Shown here: positions 1-64,000 of the stretch, one piece after another
Layout of the letters: each line of letters opens with the position of its first letter
How positions within the stretch are numbered: position 1 is the stretch's first letter
NCBI GenBank assembly: GCA_910587405.1
Contig: CAJUKS010000003.1
Location: 125,268 to 189,267, forward strand
Reading direction: 5' to 3'
Length of the DNA: 64,000 bases
Source of the DNA: an uncultured Alphaproteobacteria bacterium
GTDB taxonomy: Bacteria; Pseudomonadota; Alphaproteobacteria; RF32; CAG-239
The notes under the pieces: model-generated
What the model was told of the DNA's origin: nothing
Seen by the model: only the letters and a program-made list of their open reading frames with translations
Database searches by the model: none
Made by a program: the position numbers and the translations under genes

Positions 1-2
1 TG

Positions 3-401
3 GAGCGTAAAAACGGCGAGTTGAGCAAAGAACGCCTGTGTGACATCTGGCAGGAAGAAATGGCTGCCAGCCTCGGCGAAGCGGTGGAAGTCGGTGCCGA
101 CAGTCGTTATATCTGGTCGCAGGTCGGACATTTCTTTTTCCTGCCGTTTTATGTATATGCCTATTCGTTTGCCGATTGCCTGGTCAATTCTTTGTATGAA
201 GTCAGTCAGGAAGGCAAAGTCAAAGATTTTCCGGCCAAATATATGAAAATGCTGTCCCAAACCGCCGTTACCGATTATAAACAGCTGTTGAAGCCGTTTG
301 GGCTGGATCCGACCGATTCCGATTTTTGGAACAAGGGGTTGAGCCTGATTTCGGGTTATATTGACGAGTTGGAACGTTTGGATAAAAAACTGAAACGTTA
401 A
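3..401 (+). CDS. Oligoendopeptidase F-like (M3 peptidase) C-terminal fragment; 5' end lies outside window
   Basis: Open frame runs from window edge; C-terminal motif HFFFLPFYVYAYSFADCLV typical of M3/PepF C-termini; followed by hairpin terminator. Confidence 0.45.
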   Translation, partial: ERKNGELSKERLCDIWQEEMAASLGEAVEVGADSRYIWSQVGHFFFLPFYVYAYSFADCLVNSLYEVSQEGKVKDFPAKYMKMLSQTAVTDYKQLLKPFGLDPTDSDFWNKGLSLISGYIDELERLDKKLKR

Positions 402-420
402 CGAATTGCGTCTGAAAAAA

Positions 421-453
421 ACGCCGTTATCGAAAGGAAAACGGCGTTTTTTG
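421..453 (+). terminator. Rho-independent terminator (acgccgtt...aacggcgt + T-run)
   Basis: 8-bp stem, short loop, TTTTTT immediately 3'. Confidence 0.5.
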
Positions 454-454
454 T

Positions 455-480
455 TATAAAAAATCCCGGCATGGCCGGGA
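455..480 (-). terminator. Hairpin atcccggc/gccgggat flanked by A/T runs; terminator for the minus-strand gene ending at 488 (possibly bidirectional)
   Basis: Perfect 8-bp stem; T-run on minus strand after stem. Confidence 0.4.
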
Positions 481-487
481 TTTTGGT

Positions 488-1267
488 TTATCTGAAGAAC
501 AATTCTTTGGTAATCCGTTTTGATGTGGACAGATAATGTTCCGAAGCGCTTGGGGCGCCGAGATACGAAAGGGAAAAACTGGTGATCAGAAAACTGAACG
601 GGTTTTTCAGAGCATCATCGTGAGAACGCCCTTTAAATTTGACAAAGCGCAGACGCATCACCGCCCGCCACAGATTGATATCGGGCGTCGGGGTGTCGGG
701 CAGATAGTCGATGGTGCGGAACTGGGTTTGCCACAAGCCCATGCCGAGCGGGCGGATCCAGTCGATTTCAACGTCACGCATCATGCTTTTGCGACGAAAC
801 TGCAACATATTGAATTTGGCGTCATAGCGGGTAAATTCATCAAAAATGAACGGTGAAGAATACCAGTAAACGTATGAGCCGGGTCCCCAGCGGCGAATCA
901 GTTCGTCATAATCGTTGGTGATCAGGTAACGCATCATAATATAGTTGGTGATATGTTCTTCGTTGATCAGGTTGCCGACCGGATAATTGACTTCCATCGG
1001 CTGTACGCGTTCGATCTGGCTGAAATAATGGTCGATGTAAAAAAGCTGCGGCGAGCTTGACCGTTGCGGCAGCATAATATAAAGCGCACTGGCAAGCATC
1101 ATGTTAAAGCAAATTGACATCGAAGCGACAATGACTAAAAAGCGCGACGTCCACAGATAACGTCGTTCCGGCATTGCATTGACGTGTACCTGTTCGGGAA
1201 AAAGGCCGAGTTTGTCGGGGCTTTCTTTTTCTCTGTATTTAAAAATAGTGTTAAAAATGCTGAACAT
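488..1267 (-). CDS. virB8: VirB8-like type IV secretion component (bitopic inner-membrane protein), orphan
   Basis: About 259 aa, single N-proximal TM helix (VIVASMSICFNMMLASALYIML), periplasmic domain with C-terminal NPFSFLITSF motif resembling the conserved NPLGFxVTSY of VirB8; no other T4SS genes adjacent. Confidence 0.45.
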   Translation of the reverse strand: MFSIFNTIFKYREKESPDKLGLFPEQVHVNAMPERRYLWTSRFLVIVASMSICFNMMLASALYIMLPQRSSSPQLFYIDHYFSQIERVQPMEVNYPVGNLINEEHITNYIMMRYLITNDYDELIRRWGPGSYVYWYSSPFIFDEFTRYDAKFNMLQFRRKSMMRDVEIDWIRPLGMGLWQTQFRTIDYLPDTPTPDINLWRAVMRLRFVKFKGRSHDDALKNPFSFLITSFSLSYLGAPSASEHYLSTSKRITKELFFR

Positions 1268-1430
1268 CGGAGTTTTATCAACCTTAAATTAAATTTCTTC
1301 CTCTATTTTATACATCAAAGCTGCCAAAAATCAAATAAATACTACCAAATCCGAAAAAAATGCTACCAACTTAGAAAATATTAGTGTAAACATATAACTG
1401 GATCTTTCTGTACGTAAAGGGTTTTAACTA

Positions 1431-3335
1431 ATGAAAAAGCTATTGATATCTTTGTTTATTCCGGTGATGTTCGCAGCGTCCTGCGGACAGAATAATACCG
1501 TCAATTCTCCCAATCCGGCTGATTACAGCAAGGAATCGGTTCTTTACAACGACTGGGACCGCGCTGTCCGGATTGACGTCGATATGCAGAATATGTATGT
1601 CAGTACGCCGACTAAAATAGAAAAGCCGATCGATTTGTATATGGCCATGTCTCTGGCCCTGAAATATAACTATACCCGCCGCCTGATCTCCTATGAAGAC
1701 AGCATCATCCGCGCCGGAAAATCGCCGGTTAACCGTCTGCCGGAAATTGTCAGCCATGCCGGGTATATCAACGAGACCAATTCGGGAATGAGCCCGGATC
1801 TGAAAGTGGCATGGAATATGCTGGATATTTCAATGGTTTATTGCCTCAGTCGTGACAACGATTACAAAGCCAGCGTAGCGTTTGAAGAAAGCCGCAAGGT
1901 TATTCACAACATTTTGCAGGAAACGCGCACCCTGTACTGGAAAACGCTGACGGCTCAGCGCCTGCTGCCGGTGATTGACGACATGACCGAATATATGACT
2001 CTGGAAGTGGACGACATGAACGCCAAAGCCAAAGCTTTGGAAAAGAAGGGCGAAAACCCCGAAGTCGGTCAGTTGGTCAAAAAAAGACAATATATGGAAG
2101 CGATTAAAAACCTTTCCGCCCTCAAACGTGACATGGAAACCGCACAGACCCGTTTGGCGAGCCTGATGGGATTGCATCCGTCCACCGAATTCAAACTGGT
2201 TGGTTCGGAATACGGCAATTTCGATTTGCCGAAAATCCGCAATTCGCTGGCTGATCTGGAATGGCTTGCCCTCAGCAACAGACCCGAACTGCGTGAACAT
2301 GATTTGGCCGTCAATGCCGAACGTATGAAGCTGGTGATTAAAGATTTTAAGGATCCGGGGCTGAAAAAATATAAAAATGATCCGGACTTCTATAACCGTC
2401 TGTGGTCGAAAAAAGCGCGCGAGTTGGGTATGAGCGTGTTTGAAGACCCGGCCAACCCCAACGCGCTGGATATGGAGCATTTGCGCCGCCAGCGGATGAG
2501 CGCCCTGATTCTCAGCCAGGTTTATATTGCTTGGGCGCAGTATATGTCGGCGGTTGAAGATTATCAGATTAATATGGAAATTGCCTCCACTTCCGAAAAC
2601 ATTGCCGAAGACTTTACAATTGCCGATGGCAGCAAAACCGAGAAGAGCCAGCTGGAAGCTTCGCGGGCGATCGAAGACGAAGTGAAGGCCTTCAAGTCTT
2701 ATGCCGATTTGCAGGAATCTTTGGGCAATCTTTATGCCACCATCGGTTTGGACGCGATTCCTTATTATATGCTGAACGAAAAACCGTCCAAAATTGCGGT
2801 TTATCTGCGCAATACTCTGGAAAAATGGGCAAAGGGCGATTTTATGCCCGACAATCGGCCCTATCTGCTGAACATTCCGGCCAAACGGCCGCCGGTTAAC
2901 CTCAGTTCCGGTGATTTGTTGCCGGATGTCAACGCCGAAACCGGCAGCAAAATTACGATTAAGATTCCCGATTCGGCAATGTCCAGAATGGACTTTAACG
3001 GAAAAGTCATCAGCCGCGCCGGTATGATTGACGATAAACCGTTGCCCCAATGGCTGACCTATAATGAAGAAACGCGCACCTTTTATGGTACCGCGATGCC
3101 GGGCAGCGAAGGAACCTATAATCTGAAAGTCTATTTCAGTGATGAAAAAGGCAGTGTTGCTTATATGACTTTCAAAATTATGGTGAAGGAAGTTTATGTT
3201 CCGTCGCTTACGCTCAAAGGACAAACGCCGGGAACGACGGCAACGGTTTTGAAACGTTGTGTCGGTTCCAACTGCAAAGACGAATATATTGTCGAAGAAG
3301 CGGTTGGCGAAGACGTCCGCACTTCCGCCCAGTAA
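1431..3335 (+). CDS. Outer-membrane-factor (TolC/NodT-like) lipoprotein with C-terminal putative Ig-like extension
   Basis: Signal peptide plus lipobox (FAASCGQ); two helical repeats ending in LxxLMGLHPS-type motifs typical of OMF proteins; extra ~200-aa C-terminal region resembling dystroglycan-type Ig domain. Confidence 0.5.
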   Translation: MKKLLISLFIPVMFAASCGQNNTVNSPNPADYSKESVLYNDWDRAVRIDVDMQNMYVSTPTKIEKPIDLYMAMSLALKYNYTRRLISYEDSIIRAGKSPVNRLPEIVSHAGYINETNSGMSPDLKVAWNMLDISMVYCLSRDNDYKASVAFEESRKVIHNILQETRTLYWKTLTAQRLLPVIDDMTEYMTLEVDDMNAKAKALEKKGENPEVGQLVKKRQYMEAIKNLSALKRDMETAQTRLASLMGLHPSTEFKLVGSEYGNFDLPKIRNSLADLEWLALSNRPELREHDLAVNAERMKLVIKDFKDPGLKKYKNDPDFYNRLWSKKARELGMSVFEDPANPNALDMEHLRRQRMSALILSQVYIAWAQYMSAVEDYQINMEIASTSENIAEDFTIADGSKTEKSQLEASRAIEDEVKAFKSYADLQESLGNLYATIGLDAIPYYMLNEKPSKIAVYLRNTLEKWAKGDFMPDNRPYLLNIPAKRPPVNLSSGDLLPDVNAETGSKITIKIPDSAMSRMDFNGKVISRAGMIDDKPLPQWLTYNEETRTFYGTAMPGSEGTYNLKVYFSDEKGSVAYMTFKIMVKEVYVPSLTLKGQTPGTTATVLKRCVGSNCKDEYIVEEAVGEDVRTSAQ

Positions 3336-3354
3336 GCGGGCTGCTAAAAACTGA

Positions 3355-3383
3355 AAAACCTCCGTTTTGCGGAGGTTTTTTTA
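3355..3383 (+). terminator. Rho-independent terminator (aacctccg / cggaggtt + T7)
   Basis: Perfect hairpin followed by TTTTTTT directly after stop of the OMF lipoprotein gene. Confidence 0.6.
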
Positions 3384-3525
3384 TGCCTTTTATAAAAAGC
3401 ATTTTAAAAATGAAGTCAAAAAACAATGAACGGTCGCATCCGTAGAGGCGATTCTCAGGTATGTTTTGTTATTTTAGCGGGACAGCAAAAACAGAGAAGT
3501 TCGAAAAAACAAAAGGCGCTTTGAG

Positions 3526-3805
3526 AAAACGATCCTTTTTTTGTGACAGGTAAAGATACAATTTCATTTGATTCATTTAAAAAAATAAATTGTGGATTTC
3601 TAATGAGTTATGATTGTTTTCTAAACAAGAAAAATATAAAATAAAGTTGTCACAAAAAAAGGATCGTTTTTTTGATACACTTTTTATTTGTGTCAATAAC
3701 GGCATAACTTATTGATAATTTTAGAATTATCTTGAAATTTATGGGCAATTGCTGTACTCTTTGCCTGTATCAAAAAAACGATCGTTTAAATTTAAAAGGA
3801 AAGGA
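3526..3805. promoter_or_regulatory. Conserved 5' regulatory cassette of autotransporter paralogue 1: A7-GGATCG-T7 palindrome (3648-3680), inverted copy of its left arm (3530-3548) and proximal half-site TGTATCAAAAAAACGATCG (3767-3785)
   Basis: Same TGTATC-A7-GxxTCx-T7-GATACA element found upstream of the other two autotransporter paralogues. Confidence 0.5.
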
Positions 3806-6530
3806 ATGGGCTTTGACTGAAAAAAGATATCTCTTGTTATCTTGCGCAGCGTTTTTTTTCGGGATGACGGAAATGGCGGTTGCTGCGGATATTATAAATC
3901 AACATTATGCAGAAAAATCGAGCGGTACCTATGGTGTGGGCGGGGCATTGACTTTTGCGCCGCCGGAAGTTTCTTTGATAAAAGACTCTTCGTTTACAAA
4001 TAACAGGTCACTCATCGGCGGTGCCGTTGTCAGCCGAGGCCATATCACCTCCGTCAGCAACAGTATATTTCAGGGAAACACTTCCGAAACGGGTGGCGGC
4101 GGCGCTATTTACAGTCAGACGCTTCCCGGTCACGAAGATGTCAATTCCGGCGGAATTGATAAAATCAGCAACGTTCAGTTTTTAGGAAATTCGGCGGCCG
4201 GTTTCGGCGGCGCTGTTTTCCATCTCTCGCATCGGAATGTGTTGGTTGAAAATAGCATTTTTGAAGGCAATCACGGCGAGAAGGGCGGCGGCGCTTTCAA
4301 CAGCGGACAATATGAAGGGCAGGGCGCTGCCGTTACCATGGTTAATAACCAATTCCGAAACAATACTTCCGGCCGTGTCACCGACGGTACTTTCGGCGGC
4401 GGTGCCATAAGACTTGATTCGGGATCGGTTATTTTCAAAGGCAACAACGTTTTTGAAAATAATAAGGACCCTGAAAGAAACAATGACATCAATGTTCAAA
4501 GCGGTTCGGTGATTGTGGCCGAGTCGGCTGTGGTTACGCTGGACGGCGGCATTATCGGTAATGGTAACACCGTCATTGAAAAAGGCGGACAAATTAAAGT
4601 GGAAAACACGGCCAATGCCACCACTTTCGGCAATCAGACCGAAAACAATGGTACCATAACCGTCAACAAAGAAAAAGCAGCCGATGTTTTGGCCGAATTT
4701 ACCAACAACGGACAGATTGCCAATCAGGGAGATTTTGCCGTTCAGGGGACCGGAACGCTGGTTCTGAACCGGGGAATTGACGGAAGCGGTCGGACAACCG
4801 TCAGCGAAGGCGGGCGGCTTGTGGCCAATGCTGCCGGTGTGGCGATGCAAAATGCGTTAATCAACAACGGTACCGTTAATATTGATAAAGACAAAAGCCT
4901 GATCCTGAAACAGGACAGTGTCAATAACGGCACCATTGACAATAACGGACTTCTGGCCGTCAACAAATCTTTGCTTCTCCGCAGTTCGATCCAAGGCGAA
5001 GGGACAGTGTCGGTTAACAACGGCGCCATGCTTGATATTGCCGGAAAAGACGCCCAGGTTGCCAACAATATTGACAATCGCGGTATTTTGCGTGTCAGCG
5101 AGAATTCTCAACTGACGGCCGAACGGGAAATTGCCAACCACAAAGTTATTGTTAACCGCGGCGTCATCCATAACAACGGTGCCCTTTTGTTAAACGGCGG
5201 TTCATCGGTCGAAATGGGGACCGATGCGGTGTTCAATACCAAAGAACTCCGGGCTTCGGGGCTGCCGCAGTTGAAACTGAACGTTGAGACCGACACCGTC
5301 GCCGATACGATTCGTCACGGTATTATCAATGTGGACGGTGACGTTACGGGCAACACGGATGTTGTTTTGAAATTTACGGATGACAACCTGTTGACAAATC
5401 CCGAAACCGTCAAAAGCCTTTTCGTCAATGCGCCGCAGGACAATGCCGAAACTTCGGCCGCATTTAATGTGGTGCGGGTCGAAAAAAGTCCGTATATGTG
5501 GGTGGCTCAGTCCGAGGCCGGTGAAGGCGATCAGGGTACGGCCTGGTATCTGACGGTTAATACGCTGGTGCCGGAAACGCCGGATTCCCTGGTTGTGGCG
5601 CCGGAAGTCGTCGCGGCGGCCGGAATGCACGAAGCAGCGCTGGAACAGACGCGCAGCGTGCTTCGCAATTTGAACGGCAAGCTGGCTTCCGGACGGGAAT
5701 ATTGTCCGAATTGCGGCATATATTCGCAGGAGTGGGACGGACGTCCGTTGCATAATTTGTGGATTAGCGCCCAGGGCGAAACCGCCGGTATTGACAAGCC
5801 GGTTGACATGGATGCCGACATTTGGGGCGTGGAAGCCGGTTTTGACCTCCAAAACGACGTTAACAACACCTTTGGCGTTTTTGCTTCTTATCGCAACGGC
5901 GAGTACGATCTTTCGGGACGCGGTGCCAAATTGCATGCGCTTTCCGGCAGCAAAATTGATATCGACTCTTATCTGGCCGGTCTTTATTACCGTTACGACA
6001 AAAACATGAACTGGTTGTTTGCCGGCATATACGGCGGTATGCAGCGGGCAGACGTTAAAACGGACGACGGAATTGCCAAGTTTGACAGCGACGGCGTAGA
6101 ATTCGGCGCCGGGATAGAGGCCGGACATACTTTTGCTTTGAACAGTGATCTGACCCTGAGTCCGTCGCTGGGGATTTATTATACCCAGATTGATTTTGAT
6201 TCCGCTGCCGATAACGTTGGCAAAAGATATGACTGGAGTGACGTCAAACATCTGGAGGCCGAGTTTGGCATCAAGCTGGAAAAACAAATCGATACGGCGA
6301 AGATTTATGTAAAACCGAGCGTTATTCACACTTTAACCGATGATGACGAAGTAAAAATCAGCGGTTACGGCAAAGCCGACACTTATCACGATCAGACTTT
6401 GGGTCGGATAGAGTTGGGCGGCCGTTACGGTTTCAATGATGCGGTGTCGGGTTATGGCTGGACCAACTATACTTTTGGTTCGGGATATGACAACGTAACT
6501 TTGGGCGCCGGCCTGAGTTATGCCTGGTAA
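3806..6530 (+). CDS. Autotransporter (type Va) with Pmp-type GGAI/FxxN repeat passenger and C-terminal beta-barrel translocator; paralogue 1
   Basis: RBS aaaggaaagga before ATG 3806; signal peptide; repeated GGAIxN and FxGN motifs; C-terminal ~280 aa homologous to barrels of the two other paralogues; ends in W. Confidence 0.8.
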
Positions 6531-6553
6531 TGCCCTTCGGTTCCGATAAAAAA

Positions 6554-6581
6554 AACTCCCCGATTTCCGGGGAGTTTTTTG
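6554..6581 (+). terminator. Rho-independent terminator (ctccccg / cggggag + T-run)
   Basis: Hairpin plus TTTTTT right after autotransporter stop. Confidence 0.6.
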
Positions 6582-6645
6582 TTAATGATTCCGTATAAGC
6601 AAAATAACAGCTGATAACAGCGGTTTTCCGGCCATGTCTTGCTAT

Positions 6646-6684
6646 GCGACAACGGGGAAAGCAAAAAGCTTTCCCCGTTGTCGC
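6646..6684 (-). terminator. 17-bp-stem inverted repeat downstream of glgP (possible terminator)
   Basis: gcgacaacggggaaagc-aaaa-agctttccccgttgtcgc; no strong T-run. Confidence 0.35.
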
Positions 6685-6699
6685 AATACTGATTTTTTA

Positions 6700-9171
6700 T
6701 CAGTCGACCGGTTGAATATGCCAGATTTTGTCGGCATATTCCATCACTGCGCGATCACTGGAGAACCTGCCGATTCGGGCAACGTTGTCAATTGCCATCT
6801 TGGCCCATTTGTTGCGATCAAGATAATCATGCTCGGCCCGATGCAGCGCTTGGTTAAATTCGGCCAGATCCGCCAACACCATATAATAGTCGCGCGACAA
6901 CAGTTCTTCATAGATCATCTTAAACAGCAAAACGTACTCTTTCTGGCAGAACATATTCGAATTGAGCGAATTCATGATGCGTTTGATATAATCGGAACGG
7001 TCATAGATTTCTTGCGGTTTATACGAATTGTGGCTGTGCATTTCGGCAATTTGCTCTTCGCGCAGACCGAACAGATAGAAATTGTCTTCACCGACCGCCT
7101 CGCGGATTTCGATGTTGGCGCCGTCATAGGTGCCGACGGTGAGCGCGCCGTTAAGCGCAAATTTCATATTGCCGGTGCCCGATGCCTCAAAGCCGGCGGT
7201 TGAGTTCTGGATACTGACGTCCGCAGCCGGAATCAGCAGTTCGGCCAGCGATACTTTGTAATCGGGAATAAAGACAACTTTAATTTTGTCATTAACCCGG
7301 GGATCGTGGTTGACAACGTCCGCCACATTGTTGATCAATTTGATGATCAGTTTGGCAAAGTTGTAAGAAGGCGCGGCCTTGCCTGCGAAAATATAAGTTT
7401 TCGGGTAGGGTGGAACCGCATTGTCTTTGATAATTGCCAAATAATCGCCGATAACCTGTAAAATTGTCATCAGTTGGCGTTTGTACTCGTGAATCCGCTT
7501 GGCCTGAACAATGAAAATACTGTCGGGATTGACCGCCACGCCGGTGGTCTTGAAAATTTTCTTGGCCAGTCTTTCTTTGTTTTCGCGTTTAATTCTAAGA
7601 AAATCGTCCACAAACTGCGGGTCATCGTCAAAATCTTCCAACTGTTGCAGGAAGTCGAGGTTGGTGATCCAGTCGTCGCCGATCTTGGAAGAGATCAGAG
7701 TAGCCAGCGGCGTGTTGGCATGATACAGCCAGCGCCGCGGCGTGATGCCGTTGGTGACGTTGATGAATTTTTCCGGCCACAGTTCGTAAAATTCGGGAAC
7801 CAGACGGGTTTTCAACAATTCGGAGTGAATTTTGGCAACGCCGTTGACTTTGAAGGAACCGACGATGGACAGATTGGCCATGCGGATAATCTGATTGCCG
7901 CCGTCACCGGAAACAATCGAAACTTTGCCCAGTTTGTCGGGGCGGTCGGCGAATTTGGTGCGTGCAAATTCAATAAAGCGGCGGTTGATTTCGAAAATGA
8001 TTTGCAAATGCCGCGGCAGCATCCGACCCAGCATCCAGGCCGGCCACACTTCCAACGCCTCCGGCAGCAGCGTATGGTTGGTATAAGCGAAAATTTTGGT
8101 CGTAATTTCCCAGGCGGCGTTCCAAGACTGTCCGTAAACGTCGATCAGTTGGTGCATCATTTCGGGGATGGCCAGTGCCGGATGGGTGTCGTTGAGCTGA
8201 ATGCAAATGTATTCAGGCATCCGGTGGAAGTCGTTGCTTTTTTCCATAAAGCGACGGATAATGTCCTGAATGGCACAGGAAACAAAGAAATATTGTTGTT
8301 TAAGACGCAGTTCCTTGCCCGATTCGATCGCATCCGAGGGATACAAAACTTTGGAAATGGTTTCGTTTTCGATTTTGTCTTTTAACGCGTCGATATAGCC
8401 GCCTTTGTTAAAGACGTTGATGTCAAGCTGTTCGTCGCCTTCGGCCGAGAACAAGCGCAGGTAGTTGACTGATTTGCCGTTGTAGCCGACAATCGGAAAA
8501 TCAAACGGAATGCCGTAAATGTGGCTGGAATTTTTCCAAATGAACAGCGGTTCGCCGTTGGGCGCATATTGGGTTTCGACCTCGCCGTACATCGGAATGG
8601 AAATGCGGCGGTCGGGGCGGGCAAACTGCCACGGTGAATCTTCGCCGTCCCAGCTGTCGGCCATTTCGACCTGATAACCGTTTTCGAATTTTTGTTTAAA
8701 CAGACCGTATTCGTAGTTGATGCCGTAACCGAAACCGGGAATGGCAAGCGAGGCCATCGAATCAAGATAACAGGCCGCCAGTCGTCCCAAACCGCCGTTG
8801 CCGAGAGCGGGGTCGTATTCGGTATCAAATATTTCTTCCAAAGATTCCCAAGGCCAGCCGTCGATTTTGATATTTTTTAAAATGTCAAACAAACCGAGAT
8901 TGTGGAGATTGTTTTCCAACGAACGTCCGATCAGATATTCGATGGAAAGGTAATAGACCCGTTTGGAGTTGGCTTTGTTATAACGGGCGATGGTTTGATA
9001 CATCCGGTCCATGGCAAATTCGCGCACTGCCAGGGCAATCACTTTCATTGCCTCTTCCTTGCTGATTTCGCAGGTACGTTTGCCGATAAAGTATTTTATG
9101 TAATGTTCAATCGAAAGTTTTAATCTGGCTTTGTCGATTTCATTTAAAATAACCGAGTTTTCCTTTACCAT
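6700..9171 (-). CDS. glgP: Glycogen/alpha-glucan phosphorylase
   Basis: 823 aa; EASGTGNMKFxLNGALTxGTxDGANxE pyridoxal-phosphate region; full-length match to GT35 phosphorylases. Confidence 0.9.
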   Translation of the reverse strand: MVKENSVILNEIDKARLKLSIEHYIKYFIGKRTCEISKEEAMKVIALAVREFAMDRMYQTIARYNKANSKRVYYLSIEYLIGRSLENNLHNLGLFDILKNIKIDGWPWESLEEIFDTEYDPALGNGGLGRLAACYLDSMASLAIPGFGYGINYEYGLFKQKFENGYQVEMADSWDGEDSPWQFARPDRRISIPMYGEVETQYAPNGEPLFIWKNSSHIYGIPFDFPIVGYNGKSVNYLRLFSAEGDEQLDINVFNKGGYIDALKDKIENETISKVLYPSDAIESGKELRLKQQYFFVSCAIQDIIRRFMEKSNDFHRMPEYICIQLNDTHPALAIPEMMHQLIDVYGQSWNAAWEITTKIFAYTNHTLLPEALEVWPAWMLGRMLPRHLQIIFEINRRFIEFARTKFADRPDKLGKVSIVSGDGGNQIIRMANLSIVGSFKVNGVAKIHSELLKTRLVPEFYELWPEKFINVTNGITPRRWLYHANTPLATLISSKIGDDWITNLDFLQQLEDFDDDPQFVDDFLRIKRENKERLAKKIFKTTGVAVNPDSIFIVQAKRIHEYKRQLMTILQVIGDYLAIIKDNAVPPYPKTYIFAGKAAPSYNFAKLIIKLINNVADVVNHDPRVNDKIKVVFIPDYKVSLAELLIPAADVSIQNSTAGFEASGTGNMKFALNGALTVGTYDGANIEIREAVGEDNFYLFGLREEQIAEMHSHNSYKPQEIYDRSDYIKRIMNSLNSNMFCQKEYVLLFKMIYEELLSRDYYMVLADLAEFNQALHRAEHDYLDRNKWAKMAIDNVARIGRFSSDRAVMEYADKIWHIQPVD

Positions 9172-9373
9172 TTTCTCTCCTGTTTTTTATCAATTTGGTC
9201 TGTTTTAACCATACGCGGCAATTGTTTGAGATATCGTTAACAAAGCGGATATAATCATTAATAAATTGTAATTGCAGTGGGCGCCGTTTGTTTTTTGAGG
9301 GAACAATATTTTATTGCAATCGGCAAAAAATATAATATAATCACCGGAAGCTAAAGTTAAAAGAGGTATCATA

Positions 9374-10732
9374 ATGAAAAAATATTTTGCATCAGTTTTG
9401 ATGAGCAGCGTCTTGTTGTGTTCGCCGGTTCGGGCGGAAACGATTTTTGAGGCTTTGGGCGAAGCCTACAACAGCAACCCGGATTTGCAGGCACAACGTG
9501 CTTACCTGCGTTCGGTTGACGAGAATGTGGCAATTGCCAAATCGGGCTATCGGCCTTCGATTGATTTAACCGGCGGTTATAACGATACCCGCAATAACAA
9601 TGACAGCAACAACAACGATGACGGGAGCCGTACATCTTCGATCGGTGCCCGCATCAGCCAGCCGTTGTTTAACGGTTTGTCGACCTATAATTCGGTTCGT
9701 GCCGCCGACAGCACGGTTCGCGCTGAGCAATACAATTTGTCAAATTATGAGCAGTCGGTGTTCTTAAGCGCCTCGGAAGCTTATTTGAACGTGGTTCGCG
9801 ACGCGGCGATCGTCGATTTGCAAAAGAGCAACGAAAAACTGCTTAAAAAGCAGCTTGATGAAACGATTGAACGTTTTAACGTCGGCGAACTGACCCGCAC
9901 CGACGTCGCTCAGGCCCGTTCCAGCCTGTCACAGGCGACCGCCAGCCGCATCAGTGCCGAAGGCAACCTGCAGGTTTCGCGTGCCGTTTACAAGCAGATT
10001 ATCGGCCGGCAGCCGGAGAACTTGAAGGAACCTGACAACATTCATGAGTTTTTGCCCGCAACTTTTGAGCAGGCGTTGGATTATACCATGGTTAACAACT
10101 ATGATGTCTTGGCTGCCAAACAGGCTTTGGCTGCCCGGGAATATACGGTTAAAGCCAACTATGGCTCTTTGCTGCCGCAGATTGCCGCCACCGGCGAAGT
10201 CGCTCAGGTTAAAAACGATCCCAAACACAGCGGGCTGAACGACAGCACGGTTGACAGCGTCGAGTTCGGTGTTAACCTGACGGTTCCTTTGTATGATGCC
10301 GGCGAAAACCGCGCCATTATCCGTCAGAGCAAATATGCCAAATGGCAGGCGCATGAACAGGTATTGAGTGCGGAACGTCTGGCCGTTTCCAGCATTACCA
10401 GTTATTGGGAGTCGATGGTTGCCAACGATGCGATGATTAAGGCTTTGCAAGATCAGGTCAAGGCCAACGAAATTGCCCTCGACGGCGTTAAAAAGGAAGA
10501 AGCGCTGGGCAACCGGACGGTTTTGGATGTTTTAAATGCTTATCAGTCGTTGCTTGATTCTAAAGTAGACGTTGTCAAAGCACGCCGCGAGTATTATCTT
10601 TCGGCTATGCAGGTTATGCAGGCGATGGGTAAGCTGACCGCCGAAAACCTCAAACTTAATGTGGAATTGTATCATCCGAAACAGCATTATAAAGAAACCC
10701 GCGATAAGTGGTTTTCGCTGTCGGCGGATTAA
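9374..10732 (+). CDS. tolC: TolC-family outer membrane channel protein
   Basis: 452 aa, signal peptide, two OMF repeats, good RBS (aagagg). Confidence 0.8.
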   Translation: MKKYFASVLMSSVLLCSPVRAETIFEALGEAYNSNPDLQAQRAYLRSVDENVAIAKSGYRPSIDLTGGYNDTRNNNDSNNNDDGSRTSSIGARISQPLFNGLSTYNSVRAADSTVRAEQYNLSNYEQSVFLSASEAYLNVVRDAAIVDLQKSNEKLLKKQLDETIERFNVGELTRTDVAQARSSLSQATASRISAEGNLQVSRAVYKQIIGRQPENLKEPDNIHEFLPATFEQALDYTMVNNYDVLAAKQALAAREYTVKANYGSLLPQIAATGEVAQVKNDPKHSGLNDSTVDSVEFGVNLTVPLYDAGENRAIIRQSKYAKWQAHEQVLSAERLAVSSITSYWESMVANDAMIKALQDQVKANEIALDGVKKEEALGNRTVLDVLNAYQSLLDSKVDVVKARREYYLSAMQVMQAMGKLTAENLKLNVELYHPKQHYKETRDKWFSLSAD

Positions 10733-10756
10733 CAAAAATAAGACAGGGTGAGAAAT

Positions 10757-11449
10757 ATGGCAGCAGAACAGGAACCAAAAGAACTTTCAATGGCGGAAAT
10801 TCTGGCTTCGATCCGCAAAATTTTGGAAGAAAACGGCGCTGAAGAAGCTCGTCGGCATCAAGATGATGACGACGAAGTTTTGGAACTGACTTCTTCGATG
10901 ATTGTCGCAGAGGCAAGCCCGGCAAAGAAAGAAGAAAATTTTGCTGCCAAAACCGAGATTATACCGGATTTTGAAAGTGAGTTGCTCCCGGTTCGCCAGC
11001 CGTCGCCGGCATCTAAGCCGGAACCGCATCCGGAACATCGGCCCCAGCCGCCGCATCCTCATCCCGAAGCCCCGCGGCCGCCCAAGCCGGAACCGCGGCC
11101 GGAGCATCGGCCCGAACCGCCGCATCCTCATCCCGAAGCCCCGCGGCCGCCCAAGCCGGAACCGCATCCGGTTTCACGGGATGTTTCGGAAGAGATTATC
11201 CGCAGTTTTACCCGTATGTTTGAACAAAACGATTTTCGCCGGAAGACCGAACAGCCGGTTTTTGATGCCGATGCGTTGTTGCGGCAGATTGCTCAACAGG
11301 CGGTATCGGCGCGTCTGGATAACCTGATGTTGCAAAATATGGTCAAAGAAACGATTGTTCCCGTTCTGGAAGAATGGCTTTCGCATTATCTTCCCAAACT
11401 GGTTGCCGAAGAAGTCGAACGAGTGATGGTAAAGGCCGGCAGACGCTGA
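10757..11449 (+). CDS. popZ: Polar organising protein PopZ homologue with proline-rich tandem-repeat linker
   Basis: N-terminal MAEILASIRKIL and C-terminal LEEWLSHYLPKLVAEEVERV match PopZ (DUF2497) conserved ends; acidic/Pro-rich middle. Confidence 0.65.
   Translation: MAAEQEPKELSMAEILASIRKILEENGAEEARRHQDDDDEVLELTSSMIVAEASPAKKEENFAAKTEIIPDFESELLPVRQPSPASKPEPHPEHRPQPPHPHPEAPRPPKPEPRPEHRPEPPHPHPEAPRPPKPEPHPVSRDVSEEIIRSFTRMFEQNDFRRKTEQPVFDADALLRQIAQQAVSARLDNLMLQNMVKETIVPVLEEWLSHYLPKLVAEEVERVMVKAGRR
11026..11170. repeat. 69-bp tandem direct repeat (2 full units) inside popZ encoding PEHRP(Q/E)PPHPHPEAPRPPKPEP(R/H)
   Basis: Nearly identical 49-nt cores at 11048-11096 and 11117-11165, period 69 bp. 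Confidence 0.7.
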
Positions 11450-11551
11450 CAAATCGCAGCGCCGGCCTCCCTTGATATGCCCCGGGCTTGCGCCTTGCGG
11501 GCGGTTTGTGCTTTTATTTGTTGAACAAAATTACTGAAAACTGGAAAAAAT

Positions 11552-14218
11552 ATGCTAGACAAGACTTACGACCCGAAAAATTTTGAAGAAAAAATTTATG
11601 CCGAGTGGGAAGCCGCCGGCGACTTTAAACCCAACATGAACAAAAATAAAGAAGCCTTTGCCGTTGTTATTCCGCCGCCGAACGTTACCGGCGTGCTGCA
11701 CATGGGGCATGCGTTGGATGACACCTTGCAGGATATCCTGATCCGCTATAACCGGATGCAGGGTAAAAACGTGTTATGGCAGCCGGGAATGGATCATGCC
11801 GGAATTGCCACTCAGATGGTGGTTGAACGAAATCTGGCTGCCGAAGGCATCACCCGTCATGACCTGGGGCGCGAAAAATTTATTGAAACCGTATGGCAGT
11901 GGAAAGAAAAATCGGGCGGCACCATTTGCAAACAGTTGCGTCGGCTCGGCGCCTCGTGCGACTGGTCGCGTTCGCGCTTTACCATGGATGAAGGACTGTC
12001 GCGTGCCGTACGCAAAATCTTTGTCCGTCTGTACAAGGACGGTCTGATTTATAAGGCCAAGAAGCTGGTTAACTGGGACTCCAAATTTATGACCGCCGTT
12101 TCCGATCTGGAAGTGATTCAGAAGGAAACCGTCGGCAAAATGTATTATTACAAATATCCGATCAAAGGCGAGGAAGGGCAGTTTGTTCACATTGCCACCA
12201 CCCGTCCCGAAACCATGTTCGGCGATACCGCGGTTGCCGTTTCCAAAGACAATGAAAAACTGAAACATCTGATCGGCAAGGAATGCATTGTTCCGATTAT
12301 CAATCGGGCAATTCCGATTGTGGCGGATGATCATGCCGACCCCGAAAAAGGAACCGGTGCGGTTAAAATTACCCCGGCACATGATTTTAACGACTTTGAA
12401 GTCGGCAAACGCCACAACCTGCCGTTGATCAATATTCTCAATCCCGACGCCACTCTCAACGAGAACACGCCGTTTGCCGGTATGGATACTCAAACGGCCC
12501 GGAAGGCAACGATTGCCGAGCTGGAAAAATTGGGACTGATGGAAAAAATCGAAGATCATCCGATGGTTATTCCGTACGGCGATCGTTCCAACGTCGTGAT
12601 TGAACCGTTGTTGACCGATCAGTGGTTTGTCGATGCGCCGACTTTGGCCAAAGAAGCCATCCGTGCGGTCGAAGACGGCGAAATGCAGTTTGTGCCCAAG
12701 TCCTATGAAAAGACCTATTTTGAATGGATGCGCAATATCCAGCCGTGGTGTATTTCCCGTCAATTGTGGTGGGGACACCAGATGCCGATTTGGTATGGTC
12801 CCGACGGTGAAATCTTTTGTGAAGAAAATGCCGAAGAAGCTCAGGCCGCTGCCGACAAACATTATGGCAAGCCGGTTGAACTGACACGCGAGACCGATGT
12901 GCTGGATACCTGGTTTTCTTCCGGTTTGTGGGCGTTCTCAACCATGGGTTGGCCGGACAAAAGTGAATATTTGGATGCTTTTTATCCGACTTCGGTACTG
13001 GTAACCGGTTTTGACATTATTTTCTTCTGGGTTGCCCGGATGATGATGATGAGCATGTATGTTATGAAAAAAGTGCCGTTCAAAAAAGCTTATATTCACG
13101 GTTTGGTCCGCGACGAACAGGGACGCAAAATGTCAAAGTCCAAAGGTAACACGGTTGATCCGATGGAAATTATCGAGAAATACGGTGCCGATGCGTTGCG
13201 CTTCTTTATGGCCGCGATGGAAACCCAGGGGCGTGATATCAATGTTTCGGAAGCCCGTATTCAGGGTTATCGCAATTTTGCCACCAAACTGTGGAACTCC
13301 GCCCGTTTTGGCGAGATGAACCGGTGCGAATTGCCGCAAGGCTTTGATGAAGATAAAGTCGAACACCCGGTTAACCGCTGGATTGTCGCCAAAGTTAAGC
13401 AGGCGACTGCCGAGTTGACCGAAAATTTGAACAACTTCCGCTTTTCCGATGCTGCCAACACTGTTTATCAGTTTGTTTGGGGCGCGTTCTGCGACTGGTA
13501 TATCGAAATGATTAAACCGATTTTGTATGGCGATAACGAAGCCGAAAAAGCAGAAACCCGTGCGGCATTTGCCTGGGTATTCAATCGGATTCTGGTGATC
13601 CTGCATCCGTTTATGCCGTTTATTACCAGTGAGTTGTGGAACAATACCGGCATCCGCGGCGAACGCTTAATCAATGCCTCGTGGCCGCAAAACGAAGATT
13701 ACAGTGTTTCGGCAATCGGCGATATCGATTGGGTGATCGAATTGATCGGTTCCATCCGCTCGCTGCGCGCGGAAATGAACTTGCCCGCCGGCGCCCGACT
13801 GACAGTATGGCTGCAAGGTGCAAATGCCGAATCTCTGACGCATTTGCAGCAGTTCAAAACCATTATCTGTTCGTTGGCGCGGTTGGAAGATATTGCCGGT
13901 TACAACGGTGAGGTAACGCCGGATATGGTTCAAAGCGTATTCCGCGAAGCCTCGATGCTGATTCCGTTGAAAGGCATTGTGGATTTTGCGGCCGAGCGTG
14001 AACGTCTGCAAAAGGAACTGGCGGCGTTGGAACAAAATTTGGCCGGGTATGAACGCAAGCTTGCCAACCCCAGTTTTGTCGAACGGGCACCGAAAGCCGT
14101 GGTTGACGAAGAAAAACGGCGTCGGGCCGAAGCTTTGGACAATAAGGCCAAGGTTGAAAAAGCTCTGCAGCGCATTAAAGCAAGCGAGGGCGTTCAAAGC
14201 TCTTCTCAGGCATCGTAA
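11552..14218 (+). CDS. valS: Valine--tRNA ligase
   Basis: 888 aa; HMGH and KMSKS motifs; C-terminal coiled coil. Confidence 0.95.
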   Translation: MLDKTYDPKNFEEKIYAEWEAAGDFKPNMNKNKEAFAVVIPPPNVTGVLHMGHALDDTLQDILIRYNRMQGKNVLWQPGMDHAGIATQMVVERNLAAEGITRHDLGREKFIETVWQWKEKSGGTICKQLRRLGASCDWSRSRFTMDEGLSRAVRKIFVRLYKDGLIYKAKKLVNWDSKFMTAVSDLEVIQKETVGKMYYYKYPIKGEEGQFVHIATTRPETMFGDTAVAVSKDNEKLKHLIGKECIVPIINRAIPIVADDHADPEKGTGAVKITPAHDFNDFEVGKRHNLPLINILNPDATLNENTPFAGMDTQTARKATIAELEKLGLMEKIEDHPMVIPYGDRSNVVIEPLLTDQWFVDAPTLAKEAIRAVEDGEMQFVPKSYEKTYFEWMRNIQPWCISRQLWWGHQMPIWYGPDGEIFCEENAEEAQAAADKHYGKPVELTRETDVLDTWFSSGLWAFSTMGWPDKSEYLDAFYPTSVLVTGFDIIFFWVARMMMMSMYVMKKVPFKKAYIHGLVRDEQGRKMSKSKGNTVDPMEIIEKYGADALRFFMAAMETQGRDINVSEARIQGYRNFATKLWNSARFGEMNRCELPQGFDEDKVEHPVNRWIVAKVKQATAELTENLNNFRFSDAANTVYQFVWGAFCDWYIEMIKPILYGDNEAEKAETRAAFAWVFNRILVILHPFMPFITSELWNNTGIRGERLINASWPQNEDYSVSAIGDIDWVIELIGSIRSLRAEMNLPAGARLTVWLQGANAESLTHLQQFKTIICSLARLEDIAGYNGEVTPDMVQSVFREASMLIPLKGIVDFAAERERLQKELAALEQNLAGYERKLANPSFVERAPKAVVDEEKRRRAEALDNKAKVEKALQRIKASEGVQSSSQAS

Positions 14219-14347
14219 TTTAAAAACAGATGCTGTGAAAGGTCAGCCGTGTTTTGCGACCGGCCTTTTCTGATTGTGTTTTCAGATGCCGAATGTTTAT
14301 CCTTAGTGCGTTCGGCTGCGAAAATACGTTTTTTTCCGAATAAATGA

Positions 14348-14373
14348 AAACCCCGGGCAATAAGTCCGGGGTT
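14348..14373 (-). terminator. Hairpin accccgg/ccggggt downstream of minus-strand 705-aa gene
   Basis: Perfect 7-bp GC stem; U-rich tract on minus strand. Confidence 0.4.
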
Positions 14374-14384
14374 TGAGTTGTCTG

Positions 14385-16502
14385 TTAATATGTGTTTTGT
14401 GTCCGTCGCCGACCATAATTTCCGTTTGTCGGTTGGCCGTTGTTTGCACCGTTGTTGCCATGCGGTGCATGCGGATCCTGCTGAGGTGCACCGGCCTGAT
14501 GTCCGGCAGCTCCCCGATTGAGGGTATGGCGCAGTTCTTCCTTCAGCTTGTTGAAATCGTGCTTCGGTGTACCGATCCGGATGACAACAATCGGCGGCAA
14601 ACCGATATCGGCCAGCTCGGTTTTAACGTTGTCGATTTCCGTACTCGCTTCAGTCAGGTACGGCGTAACCGCATCACGGGCAGCATTACCCTTATAAAAA
14701 TCGTCTTTGACCAATTTGCGATATTCTTCTTCAATTTTGTTTTTGGCCCGTTTTTGCTGAGTTTCCTGCATCGTTTTGAAAAGATAAATGGCGGCTTCGG
14801 GAGGCATTTCACGCATCGGGATATCTTCATGTCCGTTGATGTAAGCCTTGAATTTCTCTTTTTCTTCCGGGGTGAGGGAAGTGCACTGATCGGAAACCAG
14901 ATAACCGATCGTGGCATCTTTTTTACCAATTCCGTCATTGTAAGCGGCATACAGTTTAGCCACGGCTTTGGCGGCGCCGATGGCTGCTGCCGCACCGTCC
15001 GGGTTGCCGGAACCGTTTGCTTTAATAATGTCTTCGTAAGCGTAACGCAGGCCGAAGTCTTCCCACCAATCGCGGAACGGCGAGAAATTGTAGGCGCCGA
15101 CGGCATGGCGGACGCAACGGCATTCGGCATCGTTTTTATTTTTGGGATCATCCCATTGAATACCTTTTTGCTGCAACTGATAAGCCAATTGCAAGGCGAG
15201 GTCGCGGCGATATTTGATAACTTTGGGGTTGTTTTTGCCGTTTTTGCCTTCGGCGGCGTCAATCATTTTGTCAAATTTGGTTTGGGACAGTTTGAGGTCA
15301 ACCGGCACAATCAACGCGCGGCCGCAGCCAAGCCGGATCGCCGTCTCGTTGGCGTCGCTCAAAGTACCGAATTTTACCCGTTTGATGCCGGCGTCTTTAT
15401 AAGCGTCCATAATACGATCGGCATAATTGTCGTTAAGCACTTTGCCGCTTGGCAGCGAGAACGAAACTTCCAAACGTCCGTTTTCGTCCATGCGAACATA
15501 CAGTTTGCATTCGTGGCGGGTTTTGACATCTTTGGTTTTGCTGTCAATAACGCCGTCTTGTTGCATATTTTCGGGATTTTCTTTTTCAAAAGCGGTGAAC
15601 ACGGTGTAGCCGCCTTTGTGGGTTACAAAATAGCTCAATCCGCGGCGTTTGTTTTTATCCATCCATTTCGTCAGGGACTGAATCGCGTTTTCATAGGCAT
15701 CGGCCGGCGCTTTGTTGGTGTCGCCGCCGCGTACCGGAATTGCGCCGGTTACCGGAATGTCGGGAGTGTTGTCGCCGTTGCCGTTGTTGTTGTCGTCCGG
15801 TGTCTGAGTTTCGTCGTTGGCAGCCTGCTCGACGGCCAGCGGAGCGGCGGCGCTGTAGCCGGTGTCTTCGCCTTGGCGCCCGATTTCTTGTTTAATGTCA
15901 TCTTTGGCCGCGGCAAACATTTCGCCGGTGGTCTGATCGGCGTTTTCCAGCTTAAGCGAGTCCATATCGATAAAGGATGCCAGACCGCGGCGGTCAAGGT
16001 AAGCCAGCATTTCTTTCAAGCGGTCCGGAGTCATGCCGGAGGGATCAAAATAAAGCTTGCCGTCATGAATTTGGAACGAAATATCGGTCGGTTTCATAAT
16101 GTCAACCGCCAAAAACAGATTGCCGTTCTGATCTTCGCAAATTCGGGCGTTGGCACGTTCGCTTTCTTTAGCTCTGTCTCCTTCGCCTTCGGAGACGGTT
16201 TCTGCGTTGGTGGCGTTTTTCAAGGCATACAAGGTCGTATAAAGCTCGGGATTTTTCTGATAAACGTCCAACTCGTCGCAAGCGTTTTTGTAAGCGACTT
16301 CTTCCTTGCGTTTGCGCAGATAGGCTTCGCGTGCGGCGCGGTCGTCGCCGAGATCTTCGGGAATTTCAATAGCCTTCCGGATATGGCTTTCGAGGACATT
16401 GCGAACCTCTTCGGCGGTATGTGTCCGGTTTTGGGCAAATTTTTGCAAGTCCAGTTCCATAAAGGGCTTGCCTGCAGTGTTGTTTGTTGCTTTCGTTACC
16501 AT
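14385..16502 (-). CDS. Large hypothetical protein (705 aa), charged, no recognisable domains, Asn/Gly/Gln-rich C-terminus
   Basis: Minus-strand frame is protein-like whereas the overlapping plus-strand ORF (14373-16523) is low-complexity F/V/G-rich shadow; own terminator. Confidence 0.7.
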   Translation of the reverse strand: MVTKATNNTAGKPFMELDLQKFAQNRTHTAEEVRNVLESHIRKAIEIPEDLGDDRAAREAYLRKRKEEVAYKNACDELDVYQKNPELYTTLYALKNATNAETVSEGEGDRAKESERANARICEDQNGNLFLAVDIMKPTDISFQIHDGKLYFDPSGMTPDRLKEMLAYLDRRGLASFIDMDSLKLENADQTTGEMFAAAKDDIKQEIGRQGEDTGYSAAAPLAVEQAANDETQTPDDNNNGNGDNTPDIPVTGAIPVRGGDTNKAPADAYENAIQSLTKWMDKNKRRGLSYFVTHKGGYTVFTAFEKENPENMQQDGVIDSKTKDVKTRHECKLYVRMDENGRLEVSFSLPSGKVLNDNYADRIMDAYKDAGIKRVKFGTLSDANETAIRLGCGRALIVPVDLKLSQTKFDKMIDAAEGKNGKNNPKVIKYRRDLALQLAYQLQQKGIQWDDPKNKNDAECRCVRHAVGAYNFSPFRDWWEDFGLRYAYEDIIKANGSGNPDGAAAAIGAAKAVAKLYAAYNDGIGKKDATIGYLVSDQCTSLTPEEKEKFKAYINGHEDIPMREMPPEAAIYLFKTMQETQQKRAKNKIEEEYRKLVKDDFYKGNAARDAVTPYLTEASTEIDNVKTELADIGLPPIVVIRIGTPKHDFNKLKEELRHTLNRGAAGHQAGAPQQDPHAPHGNNGANNGQPTNGNYGRRRTQNTY

Positions 16503-16606
16503 AAAATCCTCCGCATAAGCTGAAATATTAAAAATATCATAACATGATTATACAAAAAAGCAAGCGTTTTTTGACAAAAAAGAGATGGCGATGCGTTAAA
16601 AAATCA

Positions 16607-17263
16607 TCAGCGGTAACGGCGCAGAATCCCGCTTAAAATTCCCTGTACCCTGACGCGCGAAGGTGCGAGCTTGCGGATTTCGTAGGCCTGATTACAGGGC
16701 TTGAGCCAGACTTCGTCTTTTTTCTTCTGCCACACTTTGAGCGTGGCTTCCGATTCGTCCACCAGAGCCACCACGATTTGTCCATTTTCGGCAGTTTGGG
16801 CTTTGCGGATAATGGCGGTGTCGCCGTCCATGATGCCGGCCTCGATCATCGACTCTCCTTCGACCGTCAGAGCATAGAAACTGCCGCGGCTGACCATCTC
16901 GAGCGGCACCGTGATGCTTTCGTTTTCGTCGGCAATGGCGGCAATCGGCGTTCCGGCCGCAATTTTGCCGTACAGCGGGACCGGCACCGCCGCGGTGAGC
17001 AGCGCCTGCCGGATCTTTTTTTCTTCTTCGATGATTTCGCGCGGTTTAAAACGCGGCGTTCGCAAAACTTCCAACGCCCGTGCTTTGTGGGGAAGCTTTT
17101 TTACAAAATCGCGTTCAATCAGTTCTTCGATCAGGGCATGAATTCCGGATTTCGATTTGATGCCGACGGCTTGCTTCATTTCTTCGAAAGAAGGGCAACA
17201 GCCGTTTTCTTTGATAAAATTGTCGATAAACATCAGCAGCTTGTATTGTTTGGGTGTCAGCAT
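16607..17263 (-). CDS. lexA: LexA repressor
   Basis: N-terminal winged HTH, long linker, C-terminal S24 peptidase domain (Ser/Lys dyad region GDTAII...KVW). Confidence 0.9.
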   Translation of the reverse strand: MLTPKQYKLLMFIDNFIKENGCCPSFEEMKQAVGIKSKSGIHALIEELIERDFVKKLPHKARALEVLRTPRFKPREIIEEEKKIRQALLTAAVPVPLYGKIAAGTPIAAIADENESITVPLEMVSRGSFYALTVEGESMIEAGIMDGDTAIIRKAQTAENGQIVVALVDESEATLKVWQKKKDEVWLKPCNQAYEIRKLAPSRVRVQGILSGILRRYR

Positions 17264-17296
17264 CAGCGTCTTTCCTCAGGTTGTCGTCTCTTGTAT

Positions 17297-17311
17297 GTTC
17301 TACTTTAGTTC
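17297..17311. promoter_or_regulatory. Alphaproteobacterial-type LexA box GTTC-N7-GTTC (gttctactttagttc) in lexA/lysS divergent intergenic region
   Basis: Exact match to the GTTCN7GTTC direct-repeat SOS box, 34 bp upstream of lexA start. Confidence 0.6.
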
Positions 17312-17408
17312 TTTGCCCCCGTCAAGCAATTATTAGGTTGAAAATTTTACCGCTATTGTTTATAGTGTCGAAAAACATGGTAAAAAACATCATACAGGAA
17401 TTTTACAA

Positions 17409-18878
17409 ATGGCAACAGAAACAAATATTCACAGAGAATCACGACTGGCAAAATTCAACAATTTGACTGAGAAGGGTTACAATCCGTATCCGTATTGTTT
17501 CAAACCCGATGCCTTTGCTGCCGATTTGCAGGAAAAATACAAAGATTTGGCTGCCGGCGAAAATACCGAAGACCGGGTAACGATTGCCGGACGCGCCATG
17601 GCGGTCCGCAACAGCGGCATGTTCATCGATCTGAAAGACGTCAGCGGAAAAATTCAGGTTTTCTGCCATAAAAGCCATCTCGACGAAGCCGGACTGGAGC
17701 TGCTGAAAAATCTGGACGTCGGCGATTTGGTCGGTGTCTCTGGTTTTGTGCGCCGGACCCCGCGCGGCGAATTGTCGGTTGCGGCCGAAAAGTTCGACAT
17801 TATCGGCAAAGCGCTGCAACCGCTGCCGGAGAAGTTTCACGGCCTGACCGATATCGAAGCCCGTTATCGTCAGCGTTACGTTGATTTTATCATGAACGAC
17901 GACAGCCGCGAAATTTTTGAGAAACGTTGCCGCATTACGTCGGCGATCCGCCGTTATTTCGAAGAACACGGTTTTCTTGAAGTTGAAACGCCGATGCTGC
18001 ATCCGATCATGGGGGGAGCCAACGCCAAACCGTTTGTCACCCATCATAACGCTCTTGACCGTGATCTGTATCTGCGGATTGCGCCGGAGCTTTATCTCAA
18101 ACGGCTGGTCGTCGGCGGTTTTGACCGGGTATTCGAAATCGGCCGCAACTTCCGCAACGAAGGGGTGGATAAAAAGCACAATCCCGAGTTCACGGCGCTG
18201 GAAGCTTATCAGGCCTATGCCGATTACAACGATATGGCTCAACTGATTCCCGATTTGATCCGTTATGTCTGCGAACAGGTTCTCGGTAAGCCGTCGTTTA
18301 CTTTTAACGGAGTGGAAATTGACGTTTCAAAACCGTTTCCCCGTAAATCGATCGTCGATCTGGTTAAGGAATATGCCGGGATTGATCTGATGACGGCGCA
18401 AACGGTGGAAGAAGCCCGCGAAATGGCAAAGTCGATCGGGATTGACGCCTCCGAATGCTCTAACTGGGGCAAAGTCGTGCAGTTGGTGTTTGACGAAAGA
18501 GTGGAAGCCAATCTGATTCAGCCGGTGTTGGTGATGGATATGCCGCGGGACGTTTCGCCGCTGGCCAAAACCCACCGTTCAAATCCGCGTCTGGTCGAGC
18601 ATTTTGACGCTTATGCCTGCGGTATGGAGTTGGGTTGCGCTTATTCGGAATTGTCCAACCCGCTGGAACAGCGTGCCCGTTTTGATGCTCAGTGTGCCGA
18701 ACGCGAAGCCGGAGACGACGAAGCTCAGATGTTGGATGAAGATTTTGTCAATGCCCTGGAAAACGCCTTGCCGCCCACCGGCGGCATGGGAATGGGAATT
18801 GACCGTTTGGCGATTCTTCTCACCGGTGCCGAAACCATCCGTGACGTGATTGCTTTCCCGACCTTGCGCAACAAATAA
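17409..18878 (+). CDS. lysS: Lysine--tRNA ligase, class II
   Basis: 489 aa; OB-fold anticodon-binding N-domain plus class II motifs 1-3. Confidence 0.95.
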
Positions 18879-18880
18879 GT

Positions 18881-20062
18881 ATGAAGAGGCTGCCTCAAAA
18901 GAAATTTTCAAAATCAAAGCCGTTTGCGTTTTGGCGCAAACGGCTGCTGCTTGCGGTTAATTTGACGCTTTTGCTGTTTTTTCTGGCAGGGGTGGCCGGT
19001 TTGCTGGTACAGGAAATGCGAAACGGTCTTCGCATTCGCATCGTAACAGAAACGGGAGACGATATTTCAGTCGAAAAAACGGCGCCGACGCCGGAGGAAG
19101 ACGCCGGTTATATTCGGCAGGCGCTGGAACTTGACGAATTTGGCGAAGACAATATTTTTCAGCTGGAAAAAACGGTCGAAACCGTCGAAACCGACGTGCC
19201 GGCACCGATTGCCGAAAACTGGGAGCAGGCGGTTGCCCATATCGATGCCATAGAATTGTCTGCGGAAGAAGCTTATGGCCTTTATGAAGAAAAATTGCCC
19301 GAAAACATTATTGACTCTCCGGTACGCCCGAATACCCATCCCAAAGTCAACGGCATCAAAATCGTGGTCGGGCGCAAACCGCCGTATTTCGGTTCCAAAC
19401 CGGTGATTGCGATTGTAATCGACGATATGGGAATCAGTCATCGCCGCACTGCCAAGATCAGCAGCCTGCGTTATCCCCTTACTTCGTCTTTTCTGACTTA
19501 CGGAACGGCGTTGCAGCCGCAGATTCAAACGGCTAAAGAAGCAGGGCATGAAATCATGGCCCATCTGCCGATGGAACCGCTGTCGAGTATCAACGTCTCT
19601 CCCGACGTGCTGACGGTGAAGATGGATACTAAACAGGTGACGGCCGGTTTGCAGGCAATGTTGAATAAATTCTCGAATATCCGCGGTGTCAACAATCATA
19701 TGGGCAGCCGGTTTACCGAAGACGAGATGCGGATGGACGCGGTGATGCGGGAATTAAAACGGCGCGGTTTGTTTTTCCTCGATTCTAAAACGACAGCCAA
19801 ATCGGCGGCGGAAAACGCAGCCGCCCAAAACGGCGTCAGTTATGTTTCGCGCAATATTTTTCTTGATAACGAAGACAAGTTCGATTACATCATGCGCCAG
19901 TTGCATCAGACTGAGACAATTGCGCGCAAAAACGGTTATGCGGTTGCGATCGGGCACCCCAAAGAACAAACCTACCGGGCGCTCAAAGTTTGGCTGCCGA
20001 CGCTGCAAAGCCGCAACTTGCGGTTGGTGCCGTTGAGCGAAATCATTAAAGTGCTGAATTAA
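18881..20062 (+). CDS. Divergent polysaccharide deacetylase family protein (YibQ-like) with N-terminal TM anchor
   Basis: C-terminal ~250 aa with PVIAIVIDDMG...HEIMAHLPMEP motifs typical of the YibQ/DUF610 family. Confidence 0.6.
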   Translation: MKRLPQKKFSKSKPFAFWRKRLLLAVNLTLLLFFLAGVAGLLVQEMRNGLRIRIVTETGDDISVEKTAPTPEEDAGYIRQALELDEFGEDNIFQLEKTVETVETDVPAPIAENWEQAVAHIDAIELSAEEAYGLYEEKLPENIIDSPVRPNTHPKVNGIKIVVGRKPPYFGSKPVIAIVIDDMGISHRRTAKISSLRYPLTSSFLTYGTALQPQIQTAKEAGHEIMAHLPMEPLSSINVSPDVLTVKMDTKQVTAGLQAMLNKFSNIRGVNNHMGSRFTEDEMRMDAVMRELKRRGLFFLDSKTTAKSAAENAAAQNGVSYVSRNIFLDNEDKFDYIMRQLHQTETIARKNGYAVAIGHPKEQTYRALKVWLPTLQSRNLRLVPLSEIIKVLN

Positions 20063-20160
20063 GAGCCGTTGAGTCTTTTCGTACAAAATAAGCTTCCGGA
20101 AAACGTGATTTTGAAGCGGGCAATTGAGCGGCTTGTCCGTAGCGGAAAAGCACTAACATA

Positions 20161-20189
20161 TTGACAGTTAAAATAAACATCGTTAATTT
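20161..20189 (+). promoter_or_regulatory. Sigma70-like promoter TTGACA-N17-TAATTT upstream of DUF1796 gene pair
   Basis: Consensus -35, 17-bp spacer, good -10; ~85 bp upstream of start. Confidence 0.4.
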
Positions 20190-20276
20190 GAAGGCGGATT
20201 TTACGTGAGGTTGATGTTAAATAAGTGGAGATGACGTTTTGTGACGGAAATGCAAAACAATCTCAAAGGAGTTAAA

Positions 20277-21050
20277 ATGAAATTTGATATAATTATTCCG
20301 GTGGGAAGTTTTTGCGCCGGAGCGCAAGCATTAAGAAGCGTCAAGAAAAGAAGTCGTTCGCTGCCGTTAGACTGGGTGACACCGATCTCTCTGGAGTTGG
20401 CGGTCGATTTTCTGGAAACGGGTTTTAAATCTTTTTTTGAAAAGGAAGACCTGAAAAAATATGAAAAAGATACGAAGAAAAATATCGGTTATATCAATAC
20501 CCGTACCAATGTCATATTTATGCACGACTTTAAAGACATTTCACGTTTTGATGAGGAATATGTGCTGATACGCGAAAAGTACGATCGCCGCATTAAGCGG
20601 TTGTATCAGACCATCAACGATTCCAAAGATATTTTGTATTTACACGTTTTTCAGGCCAAAGATCAGCAGATATTGCCGACCGAAGAAGAAATCGTCGTTA
20701 CTTTTGAGCGGTTGCGGAAAATGAATCCGGGAAAAAATCACCGTTTGCTGTTCATTAATCTGGCGGAAACGGAGGAAGACAAAGGCGGTTTCGATCACCA
20801 AAAAATCCGTGAGGATATCGATTATTATAATTGCTACAGAGACAAAAACGCTCAGTTTGAGGACGGTGTGCCCAGCTACATATATTTTCAGAAAAATGTG
20901 GAGACGGTTTTGAAGCTGTACAAGGTTCGTAAAAGTGTCCGGGACGTCCTCAAAAAGTTTGGGTTTAAGCTGTTAGATGCTTTAAGCAGCGTGGTGCCGA
21001 GCCGGTCTGTCCGCGAAAAACTCAGGATGATGTACAAAGAGTATAAATAA
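20277..21050 (+). CDS. DUF1796-like putative papain-like cysteine peptidase, paralogue A
   Basis: MKFDIIIPVGSFC...LPLDW...FMHDF motif set (Cys and His candidates); RBS aaaggag. Confidence 0.5.
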   Translation: MKFDIIIPVGSFCAGAQALRSVKKRSRSLPLDWVTPISLELAVDFLETGFKSFFEKEDLKKYEKDTKKNIGYINTRTNVIFMHDFKDISRFDEEYVLIREKYDRRIKRLYQTINDSKDILYLHVFQAKDQQILPTEEEIVVTFERLRKMNPGKNHRLLFINLAETEEDKGGFDHQKIREDIDYYNCYRDKNAQFEDGVPSYIYFQKNVETVLKLYKVRKSVRDVLKKFGFKLLDALSSVVPSRSVREKLRMMYKEYK

Positions 21051-21098
21051 TTTTTTGCCGGTCGGTGATGCTGTCGGCGGCAGGTGTTGGATCTAAAT

Positions 21099-21794
21099 AT
21101 GCAAAAATTCGATTTGGTTGTTCCTGCGGGATCTTTCTGTGTGACCGGTTACCATTTGCGAAAAGCCGGTTTGCACGGCGAAACTTTGCCGTTTGACTGG
21201 TTGGAAAATGTGACGTTGGAACTGTTTGCCGGTTTTTTGGAAAACGGATTTGAGGACTTTTTGGTGCAAGATCGGCTGATGCCTGATTTCGAAGGAAAAA
21301 GCGGAAAAGGTCATTATCGTTTCCGGATGCCGAACGGAATAACTTTTGTTCACGATTTTGCTCACGATCGTCCGGCAGCGGATTTTGCGGCGGTGCAACG
21401 GAAATATGATCGCCGGATTAAACAGCTGTTTGACAGGATGGAAAAAGCCCGCAGCATCCTGTTCGTGCATTGCAGCCGCTTTGAAGCCGATCCGAACGAG
21501 CTCGGCCGCGTATGCGACCGTCTGCAAGCCTGCTGTCCCGACAAGTGCATAAAATTGTTGTACGTGCATCTGGTTAACGGCAAAAAAGGGTTTGATTATG
21601 TTGCTCAATCGCCGGAGGCGGATGTCGTTGAGATGGAATTTGGCACCAACAGCGATTCCAAGCAGTTTTGGATCGGCAAAGTTTCTGTCTTTAATCGGAT
21701 GTTGTCGAGCTACCGTCTTACTTTTGCGGCGCGTTGTTGTTTATGGCTGAATAAGCAAAAACGAAAGTTTGGTAAAAGTTACGACCGAATGTGA
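21099..21794 (+). CDS. DUF1796-like putative papain-like cysteine peptidase, paralogue B
   Basis: MQKFDLVVPAGSFC...LPFDW...FVHDF; colinear with paralogue A (~30% identity by eye). Confidence 0.5.
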   Translation: MQKFDLVVPAGSFCVTGYHLRKAGLHGETLPFDWLENVTLELFAGFLENGFEDFLVQDRLMPDFEGKSGKGHYRFRMPNGITFVHDFAHDRPAADFAAVQRKYDRRIKQLFDRMEKARSILFVHCSRFEADPNELGRVCDRLQACCPDKCIKLLYVHLVNGKKGFDYVAQSPEADVVEMEFGTNSDSKQFWIGKVSVFNRMLSSYRLTFAARCCLWLNKQKRKFGKSYDRM

Positions 21795-21986
21795 GCGTAT
21801 CATGCGGTAATGCCGACTTGGATAAAGACGGCGGAGCAGGGTAAGATAAAATTCGGATATGATCAGAAATTGAATTTTGAGGGGCAAGTCATTGCTTCCC
21901 TTTGTTTTGCCCGCAGCGACCCGTTGCGGCGTAAATAGTATCGGGACAAAATAAAAAGCCTTGAGTTGAATCAAGGCTTTTCAAAG

Positions 21987-22072
21987 TGGTAGGGGTGGCC
22001 GGACTCGAACCGGCACTCCTTGTGGGAACAAGATTTTGAGTCTAGCGCGTCTACCAGTTCCGCCACACCCCC
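21987..22072 (-). tRNA. tRNA-Leu (anticodon CAA)
   Basis: Reverse complement folds as cloverleaf: acceptor GGGGGTG/CACCCCT, anticodon loop CTCAAAA, long variable arm, TTCGAGT T-loop, terminal CCA; hairpin terminator just downstream (21950-21980). Confidence 0.85.
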
Positions 22073-22177
22073 GTGAAATCGAACAAATAAATAACCGATT
22101 ATTTTAAAACCGTCAATAGTTTTTTTACTAAAGTTTGTTATTTTTGCAATAACGACGATTTTAGCGGAGGACTGGTT

Positions 22178-23686
22178 TTGCAAAAAACGGAAGAAAAAGC
22201 GGTTGCTTATTATGAGAGCAGAAATTTTGCGGCAGCGCTGCGCTCTTTTTTGAAGCTGGAGGCCGAAGCGCCCAAACGTGAGGACATCCTGATTTACATT
22301 GCCAACTGTTATGACGGGTTGGGGCAAAAAGACGAAGCAGTCAAATATTATCGCAAGGCTCTGCGCGCAAATAAAAAGTCGGATATTGCGGCGGCCAATC
22401 TGGCAATCATTTTCTACGAAATGCACAACTATGCCGAAGCCAAAACTTATGCGGCCAAGGCCTTGAAGATCAACTCTGCCAACATGGCGGCGCTTTCGGT
22501 GCTGGGAAATCTGAAATATCGCAAAAAAGACTATAATGCCGCTTTAGGATATTATCACCGGGCCATGGACGTCCAACGTGATTTTTATACGGCGGTTTTG
22601 AATGCAGCTTCGGTTTATTATGAATGCCGGGATTTTAATACCGCCTATTTTTATGCCAAACGGACGGTACAGTCTTATCCGGATTCGGAAGAAGCGCAAT
22701 CATTGTTGGCCAACATATGTGTGGAGTTGGGGCGTTTTGACGAAGCTATTCTGGTTCTGGCGGCGTTGTACCAGAAGAACCCAAAGGACTTTTGGCTTTG
22801 CAATCTTTTGTCACAGGCTTTCCAGCAGAAAAAAGAATACGAACGGGCGCTCGAAATGGGATGGCGCGCGGTAACGCTTTCGAAAGGCGAAAACGAACAA
22901 CAGATAAATTTCGGCTATCTGCTGTATGAAGTGGCGGTCGAAAGTCCGGGAACGGATGTGTTGTCTTATGCCCGCAAATGGATGGAAAAATATCCCGATC
23001 ATCCGGTGGCGCGGCATATGGGAAATGCGATGATCAACGCCGGTCAGGTCAGTCAGATTAACAGCAGTTATATTCGTGATATTTTTGACGTGTTTGCCGA
23101 CGATTTCGAAGAAGTTCTGGAAGGCCTGGATTATGCGGTTCCAAGCTTAATGGAACAAGCGCTTGATGCTTTGTCCAAAAACGTCAAGCTGAAAAAAATG
23201 CGGATTCTCGATGCCGGATGCGGGACCGGGCTGTGCGGTGCATATCTCAAAAAATATGCCGCTTTTCGCGGGTTGGACGGGGTGGATATCTCGGAAAAAA
23301 TGTTGGAAGTTGCCAAACGCAAAAAATTATATACCCGTTTGTTTAATCAGGACCTGAATAAGTTTTTGTCTGCCCGCGAGAACAGTTACGATTTGATTAA
23401 TGCCGCCGATGTTTTTACTTATTTCGGCGAACTGGGCGGCCTGTTCGTTTTGTTGTTTGATGCTTTGAAACCGGGCGGGCGCGTCTTGTTCAGCGTCAGT
23501 GAAAACCCTTATAATCAGGACGATTATTTCCTGCATCTCTCGGGTCGTTTTCTGCATAGCCGCAAATATGTGGAAGAGGGACTGAAAAAACGCGGTTTTA
23601 TCATTGAGAAACTTAATCGTGTGCGTTTGCGCAATGAAGGCGAAACCGAGGTGTGGGGCTGGATCGTGATGGCCCGCAAGCCCTGA
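22178..23686 (+). CDS. TPR-repeat protein fused to class I SAM-dependent methyltransferase
   Basis: N-terminal ~260 aa of TPR repeats; C-terminal ILDAGCGTGLCG (motif I) and acidic motif II. Confidence 0.75.
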   Translation: MQKTEEKAVAYYESRNFAAALRSFLKLEAEAPKREDILIYIANCYDGLGQKDEAVKYYRKALRANKKSDIAAANLAIIFYEMHNYAEAKTYAAKALKINSANMAALSVLGNLKYRKKDYNAALGYYHRAMDVQRDFYTAVLNAASVYYECRDFNTAYFYAKRTVQSYPDSEEAQSLLANICVELGRFDEAILVLAALYQKNPKDFWLCNLLSQAFQQKKEYERALEMGWRAVTLSKGENEQQINFGYLLYEVAVESPGTDVLSYARKWMEKYPDHPVARHMGNAMINAGQVSQINSSYIRDIFDVFADDFEEVLEGLDYAVPSLMEQALDALSKNVKLKKMRILDAGCGTGLCGAYLKKYAAFRGLDGVDISEKMLEVAKRKKLYTRLFNQDLNKFLSARENSYDLINAADVFTYFGELGGLFVLLFDALKPGGRVLFSVSENPYNQDDYFLHLSGRFLHSRKYVEEGLKKRGFIIEKLNRVRLRNEGETEVWGWIVMARKP

Positions 23687-23722
23687 TTTGAGATCTTGGC
23701 AATTGCCGGATTCGGATAAAAT

Positions 23723-23750
23723 AAAACCTCTCTTTTAAAGAGAGGTTTTA
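23723..23750. terminator. Bidirectional hairpin terminator aaacctctctt/aagagaggttt
   Basis: Perfect 11-bp stem between convergent genes. Confidence 0.5.
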
Positions 23751-23776
23751 AACTTCTGAAGTGTCCTGAAACAAAC

Positions 23777-23995
23777 TTATTTTTTTACGGTTTTTTTCGG
23801 GGCTGCTTTTTTCGCGGAAGCAGATTTGCAGGAAGCTGATTTTCCGGCAGAAGACTTTGAACAGCAGGGTGCCGCGGCATTTAACTGTTCAATCGCCATC
23901 GACCAGAATTTTTCATCCTGCCCTTGAGGACAGCCGGCGTTTTGCCAGATGTAATAGGCTGCTTCTCTGATAGCATTTTCATTATAATTTACCAT
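23777..23995 (-). CDS. Small DUF2934-like protein with Lys/Ala/Ser-rich tail
   Basis: IREAAYYIWQNAGCPQGQDEKFWSMAIEQL matches the IRxRAYxxWxxxGxPxGxxxxxWxxAE signature. Confidence 0.5.
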   Translation of the reverse strand: MVNYNENAIREAAYYIWQNAGCPQGQDEKFWSMAIEQLNAAAPCCSKSSAGKSASCKSASAKKAAPKKTVKK

Positions 23996-24142
23996 AACTT
24001 ACTCCAAATAAAAAGTTCGGTTAAACATTATTCAATATACATACAAAATTTTATCCGTCAATAATTAATCTGCATAAAATCAATAATTAATCAGTGATCA
24101 GATATCTTAACCAAATAAAAATGTATTTGTGATGTTATTTAC

Positions 24143-24171
24143 TTGCAATTCTATAGATAAGAAATTATAGA
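24143..24171 (+). promoter_or_regulatory. Sigma70-like promoter TTGCAA-N17-TATAGA for glgB operon, within AT-rich region carrying 13-bp direct repeats
   Basis: Spacing and hexamers near consensus; 50 bp upstream of glgB. Confidence 0.3.
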
Positions 24172-24221
24172 TAAATTTAAAGAGCCGTGCTTTTTTAAGT
24201 TCAAAATTTAGAGGTTATTAT

Positions 24222-26420
24222 ATGGAAAATTTATTATCGGACGCCGAAATGAACGCCGTGATCGAAGGCAATCATGACAATGTTTTTGCCGTGCTCGGCA
24301 TTCACCGCGACAAAGGAAGCAAAAATGTGTTTATCCGCGCCTGGCAACCCCATGCCGGGTCGATTGAAGTGTTGGATCGGCAGGGAAATTCCTGCGGGAT
24401 GATGGATTGTCTTGATCAACGCGGTTTCTTTCAGATCAATCTCGGCGTCGGAGAAAATTTTTCTTATCGTTTCAAAATCGAAAATGACCGCGGCGAAGTT
24501 TATGAAGCGGAAGACACCTATCGTTTTCAGCCGACGCTGGGCGATATTGACATCTACTTGCTGGGCGAAGGAAACCACCTTGAGATGTATAAAAAGCTCG
24601 GCGCCCACGTTTGTGAACAGGACGGTGTAAAAGGCGTCAGCTTTGCCGTCTGGGCACCCAACGCCAAACGGGTTTCGGTGGTCGGAAACTTTAATAACTG
24701 GGACGGCCGCACCTGCGTGATGCGCAAATATCCGACCTGCGGGGTGTGGGACATTTTTATTCCCGGCCTCGGCGAAGGCGAAGTTTACAAATACGAAATC
24801 AAAACTCAGGAAAATTATATTTTGGTCAAGTCGGATCCGGTCGGCTTTTATGCCGAAAAAAGGCCGCAAAACGCTTCAATCGTTTATGACCTGAATCATT
24901 ATCACTGGAATGACGAAGAGTGGATGAGCCGTCCCGACCGTCACAGCCGTCTCAACGGACCGATGTCGATCTACGAGGTTCATGCCGGTTCGTGGCGCCG
25001 GAAAGGCGACGGCGGATCAGAATATCTCAGCTATCGCGAAATGGCCGATACGCTGGTTCCTTATGTTACCAACATGGGTTTTACGCACGTCGAATTTTTG
25101 CCGCTGGCCGAACATCCGCTGGATGCTTCGTGGGGCTATCAGGTCGTCGGTATGTTTGCGCCGACCAGCCGTTTCGGCACCCCCGACGATCTGCGTTATC
25201 TGATAGACAAGTTTCACCAGTCGGGGATTGCGGTGATCATGGACTGGGTTCCGGCCCACTTTCCGAAGGACGGCCACGGGTTGTGTGAATTTGACGGCAC
25301 CCACCTCTATGAGCACGCCGATCCGCGCAAAGGCGAACACAAAGACTGGGGAACCAAAATTTATAACTACGGCCGTACCGAAGTTTTTAACTATTTGTGC
25401 ACCAACGCCCTTTACTGGCTGAGGGAATATCACATTGACGGCCTGCGGGTGGACGCGGTGGCTTCGATGCTTTATCTCGATTATTCCCGCAATCCCGGCG
25501 AGTGGATTCCCAACATTTACGGCGGTAACGAAAATTTGGAAGCAATCGCCTTTCTGCGGCGAATGAACGAACTGGTTTATGGTTTGGACCGCGGCGCCTG
25601 TACCTGTGCCGAGGAGTCGACCGCATGGCCGATGGTTTCGCGCCCGACTTCGATGGGCGGTCTCGGGTTCGGTTATAAGTGGAATATGGGCTGGATGAAC
25701 GATACTCTGCGCTATATCGGCAAAGATCCGATCTATCGTCAATATCATCACGGCCTGCTTACGTTTGGTTTGCTCTATGCGTTTAACGAGAATTTTATCC
25801 TGCCGATTTCCCACGACGAAGTGGTTCACGGCAAGGGGTCGATGTTGTGTAAAATGCCGGGTGACGAGTGGCAGAAGTTTGCCAACCTGCGTGCCTATTA
25901 CGGCTTTATGTATACTCATCCCGGCAAGAAACTGCTGTTTATGGGGTGTGAGTTCGGTCAGGACTGGGAATGGAACTGCGACGAAAGTCTGCGCTGGCAT
26001 TTGTTGCAGTATCCGATGTATCAGGGAATACAAAATTGCGTGCGTGACCTCAACCTGATGTACAAGGGAAATGCGCCGCTGTATGAAGCCGATTTTGATT
26101 ATCGCGGTTTTGAATGGCTGGAACATGCCAATGCCGCCGACAGTGTTATCTCCTATATCCGCAAGGGCGAAACTCCGGGCGATTATTTGATTGTGATATG
26201 CAATTTTACGCCGGTGGTTCGTCCCGGCTATCGGATCGGGGTTCCCGAAGATTGCGGCTATCAGGAAATTTTTAACAGTGATGATAAAAACTATTGGGGC
26301 AGCGGGGTTAAAAACGACGGCGTCCGCGGTGCCGAACGGCAGGAGTGGAACGGCAAACCGTACTCGATACAGGTGACGCTGCCGGCGCTTTCGACGGTTG
26401 TTATCAAACCGGTGCGGTAA
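24222..26420 (+). CDS. glgB: 1,4-alpha-glucan branching enzyme
   Basis: 732 aa GH13; N-terminal CBM48, catalytic GLRVDAVASMLY region. Confidence 0.95.
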   Translation: MENLLSDAEMNAVIEGNHDNVFAVLGIHRDKGSKNVFIRAWQPHAGSIEVLDRQGNSCGMMDCLDQRGFFQINLGVGENFSYRFKIENDRGEVYEAEDTYRFQPTLGDIDIYLLGEGNHLEMYKKLGAHVCEQDGVKGVSFAVWAPNAKRVSVVGNFNNWDGRTCVMRKYPTCGVWDIFIPGLGEGEVYKYEIKTQENYILVKSDPVGFYAEKRPQNASIVYDLNHYHWNDEEWMSRPDRHSRLNGPMSIYEVHAGSWRRKGDGGSEYLSYREMADTLVPYVTNMGFTHVEFLPLAEHPLDASWGYQVVGMFAPTSRFGTPDDLRYLIDKFHQSGIAVIMDWVPAHFPKDGHGLCEFDGTHLYEHADPRKGEHKDWGTKIYNYGRTEVFNYLCTNALYWLREYHIDGLRVDAVASMLYLDYSRNPGEWIPNIYGGNENLEAIAFLRRMNELVYGLDRGACTCAEESTAWPMVSRPTSMGGLGFGYKWNMGWMNDTLRYIGKDPIYRQYHHGLLTFGLLYAFNENFILPISHDEVVHGKGSMLCKMPGDEWQKFANLRAYYGFMYTHPGKKLLFMGCEFGQDWEWNCDESLRWHLLQYPMYQGIQNCVRDLNLMYKGNAPLYEADFDYRGFEWLEHANAADSVISYIRKGETPGDYLIVICNFTPVVRPGYRIGVPEDCGYQEIFNSDDKNYWGSGVKNDGVRGAERQEWNGKPYSIQVTLPALSTVVIKPVR

Positions 26421-26446
26421 TATATTAAACGCCGGGAGAAACAAAA

Positions 26447-28522
26447 ATGAGCAATTTGAAAACGCAACCGGGAACTTCATATCCGCTGGGATCGGTTTTT
26501 GACGGAAAAGGGGTAAACTTTGCCCTTTTTTCCGCTCATGCTTCAAAAGTGGAATTGTGTTTGTTCAATAAAAGCGGAACCGAAGAGACCGACCGTATCG
26601 CCATTGAAAGCAATGATAACAATATTTGGCACGTGTATGTTGCCGGATTGAAACCGGGACAGATTTACGGTTACCGGGTATACGGACCTTACAAACCGGA
26701 AGAAGGGCATCGCTTCAATCCCAACAAACTGTTGTTTGATCCTTACGGAAAGAAGTTGAGCGGCAAGTTGATTTGGCATAAGGCGATTTTCGGTTACAAC
26801 CCCGACAGTCCGGACAAGGATTTGTCTTTTAACGAGTTGGACAGTGCGCCGTATGTACCCAAGTCGGTCGTGGTTGACGATCTTTACGATTGGGAAGGGG
26901 ACCGGCGACCCGGCTATGCTTTTAACGAAACAATTATTTATGAAGCGCATGTGCGCGGTTTTACCAAGCTGCATCCCGAAATTCCGGACCGTCGCCGCGG
27001 TACCTTTGCCGGCATGGGGTCGGAAGCGGTTGCCGGTTATCTTAAAGGGCTGGGCGTAACCGCGGTGGAATTGTTGCCGATCCATGCTTATTTCGGCAAC
27101 CGCCATCAAAAGGGTTTTCCCCGCAACAATTACTGGGGCTATGAGAGCAGCAGCTTTTTTGCGCCCGAACAGTCTTATTTGTCTTGCGACGATATCGACG
27201 AATTTAAAAATATGGTCAAGCTTTATCACCGGCACGGGTTGGAAGTGATACTTGACGTCGTTTACAATCATACCGGCGAGGGCAATCAGCTGGGACCGAC
27301 CCTTTGTTATCGCGGTATTGACAATGCCTCTTACTATACGCTCAATTCCGAAAACAAGCGATATTACTATGACAGTACCGGTTGCGGCGCTTCGATCAAT
27401 GCCGAAAACCCCTATGTGGTGCGTTTGATATTGGATTCGTTGCGTTATTGGACCGAAGTGATGCATGTTGACGGTTTTCGTTTTGATTTGACGACGGCAC
27501 TGTGCCGCAAGAAAACCAACTTCACCGCCGAATGCGGTTTTTTGTATGCCGTGCGCCAGGATCCGGTTTTAAAAGACGTAAAATTAATTGCCGAACCGTG
27601 GGATGTCGGTGCCGGGGGGTACCAGTTAGGGGCGTTTCCGCCCGGTTGGGGAGAATGGAACGACCGCTATCGTGACGTGGTGCGTCGTTTTTGGAAAGGC
27701 GATCAATATCAGACTGCCGAATTGGCGAGCCGCATTTCGGGTTCCAGTGATATTTTCAATTATCATAACCGCGATATCTGGAGCAGCGTCAATTTTGTAA
27801 CCGCCCACGACGGTTTCAGCTTAAACGATTTGGTCAGTTATAATCTCAAACACAACTCTGCCAACGGCGAGGACAATCGCGACGGCACCAACGCCAACTG
27901 GAGTTGGAACTCGGGGCAGGAGGGCGAGACCGATAATCAAACCGTGATCGAAAACCGCCGTTTGCGGATGAGGGCGATGATGGCAACGCTGCTGCTTTCG
28001 TTCGGTACTCCGATGATTTTTGCCGGTGACGAGTTTCTGCACCCGCAGTTGGGCAATAACAATCCGTATTGCCAGGATAATGTTTTGACCTGGTTGGCAT
28101 GGGAAGCGATTGATCAGCAGGGACGAGAGTTCACCCGCTTTGTCCGAAGCCTTGTCCGTTTGCGCCGCAAGCTGAAAATTTTTGATAAAAAGCATTTCTT
28201 CAGCGGCAAACACGGTCCGGACGGAATTAAGGATCTGACTTGGTATAACGAAACCGGCAAGGAATTTGTCGATGCGGACTGGTATGACGGCAGCCGCAAA
28301 TCGCTGTCTTATTGTATCCATCGCCGCGACCGCTTTATTTTGGGCATATTTAATGCCAACGACATCCGTCAGGCTTGGAAACTGCCGATGCTCGGCAAAG
28401 GCCTCAGTTGGAATTTGCTGCTGGACACTTCCGACAAATTTACCGCTCACAAAAACGTTCGTTCGGGAGCGGTGGTGGAAATTCCGGCATGGAGCGTATT
28501 ATTGTTTGAAATCAAAAAATAG
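26447..28522 (+). CDS. glgX: Glycogen debranching enzyme
   Basis: 691 aa GH13 isoamylase-type; N-terminal YPLGS...GVNFALFS. Confidence 0.9.
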   Translation: MSNLKTQPGTSYPLGSVFDGKGVNFALFSAHASKVELCLFNKSGTEETDRIAIESNDNNIWHVYVAGLKPGQIYGYRVYGPYKPEEGHRFNPNKLLFDPYGKKLSGKLIWHKAIFGYNPDSPDKDLSFNELDSAPYVPKSVVVDDLYDWEGDRRPGYAFNETIIYEAHVRGFTKLHPEIPDRRRGTFAGMGSEAVAGYLKGLGVTAVELLPIHAYFGNRHQKGFPRNNYWGYESSSFFAPEQSYLSCDDIDEFKNMVKLYHRHGLEVILDVVYNHTGEGNQLGPTLCYRGIDNASYYTLNSENKRYYYDSTGCGASINAENPYVVRLILDSLRYWTEVMHVDGFRFDLTTALCRKKTNFTAECGFLYAVRQDPVLKDVKLIAEPWDVGAGGYQLGAFPPGWGEWNDRYRDVVRRFWKGDQYQTAELASRISGSSDIFNYHNRDIWSSVNFVTAHDGFSLNDLVSYNLKHNSANGEDNRDGTNANWSWNSGQEGETDNQTVIENRRLRMRAMMATLLLSFGTPMIFAGDEFLHPQLGNNNPYCQDNVLTWLAWEAIDQQGREFTRFVRSLVRLRRKLKIFDKKHFFSGKHGPDGIKDLTWYNETGKEFVDADWYDGSRKSLSYCIHRRDRFILGIFNANDIRQAWKLPMLGKGLSWNLLLDTSDKFTAHKNVRSGAVVEIPAWSVLLFEIKK

Positions 28523-28533
28523 GGGAGAAGATT

Positions 28534-30681
28534 ATGGATGAAAAACTGCAACAGTTGGCGGACCGGCTCGGCATTGCGACCGCTTACACTGACGTCGGGT
28601 TAAAAACCGGCAGTCATCAGGTCAGCGAAGACACGGTGCGATTTTTTGCCGGGGTGCTGGGCTTTAAGGCCGCTGATGCCGGCGAAGTGACACGTTCGTT
28701 GCGGGCGTTGGACACTCGCCGTTGGCAAAATGTTTTGGAGCCGGTGTATGTGGTTTTGCAGAAGCACAAGGTTTTTGATGCGGTGGTTTCGGAAGCGGAA
28801 GCCGAGGGCGATTTCAGCCTGACGCTGACCAGCCGCCAGACCGGCGTTAAAAGCGATGTTTCCTTTGTTGTCCTCACGCTTCCCGAGAGTCGCGTTGTTG
28901 CCGGCAAAAAGTACCAAAAGTTGGAAATTGAAATTACTTCCGATGTTGAAATCGGTTACTATGATGCCGAGTTGACCACCGCCGGCGGTACCTTCGTCAC
29001 CTTGCTTGCGGTTGCGCCCGACAAATGTTACCGGCTGCCCGGCCTTGACGAAAAAAAGCTGTGGGGTTTCAGCGTTCAGTTGTATTCTTTGCGCAGCCGC
29101 CGTAATTGGGGAATCGGCGATTTTACCGATCTGTACGATTTTGTCGGTATGTGCGGCCGTTGCGGTGCCGATATCATCGGATTGAATCCCGTTAACGTCC
29201 TCGGGCATTGTTTTCCCGAAGAGGCCAGCCCGTACTCGTCGGTTAGCCGCCTGTTTCTGAATCCGATTTATATTGACGTCGAGAAAGTGCCGGAGTTTCG
29301 TCCTGAGGACCGTTACGCGGTTGAAGCGGAAATTGCCGAGCTCAATGCCTCGGAGACGATCGAGTACGGACGGGTCTATCCTCTCAAGATCAAAGTGCTG
29401 AAAATTTTATACCAACGCATGCTGCAAAATCCGGAAAGAATGCGCGAATTTGAAAAATTTTGCCGTTGCAAGGGCGAAAGTTTGGAAAATCTGGTTACTT
29501 TCCAAGCCTTGTACGAAGATAAATGGCAAACCCATTGGGGCGGTTGGCGCGCTTGGGAAAAAGAATTTCGCAAACCGACAACGGCCGCCGTAAAAAAATA
29601 TCGCAAAGAACAGGCCGAACGTCTCGACTTTTTCAAATTTTTGCAATTTGAAGCCGAGCGTCAACTATGCGCGGTTTCGGCCCATGTGAAGGATTCCGGA
29701 TTAAAGATCGGCATTTACCGCGACCTGCCGGTCGGTGTCGGCCGTGACAGTGCCGAGTTGTGGAGTGACGACGGGTTGTATTTGCGCGAGAGCGGTGCCG
29801 GAGCGCCGCCGGACATTTTCTTCCCCACCGGGCAAAAGTGGAATCTGGGCGCTTTTAATCCGTTTGAGTTAAAGGCCCGTGCTTATCAGCCGTTTATCAA
29901 AATTATCCGCGCGGCAGCAGAAGGCGCGGGCGCGTTGCGTTTGGACCATGTGATGAGTCTGATGCGCCTGTTTGTGATTCCCGAAGCCGCCGGGGCCGCC
30001 GGTACCTATATTATGTACAATTTCGAAGATATGCTGAACATCGTTGCGATCGAAAGTCACCTGAACCGTTGCATGATCGTCGGCGAAAGCATCGGTAATA
30101 TTCCGGAGGGCTTTCTGGACAAGATTGCGGCGCGCGGCATCATGTCGATGAGCGTTTTGTGGAGCGAGCGCTGGGACGCCGGCTGGGGGGATTTCAAGTC
30201 GCCGTATCAGTATCCCGAAAATGTGGTTACGTCAGTCGGCACCCATGACATGGCGCCGCTTAAGATGTGGTGGTTTGGTTATGACATTGCCCTCTCGCGT
30301 CAGCTGGGAATTATCGGCAGCGATCAGGAAATGGCTGATAATTATCATAAACGCGAAGCCGATCGTTGGAAACTGCTGAAAGCTTTGGATGAAAATCAGG
30401 TTTGGCCGGAAGACAACCGCCGTCACAGCGATTATCTGTTCGGCGAGGGGTATCCGGAAGGGTTGGAAGAAGCGGTTCATCGTTTTATGGCCCGCAGTTG
30501 TTCAAAAATCTTTTTGGTTCAGCCCGAGGACGTTTTTCAGGTTGACAAATTGCAAAACCTGCCGGGAACCGACCGCGACAAACATCCCAACTGGCGCCGC
30601 AAACTGCCGGTAAATCTCGAAGATATGGAAAATTCGTTGGCCTATTACCGTAATATTGCGGCAATCAAAAAAGAAAGATAA
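28534..30681 (+). CDS. malQ: 4-alpha-glucanotransferase (amylomaltase) with N-terminal extension
   Basis: 715 aa GH77; GDFTDLYDFV and LRLDHVM motifs. Confidence 0.9.
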   Translation: MDEKLQQLADRLGIATAYTDVGLKTGSHQVSEDTVRFFAGVLGFKAADAGEVTRSLRALDTRRWQNVLEPVYVVLQKHKVFDAVVSEAEAEGDFSLTLTSRQTGVKSDVSFVVLTLPESRVVAGKKYQKLEIEITSDVEIGYYDAELTTAGGTFVTLLAVAPDKCYRLPGLDEKKLWGFSVQLYSLRSRRNWGIGDFTDLYDFVGMCGRCGADIIGLNPVNVLGHCFPEEASPYSSVSRLFLNPIYIDVEKVPEFRPEDRYAVEAEIAELNASETIEYGRVYPLKIKVLKILYQRMLQNPERMREFEKFCRCKGESLENLVTFQALYEDKWQTHWGGWRAWEKEFRKPTTAAVKKYRKEQAERLDFFKFLQFEAERQLCAVSAHVKDSGLKIGIYRDLPVGVGRDSAELWSDDGLYLRESGAGAPPDIFFPTGQKWNLGAFNPFELKARAYQPFIKIIRAAAEGAGALRLDHVMSLMRLFVIPEAAGAAGTYIMYNFEDMLNIVAIESHLNRCMIVGESIGNIPEGFLDKIAARGIMSMSVLWSERWDAGWGDFKSPYQYPENVVTSVGTHDMAPLKMWWFGYDIALSRQLGIIGSDQEMADNYHKREADRWKLLKALDENQVWPEDNRRHSDYLFGEGYPEGLEEAVHRFMARSCSKIFLVQPEDVFQVDKLQNLPGTDRDKHPNWRRKLPVNLEDMENSLAYYRNIAAIKKER

Positions 30682-30709
30682 CTGTTAAAAAACGAATGGT
30701 TGCTTATAA

Positions 30710-30740
30710 AAAATTCCCCGATTTTCGGGGAATTTTTTTG
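30710..30740 (+). terminator. Rho-independent terminator aattccccg/cggggaatt + T7
   Basis: Perfect hairpin and T-run after malQ. Confidence 0.6.
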
Positions 30741-30756
30741 TATTTTTTAAAAAAGT

Positions 30757-30925
30757 GCATCAAAAAAAGGATCATTTTTTTGATACAGACAAATCGTACA
30801 ACAAAGGAGAATTAAATTCAAGAAGATTGTGAGATTATCAATAGGTTAGGAAAAAAACGAAAAAGCAGCAAAATGTATCAAAAAAATGATCGTTTAACGA
30901 TTGTAATTTAAAATTGAGGAATAAG
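30757..30925. promoter_or_regulatory. Conserved 5' cassette of autotransporter paralogue 2: palindrome ATCAAAAAAA-GGATCA-TTTTTTTGAT (30759-30784) plus proximal half-site TGTATCAAAAAAATGATCG (30874-30892)
   Basis: ~80 bp between the two elements is near-identical to locus 3. Confidence 0.55.
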
Positions 30926-33880
30926 ATGAGAAACACGAGACTATCGGCGGCGGTTCTGCTGCTGTCCGCCACTTTTCTGACTGCCCCGGCTGTAGGGCAG
31001 GTCTATACGCCGACTCTGGGCAACAACAGCGCTTTTACAATCAATCAAATTTCTGAAACCGATTATGACGAAACCAATCCGGAGATGTTTGTCGGTTATC
31101 GGCTGGACGGTGAGGGAAAACCGGTAAAAGATTTTTATCGTATCAATTTGCGCAGTGACAAAACCTATACGGTCGAATACAAAGACAAAGTAAATACACG
31201 AGAGGAGACCGGGGCCGAATTTACATTTGACGGCGGTGCTTTGTCGGTTGCTGACGGCGAAAATAACGGGAATATTGTCGGCGCTCTTTTTCGAAATAAC
31301 GTAACAAATGTACAATTGACCGGTACCGAGAAAAAAAATACAGTTACAGTCAGGGGCGGCGGGCTCTATAACGAAGGTGTGATTGAAAACCTGCAGGCCG
31401 ATTTTATCGGCAATAACGCGCATGCCCAAATTATTATTAAACAAGGTGACGGTCATGTCAGAGCTTATGGAGGAGCCATTTATAACAGCGGCTATATCGA
31501 AAATATAGAAGGCGACTTTATCGGCAACAAGGTTAATGCGGATTCAACTTTTTCTGGTGGCGGTAGTGCTGCAATATCGGCAGAAGGAGGTGCTGTTTAT
31601 AATGAAGGCTGGATAGACAACATTAAAGGCGATTTCATAAGTAATCAGGCCCGGTCGAGTGGGGGTGCAATTACAATTGCAAAAGAGGGATATATTGAAA
31701 AAATTGAAGCTGATTTTATCAATAACAGTACTTTCGGTTTAAACACTATAGGCGGTGCTATTTCCGTTAAAGGAGAAGTTAAAGAAATTTACGGCAATTT
31801 TATTAATAATACAACCACTGTCGACGGCGGTGCCATTGTTATTGTAAGTAACGGCAGTGATAACGGTACCGTCGGAAAGATCAGCGGCAATTTTATCGGC
31901 AACAATGTAAAAGGTTACCTTGGTTATTTACGCGGCGGCGCAATTGCCATCCGTCATGGGGACACCTCTCCGGTTATTGATGCCGACTTTATCAATAATT
32001 ATGCTGTTAATACCCGGGTGCTTTCCGGAGCCGATGCTCAGGCGCGTCCTGTTGCGACCGGCGGCGCAATAGATACGTCGGCTGATACGACCTTTGTTGC
32101 CGATAATGTCAATCATGTATTCAGCGGTAACTACACGCTGGATAAATTCGGAAAGGAATACAATGCGTTATTTGTAAATTCCAGTTTTAAACCGACCATA
32201 AGTTTCAATACCGCCCATAACGGACAATGGATTATTAATGACAGTATTAAAGGGGGACTTAACAGAGTTAGCAGTCTCAAATATGATAATCAGTACAATC
32301 TGTCATTTAGCGGAGACGGCAGCGGAACGATATGGATTAATAACGACATCATCAATGCCGACAGTATTAAGGTTGAGAACACAACCCTCCGTTTTGGCGC
32401 TTATCGGCATGATGACCAAACAGCCACCAACTGGAACGGCCACGGCCGGATTGTCAACGGTGTTAACGGGCGTGATCCGGTAACTTCGTTGTCACTGCTG
32501 AAATCAAATTTGGATTTGTTTAATCACTATCAGGATACGATTGAACTGAAAGATTATCTCGCGGCGAGCAGTTTTGTGCATTTGGACGTTGATGTGGAAA
32601 ATTTGAGTGCCGACATGCTAAAGGTTAACGGCGATGTGGCCGGTACCACCAAACTGATTCTTTATCCGAACTCCAATAAAGATATCCGCGGCCAGTCAAT
32701 TGTATTTGCAACGTCACAGAATGATACCACCGGCGATAAGTTCTCATTTGTCGTCTCGCGTGTTTATACCAGCCCGTATATGTTTGATGTTGTTTATCAT
32801 CAATTGGGGGAAGGGGAGAATCAATGGTCGTTGGTGATGAACGAAGAGGTTAATCCGGATGCGGATGAGAAACCGGATGTTCCCGAGGTTCCGGATATTC
32901 CTGTCAAGCCGACACCTGCGGTTGACTATCGCAAAGTGGCGCCGGAAGTGATTGCCTATCAGGGCTTGCCGGTAGCGGCGTTGGAACAGACCAAAGGCAT
33001 GATCGGCAACATCGGCCGCCAGGTTCAGAACGGACGCGTCAGTTGTGAGAAATGCGGCGTTAAGGATTACTACTGGAACGGCAAAGCTTATCACACTCTG
33101 TGGGCGAACGTGGTTTATCAAACTTCGGAAAACGAAGCGTTGGTTAATGTTGACGCCGACGTTTGGGGCATTGAAGCCGGCGGCGACTTGCAACATGATC
33201 TCAACAACAAGCTGGGATTGTTCGTATCTTATCGCAAAGGCAACTATGATATGAACGGTAAGGGTAAATACTATTACTCGACCGTCGGATCGGAAATCGA
33301 TATCGACAGCTATCTCGCCGGTTTGTACTACCGTTATGACCGTAACCACTGGTGGACTTTTGCCACCGTATACGGCGGCATTCAGAGAGTTGATCTGAAG
33401 ACCAAAGACGGCATCAAGTCGGATACCGACGGTACCGAGTTCGGCGGCAGCGTCGAGTTGGGTTATGACTATAACCTGTCTAAAACCCTGTACCTGACCC
33501 CGAGTGTGGGTGCCTTCTATACTCAACTCAATTACGGAGATGCGAGCGACAGCGCCGGTAAAACCGCTGAGTATGGTTTACTGCGCCAGTTGGAACTCGA
33601 AGCCGGGGTTAAACTGACGAAAGCGTTCGTAACGGACGAAGGCTATGCCAACGTTTATGTCAAACCGAGTGTTGTGCAAACCCTCAACGGCGGCGACGAA
33701 GTCAAAGTCAGCGGTCTGAGAGAAATCAACACTTTAGATGACCAGACGTTGGGCCGGATTGAACTCGGCGGCCGTTACGGCTTTACCGAACAGTTGTCGG
33801 CGTATGGCTGGGCCAACCACACCTTCGGCGACGACTATAAAGCCTCGACCTTCGGTCTCGGTTTAAGTTACAGTTGGTAG
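30926..33880 (+). CDS. Autotransporter with Pmp-type GGAI/FxxN repeats, Pro-rich linker and C-terminal beta-barrel; paralogue 2
   Basis: RBS gagga; signal peptide MRNTRLSAAVLLLSATFLTAP; many GGAIxN/FIGN repeats; barrel ~85-90% nt identical to paralogue 3. Confidence 0.8.
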   Translation: MRNTRLSAAVLLLSATFLTAPAVGQVYTPTLGNNSAFTINQISETDYDETNPEMFVGYRLDGEGKPVKDFYRINLRSDKTYTVEYKDKVNTREETGAEFTFDGGALSVADGENNGNIVGALFRNNVTNVQLTGTEKKNTVTVRGGGLYNEGVIENLQADFIGNNAHAQIIIKQGDGHVRAYGGAIYNSGYIENIEGDFIGNKVNADSTFSGGGSAAISAEGGAVYNEGWIDNIKGDFISNQARSSGGAITIAKEGYIEKIEADFINNSTFGLNTIGGAISVKGEVKEIYGNFINNTTTVDGGAIVIVSNGSDNGTVGKISGNFIGNNVKGYLGYLRGGAIAIRHGDTSPVIDADFINNYAVNTRVLSGADAQARPVATGGAIDTSADTTFVADNVNHVFSGNYTLDKFGKEYNALFVNSSFKPTISFNTAHNGQWIINDSIKGGLNRVSSLKYDNQYNLSFSGDGSGTIWINNDIINADSIKVENTTLRFGAYRHDDQTATNWNGHGRIVNGVNGRDPVTSLSLLKSNLDLFNHYQDTIELKDYLAASSFVHLDVDVENLSADMLKVNGDVAGTTKLILYPNSNKDIRGQSIVFATSQNDTTGDKFSFVVSRVYTSPYMFDVVYHQLGEGENQWSLVMNEEVNPDADEKPDVPEVPDIPVKPTPAVDYRKVAPEVIAYQGLPVAALEQTKGMIGNIGRQVQNGRVSCEKCGVKDYYWNGKAYHTLWANVVYQTSENEALVNVDADVWGIEAGGDLQHDLNNKLGLFVSYRKGNYDMNGKGKYYYSTVGSEIDIDSYLAGLYYRYDRNHWWTFATVYGGIQRVDLKTKDGIKSDTDGTEFGGSVELGYDYNLSKTLYLTPSVGAFYTQLNYGDASDSAGKTAEYGLLRQLELEAGVKLTKAFVTDEGYANVYVKPSVVQTLNGGDEVKVSGLREINTLDDQTLGRIELGGRYGFTEQLSAYGWANHTFGDDYKASTFGLGLSYSW

Positions 33881-33901
33881 ATCTTTCCAAGCATACAAAA
33901 A

Positions 33902-33934
33902 GAATACCCCCGGTTTTTGGGGGTGTTCTTTTTG
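33902..33934. terminator. Bidirectional hairpin terminator gaataccccc/gggggtgttc + T-run
   Basis: Between convergent autotransporter and GT2 genes. Confidence 0.5.
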
Positions 33935-33942
33935 TAAGAAGT

Positions 33943-35961
33943 TTAAGGTTTGCGGGAACGCATCATTTTATATATCTGATAAATATACCAGGGAAACAGG
34001 AAATATGATTTGACAAAGTGTCCGCCGTTTAGAAGCAAACGTCCGCTGCGGCTGTGGTTGAACGAATTCAGAAGCTGCTTTAGAAAATGGCGGAGATAGC
34101 CGCAATTGACGACCTGTTTCATATTTTCGTAAGTTTTCGGGTCGAGTTGGATATGGTTCCGGAAGATCTTTTTTTGTTTTTTGAGTTGATGCCGCAAACT
34201 GTTATAGCAAAAACGGTTTTTGAAAACCGGATAATTTTGGAAAAGGGCGGCAACATGCTTCAAATAGCGCGCTGCAAGGACAGTTTTAAGTTCCTGATTG
34301 TTTTGTTTTTGATACAAGTTCCAGATGCCGTCGAGCAAACCGAAAACATTGCCGATCGTTTGCGGCAACCGGTTGCTGATTGCCGGTATAACAGGAGGAC
34401 GGCGATGATTGTAGAGCTGTTCTTTCAAAATGCCGCAGCGGTTGCTTGCGGGCAGAGATTGCAGATGGAAAAGTTCGTCTTCTCCTTGTTTGAGTTGTTG
34501 GTCAAAAGCAAGTTGTTGTTGTTCCAAAAAGCGCCGCCGATAAGCTTTGTTGCAAATTTCAACCGGCAGGGAAGTAAGGAAAGCAGGCGCTTCGTTTCCG
34601 TTATGAATGGAAAAAAACGGTAATTCCGTCGGAAAATTGTCATCAGGGGTGTCAAAGCTTGCAGCTGCCGGATTGTATAAACGTTGCCGAAAAGCCAGCA
34701 CGTCGAGCCGATGCCGCTGCATATAGAGGAAAACTTTTTCGACGGTGCGCGGTTCCGTCCAGTCGTTCGAATCGACAAACATGACATACTTGCCGCGGGC
34801 AAGGTCAAGTCCGGTGTTGCGGGCGGCGGAAAGACCGTCGCCGTTCTGCTCGGCAATACGGATTCGGGGACTGCGAGCAGCGTATTGTTGCAGAACTTGA
34901 AGATTGTCATCGGTTGAATCGTCACGGATGCAGATGATTTCAAAAATATCGGCAGTTTGGGCGAGCAGACTGTCCAGACAATCGTGCAGCCAAGAAACGT
35001 TATTATGAACCGGTACAATCACCGAAAGCGGAATTTCGGCTTCCGTCAGGTTGGAAATATTTTCCCGAAATTGTTCGGAAATGCCGGGAATGGTAAAATA
35101 GGACTTCATTTTTTGCCGGGCTTCTTTGTAATGGTCGGCGCCGCTTTTGAGCAGGGCTGCCGTCAGATTTTGGTTGAATACGTTTTCCAGCTGCGGCAGA
35201 TGTTGCGGCAGCCGATTGAAACGTTGCAGTTCGCGGGTTATGAGAACGTTGATGTCGATAATGTCAAGCGGTCGGGGTGAGTTTCTTTCGGTACCGGTAA
35301 TAGAGTGGGAATGAATACGGTAATTGTATAATTTGTCGGGCAGGTAAAAATAGCTTTGGCAATGAATGCCGTAAGCCCAGGCCCAGTATTCGTCTTCGTG
35401 GATCAGCCGTTGCTCGGGAAAGGAGAGGTTAAATTGTTTGATGATGCTGTTTTTGTGCAGTTTGCCGTTGACAACCACATGAATCTTTAACGGATTGTCG
35501 GCCAGCGGGCGGCATCCTTGCGGCGTTTTTTCGGTTTGATCAAAATACGCTTGTTTGTTTTTAGTTTCCTTTTGGTCGGCTTCGGTTTCGGGAAAGGGAA
35601 GAAAATCGGCGCAGGTTAAATCGGCGCCGGTGCGGCGGGCAGTGTCGAACAGTTTTTCCAAGGTGTCGGGCTCGATATAATCGTCAGAATCGATGAAAAA
35701 GATATATTCGGCCGTTGCTTGGGCGAGTCCGGCATTGCGGGCGGCAGAGAGGCCGCGGTTGGGCTGGCTGATGATGCGGATGCGGGAATCCAAAGCGGCA
35801 TATTGTTCCAAAATCTGCGGGCTGTCATCGGTTGAACCGTCGTTGATACAGATCATCTCGAAATTGCTGAAGCTTTGGCCGATGATGCTGTCCAGACATT
35901 GACGGAGATAATTTTGTACATTGTACACGGGGACAATAACGGAAATTTTCGGTGTGTGCAT
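33943..35961 (-). CDS. Tandem two-domain family 2 glycosyltransferase
   Basis: Two GT-A modules, each with VIVPVxN...DGSTDD...DSDD motifs (residues ~1-110 and ~320-420). Confidence 0.8.
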   Translation of the reverse strand: MHTPKISVIVPVYNVQNYLRQCLDSIIGQSFSNFEMICINDGSTDDSPQILEQYAALDSRIRIISQPNRGLSAARNAGLAQATAEYIFFIDSDDYIEPDTLEKLFDTARRTGADLTCADFLPFPETEADQKETKNKQAYFDQTEKTPQGCRPLADNPLKIHVVVNGKLHKNSIIKQFNLSFPEQRLIHEDEYWAWAYGIHCQSYFYLPDKLYNYRIHSHSITGTERNSPRPLDIIDINVLITRELQRFNRLPQHLPQLENVFNQNLTAALLKSGADHYKEARQKMKSYFTIPGISEQFRENISNLTEAEIPLSVIVPVHNNVSWLHDCLDSLLAQTADIFEIICIRDDSTDDNLQVLQQYAARSPRIRIAEQNGDGLSAARNTGLDLARGKYVMFVDSNDWTEPRTVEKVFLYMQRHRLDVLAFRQRLYNPAAASFDTPDDNFPTELPFFSIHNGNEAPAFLTSLPVEICNKAYRRRFLEQQQLAFDQQLKQGEDELFHLQSLPASNRCGILKEQLYNHRRPPVIPAISNRLPQTIGNVFGLLDGIWNLYQKQNNQELKTVLAARYLKHVAALFQNYPVFKNRFCYNSLRHQLKKQKKIFRNHIQLDPKTYENMKQVVNCGYLRHFLKQLLNSFNHSRSGRLLLNGGHFVKSYFLFPWYIYQIYKMMRSRKP

Positions 35962-36143
35962 AGTCGGGTCCTCAAAAAGAAGTGAAGCAAAATAATGACC
36001 GTTTTTTTTCTAACTAAAAGTTATAATCAAATATGTGCATTGTCAATTACTTAGTGGTTAGAAAAGATGCCGCAAAAAAACGGTGGTTAAATTTCATCAC
36101 TTTTTGCTGATTTAATATTTTTCGGACATTTTATGCGGTTGAG

Positions 36144-36173
36144 CTTGATTTTTGTTTTTCCCCCTTCTTATAT
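36144..36173 (+). promoter_or_regulatory. Possible RpoH (sigma32)-type heat-shock promoter CTTGAT...CCCC-CTTATAT upstream of clpB
   Basis: CTTG and C-rich CTTATAT -10 resemble alphaproteobacterial sigma32 consensus, spacer ~19 nt (longer than ideal). Confidence 0.25.
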
Positions 36174-36191
36174 TTAAAAATAAGGAGAGAA

Positions 36192-38774
36192 ATGATGAAT
36201 ATGGAAAAATTTACCACCCGGTCTCAAGAGTTGATCAAGAATGCGGTTGACCTTGCGGTGAGCCGGCGCCGCCAGTATGTTACGCCGCTCTATTTGTTGG
36301 CGGCGATGTTGGAAAGCCGCGACAATGTTATTGACAGCCTGATTGAAAAATCCGGCGGCAATTTAGAGGTGATCCGGCGTGAAGTTAACAATGAGCTGGA
36401 CAAGATCCCGGAAATTTCGGGTGCGGCGGTGCAAACCGTGATGTCGCAAGATTTCAGCGCTTTGTTGCTGGATGCCGAAAAAATTGCCGCTCAGGCCAAC
36501 GACAAATTTGTGACCGCGGAACGCCTGTTGCAAACGATGGCGACGATGGCCGGCAATCAGGCTCATGATATTTTGCAACATAACGGCGTTGACGCGGTTA
36601 AGCTTAACCGCGCGATCAGCGAATATCGCCAGGGAAGGCTCGCAGACAGCGAATCGGCCGAAGACAATTTTGAAGCTTTGAAGAAATACGCGATTGACAT
36701 TACCGGCAAAGCCAAAGAAGGCAAACTTGATCCGGTGATCGGACGGGAACATGAAATCCGCCGTACCATTCAGGTTTTGTCGCGACGAACCAAAAACAAT
36801 CCGGTACTGATCGGCGAACCGGGAGTCGGCAAAACGGCAATCGTCGAAGGCTTGGCAATGCGGATTGTCAACAACGATGTTCCCGAGAGTTTGCGCGGCA
36901 AGCGGCTGCTGGCGCTTGACATGGGCGCTCTGATTGCCGGCGCCAAATTTCGCGGCGAGTTTGAAGAACGTTTGAAAGCGGTGTTGAAAGACGTGGAGGC
37001 CTCTAACGGCGGCATTATTTTGTTTATTGACGAAATGCATACGATTGTCGGTGCCGGGGCGTCGGAAGGGTCGATGGACGCTTCCAATCTTTTAAAACCG
37101 GCGTTGGCTCGCGGTGAGCTTCATTGTTTGGGCGCCACCACGCTTTCCGAATATAAGAAATACGTTGAAAAGGATGCGGCGTTGGCACGGCGTTTTCAGC
37201 CGGTGTTTGTAACTGAGCCGACGGTTGAAGAAACAATTTCGATTCTGCGCGGGATCAAGGAAAAATTTGAACTGCATCACGGCGTGCGGATTTCCGATTC
37301 GGCCCTGATTGCCGCTTCTACCTTGTCCAACCGTTATATTACCGATCGGTTTTTGCCTGACAAGGCGATAGATCTGATGGATGAGGCCGCCAGCTCGCTC
37401 AGGATGGCAATCGACTCCAAACCGGAAGAGTTGGATAATCTTGACCGGCGGATTATGCAATTGAAAATTGAACGCGAAGCCTTGAAAAAAGAACATGACG
37501 AGCAGTCGAAAAAAAGGTTGGAAGAAATTGAAAAAGAGACCGCCGACTTGGAGGAAAAGGCCCGGAGTTTGAATGACAAATGGAAGGCCGAAAAACAGAG
37601 CCTGGCCGATTTGACCGATGTCAAAGACAAGTTGGACAAGGCAAAAATCGAAGCGGCGATCGCGCAGCGCAACGGTCAGTTTGAAAAGGCCGGAGAACTT
37701 CAATACGGCGTTATTCCGGATTTGGAAAAGAAAATGCAGGCGCTGGAAGATTTGGCCAAGGAAAGAAAAGGCCGGGCGGAAAAAGTGGTTACGGACGAGT
37801 CTATTGCCGAAGTGGTGTCGAAATGGACCGGGGTTCCGGTTGACAAGATGCTGGAGGGCGAAAAAGAAAAACTGTTGCGGATGGAAGATTATCTGGGCCA
37901 ACGAGTGGTCGGACAAAAAGACGCGATTCGTGCAGTTGCCAACGCCGTACGCCGTTCACGCGCCGGAATCGGCGATCATCGACAGCCGATCGGTTCGTTT
38001 CTGTTTCTGGGCCCGACCGGGGTCGGAAAAACCGAATTGAGCAAGGCGCTGGCGGAATTTTTGTTTAATGACGAGACGGCCCTGTTGCGGGTAGACATGT
38101 CCGAGTATATGGAAAAACATGCGGTTGCGCGTCTGATCGGTTCGCCTCCGGGATATGTCGGTTATGAAGAAGGCGGCGTTTTGACCGAGGCTGTGCGCCG
38201 GCGCCCCTATCAGGTGATTTTGTTTGACGAGGTAGAAAAGGCGCATCCGGATATCTTTAACGTGCTGTTGCAGGTTTTGGACGACGGACGGCTGACCGAC
38301 GGCAAAGGTCGTACGGTTGATTTTAAAAACACGATTATTATCATGACTTCCAACCTGGGGTCGGAAATTCTGGCACGCGCCGATGACAAGAGCGATTCGA
38401 AAGCGGTGAACGATGCGGTGATGGAGGTTGTGAAGGCGTCGTTCCGGCCCGAGTTTATTAACCGTATTGACGAGATCAGCATTTTTCAGCGGTTGAGCAA
38501 GGAAGATATCAAAGAAATTACCAAAATTCAGCTTGCCAACATCGAAAAACGGTTGGCGGAACGGAATATCAAACTGCATATCAGCGATGCCGCGGTCAAG
38601 TGGATTGCCGACAACGGTTATGATGAAGTTTACGGTGCGCGGCCCTTAAAACGCTTGCTTAAAAACCAAATTGAGAATAAACTCGCTTTTGCAATTTTGG
38701 ACGGGCGAATCGGCGAAAACGATACCGCGGAAATTGTGGTTAAGGATAATCAGTTAGAGATCGAAAAATCGTGA
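36192..38774 (+). CDS. clpB: ATP-dependent chaperone ClpB
   Basis: 860 aa; two AAA+ modules with Walker A GEPGVGKT / GPTGVGKT and middle coiled-coil. Confidence 0.95.
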
Positions 38775-39256
38775 TAGACAATAAATTTTTCAGGGTGGCG
38801 GTGGAGACGGCCGGCACCGAAGACGTGCGCAGCGCACCGGATACGGTGGTATTGTATTCGGTCAGTTATCAGCCGACGACCGCGAATAAAGACAAAGCGT
38901 TTGCTTTTATGAAAGATCATCCGCAAATGGTGATGATTGATGATACCGTTTGCGGAAAACGACTGATTGAGTTGGGTTTGGAATGGAGCACGCTTGATAA
39001 TGACCATGACCGGCAAAAAGCGGCGGAGATCTGGCGGCTGGCTTCCAGGCGTTTCATTGACGGTGCTTCCGGCAACGTGACCGCATTTGTGGACGGTGCC
39101 GATCCGCGCAGTGTTTTCTTGAGTGAAGAACTGCCGGCACTGCTGGCCAATCCGAAGATTTTAACCATCAACGGCATAGACAAGCATTTGTTTGCCGCGC
39201 GGTTTGACAGGTCGGAAAAAGAAACTGAAGCCCTACTGAAAACGGCAGATTTTTAG
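38771..39256 (+). CDS. Conserved hypothetical protein (161 aa), GTG start overlapping clpB stop
   Basis: Translationally coupled (GTGA overlap); no recognisable domain. Confidence 0.45.
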
Positions 39257-39282
39257 ACGAGTGGTCCGATTGTTTTTATAAC

Positions 39283-39313
39283 AAACCCCCGGTTTGACCG
39301 GGGGTTCCTTTTG
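39283..39313. terminator. Bidirectional hairpin terminator aacccccgg/ccgggggtt
   Basis: Perfect 9-bp stem between convergent genes. Confidence 0.5.
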
Positions 39314-39326
39314 TGCTTTATAAAAA

Positions 39327-40808
39327 TTAGTTTGCCTGAACGATTTTGCTCTGTGCGGTGTTGTCTGCCAACTGCTCGTTCTTCTTTTCGAGCGCTTTGG
39401 CAAACATTTGCTGGCGCGTTTCTTGGATTTGGGCAACCTGAACCTTGAATTGTTTGAGATTTTTGCCGCTCAGGTTTTCGGATGCGGAAGCGGTAACCGT
39501 CAGCGGATTGACTCTTTTGCCGTTGCGTACCACTTCGTAATGCAAATGCGGTCCGGTCGAACGGCCGGTGGAACCGACATATCCGATCAGTTGTCCCTGT
39601 TTGACGCGGACGCCGGGCCGAATTCCTTTGGCAAATTTCTGCATGTGACCGTATGCGGTGGAATATTCCGAATTGTGGCGAATTTTAATGTAATTGCCGT
39701 AGCCGCCGTTATACTTGGCCACCTGAACGACGCCGTCTCCGGCCGCATAGACCAGTGAGTTGCGCGGCGCCGCGTAATCAACGCCCCAATGAACCCGGTA
39801 GTCTTTGTAGATCGGATGGCGGCGGCGTCCGAACGGGGAAGAAATGCGTGCGTTTTGATAAGACATCGGTTTGCGGCTGAGCGTTTTTTTCATCGCAAAG
39901 CCTTTGGCGTCATAGTAATCGCTGTTGCCGGCGGCATCTTTAAAGCGATAAAGCGAAATTTTGTTTTTGCCGAGCGTCAGCGAAGCATATAAAATATTGC
40001 CGTTTTTGACGACTTCTCCGCCAGGTGTGATGTAATTTTGATAAATGATTTCAAACCGGTCGCCTTTTTTGATGTCACGGCGAAAATCGACGCTGTAGGA
40101 AAAGATGCTGATGAAGTTGGCCACGATGCGAGAGGGAACTTTTTGACGGTTCATCGAAACGGAAAGACTGCCGTCAACAATACCGGAAGCCGAGTTGACC
40201 TCTTCGATCAGTTCGTCTTTTTGCAGTTCGGCCTTGTATTTGCCGTTTTGGTCTTTTTCGATGACGATCCGTTCGCCGGTACGGATTTGCGAGGTAAGGG
40301 CATTAAGCGAAATCAGTTTGTTTTCGGGCAGGTTCCACAACAGACTGACCTGCAGTTTTTGTCCGGCCTTGATGTTGCGCGGATCGTAAACTTTTTTGGC
40401 GGCCAGATAAAGCTCGTTGGCTTCCTGATATTCCATTCCGAGGTCTGTCAGCAGATTGAGCAGGGTGTCTCCCGGTTTGACCGTGAGGGTATTTTCGCGG
40501 GTTTCTTCAACCGGTTCCGGTTCGGTAACCTCGGCTTCGGCGATGAAATCGTTGTCCGGTTCGCTGAATTCTTCGTTATAAATTTCGTTTTCAATCGCCT
40601 CTATCGGGGCGGAAGGTGCGAACGACGCATTGACTTCGGTATTGTGCATAACCAAAATAATGCCGAACAGGGCAATTGCGAAAGTGGTGCAAAAGGTCAT
40701 CCAGCACCGCTTGTTGGCAATGGTTGTTGCAATCTGTTTTTTGATCCAGTCTTTATGCAAAATAAAAAATCCTTTTTGTGTCGTCGTCGTAATTTTCCAG
40801 TGCGACAC
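39327..40808 (-). CDS. M23 family metallopeptidase with N-terminal TM segment and OapA/LysM-like domain
   Basis: C-terminal HxGxD...HLHYE M23 motifs. Confidence 0.8.
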   Translation of the reverse strand: MSHWKITTTTQKGFFILHKDWIKKQIATTIANKRCWMTFCTTFAIALFGIILVMHNTEVNASFAPSAPIEAIENEIYNEEFSEPDNDFIAEAEVTEPEPVEETRENTLTVKPGDTLLNLLTDLGMEYQEANELYLAAKKVYDPRNIKAGQKLQVSLLWNLPENKLISLNALTSQIRTGERIVIEKDQNGKYKAELQKDELIEEVNSASGIVDGSLSVSMNRQKVPSRIVANFISIFSYSVDFRRDIKKGDRFEIIYQNYITPGGEVVKNGNILYASLTLGKNKISLYRFKDAAGNSDYYDAKGFAMKKTLSRKPMSYQNARISSPFGRRRHPIYKDYRVHWGVDYAAPRNSLVYAAGDGVVQVAKYNGGYGNYIKIRHNSEYSTAYGHMQKFAKGIRPGVRVKQGQLIGYVGSTGRSTGPHLHYEVVRNGKRVNPLTVTASASENLSGKNLKQFKVQVAQIQETRQQMFAKALEKKNEQLADNTAQSKIVQAN

Positions 40809-40894
40809 TGTAGCATACGGGTAAAAAAATACCAGTGAAAAATTACCTTAATGTTAATTATGTCATTTTTTTTGATAAATCATAAAAAAAATAC

Positions 40895-40923
40895 TTGCAA
40901 TAAAAAAAAATGTTAGGTATAAG
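40895..40923 (+). promoter_or_regulatory. Sigma70-like promoter TTGCAA-N17-TATAAG for tRNA-Asp
   Basis: Hexamers and spacing close to consensus; tRNA begins ~18 bp downstream. Confidence 0.35.
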
Positions 40924-40940
40924 AGGAAACGAACTCGAAT

Positions 40941-41017
40941 GGGGGTGTAGCTCAGCTGGTTAGAGCGCCTGCCTGTCACGCAGGAGGTCGCGGGTTCGAG
41001 TCCCGTCACTCCCGCCA
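40941..41017 (+). tRNA. tRNA-Asp (anticodon GTC)
   Basis: Cloverleaf: acceptor GGGGGTG/CACTCCC, D-arm GCTCAGCTGGTTAGAGC, anticodon loop CTGTCAC, T-arm GCGGGTTCGAGTCCCGT, CCA encoded. Confidence 0.9.
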
Positions 41018-41055
41018 TTAAAAAGCCGTCCGCAAGGACGGTTTTTTTGTGGCTT
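40998..41055. repeat. Direct repeat copy 1 (58 bp): 3' end of tRNA-Asp plus its terminator
   Basis: Identical to 41254-41311. Confidence 0.8.
41021..41050 (+). terminator. Rho-independent terminator ccgtcc-gcaa-ggacgg + T7 after tRNA-Asp
   Basis: Perfect hairpin and TTTTTTT. Confidence 0.6.
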
Positions 41056-41253
41056 CAGGTGTGCGCACTCGAATCCGCGACCTGGTCGCGGGCTCGAGGA
41101 TAAAAACAGCCGCTGCTCCGGCTGTTTTTACCGCAAGAGGCGTAGTTTTGTCGGCTTTTTGAGGCGGCAAAACGCCGCTAAAAAGCATACAAAACAAGTG
41201 ACCGCAACGAAGTTATCGAACTTATGCAATAAGTGAGATTTACGCAGTAAGAC

Positions 41254-41311
41254 GAGTCCCGTCACTCCCGCCATTAAAAAGCCGTCCGCAAGGACGGTTT
41301 TTTTGTGGCTT
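41254..41311. repeat. Direct repeat copy 2 (58 bp): duplicated tRNA-Asp 3' end plus terminator (att-like)
   Basis: Perfect copy 256 bp downstream of copy 1; the spacer contains an inverted tRNA T-arm-like palindrome (41064-41100) and another hairpin (41103-41135). Confidence 0.8.
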
Positions 41312-41495
41312 GGTATGGGCGCACAATTAAAACACATCCGGGACGTTCTAACAATTACTGAAGCTGCTTTTGCATTTTTTGTTTTTTTTCGGTTAACCTT
41401 ACGGACAAAAAAAACTTCCGGAAGATCGGGTAAAACATTTGACCTTTTGTCTAAAATGTGTCATACTAATTACATATTTTATTAAAATAGTAATT

Positions 41496-42338
41496 ATGAA
41501 GAAAATTATCATCAGCTCATGCTTCGGTCATGAAATCATGGCAGTGGCGATCGCCAAGTCTATGAACCTTTCTGTCGTTATCGTTCCCAACAAGGACAAT
41601 GCCGACGAGTTTAACAAAGAAAGCGAAAACATCCTCGTCAAGATGCTTCCGTTCTACTCCGCGTTGGAAACCGTTTCTTTCGAGGAGAAGGAGACGGCAC
41701 TGGCTGAGGGATGGGATGTCGTTCGTGAACTGAAAGAGGGTCGTTTCGACGCTTCTCTGTGGTTCAAGATGGCATCCTCCAGGTTGACGCCTTCTTTCGA
41801 AGGACTCCGCCGCTATCGGCAGTTGGAGGACAGGTTTAATGTTCTCTTCGTGCCGCAAAAGCTGAAGAGCGACGGCGAGTGCGGTGTTACGGCTGCTCAG
41901 CAGTCTCTCAACCCGCAGGTTCTGGCTTTCATGAAAGGCCTTGCCAACCTGGTGCTGGGGCAACACTTTCACAAGGTTAACGATTTGGAAACAGTCGAAG
42001 CCTTGGCGAAAGAGTTTGATCTCTATGTACCGGGTCAGACCGAGAACCAGGAAGTGTTCGGAATTCGCGGCGTGGCTCATGCCGAGTATTTCAACATGTA
42101 CCGCAATCTTGACGCTTCGGTCGGAATCGCCGGTACGCACACCTGGATCATGCTCGCGCTCTTCCCGGAAATCCCGCAGATCATTCTGTTTAACAGAAAC
42201 GGCGTGGAAAACTGGAAAGACATCGAAGCAGCCTATCAGAAGGCGGGTTACCGCATTTTCTGTATCGGTTTCGATGAAAACAGCGACATGGGTGAACTGA
42301 GCAAGGAGATCGAAGAGACTTACAAGAAGCTCTTCTAA
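41496..42338 (+). CDS. Hypothetical GT-B-fold-like protein (distant heptosyl/glycosyltransferase-like C-terminal half), atypical codon usage
   Basis: C-terminal GQTE...ASVGIAGTHTWIMLALFPEIPQIILF resembles the GT9 donor-binding region; Phe TTC clearly preferred over TTT unlike neighbouring core genes. Confidence 0.45.
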   Translation: MKKIIISSCFGHEIMAVAIAKSMNLSVVIVPNKDNADEFNKESENILVKMLPFYSALETVSFEEKETALAEGWDVVRELKEGRFDASLWFKMASSRLTPSFEGLRRYRQLEDRFNVLFVPQKLKSDGECGVTAAQQSLNPQVLAFMKGLANLVLGQHFHKVNDLETVEALAKEFDLYVPGQTENQEVFGIRGVAHAEYFNMYRNLDASVGIAGTHTWIMLALFPEIPQIILFNRNGVENWKDIEAAYQKAGYRIFCIGFDENSDMGELSKEIEETYKKLF

Positions 42339-42518
42339 ATCTTCACCAACTAAGAAGAAAGAGTGCCGGGGAGAAACCGGTACTCTTTTTTCTTTTTAAA
42401 CCGCCGGCGGTTGCCCTTGTCAAAAAAGCGGTTTTCTGCTATGACGGAAGAAACGCCCGGTCTAAACGGGAAATGCCGTCAAGCGTACGGTAAACGGCGC
42501 GGGAAAAGGAGGGGAAAT

Positions 42519-43121
42519 ATGCTGGCAGAATTGATACGGCGGGCGCAGGATGAAAACGAAAGCGTTTGTGACGAAGTCTTTGAAGGCGAACTGCTGACGG
42601 ATGAAAATATGTCGCAGATCGAGTTTGAACGGGTGCGGTTTGTCAAATGCAGGTTTGAACACTGCAACTTTGATCATGCCGCTTTTTATCACGGCAAGTT
42701 TGTCAATTGTGATTTTTCAAATTGCAGCTTTGTCGGTAGTTATTGGAAAAAAATGGAGATCGCGGGCAGCAAGGGCAACGGCGCCCGTTTGAGTGAAGCT
42801 GTTTTTAAAGAGTGCCGAATTGAGGAAAGCTTGTTTGATTATGCCGACTTTTCCCAGTCGTCGTGGGAAGCCTGTGCGGTCGGCAACAGCAAATTCCGCG
42901 AGAGTTTTTGGACGGAAGTTAAGCTGAAGAAAGTCAATTTTCAGGCAGTGGATTTCTGCCGCAGCGATTTTTTCAAAACCCGGCTGGCCGGGATTGATTT
43001 TTCGGGATGTATCATTGACGGAATTCAGATTTCGACCGGATTCGCTGAGTTGCGGGGAATTAAAATCGGGCTTGAACAGGCGGTCAGTCTGGCCGGGCTG
43101 CTTGGAGCCGAGGTGGTTTGA
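42519..43121 (+). CDS. Pentapeptide-repeat protein (Qnr/MfpA-like size, ~200 aa)
   Basis: Strong RBS aaaaggagggg; tandem A(D/N)LxF-type pentapeptides throughout. Confidence 0.75.
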   Translation: MLAELIRRAQDENESVCDEVFEGELLTDENMSQIEFERVRFVKCRFEHCNFDHAAFYHGKFVNCDFSNCSFVGSYWKKMEIAGSKGNGARLSEAVFKECRIEESLFDYADFSQSSWEACAVGNSKFRESFWTEVKLKKVNFQAVDFCRSDFFKTRLAGIDFSGCIIDGIQISTGFAELRGIKIGLEQAVSLAGLLGAEVV

Positions 43122-43234
43122 AAAGCGGTGAATAAAAACTTTCGAGTCGGCCGGTAATAAATTTTGTTGCGGTTGCCGAGATTTCGTTTTAAAAATAAAG
43201 CGAAGAATTTTGAGGACAGAGGAATAACTGACGA

Positions 43235-43675
43235 ATGGCAGACAAACCGCAAAGCCGGGCAAAGAAAATTTTGTTGTGGGCGCTGACTTCCCCGGTGACG
43301 CTTATTTTCGGCGCCCTGATGCTCTATTACGGTATTCAGGCTTATGTGTTGGGCAACAGCCCGTGGCAAAACAAGATCATCATGGCCGCAATTGCGGCGG
43401 CATGGGTTTTGTGGCTGGTATTTAAAAACCTGATAAAATTTATCTTACTGGCGCTGATTGCAGGAGGACTGTTTTACGGTTATTACCGTTTTGAAAACCG
43501 GGAGGAAATAGCCTGTAAAGAGCAGGGGCGGGTATGGAACAAGGAAGAGCGTACCTGCGAAGACAAAACGGGGTGGAAAGAAAAACTGGAACAATTGTGG
43601 CAGCAGTATATCGGCTCCAAGGAAGAAAAAGCGACAGACAAACAAGAAACGCCTTCATCCGGCGCTTCCAAATAA
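43235..43675 (+). CDS. Small membrane protein (3 predicted TM helices) with Cys-containing charged tail
   Basis: Hydrophobic segments; no homologue recognised. Confidence 0.45.
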   Translation: MADKPQSRAKKILLWALTSPVTLIFGALMLYYGIQAYVLGNSPWQNKIIMAAIAAAWVLWLVFKNLIKFILLALIAGGLFYGYYRFENREEIACKEQGRVWNKEERTCEDKTGWKEKLEQLWQQYIGSKEEKATDKQETPSSGASK

Positions 43676-43737
43676 AAAGCTGGATTTTTGCCGCCCGCAC
43701 GTTATATTATACTCAGGCGATATGAAGGGAGACAAAA

Positions 43738-44106
43738 ATGAAACTGATGAGTAAACTGACGTCTTTGATGTCGGACACCGGCAATAAATGGTTTCGGCGC
43801 GGGCGCGAGCCCCTGATCAGTGCCAAGGCCGCCAAAAAAATTCAGCAATCGGCGAGCGAACGCGGTTCTCGGTGTGCGGATGATACTTCAACCCCTCCCT
43901 ATCTGACGATTATTCCTCAGCTGAATGATAAGAATGAACAGATTTTTAAAGCGGCGGTTCTGAATTTGTATAAAATTGCGGTAGAGATGAAGGAATATCG
44001 TTCTGACATTTTGCAAGCCTTGTCTCATCAGGCGGAATCCCGGCGGGCAGAGACGGAGAGCGGCCGCTGGCTGCATGAAAAAATCGAACGTTTGCGCCAA
44101 TTGTGA
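43738..44106 (+). CDS. Hypothetical small basic protein (122 aa)
   Basis: ORF with terminator hairpin downstream. Confidence 0.4.
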   Translation: MKLMSKLTSLMSDTGNKWFRRGREPLISAKAAKKIQQSASERGSRCADDTSTPPYLTIIPQLNDKNEQIFKAAVLNLYKIAVEMKEYRSDILQALSHQAESRRAETESGRWLHEKIERLRQL

Positions 44107-44127
44107 TCATCTTTTTTTAATCTGTAA

Positions 44128-44153
44128 ATCTCCGGCTTCGGCCGGATTTTTTT
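44128..44153 (+). terminator. Rho-independent terminator tccggc-ttcg-gccgga + T-run
   Basis: GC hairpin followed by TTTTTTT. Confidence 0.5.
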
Positions 44154-44392
44154 ATTTGACATGCCGTAAAAAATTTGAGGCACAGACAAAAAAACGGCTA
44201 TGAGACATTGCTCTTAACAGTTTGAATTTAATCGGTTTTATCTTCTTAGGATTTGCGGCAAAAAAACGTACATTTAAATGACAGGAAAAATTTCTTCGCT
44301 GAACCTTGATTTTTGGTCTTGATTTCTGCAGCAAAATAACGTACAATATTTTCAATCACCTGAAACAATCAAGGTAATAAAGGGGAAGGGTT

Positions 44393-46420
44393 ATGAAAAT
44401 ATCGGGTAAAATTTGGGCGGTGTGCATGCTGCTGGTGTGCGGCTGCCTTTGGAGTGCCGGCAACGTATCGGCCAAGGTCTGTTTCGTCGGCGATTCCGAT
44501 TGTGCCGGCGGTGCCGACTTCGGGGACGGATATACCGACGACAGTGAGGATCTTTGTAAAGACGTCAAGGATGCCAACGGTAAATTGATGTATCAAAAAG
44601 CGCCGTGTCCGGCCAAGAGCCATGTTTCGGCAGTTTGTCCTTATAATGCCGCTTATGTGCAGTGTTGCGGCGATTCGTATGCTTATTCGACCTGCCCGTA
44701 TCCTTTGGAGAGCGTGGGACGCTGCGGCAACAGTTATAAATGCGCCTGTCCCAAAGAGAAGTTTCCTTATGCTTCCTGTCTCTCACCGACGATTCCCGGA
44801 GGCATCAATTGTCTGCAAATTGACGATGACAGCAAGACAACCAGTATTCATTATGAAAAATGCGTCTGTGATCCCGGTCTTTATCCCTATAAACAAAACA
44901 GCGACTGCGACGATAATCAGATTGTCGATCCCAAACGTACCTGTACCGATACCGACGGCGGCACTTTCTACTATCGCTGCAAATGTCCGGACAGCTGGAG
45001 TACCTGCGCCAGTATGGACGGGCAGGGGGCAATCGGCGCCAGGAAATGTTACAGCGACGGCAACACTTACCACAGTCAGTGTTGCGAATGCCCTTCGCCG
45101 TTTGAACGTTCGATGAACGATCCCTATGCAACCGATTACGAATATTGTCCCTGCAACAATAATTTCCGCAAGGCTTCGGGATGTAAGTTCGGTTACAAGG
45201 TTGATAACGGCCGTTGTATTGAAATGACCTGCGGTGATGCCCTGAAAGCTTTATTTGACAGCAGCAGCGCTTACGCGTCATATGGTTTGTACACCGGGAA
45301 CGCTCTGAGCCAGAAGACTCTGATTGTCGGTGATGACGTGTCTTCGGCCAGCTGGTCTCATTTTGCGGGTAAAACCGTGATGTCCGGTGCCGCCTTTGTC
45401 AGAAAGCTGAACGGCAGCAACAATTATATTAAGAATGTTCAGGAAAAATGTACCAACAGCATTCCGACGATTCAGTTTACATACAGTAGTTCCAATATTA
45501 CCGGAACTCAAAACTTTACTTCGGTCATTTTGAAGTATACTTCAAGCTTGTGGAACAAAGGGTCGTTTACCTGTACCAACTGCGGTATCGAATTCTGGAA
45601 GCTGTACAATACGGATAGCGGCGCCACGGTTAATCTGGCCTACAATTCAAATATGCCGAATGTCGACAATATGTATGTTAATGCAACCGGTATTGAAATT
45701 TCCAAGCCCTATCGTTCGGTCGGTTATAATTATCAGGTCGGCAGTTTGGGGACCAAAATTACCAACTACGGCGGCAACGGCGCGCATGTGATTATGTTTG
45801 AAGGCAAAAGCAACTCCAACCGTATGGCCTTTAACGGCGACTATCTGACGGTTAACGGTTTGGCGGCAATGAAATATGCCAACGTTCGGGTCGGACAGAC
45901 CTGTATCGGTACCAACTGTTCGTACGGAAGTTCTTCCGGAGTTTATTTCAATCCGGGTGACGTATGCAATACCAGCAGCACGTTGTCTTTATACTATACC
46001 AACTACTATCTGTACGAAGCCGGAACGGTAAGGACGGTTCATATGTCGACTTCCACCATGTTGGGTAAAGAAAACGACGGTACGGTATCGATTGTTTTCA
46101 GTGATGCCAGCTACAATACCCTGACTTTCTCCCAGTTGTGGAAATATTGCAGCAAACGCCCGGGCTGTGCGTATCGTTACATTACTTCCTACGGTTCGGT
46201 CAGCAGTCGTACGATGGATTGCGGGTATTATTCGCAGTCGGTTCGTGACGGCGAAAAGCACTCCAAACCCGACGATGCCCGTTGCAAGATCGACGGTAAC
46301 AATAACCAGTATGGTTTTGCTCAGGCAAGTTCGGCCGGATGTAACTGGCGCGACGGTGACGGCTCTGACCGTACGCCTTATTTCCAGCTGAACGGTCAGC
46401 GCGGATGGTCGCGAAACTGA
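44393..46420 (+). CDS. Secreted cysteine-rich protein (675 aa): signal peptide, ~260-aa N-terminal domain with ~34 Cys, then Asn/Ser/Thr/Tyr/Gly-rich beta-type C-terminal domain
   Basis: RBS aaaggggaaggg; Cys patterns CxCP, CCxC, CKCP repeated; no known bacterial family recognised. Confidence 0.7.
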   Translation: MKISGKIWAVCMLLVCGCLWSAGNVSAKVCFVGDSDCAGGADFGDGYTDDSEDLCKDVKDANGKLMYQKAPCPAKSHVSAVCPYNAAYVQCCGDSYAYSTCPYPLESVGRCGNSYKCACPKEKFPYASCLSPTIPGGINCLQIDDDSKTTSIHYEKCVCDPGLYPYKQNSDCDDNQIVDPKRTCTDTDGGTFYYRCKCPDSWSTCASMDGQGAIGARKCYSDGNTYHSQCCECPSPFERSMNDPYATDYEYCPCNNNFRKASGCKFGYKVDNGRCIEMTCGDALKALFDSSSAYASYGLYTGNALSQKTLIVGDDVSSASWSHFAGKTVMSGAAFVRKLNGSNNYIKNVQEKCTNSIPTIQFTYSSSNITGTQNFTSVILKYTSSLWNKGSFTCTNCGIEFWKLYNTDSGATVNLAYNSNMPNVDNMYVNATGIEISKPYRSVGYNYQVGSLGTKITNYGGNGAHVIMFEGKSNSNRMAFNGDYLTVNGLAAMKYANVRVGQTCIGTNCSYGSSSGVYFNPGDVCNTSSTLSLYYTNYYLYEAGTVRTVHMSTSTMLGKENDGTVSIVFSDASYNTLTFSQLWKYCSKRPGCAYRYITSYGSVSSRTMDCGYYSQSVRDGEKHSKPDDARCKIDGNNNQYGFAQASSAGCNWRDGDGSDRTPYFQLNGQRGWSRN

Positions 46421-46426
46421 TAATCT

Positions 46427-46528
46427 CCCCCGCCCGGGTCTGTTGATGAGACAGATGACACAATCCCCTTTAAGGGCGGGGCCCTTGATACGGGAAGGGA
46501 AGAAAAACGAATTGATGTTTTTCTTCCC
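46427..46528. other. Structured non-coding segment: long-range stem ccccgccc/gggcgggg and perfect 11-bp hairpin gggaagaaaaa-N10-tttttcttccc
   Basis: Lies in a 390-bp non-coding gap between two accessory genes; no T-run so not a canonical terminator. Confidence 0.25.
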
Positions 46529-46809
46529 GCACTCCCGAACCTGAAACAAGCTTAAGGGGAAACGGTCTACCGGACCTTAAACGGAAACCTTTTATACCAA
46601 ATTATTATCTACAACTATTTCCGTTTTATTATTCAAGGAGAGAATACAGACCCGCGTTTCCCGGACAATCCAGAAACGGCTCCCTGTGGTTCCTTATCAT
46701 AACGGTCGGTTGTACGATCCTGTTTCGACATCCCCGTCTCAAGCTCAGGCTTCCGACGATCAAATATTTCCGAAAACAGATTTAAACAACAATTAAAACC
46801 ATTTGTATT

Positions 46810-48057
46810 ATGAAAACTAACAAATTCTGGTTCGCAACGGCAGCAGCTGCCCTTGTAACCGTTATCTGCGTGTTCACCTCCTGCAGCAAGGAAGACGAGC
46901 CTTTCCTGCCAGAAGTGATCGAAAGTGAAGTTCTTGAAACCGGCATCAGCAATGACGTCAACGAGGTTTCCGGAACCGAAGGTACCAAACTGAGCTACGA
47001 ATCCTGGATTGTGGTCAAGGGACAAACCCGCGCCGCTTTCGAGAACAAAGTCTCCGTTACTCTCTGCAATCAGTTGAACAATCTTGAGACGGAAATTGAC
47101 GTTAAAGAGTTCAATTTCGGTCAGGTCAGGACCAGTATTACCTATGGTGTCGGCGACGGCAGCCGAACGGACGGATTTGTTCAAATTGCGGATTCTGTCA
47201 TGTTTTATAACGTGGAATATGACAATTTCTCATTTGCATTTGAACTTCCCTTCGAAGTGGCTGTTTACAACGACAAAGTGACCCGGCAGACGATGCCTTA
47301 TCATCGTTACGGAAACATTGTCGACAAGGGCAGCAGCGTTAAAGATCTGGAGATCGAAGTCGAAGATATCGGCAAATGGCAGAACGTCCGTGTGCGTAAA
47401 CTCTACCAACATGACATCTCGGTGGACTTTAACGGCAAAAGCTACGACCTCACGGCAAAGATTATCTTGAAAAAGACTTTGCAGACCAACGGTGAAAATA
47501 CGGTGTTGAAATGTGAACTGATTGATTCCGGAACAGAAGTTTTGCTCAACGAAGAGAGCAGCACCATGTACAAATCATGGATTAAGGTAAAACAGACGAT
47601 GCTCAACGGCAGTACGCGCGAACAAACCTATACGGTTGACGACATGTACGGATCTTTGGATCACGAACTGTTGGACTTTAAGAAGCTTCAGGACAAAAAC
47701 ATTATGCAACAAAACGCTTCGGTTATCGATGTTGACGACGTCGTCATCTCGGCCGGCGATGTTGTTTATGTGCATAAAGTCGAGCGCAGTTATGTTGTCG
47801 ATTACAACTATTTTTCGTTAAACTTCAAACTGCTGCACAACGAAGCCTACTATGATGACGGCATTACGACAATCAAATTCCCGTCCTTTAAGCACGAGAA
47901 TTTTGCGGACGAAGGCAAGTTAACCTTTGTCGGTGACTTTGTCGACGGTGGTTTTGAGTTTTCCGAATATTGGTTTGCTCATACGATTACGGCTGATTTC
48001 GGTTCGGTGAAACATACCGGATTACGTGATTTTCAGGTGATTACGCCCAAGCAATAA
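46810..48057 (+). CDS. Lipoprotein of unknown function (415 aa), atypical codon usage
   Basis: Signal peptide plus lipobox VFTSC; TTC/ACC/TCC/AAG/GAG-biased codons unlike core genes. Confidence 0.6.
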   Translation: MKTNKFWFATAAAALVTVICVFTSCSKEDEPFLPEVIESEVLETGISNDVNEVSGTEGTKLSYESWIVVKGQTRAAFENKVSVTLCNQLNNLETEIDVKEFNFGQVRTSITYGVGDGSRTDGFVQIADSVMFYNVEYDNFSFAFELPFEVAVYNDKVTRQTMPYHRYGNIVDKGSSVKDLEIEVEDIGKWQNVRVRKLYQHDISVDFNGKSYDLTAKIILKKTLQTNGENTVLKCELIDSGTEVLLNEESSTMYKSWIKVKQTMLNGSTREQTYTVDDMYGSLDHELLDFKKLQDKNIMQQNASVIDVDDVVISAGDVVYVHKVERSYVVDYNYFSLNFKLLHNEAYYDDGITTIKFPSFKHENFADEGKLTFVGDFVDGGFEFSEYWFAHTITADFGSVKHTGLRDFQVITPKQ

Positions 48058-48078
48058 GCGTGATTGCCCGAATGGTAA

Positions 48079-48116
48079 AAAGACGCCGCACCCGGCAGGG
48101 TACGGCGTCTTTTTTA
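48079..48116 (+). terminator. Rho-independent terminator aagacgccg/cggcgtctt + T6
   Basis: 9-bp stem, large loop, T-run. Confidence 0.6.
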
Positions 48117-48134
48117 TGAAAAAGGTGGTTGGCA

Positions 48135-48163
48135 AATAAAAAAACCGCTCCGAAGAGCGGTTT
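48135..48163 (-). terminator. Rho-independent terminator aaaccgctc-cgaa-gagcggttt for minus-strand PPIase gene
   Basis: Perfect stem; T-run on minus strand. Confidence 0.55.
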
Positions 48164-48181
48164 TTGCCGAAAGTCTGAGAC

Positions 48182-49012
48182 TTATTGAGCTGCCGGCGTT
48201 TTCGGCATCGGTTTGCCGTCCAGCTGGTATTGCTCGATTTTGGCGTTGTCAAGAATATTTTTCAACACGCTCTGAGCCGTTTTCTGAGCCAGAGCCTGTC
48301 TCAGTTGCGGTTCGGCTTCCTGATACGAAATCGGTTTGGAATCGCGAACGTCGTCAACAATGATGACATGATAACCGAAGTTGGTTTTGATCGGTTTCTG
48401 CGAATACTGGCCTTTTTTCATTCTGAAAGCGGCGTCGGCGAATTCCGGCACCATCATTTGTTTGGTGAAATAACCCAGGTTGGGGTTCTTTTCTTCGGAA
48501 TAGGTTTTTGCCAGTTGGTCAAAATTTTCGCCTTTTTTGATTTTGGCGATGATATCGTTGGCGGTTGCTTCGTCGCCGACCAAAATATGACGGGCGCTCA
48601 TTTCTTTTTGCGGCTTAAATTCTTTTTTGTACTGGTTGTACAAGTTCTTAACGTCGTTATCCGTAATTTTGCCTTCAACCTGCTGCTGAATGTAAACGTT
48701 GCTCATAACCTGTTTTTTGACGGCATCCAGCTGTTTTTTATATTCGGGGGTTGATTCGATGTTGGCTTTTTTGGCGGCCTGCAGGATCGCTGTTTCGGTT
48801 GCTTTGGCTTCTACCATACGGGGATAGAACTGATCAAAGGAAATTTGCGATTTGAGCTGCGGAAGCGCGTTGTAGGAATCCTTCAGTTCGGCAACCGTAA
48901 TTTTTTCGCCGTTGACAACCGCGGCAACGCCGTTTTTGCCTTCGGCACCGGCCGGCAGCGGATTTAAAAGCATGGCCGACAGAACGGCGGCAGCAATATA
49001 TTGAGTTTTCAT
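48182..49012 (-). CDS. Parvulin-type peptidyl-prolyl cis-trans isomerase (PrsA/PpiC/SurA-like), secreted
   Basis: Signal peptide; parvulin core ARHILV...FGYHVI. Confidence 0.75.
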   Translation of the reverse strand: MKTQYIAAAVLSAMLLNPLPAGAEGKNGVAAVVNGEKITVAELKDSYNALPQLKSQISFDQFYPRMVEAKATETAILQAAKKANIESTPEYKKQLDAVKKQVMSNVYIQQQVEGKITDNDVKNLYNQYKKEFKPQKEMSARHILVGDEATANDIIAKIKKGENFDQLAKTYSEEKNPNLGYFTKQMMVPEFADAAFRMKKGQYSQKPIKTNFGYHVIIVDDVRDSKPISYQEAEPQLRQALAQKTAQSVLKNILDNAKIEQYQLDGKPMPKTPAAQ

Positions 49013-49169
49013 AGATAATTACCTCCAAAAAATAAAACTACGTTTATTTATATAACAAAACAAAAATATTCCAAGCAAAATATTTACTAAAGTTTATAAC
49101 TCATGCGCAAGCTATTGACTTTAATAAATATAAACATTAAATGTAAGACTGACTTTAAATATTATCAAG

Positions 49170-51911
49170 GTGGAAAGATTTATGATAGGCAAAATAGCAA
49201 AGGTGTTTTTTGGCAGCGCCAATGACCGTTTTATCAAAAAACAATATAAGACAATCAATAAAATCAATGCGTTAGAGCCGCAAATCGAAAAGCTCAGCGA
49301 TGAGGAACTGAAAGGCAAAACCGCAGAATTTAAAAAGCGCCTCAATGACGGCGAAACGCTTGACGAACTGTTGCCGGAAGCTTTTGCCGTTGTCCGCGAA
49401 GCCGCGAAACGGACGTTGGGACAACGTCATTACGATGTGCAGCTGATCGGCGGTATTGTTTTGCACAAGGGAATGATTGCCGAAATGAAGACCGGCGAAG
49501 GCAAAACGCTGGTGGCAACGCTGGCCGCTTATTTGAATGCCTTGGAAGGAAAAGGGGTTCATATTGTTACCGTCAACGACTATTTGGCCAAACGCGACGC
49601 CGAATGGATGGGACAGGTTTATCGCTTTTTGGGTCTGACGGTCGATTATATCGTTCACGGCAAAAACGACGAGGAACGCCGTGCCGCTTATGCCAGCGAC
49701 ATTATTTACGGTACCAACAACGAGTTGGGTTTTGACTATCTGCGCGATAACATGAAGTTTTCGCTTTCCGACATGGTGCAGCGGCCGTTTAATTTTGCGA
49801 TCGTCGACGAAGTCGATTCGATTCTGATCGACGAAGCGCGGACGCCGTTGATCATTTCCGGCGCCGCCGAAGACTCCTCGGAAAAATATGTGGCGGTGAA
49901 CAGCATTATTCCGAAGCTGGTTGACGCGGATTATGAAAAAGACGAAAAAGCCAAGAGCGTGACACTTACCGAAGCCGGGATGGAACACGTCGAACAGCTG
50001 CTTAAGGAAACCGGACAAATCAAGGACGGCGGTCTTTATGATATGGCTAACGTGGCGTTGGTACAGCATGTCAACAATGCGCTGAAAGCGCACAAAATGC
50101 AAATTCGCGACGTTGATTATATCGTCAAAGACGGCAAGGTTGTGATTATTGACGAATTTACCGGCCGGATGATGGAAGGCCGCCGTTATTCCGATGGTTT
50201 GCATCAGGCGATCGAAGCCAAGGAACATGTTGCGATTCAGTCTGAAAATCAGACTCTGGCCTCGATTACTTTCCAAAATTATTTCCGTCTGTATCCGAAA
50301 TTGTCGGGTATGACCGGTACGGCGATGACCGAAGAAGCCGAATTCGTTGACATTTACGGTTTGTCGTGCATTGAGATTCCGACCAACCGTCCGGTTCAGC
50401 GTACCGATCATCATGATGAGATTTATCGTACCGCCAAAGAAAAATATGATGCCATTATTGAGACAATTTTGGATTGTCATCGTCGCGGACAGCCGGTTTT
50501 GGTCGGAACGACCTCAATTGAAAAGTCTGAGCTGGTGGCCGAACTGCTGCGCGCCAAGAGCGATGTCAAGTTTGAAGTGCTCAATGCCCGCCATCATGAA
50601 CGCGAAGCGGCAATTGTGGCCGAAGCCGGTGTTTCCGGGGCGATTACGATTGCCACCAACATGGCGGGCCGCGGTACCGATATTCAGTTGGGCGGCAATC
50701 CGGACATGCGCCTGAAAGCAACGCTGAAAGGCGACGAAACCCCGGATCAGGTTGCGCGGATGCGGGAGGAAATCAAGCTGGCGATTGATGCCGACAAAGA
50801 GAAAGTCGTTGCGTCCGGCGGTTTGTATATTCTGGGTACCGAACGTCACGAAAGCCGCCGTATCGACAATCAGTTGCGCGGTCGTGCCGGACGTCAGGGC
50901 GATCCCGGAACTTCCAAATTTTTCCTGTCGATGGAAGATGACCTGATGCGGATTTTCGGTTCGGAGAGAATGTCGGCGATGTTGCAAAAGCTGGGATTGC
51001 CGGAAGGTGAACCTCTTGTCCATCCGTGGATCAGCAAGGCGTTGGAAAAGGCTCAGCAGAAAGTGGAAGAACGCAACTTTGACATCCGTAAGAATTTGTT
51101 GAAGTATGACAATGTGATGAATGATCAGCGCAAGGTTATTTACGATCAGCGCAAAGAACTGATGAAGACCTCCGATGTTTCGGGAACGGTCGCCGAAATG
51201 CGCGATGAATATCTGAATGACGTTTTGGCGCCGTATCTGCAACGCAGCCTGACCCCGAAAGAATGGCCGCTCGGCGAGTTGCAGCAGGAAATCTGGCGCA
51301 TCAGCGGTTTCGTGCTGCCGGTTGACAAATGGGCCGAAGAGCCGGAAATGGATGCCGAAACGATGAGTTTGAAAATTGTTGAGACGATTGAACAGAACAT
51401 CATTGAGAAAAACCGCGGCGTGCCGGAAGAAATTGTCCGTCTGGTCGAAAAAAATATTCTGATGCAGGTGATGGATCAGTTGTGGAAAGAACATATCGCC
51501 ACTTTGGATTACATGCGCCACACCATTGTGCTGCGTGCCTACGGACAGAAAGATCCGCTCAACGAATACAAAAAAGAAGCCTTTAATATGTTTTCGGATA
51601 TGCTGGATCTGTTGCGCGAGAAAGTCACTTTCCTGACCTGCCGGGCACAAATTCAGAACGGAAACGAAGAAGATTTGCGTCTCCGTGAGCAAAATACCCG
51701 CATGCAGGCGATTCACGAAAGCCCGCAAAGCTTGATCGGCGGCGAAAAGGCGCCTGCCGAAGAAAAGGAAAAATCGGTTCCTTTCCAGTATACTAAAACG
51801 GAAATTGATCCAAAAGATCCGTCAACCTGGGGAAAAGTGTCGCGTAACGACGCCTGTCCCTGCGGCAGCGGCAAAAAATACAAACACTGCCACGGTCAGA
51901 TTCTGAATTAA
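49170..51911 (+). CDS. secA: Preprotein translocase ATPase SecA
   Basis: 913 aa; DEAD-like motor, C-terminal zinc motif [14 protein letters not shown]. Confidence 0.95.
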
Positions 51912-51916
51912 CCAAG

Positions 51917-51947
51917 AATCCCGGCAAGATAAGCCGGGATTTCGGTT
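51917..51947 (+). terminator. Hairpin aatcccggc/gccgggatt downstream of secA
   Basis: Perfect 9-bp stem, weak U-tract. Confidence 0.45.
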
Positions 51948-51980
51948 TAAAAACAGAGACCGTCGGAAACAAAACATAAT

Positions 51981-53210
51981 GTGGGGCCTATGATCAGACA
52001 TATGATTGCTTTTGCACCTTCAACGCCGAAATTGGGAGAGTTTAACCAGTTGCGCGGGGTGCTATCGGGATTGATGCGCTTTTGCGACAAAGGTATGCAT
52101 TTTGCCTATAATCTTGATATGTGCTTTGAAAACGTGGCGGGAACGCCGCTTAAACGGCATCTGTATGCTGATGACGAAAGTTTTGAGCGCGATGTTTTTC
52201 GTTGTCTGGACGGTTATTTCTCTCATCATCTGCTGGTGCCGAAAGTGTTTGTCACCATTTGTTCGCCGGAAGACGCCGATAATGCCGCGGCCAACGTCGA
52301 TGCGGTTTGCCGGGCGGTCAAAGACTATTATGCCGCCCGCGGCATGGGCAGAGTGGTGACGGCTGCCGTCAATTCGAGCATATACAATTACGGATCGGCC
52401 GACGTGGTTCATGTCTGCGGGCATCTCATGAGCGAGGAAGAACGGCAAATGCTGGAAAGCGATGCGGAACTGAAACGGAAAATATTCGTTTCGGAAGGAA
52501 TCATCCACAATATGTCGCGTGTGTTTATCCGGCAGAAGTTCGGACAGCCGAAAATGCAAAAGGTATCGGCTGCGTGTCAAAACGGCCGTCCGAATGTTGT
52601 ATTCGTGCTCGGCGGCCGGGTAGCGGGGCCGGAAATTCGGTTGAGTTTGCATAACGCCGAAAATATTTTCCGTCGCGCGCAACAGCTGGCGCAGAGAAAT
52701 TACAACGTCATTATTGTCAACGGTCCGCGGACGCCGAATGACGTTACCGATTATTTTTATGAACAAAGTGTTGCAGGCGGAGAAGAAATTCGTTTTTACA
52801 ATTCGAAGCAGGTGGCACGGACCGACGAAGAGCGTCAACCGGAAAAATGGCGCATTTATTCGGGCCGATACGAAGAAGTCTTTTTACGTCAGGCTGCCGA
52901 ATTCGGCAATGTTTATCCCGCTGTGCTGGGGTTGGAAAATACGCTGGTCGTCCATACCTTTGATTCTTTTTCCTGTTGCGAAACCGCGGCTTGCGGCATT
53001 CCCACGGCAATCTGCCGGGAAGCGGAAGTCGACCGCGCCGTTCGTCCCGACTGCTATCGGCTGGCCGATCAGCTGACGGCGGCAGGTTATGCGATTGACT
53101 TTGCGGATTTTGATGCCGAAACCGAACCGCGGGACCTGAAACTGAAAGTTTTGCCAAACGTCAATTTTCTGCTGGCGGAAAAAATTATCGACCGGTTGTC
53201 GGAAGTCTGA
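51981..53210 (+). CDS. Hypothetical GT-B-like protein, possibly ELM1/DUF1022 family
   Basis: Alternating beta-alpha pattern with VVFVLGGR and VIIVNGPRTP; assignment tentative. Confidence 0.4.
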   Translation: MGPMIRHMIAFAPSTPKLGEFNQLRGVLSGLMRFCDKGMHFAYNLDMCFENVAGTPLKRHLYADDESFERDVFRCLDGYFSHHLLVPKVFVTICSPEDADNAAANVDAVCRAVKDYYAARGMGRVVTAAVNSSIYNYGSADVVHVCGHLMSEEERQMLESDAELKRKIFVSEGIIHNMSRVFIRQKFGQPKMQKVSAACQNGRPNVVFVLGGRVAGPEIRLSLHNAENIFRRAQQLAQRNYNVIIVNGPRTPNDVTDYFYEQSVAGGEEIRFYNSKQVARTDEERQPEKWRIYSGRYEEVFLRQAAEFGNVYPAVLGLENTLVVHTFDSFSCCETAACGIPTAICREAEVDRAVRPDCYRLADQLTAAGYAIDFADFDAETEPRDLKLKVLPNVNFLLAEKIIDRLSEV

Positions 53211-53397
53211 GCGGCGTCGTTTTGACGCAGTGGACGTCGGGGTGTTTTTTTTGCTTGACTATTGTTATTTATCAGATATAGTCGAGCAAAAGTTCAATGA
53301 TTTTTCATTGCGTTTTGTAATTTAACCACACTCCGAGGAGTGCCGCCAGTCAGCGAGGGTTCGCACACTGGCGTGCAATAGTTTATAGGTATGATGT

Positions 53398-54777
53398 ATG
53401 TTTGAGAACCTTACTGACAAACTGAGCGGCGTTTTTGCCCGGATCACCTCGCGCGGGGTGCTGAGCGACAAAGACATTGACGAAGCAATGCGGGAAATCC
53501 GGGTTGCTTTGCTTGAAGCCGATGTCGCTTTGCCGGTGGTTAAGGAGTTTATTGCCCAAGTCAAAGAGGAAGCCCGCGGCGAAAAACTGGTGCGTTCGAT
53601 TCAGCCGGGACAGCTGGTGGTAAAGATTGTTCACGATCAGCTGGTGAAACTGCTCGGTACGGAAGAAAACGGACTCAATTTTAACGTGGTGCCTCCGGCG
53701 GTGATTTTAATGACCGGCCTCCAAGGCTCGGGTAAAACGACAACGTCGGCCAAACTGGCGAAGCGGCTGGGTAAAAACCGCAAAGTGTTGCTGGCATCGT
53801 TGGACGTATATCGGCCGGCGGCGCAGGAACAGCTTGAACAGCTGGCGGCTCAGATCGGCGGCCACAGCCTGCCGATCGTAAAAGGCGAAAAACCGTTGGA
53901 AATTACCCGGCGGGCAATGGACGTTGCGAGAAAAGGCGGTTTCGACGTTTTGATTCTCGACTCGGCCGGACGACTGCATATTGACGAAACGCTGATGGAA
54001 GAATTGCAGGCGGTCAAAAAATTGTCGGAACCGGCAGAAACTTTGCTGGTGGCGGATGCGATGATGGGGCAGGACGCTTGCAACGTAGCCCGAGAATTTA
54101 ACGAAAGACTCGGACTGAGCGGAATTGTGCTGACCCGTATTGACGGTTCGTCCCGTGCCGGCGCGGCACTTTCGATGCGGATGATTGCCGGGGTACCGTT
54201 AAAGTTCTTAGGGACCGGCGAGAAAGTTGACGAACTGGAAGAATTTCACGCCGACCGAATTGCCGGACGGATTCTGGGGCAGGGAGACGTGGTTTCTCTG
54301 GTGGAGCGTACGCTGGAGACGGTGGATCGCGAAGAGGCGGACAAAATGGCTGCCCGGATGATGAAAGGCAAGTTTGACTTGGACGATTTGCTGGCGCAAT
54401 TGCGTCAGATACAGAAACTGGGCAGTCTGGGCGGAATTATGGGAATGATTCCCGGTTTGTCGAAGTTTAAAAATCAGATTGAGAATGCCGGCGTCGGCGA
54501 CGGTCTGATCAAAAAGCAAGAGGCGATTATTCTCTCAATGACGAAGTCGGAGAGGAAAAATCCCGATATCATCAAAGCCTCGCGCAAGAAGAGAATTGCA
54601 GCGGGCTCGGGTGTGGAAGTTCAGGACGTCAACAAGCTCTTGAAGCAATATGAGCAGATGGCGACCATGATGAAAAAAATGGGCAGGGGCGGCGGTCTTG
54701 CCGGTCTTGCTTCAATGATGAAAAACGCTCCTTTCGGAAAATTTCCGGGAGGAATGGGCAACAAGTTTCCGTTTTAA
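53398..54777 (+). CDS. ffh: Signal recognition particle protein Ffh
   Basis: N-domain, GTPase GLQGSGKTT, Met-rich C-terminal M-domain. Confidence 0.9.
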   Translation: MFENLTDKLSGVFARITSRGVLSDKDIDEAMREIRVALLEADVALPVVKEFIAQVKEEARGEKLVRSIQPGQLVVKIVHDQLVKLLGTEENGLNFNVVPPAVILMTGLQGSGKTTTSAKLAKRLGKNRKVLLASLDVYRPAAQEQLEQLAAQIGGHSLPIVKGEKPLEITRRAMDVARKGGFDVLILDSAGRLHIDETLMEELQAVKKLSEPAETLLVADAMMGQDACNVAREFNERLGLSGIVLTRIDGSSRAGAALSMRMIAGVPLKFLGTGEKVDELEEFHADRIAGRILGQGDVVSLVERTLETVDREEADKMAARMMKGKFDLDDLLAQLRQIQKLGSLGGIMGMIPGLSKFKNQIENAGVGDGLIKKQEAIILSMTKSERKNPDIIKASRKKRIAAGSGVEVQDVNKLLKQYEQMATMMKKMGRGGGLAGLASMMKNAPFGKFPGGMGNKFPF

Positions 54778-54833
54778 GCCATAAAGCGGAAAAAATTAAC
54801 TCGAATACATCTTTTTAGAAAGGAAAATAAAAA

Positions 54834-55205
54834 ATGGCAGTTCGTATCAGATTATCTCGCGGCGGTTCCAAGAAACGTCCGTTCTATCGTATTGTGGCAG
54901 CCGACCAAAGAGCGCCCCGCGACGGTAGATTTATTGAAAAACTCGGCACTTACAATCCGTTGTTGCCGCAGGATCATGAACAGAGACTGGTAATCAATGA
55001 AGAAAGAGTCAAATATTGGCTCGGCGTCGGTGCTCAGCCGACCGACAGACTGGAAAAGCTGTTTGGCAACCTCGGTCTGGTAAAAGCCCCGGCTATGCGT
55101 GAACAGCCGAAAAAATCGGCTCCGAAAGCCAAGGCTCAGGAAAGAATGAAAGAAAAAGAAGCTGCTGCTGCCGCTGCTGCCGAAGCTGCTTCGTCTGCCG
55201 AATAA
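54834..55205 (+). CDS. rpsP: 30S ribosomal protein S16 with Ala/Lys-rich C-terminal extension
   Basis: [21 protein letters not shown] signature. Confidence 0.9.
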
Positions 55206-55232
55206 TTTTTCAACAATTGAGGATCCGCTTTT

Positions 55233-55763
55233 ATGGAAAACGGTCGTAAAATCTGCCTGGGAGCTATCGTCGGCGTTCACGGAATCAAGGGTGAGGTCAA
55301 GGTAAAGAGCTTTACCGAAACCGATCGCAATCTTGAACGTTACGGGGTGCTCGAAGATCAGAACGGGCGTCGTTTTGAAGTAAAAGTGTCCGGGCATTCC
55401 AAGGAACTGCTCCGGGTGAAGATTAAAGGAATCGACGATCGCAATACCGCGGAAGGATTGATCGGCAGCCGTTTGTATGCCGAACGCGAAGTTTTGCCGC
55501 CGCTGGAGAATGAAGACGAGTTTTATCAGGCCGATCTGATCGGATTGGAAGTTCGTCAAAACGGCAGCGCGCAGCCGGCGGGCCGGGTGGCCGGGATTTA
55601 TAATTTCGGTGCCGGGGAAATTTTGGAAATCAAAGTTGCCGCGACCGGAAAGCTGGAAATGATTCCCTTCAACCGGGTTTATGTTCCCGAAGTTAATATT
55701 AAAGACGGTTATATTATTGTCAGCTCGGTTTCGATGCTGTTTGACGAGGAAGACGGGGAATAA
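55233..55763 (+). CDS. rimM: 16S rRNA processing protein RimM
   Basis: Position in ffh-rpsP-rimM-trmD-rplS operon; PRC-barrel-like C-terminus. Confidence 0.85.
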   Translation: MENGRKICLGAIVGVHGIKGEVKVKSFTETDRNLERYGVLEDQNGRRFEVKVSGHSKELLRVKIKGIDDRNTAEGLIGSRLYAEREVLPPLENEDEFYQADLIGLEVRQNGSAQPAGRVAGIYNFGAGEILEIKVAATGKLEMIPFNRVYVPEVNIKDGYIIVSSVSMLFDEEDGE

Positions 55764-56458
55764 TGGCGTTAAATTTTAAAATTTATACCATTTTTCCGGA
55801 AATTTTTCCGGGCTTTCTCGGCTATTCGCTGACCGGACGCGCATTGGAAGAAGGCATTTGGTCGTTTGAAACCGTAAATATCCGCGATTATGCTTTTGAC
55901 AAGCATGGTTCGGTTGATGACACGCCTTGCGGCGGCGGTGCCGGAATGGTGATGCGTGCCGATGTTTTGGGGCGTGCGATTGCCGCCAACCATCGCGGCG
56001 GCCGCATTTTAGCGATGAGCCCTAAAGGACGTCCGCTGACGCAGCAAACGGTACATCAATTGAGCCGGGAAAGTGAGATCAGCGTGGTTTGCGGCCGTTT
56101 TGAAGGAATAGACGAACGGGTGCTGGAAGCTTTTGACATTGAGGAAGTCAGCATCGGCGACTATATCCTGACCGGCGGCGAGCAAGCGGCGCAGATTATG
56201 TTTGACGCGATTATCCGTTTGTTGCCGGGTGTGCTCGGCAACGCGCAGTCGACGATGAGCGAAAGCTTTGAGGACTGTCTGCTCGAATATCCGCAATATA
56301 CCCGTCCGACCGAGTGGGAAGGAAGACAGGTTCCCGAGGTGCTGTTAAGCGGTCATCATAAGAAGATTGAGGACTGGCGCAAAGAGCAGGCCATAAAAAT
56401 TACCGGAGAACGCCGACCGGATCTGTTGAAAAAATATCTTGACTCAAAAAGGGTTTAG
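55763..56458 (+). CDS. trmD: tRNA (guanine37-N1)-methyltransferase
   Basis: SPOUT fold motifs; overlaps rimM stop. Confidence 0.9.
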   Translation: MALNFKIYTIFPEIFPGFLGYSLTGRALEEGIWSFETVNIRDYAFDKHGSVDDTPCGGGAGMVMRADVLGRAIAANHRGGRILAMSPKGRPLTQQTVHQLSRESEISVVCGRFEGIDERVLEAFDIEEVSIGDYILTGGEQAAQIMFDAIIRLLPGVLGNAQSTMSESFEDCLLEYPQYTRPTEWEGRQVPEVLLSGHHKKIEDWRKEQAIKITGERRPDLLKKYLDSKRV

Positions 56459-56499
56459 GCATAGAAAGTAACAAAATATTTTAAGTAAAGGTAACTCTA

Positions 56500-56904
56500 A
56501 TGAACATTTTAAAAGAAGTAGAAAAAGAGCAGATTGCAAAGCTCAGCGAAGGCAAAAGCCTTCCGACATTTAAGCCGGGCGATACTTTGAAAGTTCACAC
56601 CAAAGTTAAAGAAGGCGATCGTGAACGTATTCAGGTTTATGAAGGTGTCTGCATTGCCCGTAAAAACGACGGACTGAATTCTTCTTTTACCGTCAGAAAA
56701 ATTTCTTTCGGTGAAGGCGTCGAACGCGTATTCCCGCTGTATTCTCCGAATATTGCCAAGATTGAAGTTTCGCGTATCGGTCGTGTCCGTCGCGCCAAAC
56801 TGTATTTCCTGCGCGCTTTGCGCGGCCGTTCGGCTCGTATTGCCGACGATCTGCGTGCCGCTCAGAAGGCAAAAGAAGCTGCTGCTGCCGCTTCCGAGAA
56901 ATAA
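56500..56904 (+). CDS. rplS: 50S ribosomal protein L19
   Basis: Conserved L19 core; Ala-rich tail. Confidence 0.9.
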
Positions 56905-56930
56905 TTGCGGCAACTGTCGTTTGTTATGAA

Positions 56931-56962
56931 AAAACCTCTCCGTTACGGAGAGGTTTTTTTTG
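56931..56962 (+). terminator. Rho-independent terminator acctctccg-tta-cggagaggt + T8
   Basis: Perfect hairpin plus T-run after rplS. Confidence 0.6.
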
Positions 56963-57081
56963 CGTTGACAAACAGGGCAGGCGGGCGGCGGTTGTTTGGA
57001 TGATAAAGCCGAAACGATCGGCGTAAACGGCCGGAAGGACGGCGGATGGCATTGTCGGAGTTTGGGGCAAAAAAGCTAAAA

Positions 57082-57252
57082 CTGTATCAAAAAAAGGTTC
57101 GTTTTTTTGATACAGGCAAATCGTACAACAAAGAAGAATTAAATTCAAGAAGATTGTGAGATTATCAATAGGTTAGGAAAAGTCTTTCTGCATAATAAAT
57201 TGTATCAAAAAAACGAACGTTTAACGATTATAATTTAAAATTGAGGAATAAT
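57082..57252. promoter_or_regulatory. Conserved 5' cassette of autotransporter paralogue 3: 14-bp-arm palindrome CTGTATCAAAAAAA-GGTTCG-TTTTTTTGATACAG (57082-57115) plus proximal half-site TGTATCAAAAAAACGAACG (57201-57219); TATAAT at 57229-57234
   Basis: Near-identical to locus 2 cassette except GATC core replaced by GTTC/GAAC. Confidence 0.55.
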
Positions 57253-60200
57253 ATGAGAAAGACTAGACTATCGGCGGCGGTTCTGCTGCTGTCCGCCACT
57301 TTTTTAAGTACGCCGACAATTGCCGTTTCTTTAACGCCGACTTTGGGAGAAAACAGTACGTTTTCGTATAACGAAGGTTCGGCAGGTGATTATAACTTTA
57401 CATTAAAGGAAGCAGATGCAGACGGCAAACTCACGACCAAATATTATAAAGTTGATCTGAAACCGGAAATCTTTGCAACTTCTCCGCGCATTAGTTGGAC
57501 TGCGGTGAGCGAAGATCAAAAAGATGCTGCCGACGTGGTAGAAATCAAATTGCCGAACGATCAGACAAAGTATTTCAAATATGCGTATGTTAGTTTAACA
57601 GGTGATGAACTTGTACATAAAGAACCGCTAAATTTTGAAATTGAAAGTGTCGGTTCGACGGTCACCCAATCTGGCGGAACGGCGATTAATAATACAAGTG
57701 ATTATGGAAATTTAGAAGGTAAGGTATTTAGTGAAAATGAGGCCGTTGCGTTGGTTAAAAATGCCCGCTATTTCTACTTGCAAGGAGGATCTGTCTATAA
57801 CAGCGGCAGTTTTGGAAGTGTGGCGGCAGATTTCATCGGCAATTCTGTTGTAGTAAATGCTCAGAACGATGGGTATATGTATGCTCAAGGCGGAGCCATT
57901 TATAATGCCGGTCATATTGCTTCTGTTAACGGAGATTTTGCCGGCAACTTTGCCGATGATCGGGATACGGGAGTATATCTTCATAAACAGTCATATTCTC
58001 AAGGCGGTGCAATTTACAATGTTGGAACCATAGATGAAATGAATAGTAATTTTGTGGGAAATTATACTTCCAGTTCGGGATCAAGTTACTATTTTTATTC
58101 TCAAGGCGGTGCGATTTCCAACAGTGGGGTCATCGGAAACGTTGTAGGACATTTTATCGGAAATTATGCTTATGGTTCCAATACTTATTCCAACACCAGT
58201 TATTTTTCCGGGAGTCAGGGCGGTGCCATTTATAATACCAATACGATGGGTAATATTAGCGGTGATTTTATCGGCAACTATGCTTATAGTTCCGATCAAA
58301 GCGGCGAGTCCGGAGGCGGTGCCGTTTATAATACCGGTACGATCGGCAATATTAGCGGTGATTTTATCGGCAACTATGCTTATAGTTCCAATCCGGGCAG
58401 TACGGCTCGCGGTGGTGCGGTCAGTAACGGCAATAAGACGATCAACGGTATCTCTGGCAATTTTATCGGTAACTACGTTTATTCTGCAAATAGCGAAGCG
58501 GAAGGCGGTGCGATTTATAATGTTAATAGGAATCAGGCAGCTATAGGCGATATTAACGGCAGTTTTTTGAATAACTATGCGCAAACTTTGTCAGACAAAG
58601 AATTTGCTCTTGGCGGGGCGATTCATACAAATAATAATTTAACCTTTTTTTCTGACAAAAATACAAATTTTCTTTCCGGAAACTATACTCTGGATAAAAG
58701 AGGAAAAATCTATAATGCAATCTTTATTAATATCCCAAGAGAAGGTAAAAATGACAAAGCGCAGAATTTACTTACTTTGAAAACCGGCAATGAAGGAAAA
58801 ATAGTCATTAACGATAATATTGTCGGTGCTCATATAAATGACAAAAGCCTTGCAGAGGTAGGAATATCGTTTGGGGAGTATGCTTTGCCCTTTAACTTAA
58901 CACTTACCGGTGATGACACCATTGATGCGGATACGGGTACGACAACCCAGTATGTTGCAATCAATAATGATATTATCAATGCGGGAACGGTGACGGTTAA
59001 CGGTACCACCTTGCGTTTTGGCGCTTTTCAGCACGAAGACCGGACGGCCAAGAACTGGGACGGCAAAGGGGCTTTTGTTGCCTCGCTGAACGCCGACGGT
59101 ACCGCCAACCGCGACGCTGCCGCAGTGACGAGCTTGTCGTTGAATAACGGTGTGTTTGATATTGCCAACGGCTATCAGGAAACCGTCAAGCTGAAAGGCT
59201 ACTCGGCGACCGACAGCTTTATGCATATCGACGTTGATCCCGATAATATGAGCGCGGATATGTTGAATGTTAACGGCAATGTCGAAGGCGTCACCAAGCT
59301 GATTGTTCACGCTTCGTCTGATGCCGATATCCGCGGCAAGGGAGAAATTCTGTTTGCGCAATCGGAGAATGATACGACCGGTAACGCGGGTTCGTTCGTG
59401 GTCTCGCGTGTTTATAAGAGTCCGTATTTGTTTGATGTTAAATACAATCAAATTGCCGACAACAGCAACAAATGGTACTTTGAGATGAACGATCAGCCGA
59501 ATGAAGAACCAAAAGAACCGGAAAAGCCCGACGTTCCCGATGTTCCTGATGTTCCGACGCCGCCGACCCCGGAACTGCCGGATATTCCGCCGGTTAAGCC
59601 GCAGCCGTTGCCGGGCAGCGACCGTCCGGTAGCACCGGAAGTGATTGGCGCCGAATCTCTCCCCGCGGCTGGTTTGGCTCAGACCTCCAACATGATCTAC
59701 AACATCATGCAGAAAGTGTCTTCAAACCGTTTCTACTGCCCCGGTTGCGGTTTCTATGATTACTACTGGAACGGCGAAGCCTTCCACAATCTGTGGGCAA
59801 ACGCGGTTTACAATACGCTTCGCATCAAGACGCCGACCGATATCGACGCCGAGGTCTGGGGTTTAGAGGCCGGCGGCGACCTGCAGCATGATCTCAACAA
59901 CAAGCTGGGTCTGTTTTTGTCCTACCGCAAAGGTAATTACGACATGAACGGCGACGGCAAGCATCATTACTCGACGATCGGATCTGAGATTGACATTGAT
60001 TCGTATCTTGCCGGTCTGTATTACCGTTATGACCGTAACCACTGGTGGACTTTTGCCACCGTATACGGCGGCATTCAGAAAGTTGATCTGAAGACCAAAG
60101 ACGGCATCAAGTCGGATACCGACGGTACCGAGTTCGGCGGCAGCGTTGAGTTGGGTTATGACTATGCGATCAACAAAACCCTGTACCTGACCCCGAGTGT

Positions 60201-60573
60201 CGGCGCCTTCTATACTCAGGTTGATTACGACGACGCCACCGACAGTGCCGGCAAGGTTGCAAAGTACAACACCTTGCGTCAGCTGGAGTTGGAAGCCGGC
60301 GTCAAACTGACGAAAGCGTTTGTAACGGACGAAGGCTACGCCAACGTTTATGTCAAACCGAGTGTTGTCCGCACCATTACCGACGGTGACGAGGTTCGGA
60401 TCACCGGTTTGGACAAAGTCAACACTTTGGATGACCAGACGCTGGGCCGGGTTGAAATTGGCGGCCGTTACGGCTTTACCGAACAGTTGTCGGCCTATGG
60501 CTGGGCCAACCACACCTTCGGCGACGACTACAAAGCCTCGACCTTCGGTTTGGGTCTCAGTTACAATTGGTAG
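57253..60573 (+). CDS. Autotransporter with Pmp-type GGAI/FxxN repeats, Pro-rich linker and C-terminal beta-barrel; paralogue 3
   Basis: Signal peptide MRKTRLSAAVLLLSATFL (identical nt block to paralogue 2); >12 GGAIxN/FIGN repeats; barrel homologous to paralogues 1-2. Confidence 0.8.
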   Translation: MRKTRLSAAVLLLSATFLSTPTIAVSLTPTLGENSTFSYNEGSAGDYNFTLKEADADGKLTTKYYKVDLKPEIFATSPRISWTAVSEDQKDAADVVEIKLPNDQTKYFKYAYVSLTGDELVHKEPLNFEIESVGSTVTQSGGTAINNTSDYGNLEGKVFSENEAVALVKNARYFYLQGGSVYNSGSFGSVAADFIGNSVVVNAQNDGYMYAQGGAIYNAGHIASVNGDFAGNFADDRDTGVYLHKQSYSQGGAIYNVGTIDEMNSNFVGNYTSSSGSSYYFYSQGGAISNSGVIGNVVGHFIGNYAYGSNTYSNTSYFSGSQGGAIYNTNTMGNISGDFIGNYAYSSDQSGESGGGAVYNTGTIGNISGDFIGNYAYSSNPGSTARGGAVSNGNKTINGISGNFIGNYVYSANSEAEGGAIYNVNRNQAAIGDINGSFLNNYAQTLSDKEFALGGAIHTNNNLTFFSDKNTNFLSGNYTLDKRGKIYNAIFINIPREGKNDKAQNLLTLKTGNEGKIVINDNIVGAHINDKSLAEVGISFGEYALPFNLTLTGDDTIDADTGTTTQYVAINNDIINAGTVTVNGTTLRFGAFQHEDRTAKNWDGKGAFVASLNADGTANRDAAAVTSLSLNNGVFDIANGYQETVKLKGYSATDSFMHIDVDPDNMSADMLNVNGNVEGVTKLIVHASSDADIRGKGEILFAQSENDTTGNAGSFVVSRVYKSPYLFDVKYNQIADNSNKWYFEMNDQPNEEPKEPEKPDVPDVPDVPTPPTPELPDIPPVKPQPLPGSDRPVAPEVIGAESLPAAGLAQTSNMIYNIMQKVSSNRFYCPGCGFYDYYWNGEAFHNLWANAVYNTLRIKTPTDIDAEVWGLEAGGDLQHDLNNKLGLFLSYRKGNYDMNGDGKHHYSTIGSEIDIDSYLAGLYYRYDRNHWWTFATVYGGIQKVDLKTKDGIKSDTDGTEFGGSVELGYDYAINKTLYLTPSVGAFYTQVDYDDATDSAGKVAKYNTLRQLELEAGVKLTKAFVTDEGYANVYVKPSVVRTITDGDEVRITGLDKVNTLDDQTLGRVEIGGRYGFTEQLSAYGWANHTFGDDYKASTFGLGLSYNW
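58222..58410. repeat. Intragenic 96-bp tandem repeat (2 units) within passenger domain of paralogue 3
   Basis: 42-bp identical cores at 58252-58293 and 58348-58389. Confidence 0.6.
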
Positions 60574-60588
60574 TTCTGCTCCGTAACG

Positions 60589-60620
60589 AAAAGCGGCAAT
60601 CAAAATTGCCGCTTTTTTGT
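60589..60620 (+). terminator. Rho-independent terminator aaagcggcaat-caaa-attgccgcttt + T-run
   Basis: Perfect 11-bp stem. Confidence 0.6.
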
Positions 60621-60669
60621 TGTTAAAATATTTGAACAATGTGACTTTGATCAAACAAGCCGATGAAGA

Positions 60670-61440
60670 TTATTCAGCTTCTGCCAGTTCGACTTTGTTG
60701 AGCAAAAACTTAGGCGTTTTGCCTTGAAAAGAATTGTATTTTTTACACAGAGCCATCGCTTCGGGATCGGGTTGAAAAGCTTTTGAGGCTGCGGCCGTGT
60801 TGTTGACGTTTTTGTTATTTTCGGCCGGCGCGGAAAGCTTTGCTTCCTGTTCTTTGGTTTTGTCGACTTTGATTTCCTGCGGCGCTTTCAAAATCTTGTC
60901 CAAAATGCCCTGAGTTTCGCGCGAACGGCGGTTGGTATAAACGATGTTTTGTTTGTCGACCGGCATCATCTCGAGGATTTTTTCCATATTTTCAATTTGT
61001 TTGTTTTTCTTGATCAGGTTGATGTCGTCAACCACCAGGATATTGATTTTGGAAAGATCAATTTGTTGTTCGGCGGCCAGATCAACCAACAGATCGGGCG
61101 AACCGATGATAACGTCGCAGTCGTTTTCGCCGTCGTTGCTGTCTTCGGATTCTTCGTGAAAACGATTCAGCATCGCCAGATTGTCGGAAATCATGACCGA
61201 TTTTTGCGAATCCGAAGTCATAATCAGGATATTTTGTTTTTCGTTGCGGCTGATGATGTCGATCAACGGCAGGACGTACGAGATCGTTTTGCCGCAGCCG
61301 CCGGGCGCAATCGTGAAAATGTCTTTTCCCTGCAGAATGGCCGGGATAACGTCAATCTGCACCGTGGTCGGCTTTTCGATGCCGCATTCGTTGATGGCTT
61401 TTATGGTTTTTTCGCTTAATCCTAAATCTAAGAAATTCAT
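60670..61440 (-). CDS. Degenerate DEAD-box-like protein containing only a RecA1-like N-domain
   Basis: Q-motif-like start (F..LGL...I.KAI...G...PT.VQ), motif I APGGCGKT, motif II DEAD replaced by VVDD; no C-terminal helicase domain; Asn/Lys-rich tail. Confidence 0.55.
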   Translation of the reverse strand: MNFLDLGLSEKTIKAINECGIEKPTTVQIDVIPAILQGKDIFTIAPGGCGKTISYVLPLIDIISRNEKQNILIMTSDSQKSVMISDNLAMLNRFHEESEDSNDGENDCDVIIGSPDLLVDLAAEQQIDLSKINILVVDDINLIKKNKQIENMEKILEMMPVDKQNIVYTNRRSRETQGILDKILKAPQEIKVDKTKEQEAKLSAPAENNKNVNNTAAASKAFQPDPEAMALCKKYNSFQGKTPKFLLNKVELAEAE

Positions 61441-61509
61441 TTTACTTCTTCCGCTAAAAATTTGGTCTTGCCGGTATTATCTATTTTTTGCCCAAAGAGT
61501 CAACCTTTA

Positions 61510-61542
61510 ACAAAAAACAAGCCGCAGATTTTTCTGCGGCTT
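61510..61542 (-). terminator. Hairpin aagccgcag-N7-tgcggctt with T-run on minus strand (terminator of cupin gene)
   Basis: Perfect 8-bp stem. Confidence 0.45.
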
Positions 61543-61565
61543 GAGGGGCAAAGCATACGGAACGG

Positions 61566-61928
61566 TTATACGCGTCCGTAAACGTCTTCGAGGCGGACGA
61601 TATCGTTTTCGTCAAGATTGTCGCCGGCCTGTACTTCGATGAACTCGACATCGCTGTCGGTAGCGTTTTCAATCCGGTGTTTGGTTTCGACCGGGATGAA
61701 GATGTGTTCATCGGTGCGTTTGGTCAGAATTTCGTCGCCGAGGGTTACCAAAGCGGTGCCTTTGACGATGATCCAGTGTTCGGCCCGGTGGTGGTGCAAT
61801 TGCAGCGAAAGCTTGGAACCGGGGGTAACTTTGATTCTTTTAACACAAAAAGTTTCACCGCAGTCAAGAACTTCCCAAGTCCCCCAGGGACGAGTGTCTT
61901 TCTGCCCGCGTACATAATTGTTTGCCAT
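61566..61928 (-). CDS. Stand-alone cupin, mannose-6-phosphate isomerase type II C-terminal-domain-like
   Basis: GSKLSLQLHHHRAEHWIIVKGTALV...IPVETKHRIEN matches the cupin of ManC/AlgA-type PMI; RBS aaggaa before MANNY start. Confidence 0.6.
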   Translation of the reverse strand: MANNYVRGQKDTRPWGTWEVLDCGETFCVKRIKVTPGSKLSLQLHHHRAEHWIIVKGTALVTLGDEILTKRTDEHIFIPVETKHRIENATDSDVEFIEVQAGDNLDENDIVRLEDVYGRV

Positions 61929-62119
61929 GTTTTTTGATTCCTTAAAATTATATAACAAAAAATTGCCTATGTTCAGAAGATACGTTGAGCGGCGAAAAGA
62001 GTCAACAGTTATCTTGGGTTAAGAAAATGCCGAATTAAATTATTTTGCACTTGATGAAAATGAAGATAAAGAATATAAATGAAGCCACGGTAAAATTTTA
62101 ATTAAACGGAAAAAAATCA

Positions 62120-64000
62120 TGCAGTCAACGGCTATCAAAGAGGCGCTGGGCATTTTGAAACAGCTGCGACAGATTATGGAAACGCCGGAAAGCGTACCGG
62201 AAAAACTGCGCCGTATTCTCGAGACCATTTCTGCCAAAATGCAGGCGGATGCCGCCACCTGTTATGTGGCGGTTGACGATAATTATCTCGAATTGTTTGC
62301 CGCCTGCGGTTTTAAAAAAGCGTCGTCGCACCGGCTGCGCCTGCGCTATAACGAAGGGATGGCCGGCGAAGTGGCGGAAAGTCGGCGCTCGCTGGTAATC
62401 AACAACATTTGGATGTATCCGAAATTTGTTTCCAAGCCTGAGCTGCTGGAAGAAAAAGATTTCCAGTCTTTTATCGGTGTGCCGGTCTTGCAATGGAACC
62501 GTACGATCGGCGTGCTGGCTTTGTATAACGCGCGCGAAATCGACCGGTCGGAAGTGGATATTGAGCTGTTGGAAACCATTGCGATGGTTTTGGCCGAGAT
62601 TCTGGCTTCCGAAGAAATGACCCAATATAAGAAATCGCTGATCAAGTCGCGCGGGATGAGCACCAAGGAACGGGTAAAGGGGCTCAGTCTTAACAAAGGC
62701 TACGGTATCGGCGATGCTGTGGTTCACCGGCGTCGCCAGTCGGTAACCAACATTTTTGCCGAAGACAGGGAAAAGGAACTGCGCCGGCTGGAAATTGCAC
62801 ACCATCAAATGAACGAAGATTTGGACGCCAAATTTAATTCGACCAAACTCGGTCTCGGCGAGCATATCGATATTTTGGATGCTTACCGGATGTTTGCCAA
62901 AGACAAGGGCTGGTACGGCAAAATCGCCGGCAATATTCGCGGCGGTTTGGCGGCGGAAGCGGCAGTGGAACGCGCGTATGAAGACATGTGGAACCGTTTG
63001 TCGCAAAGCAGCGACAGCTATTTGCGCGAACGTCTGCATGATTTGCGCGACGTGGCCGACCGTTTGCAGTCTTATCTGAGCGGCGATTATAAACAGGCGC
63101 CGGATATCTCGGCCAAGGACATCGTGATTGTCGCCCAAACCATGGGACCGGCGGAACTGATGGATTATGACTACAGCCGGATCCGCGGACTGATCATTGA
63201 AGACGGCACGCCGACCATGCATGTGGCGATTGTGGCCAAGGCTTTGAATATTCCGGTACTGGCAAAGCTGAAGGGAATTTTCGGCGAGATTCAGAACGGA
63301 CAGACGGTGGCGCTGGACGGTAATGAAGGGTTTGTGTATGTTAACCCTTCTCCGCAGGTGGAAACGGAATTTCGCAAAAGAATCGCCGAACGGGAAGAGT
63401 TGCAAAAGAAGCTGGCGGCGTTGCGGAATTTGCCGGCCCGGACGCTGAACGGTGCGGATATCGGACTCTATATTAATGTCGGGTTGCCGATGGATTTTGA
63501 CTATATCGAAACCACGAATTGTGACGGTGTCGGTTTGTATCGGACCGAAATTCCGTTTATGGCTTCGGAGGCGATGCCCGATGTCGGAAAACAGGTTTCT
63601 TATTACAAGGACCTGATGGATCGTTGCGGGGACAAAAGAGTCGTTTTTCGCAGTCTGGACGTCGGTTCGGATAAACTGCTGCCGTATTGGGCTTATTCGG
63701 GCGAAGCCAACCCGGCGATCGGCTGGCGCTCGATCAGAATTACGCTTGACCGGCGGGCGATTTTACGGCAGCAGATTCGCGCTTTTCTGTTGTCGGCGGC
63801 CGGTAAAGAACTGAACGTGATGTTCCCGATGATTTCGGATTTGGCGGAATTTGAAGATGCCAAGGAAACGCTGTTGATCGAGTTGGAAAAAGACAAAAGC
63901 CGGGGGCTGCCGGTTCCGAAAAAAGTCAATATCGGATTGATGATTGAGGTACCGTCGGTGGTGTTTCAGTTGGACGACATCTTGCCGCGGGCCGATTTCG
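62120..64000 (+). CDS. ptsP: Phosphoenolpyruvate--protein phosphotransferase PtsP (EI-Ntr) with N-terminal GAF domain; 3' end beyond window
   Basis: GAF domain then PEP-utilising enzyme domains (GLYRTEIPFM...); the annotated minus-strand ORF 62125-63405 is a shadow frame. Confidence 0.85.

Follow-up and report, generated by a model that had tools for sequence, protein, structure and literature searches.

IHF serves as a bending cofactor of the Escherichia coli switch fimS, and the invertible segments of Bacteroides fragilis span about 170-230 bp and carry a repeat consensus unrelated to the one described here. In Mycoplasma penetrans, each of the mpl (P35 family) genes reportedly has its own invertible promoter, an element said to be about 135 bp long with 12-bp repeats. 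The E. coli switch ipuS controls the autotransporter UpaE (PMC6083910), and polysaccharide promoters of B. fragilis are inverted under the global serine invertase Mpi, as far as this is recounted in PMC11602134 (from Coyne et al. 2003). Adjacent segments flip in an engineered array, hixC-segment-hixC-segment-hixC (PMC2427008). In Akkermansia muciniphila, the PhaseFinderDC study placed an inverton near two autotransporter-domain proteins and found that its orientation shifts over time in vivo (PMC11892184).

Here we describe a phase-variation switch of this ordinary, well-known kind (the inverton), which is unusually compact and takes a tandem two-segment form at one locus. We put at roughly 85% the probability that each of three autotransporter genes of an uncultured gut alphaproteobacterium is preceded by a miniature invertible promoter. 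The arrangement resembles that of E. coli fimS, hyxS and ipuS, which are served by FimB/FimE-family tyrosine recombinases, in that a short segment, here with a predicted promoter, lies between inverted repeats immediately before the gene of an adhesin or autotransporter.

Results

Inverted repeats upstream of three autotransporter genes

The window, that is, the whole 64-kb stretch of DNA that was analysed, contains three autotransporter genes that are paralogues with a pairwise identity of 32-48%:

3813..6530, + strand: autotransporter paralogue 1, 905 aa, TTG start, PF03797 Pfam match, gene call in L026
30926..33880, + strand: autotransporter paralogue 2, 984 aa, PF03797
57253..60573, + strand: autotransporter paralogue 3, 1106 aa, PF03797

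An earlier note on this DNA had started the first gene at 3806, where the ATG is out of frame, the true start being the TTG at 3813; its label 'Pmp-like' is unsupported, the passenger domains having no Pfam match. Upstream of each gene lies one copy of a distal 32-bp palindrome of the pattern TGTATC-A7-GGWTCN-T7-GATACA, laid out as 13-6-13 with inverted arms around a 6-bp core. The proximal sites (TGTATC-A7-YGAWCG at 3766-3784, 30874-30892 and 57201-57219) comprise a perfect arm and a 6-bp core, followed by an outer arm that is degenerate yet conserved, TTWAAATKCATTT. The sites are as follows:

3526..3548, + strand: locus 1 outer recombination site A, AACGATCC-T7-GTGACA, core CGATCC at 3530-3535
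3648..3679, no strand assigned: locus 1 central 32-bp palindromic site, TGTCAC-A7-GGATCG-T7-GATACA, common to segments X and Y
3766..3797, + strand: locus 1 proximal recombination site, inner arm TGTATC-A7, core CGATCG (3779-3784), degenerate outer arm TTTAAATTTAAAA
30756..30787, no strand assigned: locus 2 distal 32-bp site, TGCATC-A7-GGATCA-T7-GATACA
30874..30905, + strand: locus 2 proximal site, TGTATC-A7-TGATCG, then a degenerate outer arm
57083..57114, no strand assigned: locus 3 distal 32-bp site, TGTATC-A7-GGTTCG-T7-GATACA
57201..57232, + strand: locus 3 proximal site, TGTATC-A7-CGAACG, then a degenerate outer arm

Every motif of the shared upstream architecture that had been described is present and more frequent than chance, with 7 matches to A7-GGWTCN-T7 against 0.08 expected and 18 matches to TGTATCAAAAAAA (at most 2 mismatches) against 5.7 expected, the exact copies of the latter being confined to the three loci. 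The match to TTTATCAAAAAAA at 40867-40879 is not a cassette and was discarded; it sits in the tRNA-Asp promoter region. No Rfam family was matched in a search of the cassettes. The palindrome, whose arms had been called perfect, is found at all three loci but is perfect at locus 3 alone; the left arm reads TGTCAC at locus 1 and TGCATC at locus 2. The palindrome is almost certainly a dimer-binding site, as had been proposed.

The palindrome and the proximal half-site had been taken for separate elements. Rather, the distal right arm pairs with the proximal site as a single inverted repeat of 22 nt (95% complementary, 18 bp perfect) at all three loci, and the spacing between the repeats is exactly 86 nt each time (3/3). 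The extra inverted copy reported at locus 1 is real: site A (3526-3548) pairs with the left arm of the central palindrome (3648-3670) as an inverted repeat of 23 bp, and these two repeats bound a further segment, X. The repeats thus delimit four segments:

3549..3647, no strand assigned: locus 1 segment X, 99 bp, invertible, both orientations among assemblies
3680..3765, + strand: locus 1 promoter segment Y, 86 bp, putative promoter faces the gene, presumed ON
30788..30873, - strand: locus 2 promoter segment, 86 bp, putative promoter faces away from the gene, presumed OFF
57115..57200, - strand: locus 3 promoter segment, 86 bp, putative promoter faces away from the gene, presumed OFF

Segments invert in place between assemblies

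Comparison of consensus assemblies reveals that the 86-bp segments invert in place between the inverted repeats that precede the autotransporter genes. At locus 1, six assemblies of the same species with 100% identical flanking proteins could be compared. The window and L026 carry X in the + orientation with the Y promoter toward the gene, L027 and L039 have X and Y both flipped, and L038 and L040 have Y flipped alone, such that three of the four possible states are seen within the species and X and Y flip independently of each other. In L027, L038, L039 and L040, Y is present as its exact reverse complement in place. X is inverted in L027, L039 and L009, and retains the orientation of the window in L026, L038, L040 and L013; L013 and L009, which are orthologues from two other species, add further combinations of states. 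Flipping 3549-3647 and 3680-3765 of the window in silico reproduces L027 over 500 nt with a single SNP, and the boundaries of the flip at X can be shifted by 23 bp without altering the outcome.

An exact inversion with 0 mismatches is also observed at locus 3 of a sister lineage, where L029 and L036 differ from L030 and L035, two assemblies each way. Here, a GTATC hexamer that is present at one end alone travels with the segment; the crossover therefore falls within the A7/core. Locus 2, as well as the window's own type of locus 3, has one orientation in 7/7 assemblies (the window and six others).

The inverted relationship is also visible within the window. When compared ungapped and in register, Y matches the reverse complement of the locus 2 and locus 3 segments at 53/86 and 52/86 positions, respectively, values that were attained in 0 of 5000 shuffles (mean 27.6 +/- 3.7), whereas the direct orientation yields 29/86, which is not significant. 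The spacer of about 80 bp that the earlier note had assigned to loci 2 and 3 is indeed shared, but not by those two only, since locus 1 has its reverse complement. The proposal that the module is phase-variable likewise stands: its state varies between assemblies, but by DNA inversion and not by the mechanisms then envisaged. As a separate observation, X and Y display weak local similarity alone.

A putative promoter within each segment

A sigma70-type promoter of the form TTGAnn-17 nt-TAnnnT is predicted within the segments. Across all 15 distinct segments, the TTG and the TA...T are invariant and the spacer is exactly 17 nt, with variable spacer sequence, and the predicted -10 ends at a fixed distance of 5 bp from the repeat. 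The same geometry can be recognized by eye in three unrelated types of segment (L019, the L029 type and X). The hexamers match the consensus at 4/6 positions each and fall below the threshold of a sigma70 scan in loci 2 and 3; for comparison, the tRNA-Asp promoter of this genome reads TTGCAA-17-TATAAG. The candidate GTGTCA-18-GATAAT, which the sigma70 scan returned for locus 1 alone, was dropped since it is not conserved in other cassettes. On the minus strand of X, a weak TTTAAA-17-TATCTT is discernible by eye, facing away from the gene in the window. The putative promoters and the IHF-consensus sites are located as follows:

+ strand: locus 1 putative promoter, -35 TTGAAA at 3732-3737, -10 TACTCT at 3755-3760
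minus strand: locus 2 putative promoter, -35 at 30816-30821, -10 at 30793-30798
minus strand: locus 3 putative promoter, -35 at 57143-57148, -10 at 57120-57125
3705-3717, - strand: locus 1 IHF-consensus site
30836-30848, + strand: locus 2 IHF-consensus site
57163-57175, + strand: locus 3 IHF-consensus site

The IHF consensus WATCAANNNNTTR, for which the E. coli version was used, occurs at the same position in 11/15 segments. The 64-kb window has five matches to it, and three of these lie within the cassette segments, which total 258 bp. With the predicted promoters oriented as above, flipping probably turns each surface-protein gene on or off, and we favour, as rather probable on sequence grounds, a window in which the switch is ON at locus 1 and OFF at loci 2 and 3. 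In the ON state, the proximal site of locus 1 would start the 5' UTR.

The opposite polarity is less probable. According to this scheme, the orientation of loci 2 and 3 would be ON, owing to an extended -10 motif (TGnGATTAT) directed toward the gene, and locus 1 of the window would be OFF; as a variant, the segment might hold two divergent promoters, with the flip exchanging promoter strength or leader instead of shutting expression off. Such a motif, TG-n-(G/A/T)A(T/A)TAT, opposes the predicted promoter in about 11 of the 15 segments when inspected by eye, and the gene-proximal 24 nt are purine-rich in the common orientation, reminiscent of a leader. This common orientation, which is that of loci 2 and 3, is adopted by all 22 scanned cassettes and in seven assemblies each for loci 2 and 3, although phase-variable surface proteins are usually mostly OFF, which we count against the scheme. 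The candidate extended -10 has no -35, lacks the TG in segments of the locus 1 and L012 types, and overlaps the conserved IHF-consensus site, such that binding there would occlude it; TTGAnn-17-TAnnnT on the other strand, by comparison, is invariant in every segment and recurs in unrelated types with its distance to the repeat unchanged.

It is improbable that the segment inverts without carrying a promoter at all, the flip instead moving a site for IHF or a regulator with respect to a promoter that stays in place, or altering a leader or terminator. An information profile identifies the IHF-like region, and not the promoter hexamers, as the best-conserved block of the segment, as this reading would have it, and the distal palindrome can fold as an RNA hairpin (-11.7 to -14.5 kcal/mol) with minus-strand U-runs at loci 2 and 3. 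However, most other loci have no U-runs behind the palindrome, and for this reason a role of the palindrome as an OFF-state terminator was set aside as a side speculation. Moreover, an intrinsic terminator at locus 2 (30708-30738) ends the upstream malQ transcript, which leaves only the cassette and a leader of about 40 nt to hold a promoter, and the fixed flanks have no visible -35/-10 pair.

Cores fit strand exchange, and tract lengths argue against slippage

The cores follow the pattern NGAWCN and fall into five types, namely CGATC, TGATC, GGATC, CGAAC and TGAAC. The core bases of one repeat change together with those of its partner in 12/13 of the loci from the window and the reference genomes, and in all metagenome loci except L018. 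The identity within a locus covers 5/6 core positions, the sixth always differing (C vs G). The exceptions to the core match are L008, which has an A8 shift, and L018.

The earlier note had interpreted the motif as an operator for a dimeric transcription factor, tuned by Dam methylation at GATC and by slippage of the A7/T7 tracts. Although the palindromic design is common to all paralogues and GATC is present in the cores of loci 1 and 2, we consider this very improbable. An operator leaves unexplained why near-identical strains differ by the exact in-place reverse complement of segments of 86 bp and 99 bp; the sites are crossover sites for site-specific inversion. Locus 3, like several other loci of the same architecture, has GAAC/GTTC in place of GATC, and the two versions vary between loci yet match within a locus, as strand exchange needs, which speaks against methylation control. 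Dam is, furthermore, atypical of Alphaproteobacteria, whose CcrM targets GANTC, and neither a Dam nor a regulator gene was seen within the 64-kb window.

Tract lengths were compared at 21 loci that had been fetched by protein look-up without any constraint on tract length. Distal sites have A7/T7 at 19 of these and proximal sites have A7 at 19, the deviations being confined to two error-prone long-read assemblies and the short-read loci all being 7/7. The T8/A6 variants in L028 and L033 were rejected as long-read homopolymer errors, since the same contigs contain many frameshifted genes, with fragmented secA, ffh and others. One A8/A6 case, L008, belongs to a different species. Because tract lengths are invariant in short-read assemblies, a finding that the earlier note had itself named as grounds for doing so, we removed the slipped-strand idea. 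Finally, that the alternative orientations are assembly artefacts or rare RecA-dependent recombination, and not a dedicated switch, is barely credible: flipping is known from consensus assemblies alone, but the 12-23 bp repeats are shorter than assembler k-mers, so that a flipped consensus needs spanning reads, identical flips recur across independent samples and assemblers (ENA and NCBI), repeats of 12-18 bp are poor RecA substrates, and the conservation of site sequence, 86-bp length and start-codon distance across paralogues and species is unlike that of a chance repeat.

A probable unlinked recombinase

No recombinase gene was found in the window by a Pfam search of essentially all long ORFs, and gene tables of related assemblies list no PF00589 or PF00239 gene within +/-10 kb of the three loci. 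Across 551 kb of loci, a screen confined to motif regexes and to phmmer with hand-entered probes for Hin, XerD and FimB returned only spurious weak matches, one of them to NusG. Housekeeping genes neighbour the tandem cassettes L019 and L024. The earlier note had already remarked upon the absence of an adjacent gene for the cognate protein, and with no recombinase gene near any of the cassettes inspected, we infer that an unlinked invertase acts on the sites.

For this enzyme we favour the tyrosine type. Like core sites of the lox, FRT and dif type, the sites have inverted arms around an overlap of 6-8 bp and overlaps that are identical between partners, here at 5/6 core positions, and cores matched over 5 bp point to a tyrosine rather than a serine enzyme. 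Hin/Gin serine invertases are a poorer fit, given sites of 32 bp, no room for an enhancer in 86 bp and core identity over more than 2 bp. The homopolymer polymorphism of a simple-sequence contingency locus was not found, and the sites do not fit Dam/GATC phase variation of the pap and agn43 type, in which GATC lies within competing regulator-binding sites and Dam acts with a methylation-sensitive regulator. The cassettes do share the features of invertons, namely bounding inverted repeats and, at locus 1 and the sister-lineage locus 3, both orientations with collinear flanks.

Cassettes precede genes for secreted and surface proteins

A scan of the genomes of two species together with a metagenome scan matched 22 loci, some of which are the same contig in both collections. 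Wherever the gene is readable (14 loci), the cassette stands directly upstream of a signal-peptide gene, mostly with an autotransporter-family N-terminus, and one cassette precedes an Acyl_transf_3 gene instead. All readable copies thus stand immediately before a gene for a secreted or surface protein. This is not the pattern of a generic genome-wide repeat, which the earlier note had named as refuting its reading, and the earlier description of a dedicated module shared by a surface-protein family is borne out. One flanking ribosomal protein occurs in 525 blocks of the assembly collection.

Discussion

On the basis of these results, we propose that a recombinase encoded elsewhere would bind as a dimer to 32-bp sites, in each of which two 13-bp arms, the first reading TGTATC-A7, enclose a 6-bp core (NGAWCN). 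Strand exchange within the core would then invert the 86 bp that separate the distal from the proximal site, together with the sigma70-type promoter that the segment is predicted to bear. In the ON state, as suggested for locus 1 of the window, this promoter would drive transcription across the proximal site and the ribosome-binding site and on into the gene, whereas in the OFF state, as suggested for loci 2 and 3, it would fire away from the gene. The central IHF-consensus site would bend the DNA sharply and thereby join sites that are 118 bp apart. At locus 1, X (99 bp) and Y (86 bp) stand in tandem, with the central palindrome in common, and flip separately; X looks like a degenerate relative of the promoter segment, as judged from its sequence, and is not a proven copy of it. 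The locus-specific cores could keep each switch recombining with itself and not with other loci.

More tentatively, the cassettes may constitute a genome-wide phase-variable regulon in an uncultured, small-genome lineage of gut alphaproteobacteria, with at least five loci per genome (autotransporters and a surface acyltransferase) under one unlinked master invertase, built from minimal 86-bp segments that would hold no more than a promoter and a central IHF bend site, between A-tract 13-6-13 sites with insulating cores, and, at some loci, two-bit switches in which a pair of segments has its middle palindrome in common.

An inversion that is directly visible in the sequences thus replaces a speculative model of operator, methylation and slippage, and provides a unit of antigenic and adhesive variation in a common, uncultured gut alphaproteobacterium. 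The autotransporter paralogues could be expressed combinatorially, which bears on IgA evasion and niche adhesion, and the exact coordinates enable read-level quantification of ON and OFF states in existing metagenomes. With its tiny size, fixed 86-bp length, central IHF-like site and heterospecific cores, the cassette offers a clean natural example of a minimal inverton. Should the enzyme be an unusual recombinase that synapses sites 118 bp apart, these would be among the smallest natural invertons and could serve as a compact part for synthetic DNA memory.

The mpl genes of M. penetrans are similar in that a paralogous surface-antigen family has a private small promoter inversion per gene, making combinatorial expression possible, but they encode lipoproteins instead of autotransporters and the site sequence is unrelated. 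Compared with the E. coli switches, the segment is much smaller (86 bp, or 118 bp centre to centre, vs 260 bp for ipuS and 314 bp for fimS) and the repeats are longer (18-23 bp with A7 tracts vs 7-16 bp in fimS, hyxS and ipuS). No recombinase gene is adjacent, whereas FimB/E, FimX and IpuA/B are linked to their switches, and one type of site serves many loci. As in ipuS, the predicted sigma70-like promoter matches the consensus at 4/6 positions per hexamer (PMC6083910).

The Mpi system of B. fragilis, insofar as the source cited above relates it, is comparable in having many unlinked surface loci with private invertible promoters, a common repeat consensus and a distant recombinase in a gut commensal. 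It differs in phylum and in promoter type, and Mpi is a serine enzyme whereas the matched 5-bp cores here suggest a tyrosine one. The A. muciniphila inverton likewise lies next to autotransporter genes in a gut commensal, but belongs to another phylum and is a single locus with repeats of about 17 bp that are about 160 bp apart, as calculated from the printed coordinates (PMC11892184), rather than a family-wide cassette.

The Hin/hix system also has palindromic sites bound by dimers, in which a half-site TATC is followed by an A-tract, and we take the 9-mer TATCAAAAA to be common to the cassette site and hixL. The hix site is 26 bp long (PMC2427008) with a 2-bp crossover, compared with 32 bp and a 6-bp core matched over 5 bp here, and the Hin segment of about 1 kb contains a Fis-bound enhancer (PMC2427008, PMC3798978), for which 86 bp is too short. 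The natural tandem of X and Y at locus 1 mirrors the engineered hixC array (PMC2427008), of which this two-segment switch represents a natural counterpart.

Anatomy of the upstream cassettes

The motifs located by the earlier note upstream of the three autotransporter genes are confirmed in the window at all three loci:

3648-3679, distal 32-bp palindrome TGTATC-A7-GGWTCN-T7-GATACA, locus 1
30756-30787, the same palindrome, locus 2
57083-57114, the same palindrome, locus 3
3766-3784, proximal site TGTATC-A7-YGAWCG, locus 1
30874-30892, the same proximal site, locus 2
57201-57219, the same proximal site, locus 3

The pattern A7-GGWTCN-T7 is observed 7 times in the window, where 0.08 would be expected, and exact copies of TGTATCAAAAAAA are confined to loci 1-3. 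The palindrome itself stands, but its arms, described as perfect, are imperfect on the left at loci 1 and 2. The three downstream genes are indeed autotransporters by their match to PF03797, and true paralogues with pairwise identities of 32-48%; the label 'Pmp-like' has no Pfam support. The start previously assigned at locus 1 (ATG 3806) is in the wrong reading frame and meets a stop 4 codons on; the true start is TTG 3813, which is also picked by gene callers in L026, a public assembly of this locus.

The distal right arm and the proximal site, read previously as a half-site, form a single inverted-repeat pair that had been overlooked. Each repeat spans 22 nt; the two are 95% complementary, perfectly so over 18 bp, and enclose exactly 86 nt at all three loci; the bases directly 3' of A7 differ by locus (CGATC, TGATC, CGAAC) and are the same in both repeats within a locus. 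Reverse-complemented and placed in register without gaps, the locus 1 segment agrees with its 86-bp counterparts at loci 2 and 3 in 53/86 and 52/86 positions (shuffle control, mean 27 +/- 4; 0/5000 shuffles as high), and the direct orientation yields a non-significant 29/86. At the level of sequence, this is the anatomy of invertible segments, with locus 1 in the state opposite to that of loci 2 and 3.

Segment orientation at the three loci

Public assemblies of locus 1 were retrieved via the flanking proteins, which are 100% identical among those compared, and the sole difference is in-place reverse-complementation of two adjacent segments, X (99 bp, 3549-3647) and Y (86 bp, 3680-3765).

Orientation of X and Y at locus 1 relative to the window
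Window and L026: X and Y both in window orientation
L027 and L039: X and Y both flipped
L038 and L040: Y alone flipped

Flipping X and Y in silico renders the window identical to L027 across 500 nt but for one SNP, and the flip boundaries can be moved without effect over 18 bp (Y) and 23 bp (X), which are the repeat lengths. Thus, the sequences identify locus 1 as two tandem segments, each inverting independently, with the central palindrome common to both. A single species shows three of the four states, and the orthologues L013 and L009, from two other species, show further X/Y combinations.

For locus 3, assemblies were retrieved via ribosomal protein L19, and six others share the orientation of the window. 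At this position a sister lineage carries a segment unrelated to that of the window, where the version in L029 and L036 is exactly inverted (0 mismatches) relative to that in L030 and L035. The repeats there comprise GATCG-T7 only, and a GTATC hexamer at one end moves with the segment, which places the crossover inside the A7/core, the core being the 6 bp between A7 and T7. This unrelated segment of ~100 bp (10600-10730) has repeats of just 12-13 bp, and its core-to-core distance of 121 bp is similar to the 118 bp of the window; the length of the loop seems to be under tighter constraint than its sequence. In L034 (ERZ12802904), the proximal core of locus 3, ~220 nt 3' of the L19 gene, reads CGAAGG, not CGAACG, a C-to-G change by which the match with the distal core is lost, and the switch of this strain may be phase-locked. 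All seven sequences of locus 2, from the window and six other assemblies, share one orientation.

Predicted promoter, IHF-type site and polarity

The alignment of 15 distinct segments of 86 bp needs no gaps. On the strand facing the gene in window locus 1, they share a candidate -35 element with invariant TTG (TTGATC, TTGAAT, TTGAAA, others), a spacer that is always 17 nt and variable in sequence, and a candidate -10 element with invariant TA...T (TACGAT, TACCAT, TACTCT, TAATAT, others), its end 5 nt short of the repeat, so that transcription would start at approximately the G or A of TGTATC. Three unrelated kinds of segment, the L019 type, the L029 type and X, show this geometry too on inspection by eye. 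The tRNA-Asp promoter of the window, TTGCAA (40895-40900)-17-TATAAG (40918-40923), indicates that this promoter type is used in this genome. In the window this promoter would point at the gene at locus 1 and away from it at loci 2 and 3, so that locus 1 is probably ON and loci 2 and 3 OFF. An extended -10-like motif on the opposite strand in ~11/15 segments lacks a -35 and overlaps the IHF-like site described below.

The most conserved block, 5' of the -35, holds the IHF consensus WATCAANNNNTTR (that of E. coli, the host being alphaproteobacterial), at an identical position in 11/15 segments and with one mismatch in the other 4. The 64-kb window contains 5 matches to this consensus, 3 of them inside cassettes. 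A central IHF-type U-turn would bring the crossover cores together, and would be natural because these lie just 118 bp apart.

Distribution of cassettes

The pattern T7GATACA-N76-96-TGTATCA7, scanned once each against species-representative genomes and metagenome contigs, matched 10 and 12 loci, respectively, with some contigs common to both collections. All matches are in human and mouse gut Alphaproteobacteria MAGs or assemblies; the genomes are uncultured Azospirillum sp. UMGS149 and uncultured Alphaproteobacteria bacterium MGBC103387, and each reference genome carries five cassettes. Segments are 86 bp in nearly all loci (range 85-87 bp) and, wherever the adjoining gene is readable, the cassette lies 11-37 nt 5' of the start of a signal-peptide autotransporter-family gene or, in one case, of an acyltransferase gene. 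The paired cores covary in 12/13 loci of the window and reference genomes and in every metagenome locus except L018 (2076-2188), where they are mismatched (TGATC vs TGAAC) and the site may be hybrid or locked.

In the UMGS149 lineage (L012 1224-2435; L025), the gene behind a cassette with core GGATCC is an Acyl_transf_3 acyltransferase, not an autotransporter, so the switched gene set reaches a likely surface-glycan modifier. In L015 (1392-1560) and L019 (39-180), an extra promoter-type segment (85 nt, TTGAAC-17-TACTTT) between two full palindromes adjoins a standard cassette; multi-segment arrays are thus not limited to locus 1. Two cassettes of one MAG, MGBC103387 (L007 2181-2292, L010 2872-2983), have the same gene-proximal third, proximal flank and gene start and differ in the remainder of the segment, a pattern suggestive of recombination, or of gene conversion, among paralogous cassettes.

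Mechanism

The earlier note took the palindrome for an operator. It is surely of a form bound by a dimer, but its demonstrated behaviour is recombination. The tyrosine type of recombinase is favoured, at roughly 60%, because of the 13-6-13 site layout, the IHF-like site and the requirement that 5 core positions be identical, the core type having changed in concert at least four times. The cassette half-site, TATC plus A-tract, presumably resembles the hix sites of Hin. The 26-bp site, enhancer and ~1-kb segment of a Hin-type system (PMC2427008, PMC3798978) are absent here. No recombinase gene was found in the window or within +/-10 kb of loci 1-3 in related assemblies, and none was detected across 551 kb of collected loci by motif patterns and phmmer with approximate probes; one unlinked enzyme would serve all cassettes, like Mpi in B. 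fragilis.

Control by GATC methylation, also proposed, is not favoured: loci built alike have either a GATC or a GAAC core, and the two cores of one locus agree, L018 apart, as expected of strand exchange but not of Dam control. Slipped-strand variation of the A7/T7 tracts finds little room, since among 21 loci retrieved by protein identity, with tract length unconstrained, every short-read assembly has A7/T7, and the deviations come from two long-read assemblies, both full of frameshifts. The sole homopolymer-length deviation seen in short-read data comes from another species, in L008 (1389-1500), where the proximal repeat has A8 and the distal outer arm A6. Nor is the element a generic genome-wide repeat, the outcome against which the motif had originally been set: in the genome and metagenome scans, the cassettes sit 5' of secreted or surface genes wherever the neighbouring gene is readable, and nearly all have covarying cores.

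Other features of the window

The 3' end of tRNA-Asp(GTC) (40941-41017) and its terminator (40997-41068) are repeated 256 bp downstream at 41253-41324 with 93% identity, and the region 40941-41324 resembles an att-type scar left by an element that has integrated or been excised. A VirB8-family gene on the minus strand (488-1267) stands alone: the +/-10 kb around it hold no further genes for type IV secretion. The long ORFs 41439-42338, 44393-46420, 46810-48057, 62125-63405 and others have no Pfam match at E 0.05; they are nonetheless conserved, and related assemblies annotate them as genes, for example a 415-aa protein upstream of the PPIase gene.

Comparison with known invertons

Invertible promoters 5' of adhesins and autotransporters are already well known, and the mpl genes of M. 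penetrans each have their own. The fimS element measures 314 bp; ipuS/UpaE measures 260 bp and has repeats of 7 bp (PMC6083910). In Akkermansia, an inverton adjoins autotransporter genes (PMC11892184), and B. fragilis has loci under the control of Mpi. Of catalogued invertons, >75% are under 300 bp (PMC11602134). No earlier description of such switches in this lineage was found in the literature searched. The mechanism itself is ordinary, cleanly demonstrated from sequence alone, and corrects the first interpretation. The cassettes are set apart from known invertons by their minimal fixed size, their A-tract 13-6-13 sites and their locus-specific cores, as well as by the tandem two-segment version among them.

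What the first reader, a model, noticed from the sequence alone, without database searches (positions are those of the whole stretch)
33329..33453. Near-identical 125-bp patch between autotransporter paralogues 2 and 3 amid ~80-90% identical flanks, plus identical signal-peptide block: gene conversion
Segment 33329-33453 of paralogue 2 matches 60022-60146 of paralogue 3 with a single mismatch. The surrounding barrel-coding sequence differs at many synonymous sites. Likewise a 39-bp block encoding RLSAAVLLLSATF at the 5' end is identical (30938-30976 vs 57265-57303). Passenger domains are otherwise different in length and repeat content. A patchwork of identity like this is the signature of ongoing intragenomic recombination or gene conversion within a Pmp-like family. 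That provides a mechanism for antigenic or mosaic variation.
Basis: seen in the sequence. Interest (0 to 1): 0.6.

Follow-up and report, generated by a model that had tools for sequence, protein, structure and literature searches.

The report
Gene-conversion patches between autotransporter paralogues
Two surface-protein genes of an uncultured mouse-gut alphaproteobacterium share short near-identical stretches because pieces of one copy have been pasted into another, a well-known way for such gene families to evolve, and it is still happening among strains of this species.

Summary
Window 33329-33453 and 60022-60146 match at 124 of 125 bases, and the 39-base signal-peptide block is identical. 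Synonymous divergence between P2 and P3 is 0.04 in the patch and 0.83 just upstream. The run of 38 synonymously identical codons has permutation P about 1.5e-5.

Gene conversion is supported and its direction can be read. P2's positional orthologue (L104) carries a different patch. P3, a fourth paralogue of the same species (L081) and P3's orthologues in a sister clade carry the patch natively. P2 is therefore the recipient, with 19 consecutive P3-like informative sites at 33331-33470 (P<5e-6).

At the 5' end the direction reverses. P3 57090-57303 (leader plus signal peptide) is P2-type, while P3's orthologues carry another type.

The patch is not private to P2 and P3. Eleven paralogue copies from this species are 95-99% alike there. 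Orthologue comparisons show ordinary synonymous divergence there (pS 0.56-0.64), which excludes an RNA or codon-level constraint.

A conspecific strain identical over 13.3 kb differs from the window at 19 sites, all inside P3's barrel, so conversion is recent.

The tracts lie in the barrel and the leader/signal peptide, not in exposed passenger sequence, so antigenic variation is not shown. This is a new example of a known process.

The parts
30926..33880 (+). Autotransporter paralogue P2 (984 aa from ATG 30926; the ORF tool starts at TTG 30914). Its barrel has an 'A-type' backbone.
   Evidence: ORF listed. Pfam PF03797 matches residues 729-965. An identical 984-aa product was called in more than 10 conspecific assemblies. 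L104 is the positional orthologue, collinear over window 24932-33880 at 90.3%.
57253..60573 (+). Autotransporter paralogue P3 (1106 aa from ATG 57253). Its barrel is 'B-type' throughout.
   Evidence: Positional orthologues are L100/L101 (99.9%), L084-L086 (sister clade, flanks 94.7%) and L001 (UMGS149, flanks 91-93%).
3732..6530 (+). Autotransporter paralogue P1, a distant family member not involved in the patch.
   Evidence: The P1 barrel is about 65-72% identical to P2 in nucleotides, and the patch region is diverged. L060 is its positional orthologue.
33329..33471 (+). Converted tract in P2 (recipient). The informative-site run spans 33331-33470, bounded by orthologue-like sites at 33328 and 33473.
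   Evidence: 124/125 and 141/143 identical to P3. 19 consecutive sites where P2 = P3 and differs from L104; 0/200,000 permutations reach this. pS 0.04 in the patch against 0.83 upstream.
60022..60164 (+). Matching tract in P3, native B-type sequence and donor type.
   Evidence: P3 stays close to its own relatives here: L081 (P4) 123/125 and sister-clade orthologue L084 120/125. It is B-type on both sides of the tract.
33787..33851 (+). Second P3-like tract near the 3' end of P2 (equivalent to P3 60480-60544). A possible third short tract lies at 33617-33664.
   Evidence: Run of 11 consecutive P3-like informative sites. P2-P3 identity over 33737-33877 is 130/141, against 121/141 for P2-L104. 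Over 33617-33664 the figures are 46/48 against 42/48.
57090..57303 (+). Converted 5' tract in P3 (recipient), covering the upstream leader, ribosome-binding region, start codon and signal peptide. Sites at 57183-57214 remain orthologue-like.
   Evidence: P3 is P2-like here (runs of 26, 12 and 16 informative sites). It matches its own orthologue L084 before 57071 and after 57312. 0/100,000 permutations reach the longest run.
30763..30976 (+). Corresponding 5' module of P2 (donor type). This leader and signal-peptide type (MRNTRLSAAVLLLSATFL) is shared with P2's orthologue L104.
   Evidence: The other paralogues (P4/L102, L003, L030, L044, L082, L084, L001) carry a different signal peptide, MTKHTSLAIAL...
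60192..60420 (+). Segment of the P3 barrel that differs between conspecific strains. It holds 14 differences at 60192-60315 and 5 at 60412-60420.
   Evidence: L100 against the window shows 19 mismatches and 0 gaps in 13,331 nt, all inside this span.
30759..30784 (.). Palindromic box ATCAAAAAAAGGATCATTTTTTTGAT at the start of the conserved upstream leader. Copies also lie at 3651-3676 and 57086-57111.
   Evidence: Exactly three sites in the window, one upstream of each paralogue, with 0 expected by chance. It is conserved in paralogues of other genomes.

Best explanation
The patch is a gene-conversion tract. Homologous recombination between dispersed paralogues of one autotransporter family copied about 140 nt of a 'B-type' barrel sequence into P2, whose barrel is otherwise 'A-type'. 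P3, the fourth paralogue P4 and others carry the B-type sequence natively. One or two further short tracts near the 3' end of P2 have the same origin. They come either from separate events or from patchy mismatch repair of one longer heteroduplex.

At the other end of the genes the flow was opposite. About 210 nt of P2-type leader plus signal peptide replaced the native sequence in P3.

The patch covers the most conserved part of the barrel protein. I infer that this region keeps the long exact matches (58 and 66 nt here) that recombination needs, which makes it a preferred pairing site. The result is species-wide homogenisation of this segment across all paralogues, i.e. concerted evolution, while the passenger regions stay very different.

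Shown:
- Non-random clustering of identical sites.
- Discordance between tract and flanks.
- Polarity of both tracts, read from positional orthologues.
- Free synonymous change in the patch between lineages.
- Conversion-like clusters of differences segregating among strains.

Inferred:
- The exchange was intragenomic and RecA-type.
- Which copy was the donor.
- The role of mismatch repair.
For: 1. Clustering. The run of 38 synonymously identical codons has P = 3/200,000. pS is 0.04 in the patch and 0.83 upstream.

2. Polarity in the barrel. With P2 as child and L104 and P3 as parents there are 165 informative sites. 19 consecutive P3-like sites lie at 33331-33470, flanked by L104-like runs (0/200,000 permutations). 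A second run of 11 lies at 33787-33851. The nearest-neighbour map shows P3 is B-type throughout. P2 is A-type except in these tracts.

3. No nucleotide constraint. In the patch, orthologue pairs have pS 0.56 (P2-L104) and 0.64 (P3-L001), like their flanks. Distant family members are about 75% identical there. There is no Rfam hit, and RNA fold z-scores are -1.2 and -2.6 against -4.2 for the non-identical upstream flank. The antisense frame is not a conserved ORF.

4. Concerted evolution. Eleven paralogue copies from the species are 0.95-0.99 identical at 33338-33463 and 0.72-0.90 elsewhere. Species against outgroup is only 0.79-0.89 in that region.

5. The 5' tract. P3 is P2-like at 57110-57297 and orthologue-like outside (longest run 26 sites, 0/100,000).

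6. Recency. L100 matches the window over 13.3 kb except for 19 sites, all in the P3 barrel.

7. Reproducibility. The same P2 mosaic occurs in more than 10 assemblies from different samples at 99.5-99.995% identity.
Against: - The immediate donor cannot be named, because at least 8 copies carry the same patch.
- L082a/b share P2's left junction at 33329. The junction may therefore be inherited or spread as a unit rather than created in P2.
- Import from another strain by transfer, followed by allelic recombination, cannot be separated from intragenomic conversion for any single event.
- P2-L104 identity in the patch (0.856) is no lower than in the flanks (0.86). The argument therefore rests on informative-site polarity, not on a dip in orthologue identity.
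- All comparison sequences are metagenome assemblies. Hybrid contigs (L083, L095, L099, L102, L103) show that assemblies are unreliable around these repeats.
- The two UMGS149 paralogues are not homogenised in the patch (pS 0.64). Homogenisation is lineage-specific.
Confidence: 0.85

Rival explanations
1. Nucleotide-level functional constraint. An RNA element, an antisense gene or a codon-usage constraint within the barrel-coding sequence keeps the 125 nt identical in both paralogues.
For: The patch is the most conserved part of the barrel at protein level (many invariant columns between Y96 and S137). The antisense strand of the patch folds somewhat better than shuffles (z -2.6). Long antisense ORFs overlap both barrels.
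Against: Synonymous sites in the patch change freely between orthologues (pS 0.56-0.64) and between distant family members (about 75% nt identity). Rfam gives nothing at gathering threshold and only a chance-level miRNA match nearby. The sense-strand z-score is -1.2. The antisense frame has 0-8 stops depending on the copy, so no conserved ORF exists.
Confidence: 0.02
2. Assembly artefact. The identity arises from collapsed or chimeric assembly of repeated barrel sequence in a metagenome-derived genome.
For: Many MAG contigs break in or next to the barrel or patch (L097, L108, L109, L010, L017, L018, L027, L070, L072, L074). Several contigs join one paralogue's 5' context to another's 3' context, with the crossover at the patch (L095, L103).
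Against: The same P2 sequence with its own flanks on both sides is recovered in more than 10 independent assemblies. The same holds for P3 (L100, L101). A truly A-type patch would be about 14% different and would assemble separately rather than be overwritten. A long-read assembly of the same species (L081) carries the same patch in P4.
Confidence: 0.03
3. Import from another cell. The tracts entered by horizontal transfer of homologous autotransporter DNA from a co-resident strain or species, followed by recombination, rather than by exchange between copies in one chromosome.
For: Barrel segments are more alike between lineages than the genome background would predict in some comparisons and less alike in others (P3-L084 pS 0.11 in the patch, 0.45 upstream). 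At the L044 locus a lineage with 94% identical flanks (L107) carries a barrel of a different subtype. Inter-subspecies transfer shapes type Va adhesins in Fusobacterium (PMC10995627).
Against: A donor that is 99-100% identical exists in the same genome for both tracts (P3/P4 for the patch, P2 for the 5' block), so an external source is not needed. All paralogues of the species share the patch, as expected for repeated internal exchange.
Confidence: 0.1

Closest known systems
Concerted evolution of the 3' ends of Helicobacter pylori outer-membrane-protein paralogues (babA/babB, homA/homB) by intragenomic gene conversion
   Same: Dispersed paralogous surface-protein genes whose 3' (barrel-coding) segments are more alike within a strain than between strains. 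Chimeric genes occur and paralogues occupy alternative loci. The review PMC3960876 reports strong intrastrain similarity of the 3' segments, 'indicative of concerted evolution', citing Pride and Blaser 2002. It describes the conversion as most likely RecA-dependent.
   Different: The protein family and phylum differ (Hop/Hom proteins of an epsilonproteobacterium, against PF03797 type Va autotransporters of a gut alphaproteobacterium). Here the sharply homogenised core is short (about 140 nt) and shared by at least 8 copies. The 5' leader and signal peptide are also exchanged. Nothing has been tested experimentally.
Recombination-derived mosaicism of type Va autotransporter adhesins in Fusobacterium nucleatum (fap2, radD, cmpA)
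   Same: Large type Va autotransporter adhesin genes present in several copies, with mosaic structure detected by recombination analysis (PMC10995627).
   Different: That case mainly concerns exchange between subspecies and allelic lineages. Here the discordance is between paralogues at different loci of one genome, with polarity read from positional orthologues.
Chlamydial polymorphic membrane protein (Pmp) family
   Same: Multi-copy autotransporters whose passengers carry alternating GGA[ILV] and FxxN motifs. P2 and P3 each have 8 and 11.
   Different: The Pfam Chlam_PMP repeat model does not reach threshold in P2 or P3 and is sub-threshold in P1 (16.5 bits against a cut-off of 20.6). The organism is unrelated. 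This is a resemblance, not membership.
Programmed antigenic variation by cassette conversion (Neisseria pilE/pilS, Anaplasma msp2, Borrelia vlsE; recalled from general knowledge, not tested here)
   Same: Non-reciprocal copying of segments between related genes.
   Different: No silent, promoter-less donor cassettes are seen. Every paralogue examined has its own conserved leader, start codon and signal peptide. The mapped tracts lie in conserved, non-exposed parts rather than in the variable exposed part.

Membership tests
Type Va (classical) autotransporter | C-terminal autotransporter beta-barrel domain (Pfam PF03797) | tested here: met
   P1 scores 99.5 bits, P2 100.9 bits and P3 102.7 bits against a cut-off of 26, covering almost the whole 255-position profile.
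Type Va (classical) autotransporter | C-terminal aromatic residue of the barrel | tested here: met
   P2 ends ...GLSYSW, P3 ...GLSYNW and P1 ...GLSYAW.
Type Va (classical) autotransporter | N-terminal Sec signal peptide | not testable with these tools
   By eye, MRNTRLSAAVLLLSATFLTAPAVG shows basic residues, a hydrophobic core and small residues before the likely cleavage site. No signal-peptide predictor was available.
Chlamydial Pmp family | Repeated GGA[ILV] and FxxN motifs in the passenger | tested here: met
   P2 and P3 each have 8 GGA[ILV] and 11 FxxN motifs, alternating at about 30-38 residue spacing. P1 has 5 and 10.
Chlamydial Pmp family | Match to the Pfam Chlam_PMP repeat model (PF02415) at the curated threshold | tested here: not met
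   No hit for P2 or P3 at E<=0.01. P1 scores 16.5 bits against a cut-off of 20.6.
Interlocus gene conversion / concerted evolution | Identical sites clustered beyond chance, at synonymous positions | tested here: met
   Run of 38 codons, P = 3/200,000. pS 0.04 in the patch against 0.83 upstream.
Interlocus gene conversion / concerted evolution | In the tract, paralogues in one genome are closer to each other than to their positional orthologues, while the flanks show the opposite | tested here: met
   In the patch, P2-P3 is 124/125 and P2-L104 is 107/125. In the upstream flank, P2-P3 is 203/285 and P2-L104 is 245/285. The same holds for the 5' tract of P3 against L084.
Interlocus gene conversion / concerted evolution | Non-reciprocal: the donor keeps its own sequence | tested here: met
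   In the patch, P3 remains like its relatives (L081 123/125, L084 120/125). In the 5' block, P2 remains like its orthologue L104.
Interlocus gene conversion / concerted evolution | Dependence on the homologous recombination machinery (RecA) and an intragenomic donor | not testable with these tools
   The organism is uncultured and only assemblies are available.
Programmed antigenic-variation cassette system | One expression site plus silent donor cassettes, with tracts that change the exposed variable region | tested here: not met
   All paralogues have the conserved leader, a start codon and a signal peptide. The tracts map to the barrel (residues 802-843 of P2, inside the PF03797 match) and to the leader/signal peptide.

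The most novel reading that the evidence does not exclude
The homogenised ends (leader plus signal peptide at 5', barrel at 3') may act as recombination handles. They would let whole passenger domains, and even the chromosomal flanks, move between loci. This would give a commensal gut alphaproteobacterium a shuffling adhesin repertoire under common control through the palindromic leader box.

Hints:
- The passenger at the P3 locus is only 24-50% identical in protein between lineages whose flanks are 94.7% identical.
- Five contigs join the 5' context of one paralogue to the 3' context of another, with crossovers at the patch or in the last 90 nt of the gene.
- Synteny with L104 ends exactly at the P2 stop codon.

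All of these could also be assembly errors or ordinary divergence.
Probability: 0.2. Interest if true: 0.6.

Novelty: new member of a known kind. Interest (0 to 1): 0.35.

Why it matters
The case shows that an uncultured mouse-gut alphaproteobacterium keeps a family of at least eight large autotransporter genes in active sequence exchange. Both the direction of exchange and its recency can be read from public metagenomes.

There is a practical consequence. These repeats break or mis-join metagenome assemblies, so gene order and adhesin gene content around them should not be trusted in MAGs of this group.

Biologically it adds a commensal example to a process known mostly from pathogens. It does not show antigenic variation.

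Tried and rejected
- Exact look-up of P2 from the TTG start found nothing. Gene callers use ATG 30926, and the 984-aa product was later found as P0201.
- A search for a genome-independent conversion hot spot at the patch, using within-genome identity profiles in 10 multi-paralogue genomes, showed no common peak there. The homogenisation is lineage-specific.
- My first impression that the two UMGS149 paralogues are homogenised in the patch did not hold (pS 0.64).
- The Ffh protein search did not calibrate the distance to GCA_018263635 as intended. It did give P0081, which led to the sister-clade P3 loci.
- All-against-all BLAST of flanks was uninformative for calibration.
- The RNA-element idea was rejected: no Rfam hit and no unusual fold. 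The antisense ORF is not conserved.
- A metagenome scan for P2's specific left-junction flank gave 0 hits. The scan for the patch core gave 5 more copies, two at contig ends.
- The Dam/GATC phase-switch analogy for the leader boxes is weak. GATC is present in both P2 boxes (30770, 30888) but absent from both P3 boxes.
Full report
**What is there**

The window carries three + strand genes for large autotransporters.
- P1: 3732-6530.
- P2: 30926-33880 (the ORF tool starts at TTG 30914).
- P3: 57253-60573.

All three end in a Pfam PF03797 autotransporter beta-domain (99.5-102.7 bits against a cut-off of 26) and a terminal tryptophan. The P2 and P3 passengers each carry 8 GGA[ILV] and 11 FxxN motifs. 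The Pfam Chlam_PMP model does not reach threshold, so 'Pmp-like' is a resemblance only. P2 and P3 are 48% identical as proteins overall: 20-60% in the passenger and about 88% in the last 279 residues.

**The observation**

Window 33329-33453 and 60022-60146 match at 124 of 125 bases. The mismatch is at 33387 (Arg/Lys). Window 30938-30976 equals 57265-57303.

The contrast is at synonymous sites. Both the patch and the 55 codons before it are 90-100% identical as protein, yet pS is 0.04 in the patch and 0.83 upstream. Among 220 codons that could differ synonymously, 65 do. The longest run without such a difference is 38 codons (33329-33451), and only 3 of 200,000 permutations reach that. The tract really extends to 33471 (141/143). 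A 9-nt cluster of differences follows (33473-33481), then more near-identity.

**Where the window comes from**

Relatives of the barrel are all from gut Alphaproteobacteria MAGs, deposited as 'uncultured Azospirillum sp.' or 'Alphaproteobacteria bacterium'. Looking up the window's own neighbouring proteins gave many assemblies 99.5-99.995% identical to the window over 12-22 kb, several from mouse gut samples:
- L087-L098 at the P2 locus.
- L100 and L101 at the P3 locus.

Further reference points:
- A sister clade with flanks 94.7% identical (L083-L086, P3 locus).
- UMGS149, with flanks 91-93% identical. L001 is the positional orthologue of P3 and L060 that of P1.
- A human-gut contig, L104. 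It is collinear with window 24932-33880 at 90.3% and is the positional orthologue of P2.
- The long-read assembly GCA_018263635 (L081) belongs to the window's species. Its upstream flank is 98.9% identical to L102, and L102's downstream flank is identical to the window beyond the P3 stop codon. L081 carries a fourth paralogue, P4, at another locus.
- MGBC103387 (L002-L004, L030) is the same or a very close species. The L002 flank is 97.7% identical to L095.

**Direction of the barrel tract**

The barrel sequences fall into two types upstream of the patch.
- A-type encodes ...QTSENEALVNVDADVWGI... (P2, L104, L001, L005, L082).
- B-type encodes ...NTLRIKTPTDIDAEVWGL... (P3, P4/L081, L083-85, L002, L003).

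A sliding nearest-neighbour map shows P3 is B-type along its whole barrel. P2 is A-type except at 33329-33471, 33617-33664 and about 33737-33877, where its nearest neighbour is P3.

I ran a triplet test with P2 as child and L104 and P3 as parents. It gave 165 informative sites:
- 19 consecutive P3-like sites at 33331-33470, bracketed by L104-like runs. No permutation out of 200,000 reached this.
- A second run of 11 at 33787-33851.

In the patch P3 stays close to its own relatives (L081 123/125, L084 120/125), whereas P2 departs from its orthologue (107/125). P2 is therefore the recipient and a B-type paralogue the donor. Which B-type copy cannot be said.

**Not a private exchange, and not a constraint**

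The patch sequence is present at 95-99% identity in P4, in two copies on L082, and in L002, L003, L004 and L030. Across eleven paralogue copies from this species, mean pairwise identity is 0.95-0.99 at 33338-33463 and 0.72-0.90 elsewhere. Identity between these copies and the outgroup copies (L104, L001, L005) is only 0.79-0.89 in that region, with no peak.

Orthologue pairs show ordinary synonymous divergence inside the patch: P2-L104 pS 0.56 and P3-L001 pS 0.64. More distant family members are about 75% identical there. This rules out a constraint on the nucleotides themselves.

Consistent with that:
- Rfam finds nothing in the region.
- The sense strand of the patch folds no better than shuffles (z -1.2), while the non-identical upstream flank folds better (z -4.2).
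- The antisense frame that looks open in P2 and P3 has 0-8 stops in other copies.

The homogenisation is lineage-specific. A profile across ten multi-paralogue genomes shows no common hot spot, and the two UMGS149 paralogues are not homogenised in the patch (pS 0.64).

**The 5' block**

The identical 39 nt are the right-hand end of a longer similar stretch (30751-30976 against 57078-57303, 89% over 228 nt). Alone they would not be significant.

Alignment with orthologues makes the case. P3's positional orthologues (L084, L086, L001) and most other paralogues start with a different ribosome-binding region and signal peptide (MTKHTSLAIAL...). The window's P3 has the type shared by P2 and P2's orthologue L104 (MRNTRLSAAVLLLSATFL). 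From 57304 onward P3 is again like its own orthologues.

In the triplet test P3 is orthologue-like up to 57071 and P2-like at 57110-57297, apart from eight sites at 57183-57214. It is orthologue-like again after 57312. The longest P2-like run is 26 sites, and no permutation out of 100,000 reached it. At this end P3 is the recipient and the P2 type the donor.

**Recency**

L100 carries P3 between its normal flanks. It is identical to the window over 13,331 nt except for 19 substitutions, all inside the P3 barrel: 14 at 60192-60315 and 5 at 60412-60420. Part of the first cluster matches P4-type states. L101 and L103 share the second cluster. These are the expected traces of recent conversion events segregating within the species.

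**Mechanism**

The best reading is homologous recombination between dispersed paralogues, with non-reciprocal copying. The patch covers the most conserved part of the barrel protein (many invariant columns between Y96 and S137). I infer that this region retains long exact matches, 58 and 66 nt between P2 and P3, and so is the preferred place for pairing. That reinforces its identity.

The interrupted pattern in P2 fits either several events or patchy mismatch repair of one heteroduplex. These steps are inferred. RecA dependence and an intragenomic donor cannot be tested here.

The mapped tracts lie in the barrel (P2 residues 802-843, inside the PF03797 match) and in the leader and cleaved signal peptide. 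They do not alter exposed passenger sequence, so antigenic variation is not demonstrated.

**Comparison with known cases**

The closest described case is the concerted evolution of the 3' ends of H. pylori babA/babB and homA/homB. There the 3' segments show strong intrastrain similarity, and the conversion is described as most likely RecA-dependent intragenomic recombination producing chimeras (PMC3960876). Mosaic type Va adhesin genes are also described in Fusobacterium (PMC10995627).

Classical cassette systems differ. Here every copy has its own leader, start codon and signal peptide. This is a new example of a known process in an unstudied group.

**Caveats**

- All comparison sequences are metagenome assemblies.
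- Contigs often end in or next to the patch (L097, L108, L109 and others).
- Five contigs join one paralogue's 5' context to another's 3' context. The crossover is at the patch in L095 and L103, and in the last 90 nt of the gene in L099 and L102. L083 is the fifth. These may be real rearrangements or assembly chimeras.
- The P2 and P3 mosaics themselves are reproduced with their own flanks in many independent assemblies.

Noticed in passing
window 3651-3676, 30759-30784, 57086-57111; second box 30877-30898 and 57204-57225: A palindromic box ATCAAAAAAAGG(A/T)TC(A/G)TTTTTTTGAT occurs exactly three times in the window, each about 140-170 nt upstream of an autotransporter start (0 expected by chance). 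It opens a leader of about 140 nt conserved in most paralogues of the family in several genomes. A second box, ATCAAAAAAA(T/C)GA(T/A)CGTTTAAC, lies just before the ribosome-binding region. GATC is present in both P2 boxes but in neither P3 box. It looks like a shared operator; the function is unknown.
   Followed up: partly
L083 13858-17187; L095 7162-9810; L099 10868-14023; L102 10868-14254; L103 10868-13270: These contigs join the upstream context of one paralogue to the downstream context of another. Examples are P4's upstream genes followed by P3's DEAD-box flank in L102, and P3's upstream genes followed by P4's L25p/Pth/YchF flank in L083. In L095 and L103 the crossover is at or inside the patch. 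In L099 and L102 it is at 60480-60500. Whether these are real chromosomal rearrangements or assembly chimeras is unresolved.
   Followed up: partly
window 57253-58900 against L084 13858-15500: At the same locus, with flanks 94.7% identical, the first 550 residues or so of the passenger are only 24-50% identical between the window and the sister clade. This is far more than point divergence would give. It suggests replacement of the passenger region.
   Followed up: partly
window 33880/33881 against L104 8961: Collinearity between the window and L104 (90.3% over 8.96 kb) stops exactly at the P2 stop codon. The downstream genes differ: a 672-aa glycosyltransferase and ClpB in the window, against a 309-aa glycosyltransferase, DUF2155 and MlaD in L104.
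   Followed up: no
L107 8448-9237 against L044 4001-4780: Two lineages whose flanks are 94% identical carry barrels of different subtypes at what looks like the same locus. L107 has a B-type barrel with the exact 44-nt patch core. The L044 barrel is only 58% identical to P2 as protein.
   Followed up: partly
L082 1850-2689 (-) and 9905-10738 (+): One contig carries two inverted, nearly identical autotransporter 3' halves. Both share P2's A-type upstream segment and the same A/B junction at the position equivalent to 33329, and both are B-type downstream. The contig has many frameshift-like breaks and is probably a long-read assembly.
   Followed up: partly
window 32744-33526 (-) and 59863-60654 (-): Long antisense ORFs overlap both barrels in the same relative frame. 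The frame has 0-8 stops in other family members, so it is most likely a by-product of codon composition.
   Followed up: yes
window 30708-30738: A strong terminator-like hairpin (14 pairs followed by a T run) lies just after malQ and immediately before the conserved autotransporter leader. P2 is therefore probably transcribed from its own promoter.
   Followed up: no
window 21990-22072 (-) and 40941-41014 (+): Two tRNA genes are the only Rfam matches in the window at gathering threshold.
   Followed up: no

What the first reader, a model, noticed from the sequence alone, without database searches (positions are those of the whole stretch)
40998..41311. tRNA-Asp followed by a perfect 58-bp duplicate of its 3' end plus terminator, enclosing a palindromic tRNA T-arm-like fragment
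The last 20 nt of tRNA-Asp plus its hairpin terminator (40998-41055) recur exactly at 41254-41311. This is the classic att-site signature of integrase-mediated insertion at a tRNA. The repeats are only 256 bp apart and no integrase is present. The spacer carries a near-perfect palindrome ctcgaatccgcgacc/ggtcgcgggctcgag (41064-41100) resembling an inverted tRNA T-arm, and a second hairpin (41103-41135). The region therefore looks like the decayed scar of a mobile element, a tRNA-derived miniature element, or a tandem duplication. Immediately downstream begins a block of accessory genes.
Basis: partly seen in the sequence, partly recalled or inferred. Interest (0 to 1): 0.6.

Follow-up and report, generated by a model that had tools for sequence, protein, structure and literature searches.

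The report
Structured RNA module nested beside tRNA-Asp
The repeat after tRNA-Asp is not a dead integration scar: it frames an intact 160-nt module that folds like a structured RNA and belongs to an uncatalogued, apparently mobile family lodged in partial copies of at least 13 different tRNA genes in uncultured gut bacteria, always beside an intact copy.

Summary
Window 40997-41055 recurs exactly at 41253-41311 (59 nt). It covers the tRNA-Asp 3' end plus its terminator.

The spacer is not decayed DNA. It holds three parts:
- an inverted copy of the tRNA 3' half (41056-41083);
- a 9-nt direct copy of the T-stem (41084-41092);
- a 160-nt module (41093-41252).

The module is conserved at this locus in related MAG species. 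Its core recurs 111 times in 97 stretches of sequence. Where a neighbour was visible (72 of 97), it was a co-oriented intact tRNA (Asp, Asn, Glu, Met, Gly, Trp, Phe, Val, Ser, Arg, Ala, Pro). The module follows a GG inside a partial copy of that neighbour, with mirror-image flanks depending on the side.

Covariation supports an RNA fold: 33 pairs, 95% of cells paired versus 41-49% in slid controls. No Rfam family matches. No protein is linked. Module lineages cut across tRNA identity, so the module moves.

Best reading (confidence 0.6): a non-autonomous, RNA-structured mobile element riding tRNA transcription units. The enzyme and the origin of the fold-back duplication are unknown. The downstream genes are syntenic core, not an accessory island.

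The parts
40941..41017 (+). Intact tRNA-Asp(GTC), CCA encoded
   Evidence: ARAGORN; Rfam tRNA 72.5 bits, E 6e-15. The same gene follows the M23-peptidase gene in 23 related loci.
40997..41055 (+). Direct repeat copy 1: tRNA positions 57-77, trailer, terminator and GTGGCTT
   Evidence: Exact 59-nt match to 41253-41311; 93% over 72 nt.
41026..41048 (+). Intrinsic terminator of tRNA-Asp: CCGTCC-GCAA-GGACGG plus T7. Its loop is the axis of a long imperfect palindrome.
   Evidence: Stem found by the terminator scan, listed on the minus strand; the A-run and T-run make it two-way. Palindrome extension read: observed GGACGGTTTTTTTGTGGCTTCAGGTGTGCGC-ACTCGAATCCGCGACCTG against the expected reverse complement of tRNA 45-76 plus trailer.
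41056..41083 (.). Inverted copy of the tRNA-Asp 3' half (fold-back piece). The T-arm part 41067-41083 is well kept; the acceptor part 41056-41066 is degenerate.
   Evidence: Inverted repeat I1, 17 nt, 94%, with 40985-41001; local alignment gives rc(45-61). The same piece occurs at T-type loci of other tRNAs. It is also present without the module in L013, L018, L020 and L025.
41084..41092 (+). Short arm: direct copy of tRNA positions 46-54 (GGTCGCGGG), ending in the GGG that precedes the module
   Evidence: Direct repeat D3; alignment (46-54). Of 74 non-internal family copies, 72 end in G and 55 in GG at this point.
41093..41252 (+). Structured module, CUCGAGGAU...GUAAGA, 160 nt. P1 = 41093-41095 with 41137-41139. 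P2 = hairpin 41101-41130 extended to GG/CC. P3 = about 41140-41205. Conserved strand GUGACCG. Variable 3' hairpins.
   Evidence: Covariance model R1 hit 41090-41208, 95 bits, E 9e-23; the only copy in the window. Covariation on 45 non-redundant copies. Whole unit folds with z = -7.3. No Rfam family.
41253..41311 (+). Direct repeat copy 2 (long arm): tRNA positions 57-77, trailer and second terminator (stem 41282-41297, T-run 41298-41304). Continues in degenerate form to 41324.
   Evidence: In strain L120 the repeat is identical through ...CAGGTGTGCGCAC, about 72 nt.

Best explanation
The 256-bp unit is one copy of an uncatalogued family of small (about 145-180 nt) modules that fold as structured RNA and behave as non-autonomous mobile elements. 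They live inside tRNA transcription units of uncultured gut Alphaproteobacteria-like bacteria.

Shown:
- The module sits after a GG inside a partial copy of the neighbouring tRNA, replacing 2-3 nt. The sites are D-loop position 19/20, anticodon loop position 37, T-stem position 53 or position 64.
- It is always co-oriented with the tRNA and always next to an intact copy.
- The flank away from the intact gene runs out through the leader or trailer. This is the long direct repeat.
- The flank facing the intact gene is 9-17 nt long and turns back into an inverted copy. The tRNA segment therefore occurs forward, inverted, then forward again, and the last forward copy carries the module.
- Base pairing is conserved with many compensatory changes and an almost invariant G.U pair.
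- Module lineages do not follow tRNA identity.

Inferred:
- The module is transcribed with the tRNA. In T-type loci such as this one that would be by read-through of terminator 1. In D-loop and anticodon-loop loci it would be from the duplicated leader.
- It is moved in trans, as DNA or through an RNA intermediate, by a factor encoded elsewhere.
- Because hitting a tRNA gene would be harmful, only events that also duplicate the hit segment survive. The forward-inverted-forward pattern suggests fold-back template switching during insertion or repair.
- Afterwards the repeats homogenise by gene conversion. They also mediate loss, leaving the inverted piece as a solo scar, and tandem expansion (arrays of 2-3 modules, period 158).
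For: - Anatomy in the window.
- Orthologous locus: the module is present at tRNA-Asp in species whose M23 peptidase is 44-98% identical (window, L001, L004, L006, L007, L010, L012, L014, L015, L023). It is absent in L003, L008 and L011. The inverted piece alone is present in L013, L018, L020 and L025. Tandem copies occur in L006 and L007.
- Family: the core pattern gives 88 metagenome stretches and 111 copies in all. 72 of 97 sources have a tRNA within 600 nt, all co-oriented. The tRNA start lies 167-201 nt before the core in the regular T-type loci, or 106-181 nt after it.
- Mirror-image flanks.
- Structure: 33 pairs, 95.0% of cells paired against 41-49% when partners are slid. 16 pairs (155 cells) change on both sides, against 4-8 pairs (7-28 cells). 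Covariation score 0.304 against about 0.03. 0 of 500 shuffles reach the observed values. The G.U pair is kept in 43 of 45 copies. The variable base of the 5' CKC covaries with the base in GCAAG-M-GG (GC 23, UA 17, AU 2, GU 1).
- Mobility: nearest-neighbour modules 90-98% identical sit at different tRNAs and different sub-sites. Examples: Glu T-arm with Ala D-loop 91%; Asp T-arm with Pro anticodon loop 92%; Ala with Ser 91%; Asp with Asn 90%.
- Repeats are perfect or near perfect at several independent loci: 59/59, 75/75, 84/86, 78/81.
- No linked protein family beyond tRNA-Asp-locus synteny.
- Fixed and identical in 7 more assemblies of this species.
Against: - No transcript data, so RNA status rests on covariation and the G.U pair only.
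- No promoter-like site lies between terminator 1 and the module. Expression here needs read-through.
- No mobilising enzyme, circular junction or same-species empty/occupied polymorphism was seen.
- In this species the module is fixed, and it is old at this locus. That pattern also fits a host-useful RNA.
- Similarity of modules across tRNAs could partly reflect gene conversion between copies rather than transposition.
- No known transposition chemistry gives the forward-inverted-forward flanks. That step is an analogy, not a demonstration.
- Sampling used one exact 20-base core pattern, so diverged relatives and other contexts are under-sampled. Examples already seen: type-2 copies in L115-L117, a copy inside a MuF-like gene, and L090 after a protein gene.
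Confidence: 0.6

Rival explanations
1. A host-beneficial small RNA gene family rather than a selfish element. The module would be a structured RNA, for example a regulator or processing cofactor, expressed from tRNA operons. Its tRNA-derived flanks would provide processing or stabilising stems, such as a closing stem and a tRNA-like 3' end with CCA. Paralogues would arise by local duplication and occasional recombination between conserved tRNA segments.
For: - Strong purifying selection on pairing.
- Fixed in all sampled strains of this species and retained at the orthologous locus across deep divergence.
- The minimum-free-energy fold of the whole unit closes the module with an acceptor-like stem and leaves GCCA free.
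- Always co-oriented with the tRNA.
Against: - Absent from close relatives at the same locus, with no module detected on the sequence held for those loci (L003, L008, L011).
- Copy number varies from 1 to 3 between strains of one species group.
- Internal tandem copies lack the 5' strand of P1.
- The acceptor-like closing stem is degenerate in the window and not conserved (L004 and L007 have unrelated sequence there).
- The flank architecture is mirror-imaged between sub-sites, which is hard to explain by one RNA function.
- One copy interrupts a phage-type gene.
Confidence: 0.17
2. A gene-less derivative of an IS200/IS605 or IS607-type element (a PATE). Its conserved fold would be the guide-RNA scaffold (omega or reRNA) of a TnpB-like nuclease encoded elsewhere. 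The tRNA sequence 3' of the module would act as guide, and the GG on the 5' side as part of the target-adjacent motif.
For: - Suitable size, no terminal inverted repeats, no fixed short target duplication, and a strand-specific conserved RNA fold.
- Insertion next to a short motif (GG).
- In T-type loci the module is followed by 20 nt of tRNA and then a terminator.
- Tandem copies occur.
- From established knowledge, not tested here: PATEs keep the TnpB 3' end and right end, and IS607 inserts at GG.
Against: - No match to the Rfam IS605-orfB or HEARO families, or to any other, at E <= 1.
- None of about 90 loci shows the module at the end of a tnpB, tnpA or serine-recombinase gene.
- The bases between GG and the putative target differ between sub-sites (TT, AG, A/AG), so no single adjacent motif fits.
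- In D-loop and anticodon-loop loci the 3' flank is only 10-14 nt and is sequestered in a hairpin with its own inverted copy.
- A guide matching the intact neighbouring tRNA would be self-targeting.
- This model does not explain the partial tRNA duplications.
Confidence: 0.08
3. One reading: a minimal integrative element that carries only an attachment region. A tyrosine or Xer-type recombinase encoded elsewhere moves it in and out of the tRNA gene as a small circle, with crossover inside the repeated tRNA 3' end (CIME- or IMEX-like).
For: - The direct repeat of the tRNA 3' end begins in the T-loop, a classic integrase sub-site.
- Solo scars and tandem accretion are as expected for repeat-mediated excision and re-integration.
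- There is no recombinase in cis, as in Xer-exploiting elements.
- A fold-back pair of inverted sites at one junction recalls the integrated single-stranded CTXphi attachment region. This is an analogy from general knowledge.
Against: - A circle carrying one tRNA's sequence can only re-enter that tRNA, yet the same module lineage occurs at many tRNAs with flanks re-made from each target.
- 5'-side duplications at Ala and Pro are not what tRNA-targeting integrases produce.
- Repeat length is not fixed, ranging from 25 to 86 nt.
- Nothing in the module varies with the target.
- 256 bp is very small for a double-stranded circle.
Confidence: 0.08
4. A very small self-splicing or otherwise excised intron that invaded tRNA genes and a phage gene.
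For: - A structured RNA lies inside gene sequences.
- One copy splits a MuF-like gene at a conserved motif (…IPP | module | HPGEDYNCRC…), and the downstream frame stays open for 248-266 codons in two diverged versions.
- The 5' flank-proximal CKC pairs with an internal segment, loosely like an exon-guide pairing.
Against: - 0 of 111 copies lies in a full-length tRNA. Joining the flanks never restores a tRNA unless one deletes through to the neighbouring intact gene.
- 2-3 target nucleotides are missing at the junctions.
- No Rfam group I or II intron match.
- CKC covaries with the module, not with the target.
- In L043 and L089 the left exon is partly deleted.
Confidence: 0.02
5. A simple local tandem duplication of the terminator region with junk between the copies, of no wider meaning.
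For: The two repeat copies are identical and close together.
Against: The sequence between them is conserved, covarying and present at dozens of other tRNA loci.
Confidence: 0.01

Closest known systems
tRNA-targeting integrative elements (genomic islands, prophages, tycheposons; tyrosine integrases using the T-loop or anticodon loop)
   Same: The insertion lies inside a tRNA gene sequence. The gene is kept intact by a duplicated tRNA segment that forms a direct repeat. The T-loop sub-site is used. Scars and tandem arrangements occur at the locus.
   Different: There is no integrase and no cargo; the unit is only 157-260 bp. The duplicated part can be the 5' end. Repeat length is variable. An inverted copy of the tRNA segment is always present. 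One module lineage uses many tRNAs and four sub-sites.
MITEs and PATEs (non-autonomous derivatives of insertion sequences, including IS200/IS605 right ends that encode TnpB guide-RNA scaffolds)
   Same: Small, multi-copy and protein-less. Lineage-specific subfamilies that move within genomes. Like PATEs, a conserved strand-specific fold, with no terminal inverted repeats.
   Different: No parent element was found. No fixed target duplication. The target range is almost only tRNA genes. The flanks are re-made from the target as a forward-inverted-forward triplication. No Rfam omega-RNA-type match.
Bacterial group I introns in tRNA genes
   Same: A structured RNA interrupts tRNA sequence and is co-transcribed with it.
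   Different: The module is never in a complete tRNA and does not restore one when removed. It is far smaller than group I introns (this module 160 nt; about 200 nt or more from general knowledge). It has no intron core motifs and no Rfam hit.
Integration of folded single-stranded DNA by host recombinases (CTXphi and other Xer-exploiting elements) and fold-back template-switch rearrangements (inverted triplications)
   Same: No recombinase in cis. Inverted copies of the target sit at one junction. Tandem arrays occur. The target segment shows a forward-inverted-forward order.
   Different: This is an analogy only. The target is a tRNA gene, not dif. The scale is tens of bases. No enzyme or intermediate has been identified.
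RNAs with tRNA-like ends (tmRNA, bacterial Y RNAs, viral tRNA-like structures)
   Same: In T-type copies the RNA would end in a T-stem strand, an acceptor strand and CCA. It can close an acceptor-like stem with the inverted piece.
   Different: ARAGORN finds no tmRNA. The acceptor-like stem is not conserved. D-loop and anticodon-loop copies have no such 3' end. The tRNA identity changes with the neighbour.

Membership tests
Integrase-mediated att duplication at a tRNA (island or prophage scar) | Direct repeat made of the 3' part of the tRNA gene | tested here: met
   59-nt exact repeat starting at tRNA position 57.
Integrase-mediated att duplication at a tRNA (island or prophage scar) | Tyrosine or serine integrase gene, or its remnant, between or next to the repeats | tested here: not met
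   Only 197 bp lie between the repeats. No integrase domain in ten ORFs from 33943 to 48057. No recurrent recombinase near about 90 family loci.
Integrase-mediated att duplication at a tRNA (island or prophage scar) | The element restores the 3' end of the tRNA, so the duplicated part is always the 3' side | tested here: not met
   At Ala (D-loop) and Pro (anticodon loop) loci of the same family, the 5' part plus leader is duplicated and the intact gene lies downstream.
MITE | Terminal inverted repeats shared by all copies | tested here: not met
   The module ends CKCGAGGAU... and ...GCAAGA are not inverted repeats. The only inverted sequences at the borders derive from the tRNA and change with the target.
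MITE | Short target-site duplication of fixed length | tested here: not met
   Repeats are 25-86 nt or absent; 2-3 target bases are lost.
IS200/IS605 PATE or TnpB guide-RNA scaffold | Sequence and structure match to described omega or reRNA families | tested here: not met
   No Rfam 15 hit to the module at E <= 1 in the window or in 10 diverse loci.
IS200/IS605 PATE or TnpB guide-RNA scaffold | Full-length relatives with the same end next to tnpB or tnpA | tested here: inconclusive
   None among the loci fetched. However, only stretches with one exact core pattern were sampled, and whole genomes could not be scanned.
IS200/IS605 PATE or TnpB guide-RNA scaffold | Insertion 3' of one fixed 4-5-nt motif, with no loss of target bases | tested here: not met
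   Only GG or G is shared, in 72 of 74 copies. The bases before it vary, and 2-3 nt are lost.
IS110-type bridge or seek RNA | Internal loops whose sequence changes with the target | tested here: not met
   Modules at different tRNAs are 90-98% identical over all loops, for example L014 at Asp and L029 at Asn.
Group I intron in a tRNA gene | Sits in a complete tRNA gene, and removal restores it | tested here: not met
   0 of 111 copies.
Group I intron in a tRNA gene | Match to the intron core model | tested here: not met
   No Rfam hit.
tmRNA, including two-piece forms | Detected as tmRNA with a tag reading frame; one per genome | tested here: not met
   ARAGORN finds none in the window. The element occurs at many tRNAs.
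Structured non-coding RNA (generic) | Base pairs kept through compensatory changes, above controls | tested here: met
   95.0% paired against 41-49% slid; 155 against 7-28 double-change cells; 0 of 500 shuffles reach the observed values.
Structured non-coding RNA (generic) | The RNA is actually made from this strand | not testable with these tools
   No transcript data. Indirect support only: an invariant G.U pair (43 of 45) and constant co-orientation with the tRNA.
Mobile element (generic) | Presence or absence at orthologous sites, and the same lineage at non-orthologous sites | tested here: met
   Empty sites L003, L008, L011 against occupied sites. Module similarity cuts across tRNA identity.
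Mobile element (generic) | Insertion polymorphism within one species, or a detected transposition intermediate | tested here: not met
   All 7 extra assemblies of this species carry the same single copy. No circle junction could be searched for.

The most novel reading that the evidence does not exclude
The module is the RNA core of a new kind of mobile element. On this reading it has no protein of its own and no terminal repeats. It enters tRNA genes at GG sites in any of three loops or arms. It is propagated together with a target-templated forward-inverted-forward rebuild of the hit tRNA segment. It might even catalyse part of its own movement as a ribozyme through an RNA or circular intermediate; the head-to-tail 158-nt arrays would then be a trace of that.
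Probability: 0.3. Interest if true: 0.9.

Novelty: new variant of a known kind. Interest (0 to 1): 0.8.

Why it matters
- It would add a widespread structured RNA family, absent from Rfam 15, in gut-associated Alphaproteobacteria-like bacteria known only from metagenome-assembled genomes.
- It would be an insertion style not described for bacterial elements as far as I could find: nesting in tRNA genes at several sub-sites while leaving an intact gene, with a signature of long direct repeat plus fold-back.
- Practically, the element explains why many MAG contigs break at tRNA loci.
- It warns that a tRNA-end repeat is not by itself evidence of an integrase-borne island, and that a perfect repeat does not date an event.
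- If the module RNA has enzymatic or guide activity, it is a compact (about 120-nt core) new RNA to test.

Tried and rejected
- Rfam at permissive thresholds, on the window region and on 10 diverse loci: only tRNA, plus sub-threshold chance hits (RNAI, SpF25) driven by the terminator.
- E. coli genomes, plasmids and phage records: only tRNA-level matches, or 40-nt matches to a sub-hairpin in two unannotated fecal 'Bacteriophage sp.' contigs. IMG/VR: 0 hits for the core and 1 contig for relatives.
- Clustering of 762 ORFs within 4 kb of modules, looking for a linked enzyme: only tRNA-Asp-locus synteny.
- Intron test by in-silico splicing of 55,989 junction combinations: nothing beyond trivial deletion through to the intact gene.
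- Bridge-RNA idea: no target-dependent loops.
- TnpB-guide idea: no consistent adjacent motif, and the guide would target the cell's own tRNA.
- tRNA-like aminoacylatable RNA: the acceptor-like stem is not conserved.
- Small ORF in the module: not conserved between copies.
- Promoter scans at chance level. I therefore claim no promoter; the tRNA-Asp promoter TTGCAA-17-TATAAG (40895-40923) is read by eye only.
- Apparent length difference in strain L118: it is an N-gap inside the repeat.
- Five literature searches found no description of such an element. One possibly relevant 2026 preprint could not be opened.
Full report
**1. Observation**

ARAGORN and Rfam place tRNA-Asp(GTC) at 40941-41017 on the + strand, with CCA encoded. 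The repeat finder gives an exact 59-nt direct repeat, 40997-41055 = 41253-41311, with spacing 256. It extends at 93% identity to 72 nt. The repeat comprises tRNA positions 57-77 of the 77-nt gene, the trailer, a terminator (CCGTCC-GCAA-GGACGG plus T7) and GTGGCTT.

Both arms derive from the tRNA:
- 41067-41083 is the reverse complement of the T-arm (16 of 17).
- 41084-41098 is a direct copy of it (14 of 15).

Read on from the terminator loop, the whole stretch 41042-41083 is a decayed reverse complement of trailer, CCA, acceptor strand and T-arm. The tRNA 3' half and this piece therefore form one long imperfect palindrome, with the terminator loop as its axis (read). The second hairpin (41101-41112 / 41119-41130) is perfect.

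**2. The orthologous locus elsewhere**

The M23-peptidase gene upstream (39327-40808, minus strand) retrieved 26 loci. Their record titles call them uncultured Alphaproteobacteria or 'Azospirillum sp.' MAGs, at 38-98% protein identity. A tRNA-Asp follows the gene in 23 of them.

Downstream of that tRNA, ten lineages carry the same roughly 155-160-nt sequence as window 41093-41252. It runs GGG|C(U/G)CGAGGAUAAAAAC...GUUUUUACCGCAAG.GGCG.AGUUUUG...AACAAGUGACCG...GCAAGA|, followed by that species' own tRNA 3' end.
- L006 and L007 have two head-to-tail copies, periods 162 and 158.
- L003, L008 and L011 have neither module nor inverted piece. In L008 and L011 the tRNA terminator is followed directly by the homologue of window gene 41496-42338.
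- L013, L018, L020 and L025 keep only the inverted tRNA piece after the terminator, a solo scar.
- A covariance model finds no module in any of these empty loci, and exactly one in the window (41090-41208, 95 bits, E 9e-23).

Seven more assemblies of the window's own species, including a 1.78-Mb contig, carry the identical single unit. One apparent size difference is an N-gap inside the repeat. The structure is therefore real and fixed in this species.

The window and L001 are collinear on both sides (36072-41312 at 94%; 41433-46659 at 91-93%). The downstream genes are therefore core synteny, not an island. Only 41313-41432 has no counterpart.

**3. The family**

One scan of metagenome contigs with a 20-base core pattern gave 88 stretches. 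With the loci above this makes 111 copies, 86 of them distinct and about 50 clusters at 90% identity. IMG/VR gave none.

In 72 of 97 sources a tRNA lies within 600 nt, and every one is co-oriented with the module. In most of the other 25 the contig ends close to the module. Spacing is regular.
- tRNA start 167-201 nt upstream of the core in the regular T-type loci: Asp, Asn, Glu, Met, Gly, Trp, Phe, Val, Ser, Arg, Ala-CGC.
- tRNA start 106-181 nt downstream of the core: Ala-CGC/GGC/UGC and Pro-UGG/GGG.

Local alignment of the flanks to the neighbouring tRNA shows one rule with mirror-image outcomes.
- T-type, as in the window: intact tRNA, terminator, reverse complement of about positions 44-72, direct copy of 46-54, module, direct copy of 56/57-76 plus trailer and terminator.
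- Asn: direct 48-64, module, 65-74.
- Ala, D-loop: leader plus 1-19/20, module, 23-34, inverted piece, leader, intact tRNA.
- Pro, anticodon loop: leader plus 1-37, module, about 40-53, inverted piece, intact tRNA.

The module thus follows G or GG (72 and 55 of 74 non-internal copies) and replaces 2-3 target bases. The long arm runs outwards and forms the direct repeat of 25-86 nt. That repeat is perfect or nearly so in the window (59/59), L059 (75/75), L060 (84/86) and L105 (78/81). The short arm folds back.

In the best-preserved loci the repeat also includes the inverted piece. The order of the tRNA segment is then forward, inverted, forward-with-module.

**4. Structure**

RNAalifold on 32 copies predicts three helices, with 14 pairs changed on both sides. 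I then drew a structure by hand on 45 non-redundant copies, 33 pairs in all.

| Measure | Observed | Partners slid by 1-3 columns |
|---|---|---|
| Cells paired | 95.0% | 41-49% |
| Pairs changed on both sides | 16 | 4-8 |
| Cells changed on both sides | 155 | 7-28 |
| Covariation score | 0.304 | about 0.03 |

No shuffle out of 500 reaches any observed value. Caveat: I drew the structure on these same sequences.

The variable base in the 5' CKC pairs with the variable base in GCAAG-M-GG (GC 23, UA 17, AU 2, GU 1). The CKC therefore belongs to the module, not to the target.

One G.U pair is kept in 43 of 45 copies. With the constant co-orientation, this points to an RNA made from the tRNA strand. 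That remains an inference. The whole unit 41056-41311 folds with z = -7.3. In that fold the inverted piece pairs with the short arm plus CUCGAG, an alternative to P1, and an acceptor-like stem closes the unit.

The model also detects a second type (GCUAAGCAAAAA...UUUUUGUCUGCAA...) in two fecal phage-labelled contigs and one IMG/VR contig. In the IMG/VR contig it is again nested in the D-loop of a partial tRNA-Ala upstream of the intact gene.

**5. Movement**

Module similarity does not follow tRNA identity or sub-site.

| Pair of module sites | Identity |
|---|---|
| Glu T-arm and Ala D-loop | 91% |
| Asp T-arm and Pro anticodon loop | 92% |
| Ala T-arm and Ser T-arm | 91% |
| Asp T-arm and Asn (position 64) | 90% |
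| Window's best match (another Asp copy) | 78% |

Because the flanks always match the local tRNA, the module moves and the flanks are re-made from each target. Alternatively, copies exchange their cores by conversion.

Copy number varies from 1 to 3 among closely related contigs. The two repeat copies in L001 share three substitutions relative to both copies in the window. The repeats therefore evolve in concert, and a perfect repeat is not a clock.

The module also occurs outside tRNAs. One copy splits a MuF-like phage gene at ...IPP | HPGEDYNCRC..., with the downstream frame open for 248-266 codons. Another follows a protein gene's terminator.

**6. What it is not**

- No Rfam 15 family matches.
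- No integrase, transposase or any other protein recurs next to it.
- It is not an intron of a working tRNA: none of 111 copies lies in a complete tRNA.
- It has no terminal inverted repeats and no fixed target duplication, so it is not a MITE.
- It has no target-dependent loops, so it is not a bridge RNA.
- As a TnpB-type guide scaffold it fails on three counts. No parent element was found. No single adjacent motif fits. The guide would target the cell's own intact tRNA. I could not scan whole genomes, so this last family is not excluded.

**7. How it most likely works (confidence 0.6 for the overall reading, much less for each step)**

Shown: a conserved, covarying module; nesting after GG in partial tRNA copies; co-orientation; mirror-image flanks; cross-tRNA lineages; empty sites, scars and arrays.

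Inferred:
- The module is a selfish, non-autonomous element expressed as part of tRNA transcripts.
- A factor encoded elsewhere, or an RNA intermediate, moves it.
- Because an insertion into a tRNA gene would be costly, the events that persist are those in which the hit segment was also duplicated. The forward-inverted-forward order, with one turning point at the terminator hairpin, is what fold-back template switching would leave.
- The repeats later drive conversion, deletion and tandem expansion.

I know of no described bacterial element with this signature, and five literature searches found none.

The main rival, at 0.17, is a host-useful small RNA family whose tRNA-derived stems serve processing.

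**8.

A mobile-element insertion at a tRNA is the right frame, and 'tRNA-derived miniature element' is the nearest of its options. However:
- the spacer is a living module, not a scar;
- the signature is not that of an integrase;
- the downstream genes are not accessory.

**9. Limits**

- The genome and metagenome scans were capped at one each, and sampling depended on one exact pattern.
- There are no expression data.
- Host taxonomy rests on record titles.
- E-values from the home-made model are rough.

Noticed in passing
L066 about 2080-2200, L106, L086 about 4020-4130, L068/L113; also L069/L109 upstream of the module (module-oriented coordinates): A second conserved-looking domain (..GCCGGUC-hairpin-GAUGAGCGCAGUGAA..GCGAAGCGAAAUAAUC) lies between the module and the tRNA 3' fragment at tRNA-Gly and tRNA-Asn loci. 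It also occurs on its own joined to a tRNA-Met-like 3' end. It may be a further module type with the same nesting habit.
   Followed up: no
L050 about 215-390; L043 about 1500-1675; L089 about 155-330: The module interrupts a MuF-like phage gene between ...GKIFNRHIPP and HPGEDYNCRCWAEPY.... The downstream frame stays open for 248-266 codons in two diverged versions. In L043 and L089 the left flank has lost 18 codons of the motif.
   Followed up: partly
L115 515-621 (MT835910.1), L116 1639-1757 (MT838567.1), L117 11050-11168 (IMGVR_UViG_3300006146_000164): Distant 'type-2' relatives of the module (model E 1e-6 to 1e-11) share the distal P3 hairpin UAAUGAGCAAGG.AAGCG..AGC.ACCGCGGCGAAUUUA. The L117 copy is nested in a partial tRNA-Ala D-loop upstream of the intact gene. 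The other two have no tRNA nearby.
   Followed up: partly
window 41313-41432: The 120 nt just after repeat copy 2 have no counterpart in L001, although both sides are 91-94% identical. The stretch starts with a degenerate copy of the inverted piece (GGTATGGGCGCAC) and holds a further hairpin with A and T runs.
   Followed up: no
L002, L004, L005, L010, L012, L017, L125; L118 3660-3760: Many MAG contigs end, or carry an N-gap, exactly at this tRNA-Asp and module locus. The repeat breaks short-read assemblies.
   Followed up: partly
window 44260-44352: This stretch matches L001 in both orientations. That suggests an inverted repeat of about 90 nt just upstream of the 675-aa ORF 44393-46420, which has no Pfam match.
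   Followed up: no
window 43124-43135 versus L001: L001 carries about 730 bp that the window lacks at this point, between the pentapeptide-repeat gene and the 146-aa ORF.
   Followed up: no
window 41496-42338, 43235-43675, 43738-44106, 44393-46420, 46810-48057: This is a run of conserved syntenic genes with no Pfam family. The first (280 aa, MKKIIISSCFGHEIMAVA...) always follows tRNA-Asp in this clade.
   Followed up: no
window 21987-22072: tRNA-Leu(CAA) on the minus strand has no module or partial duplicate next to it.
   Followed up: yes
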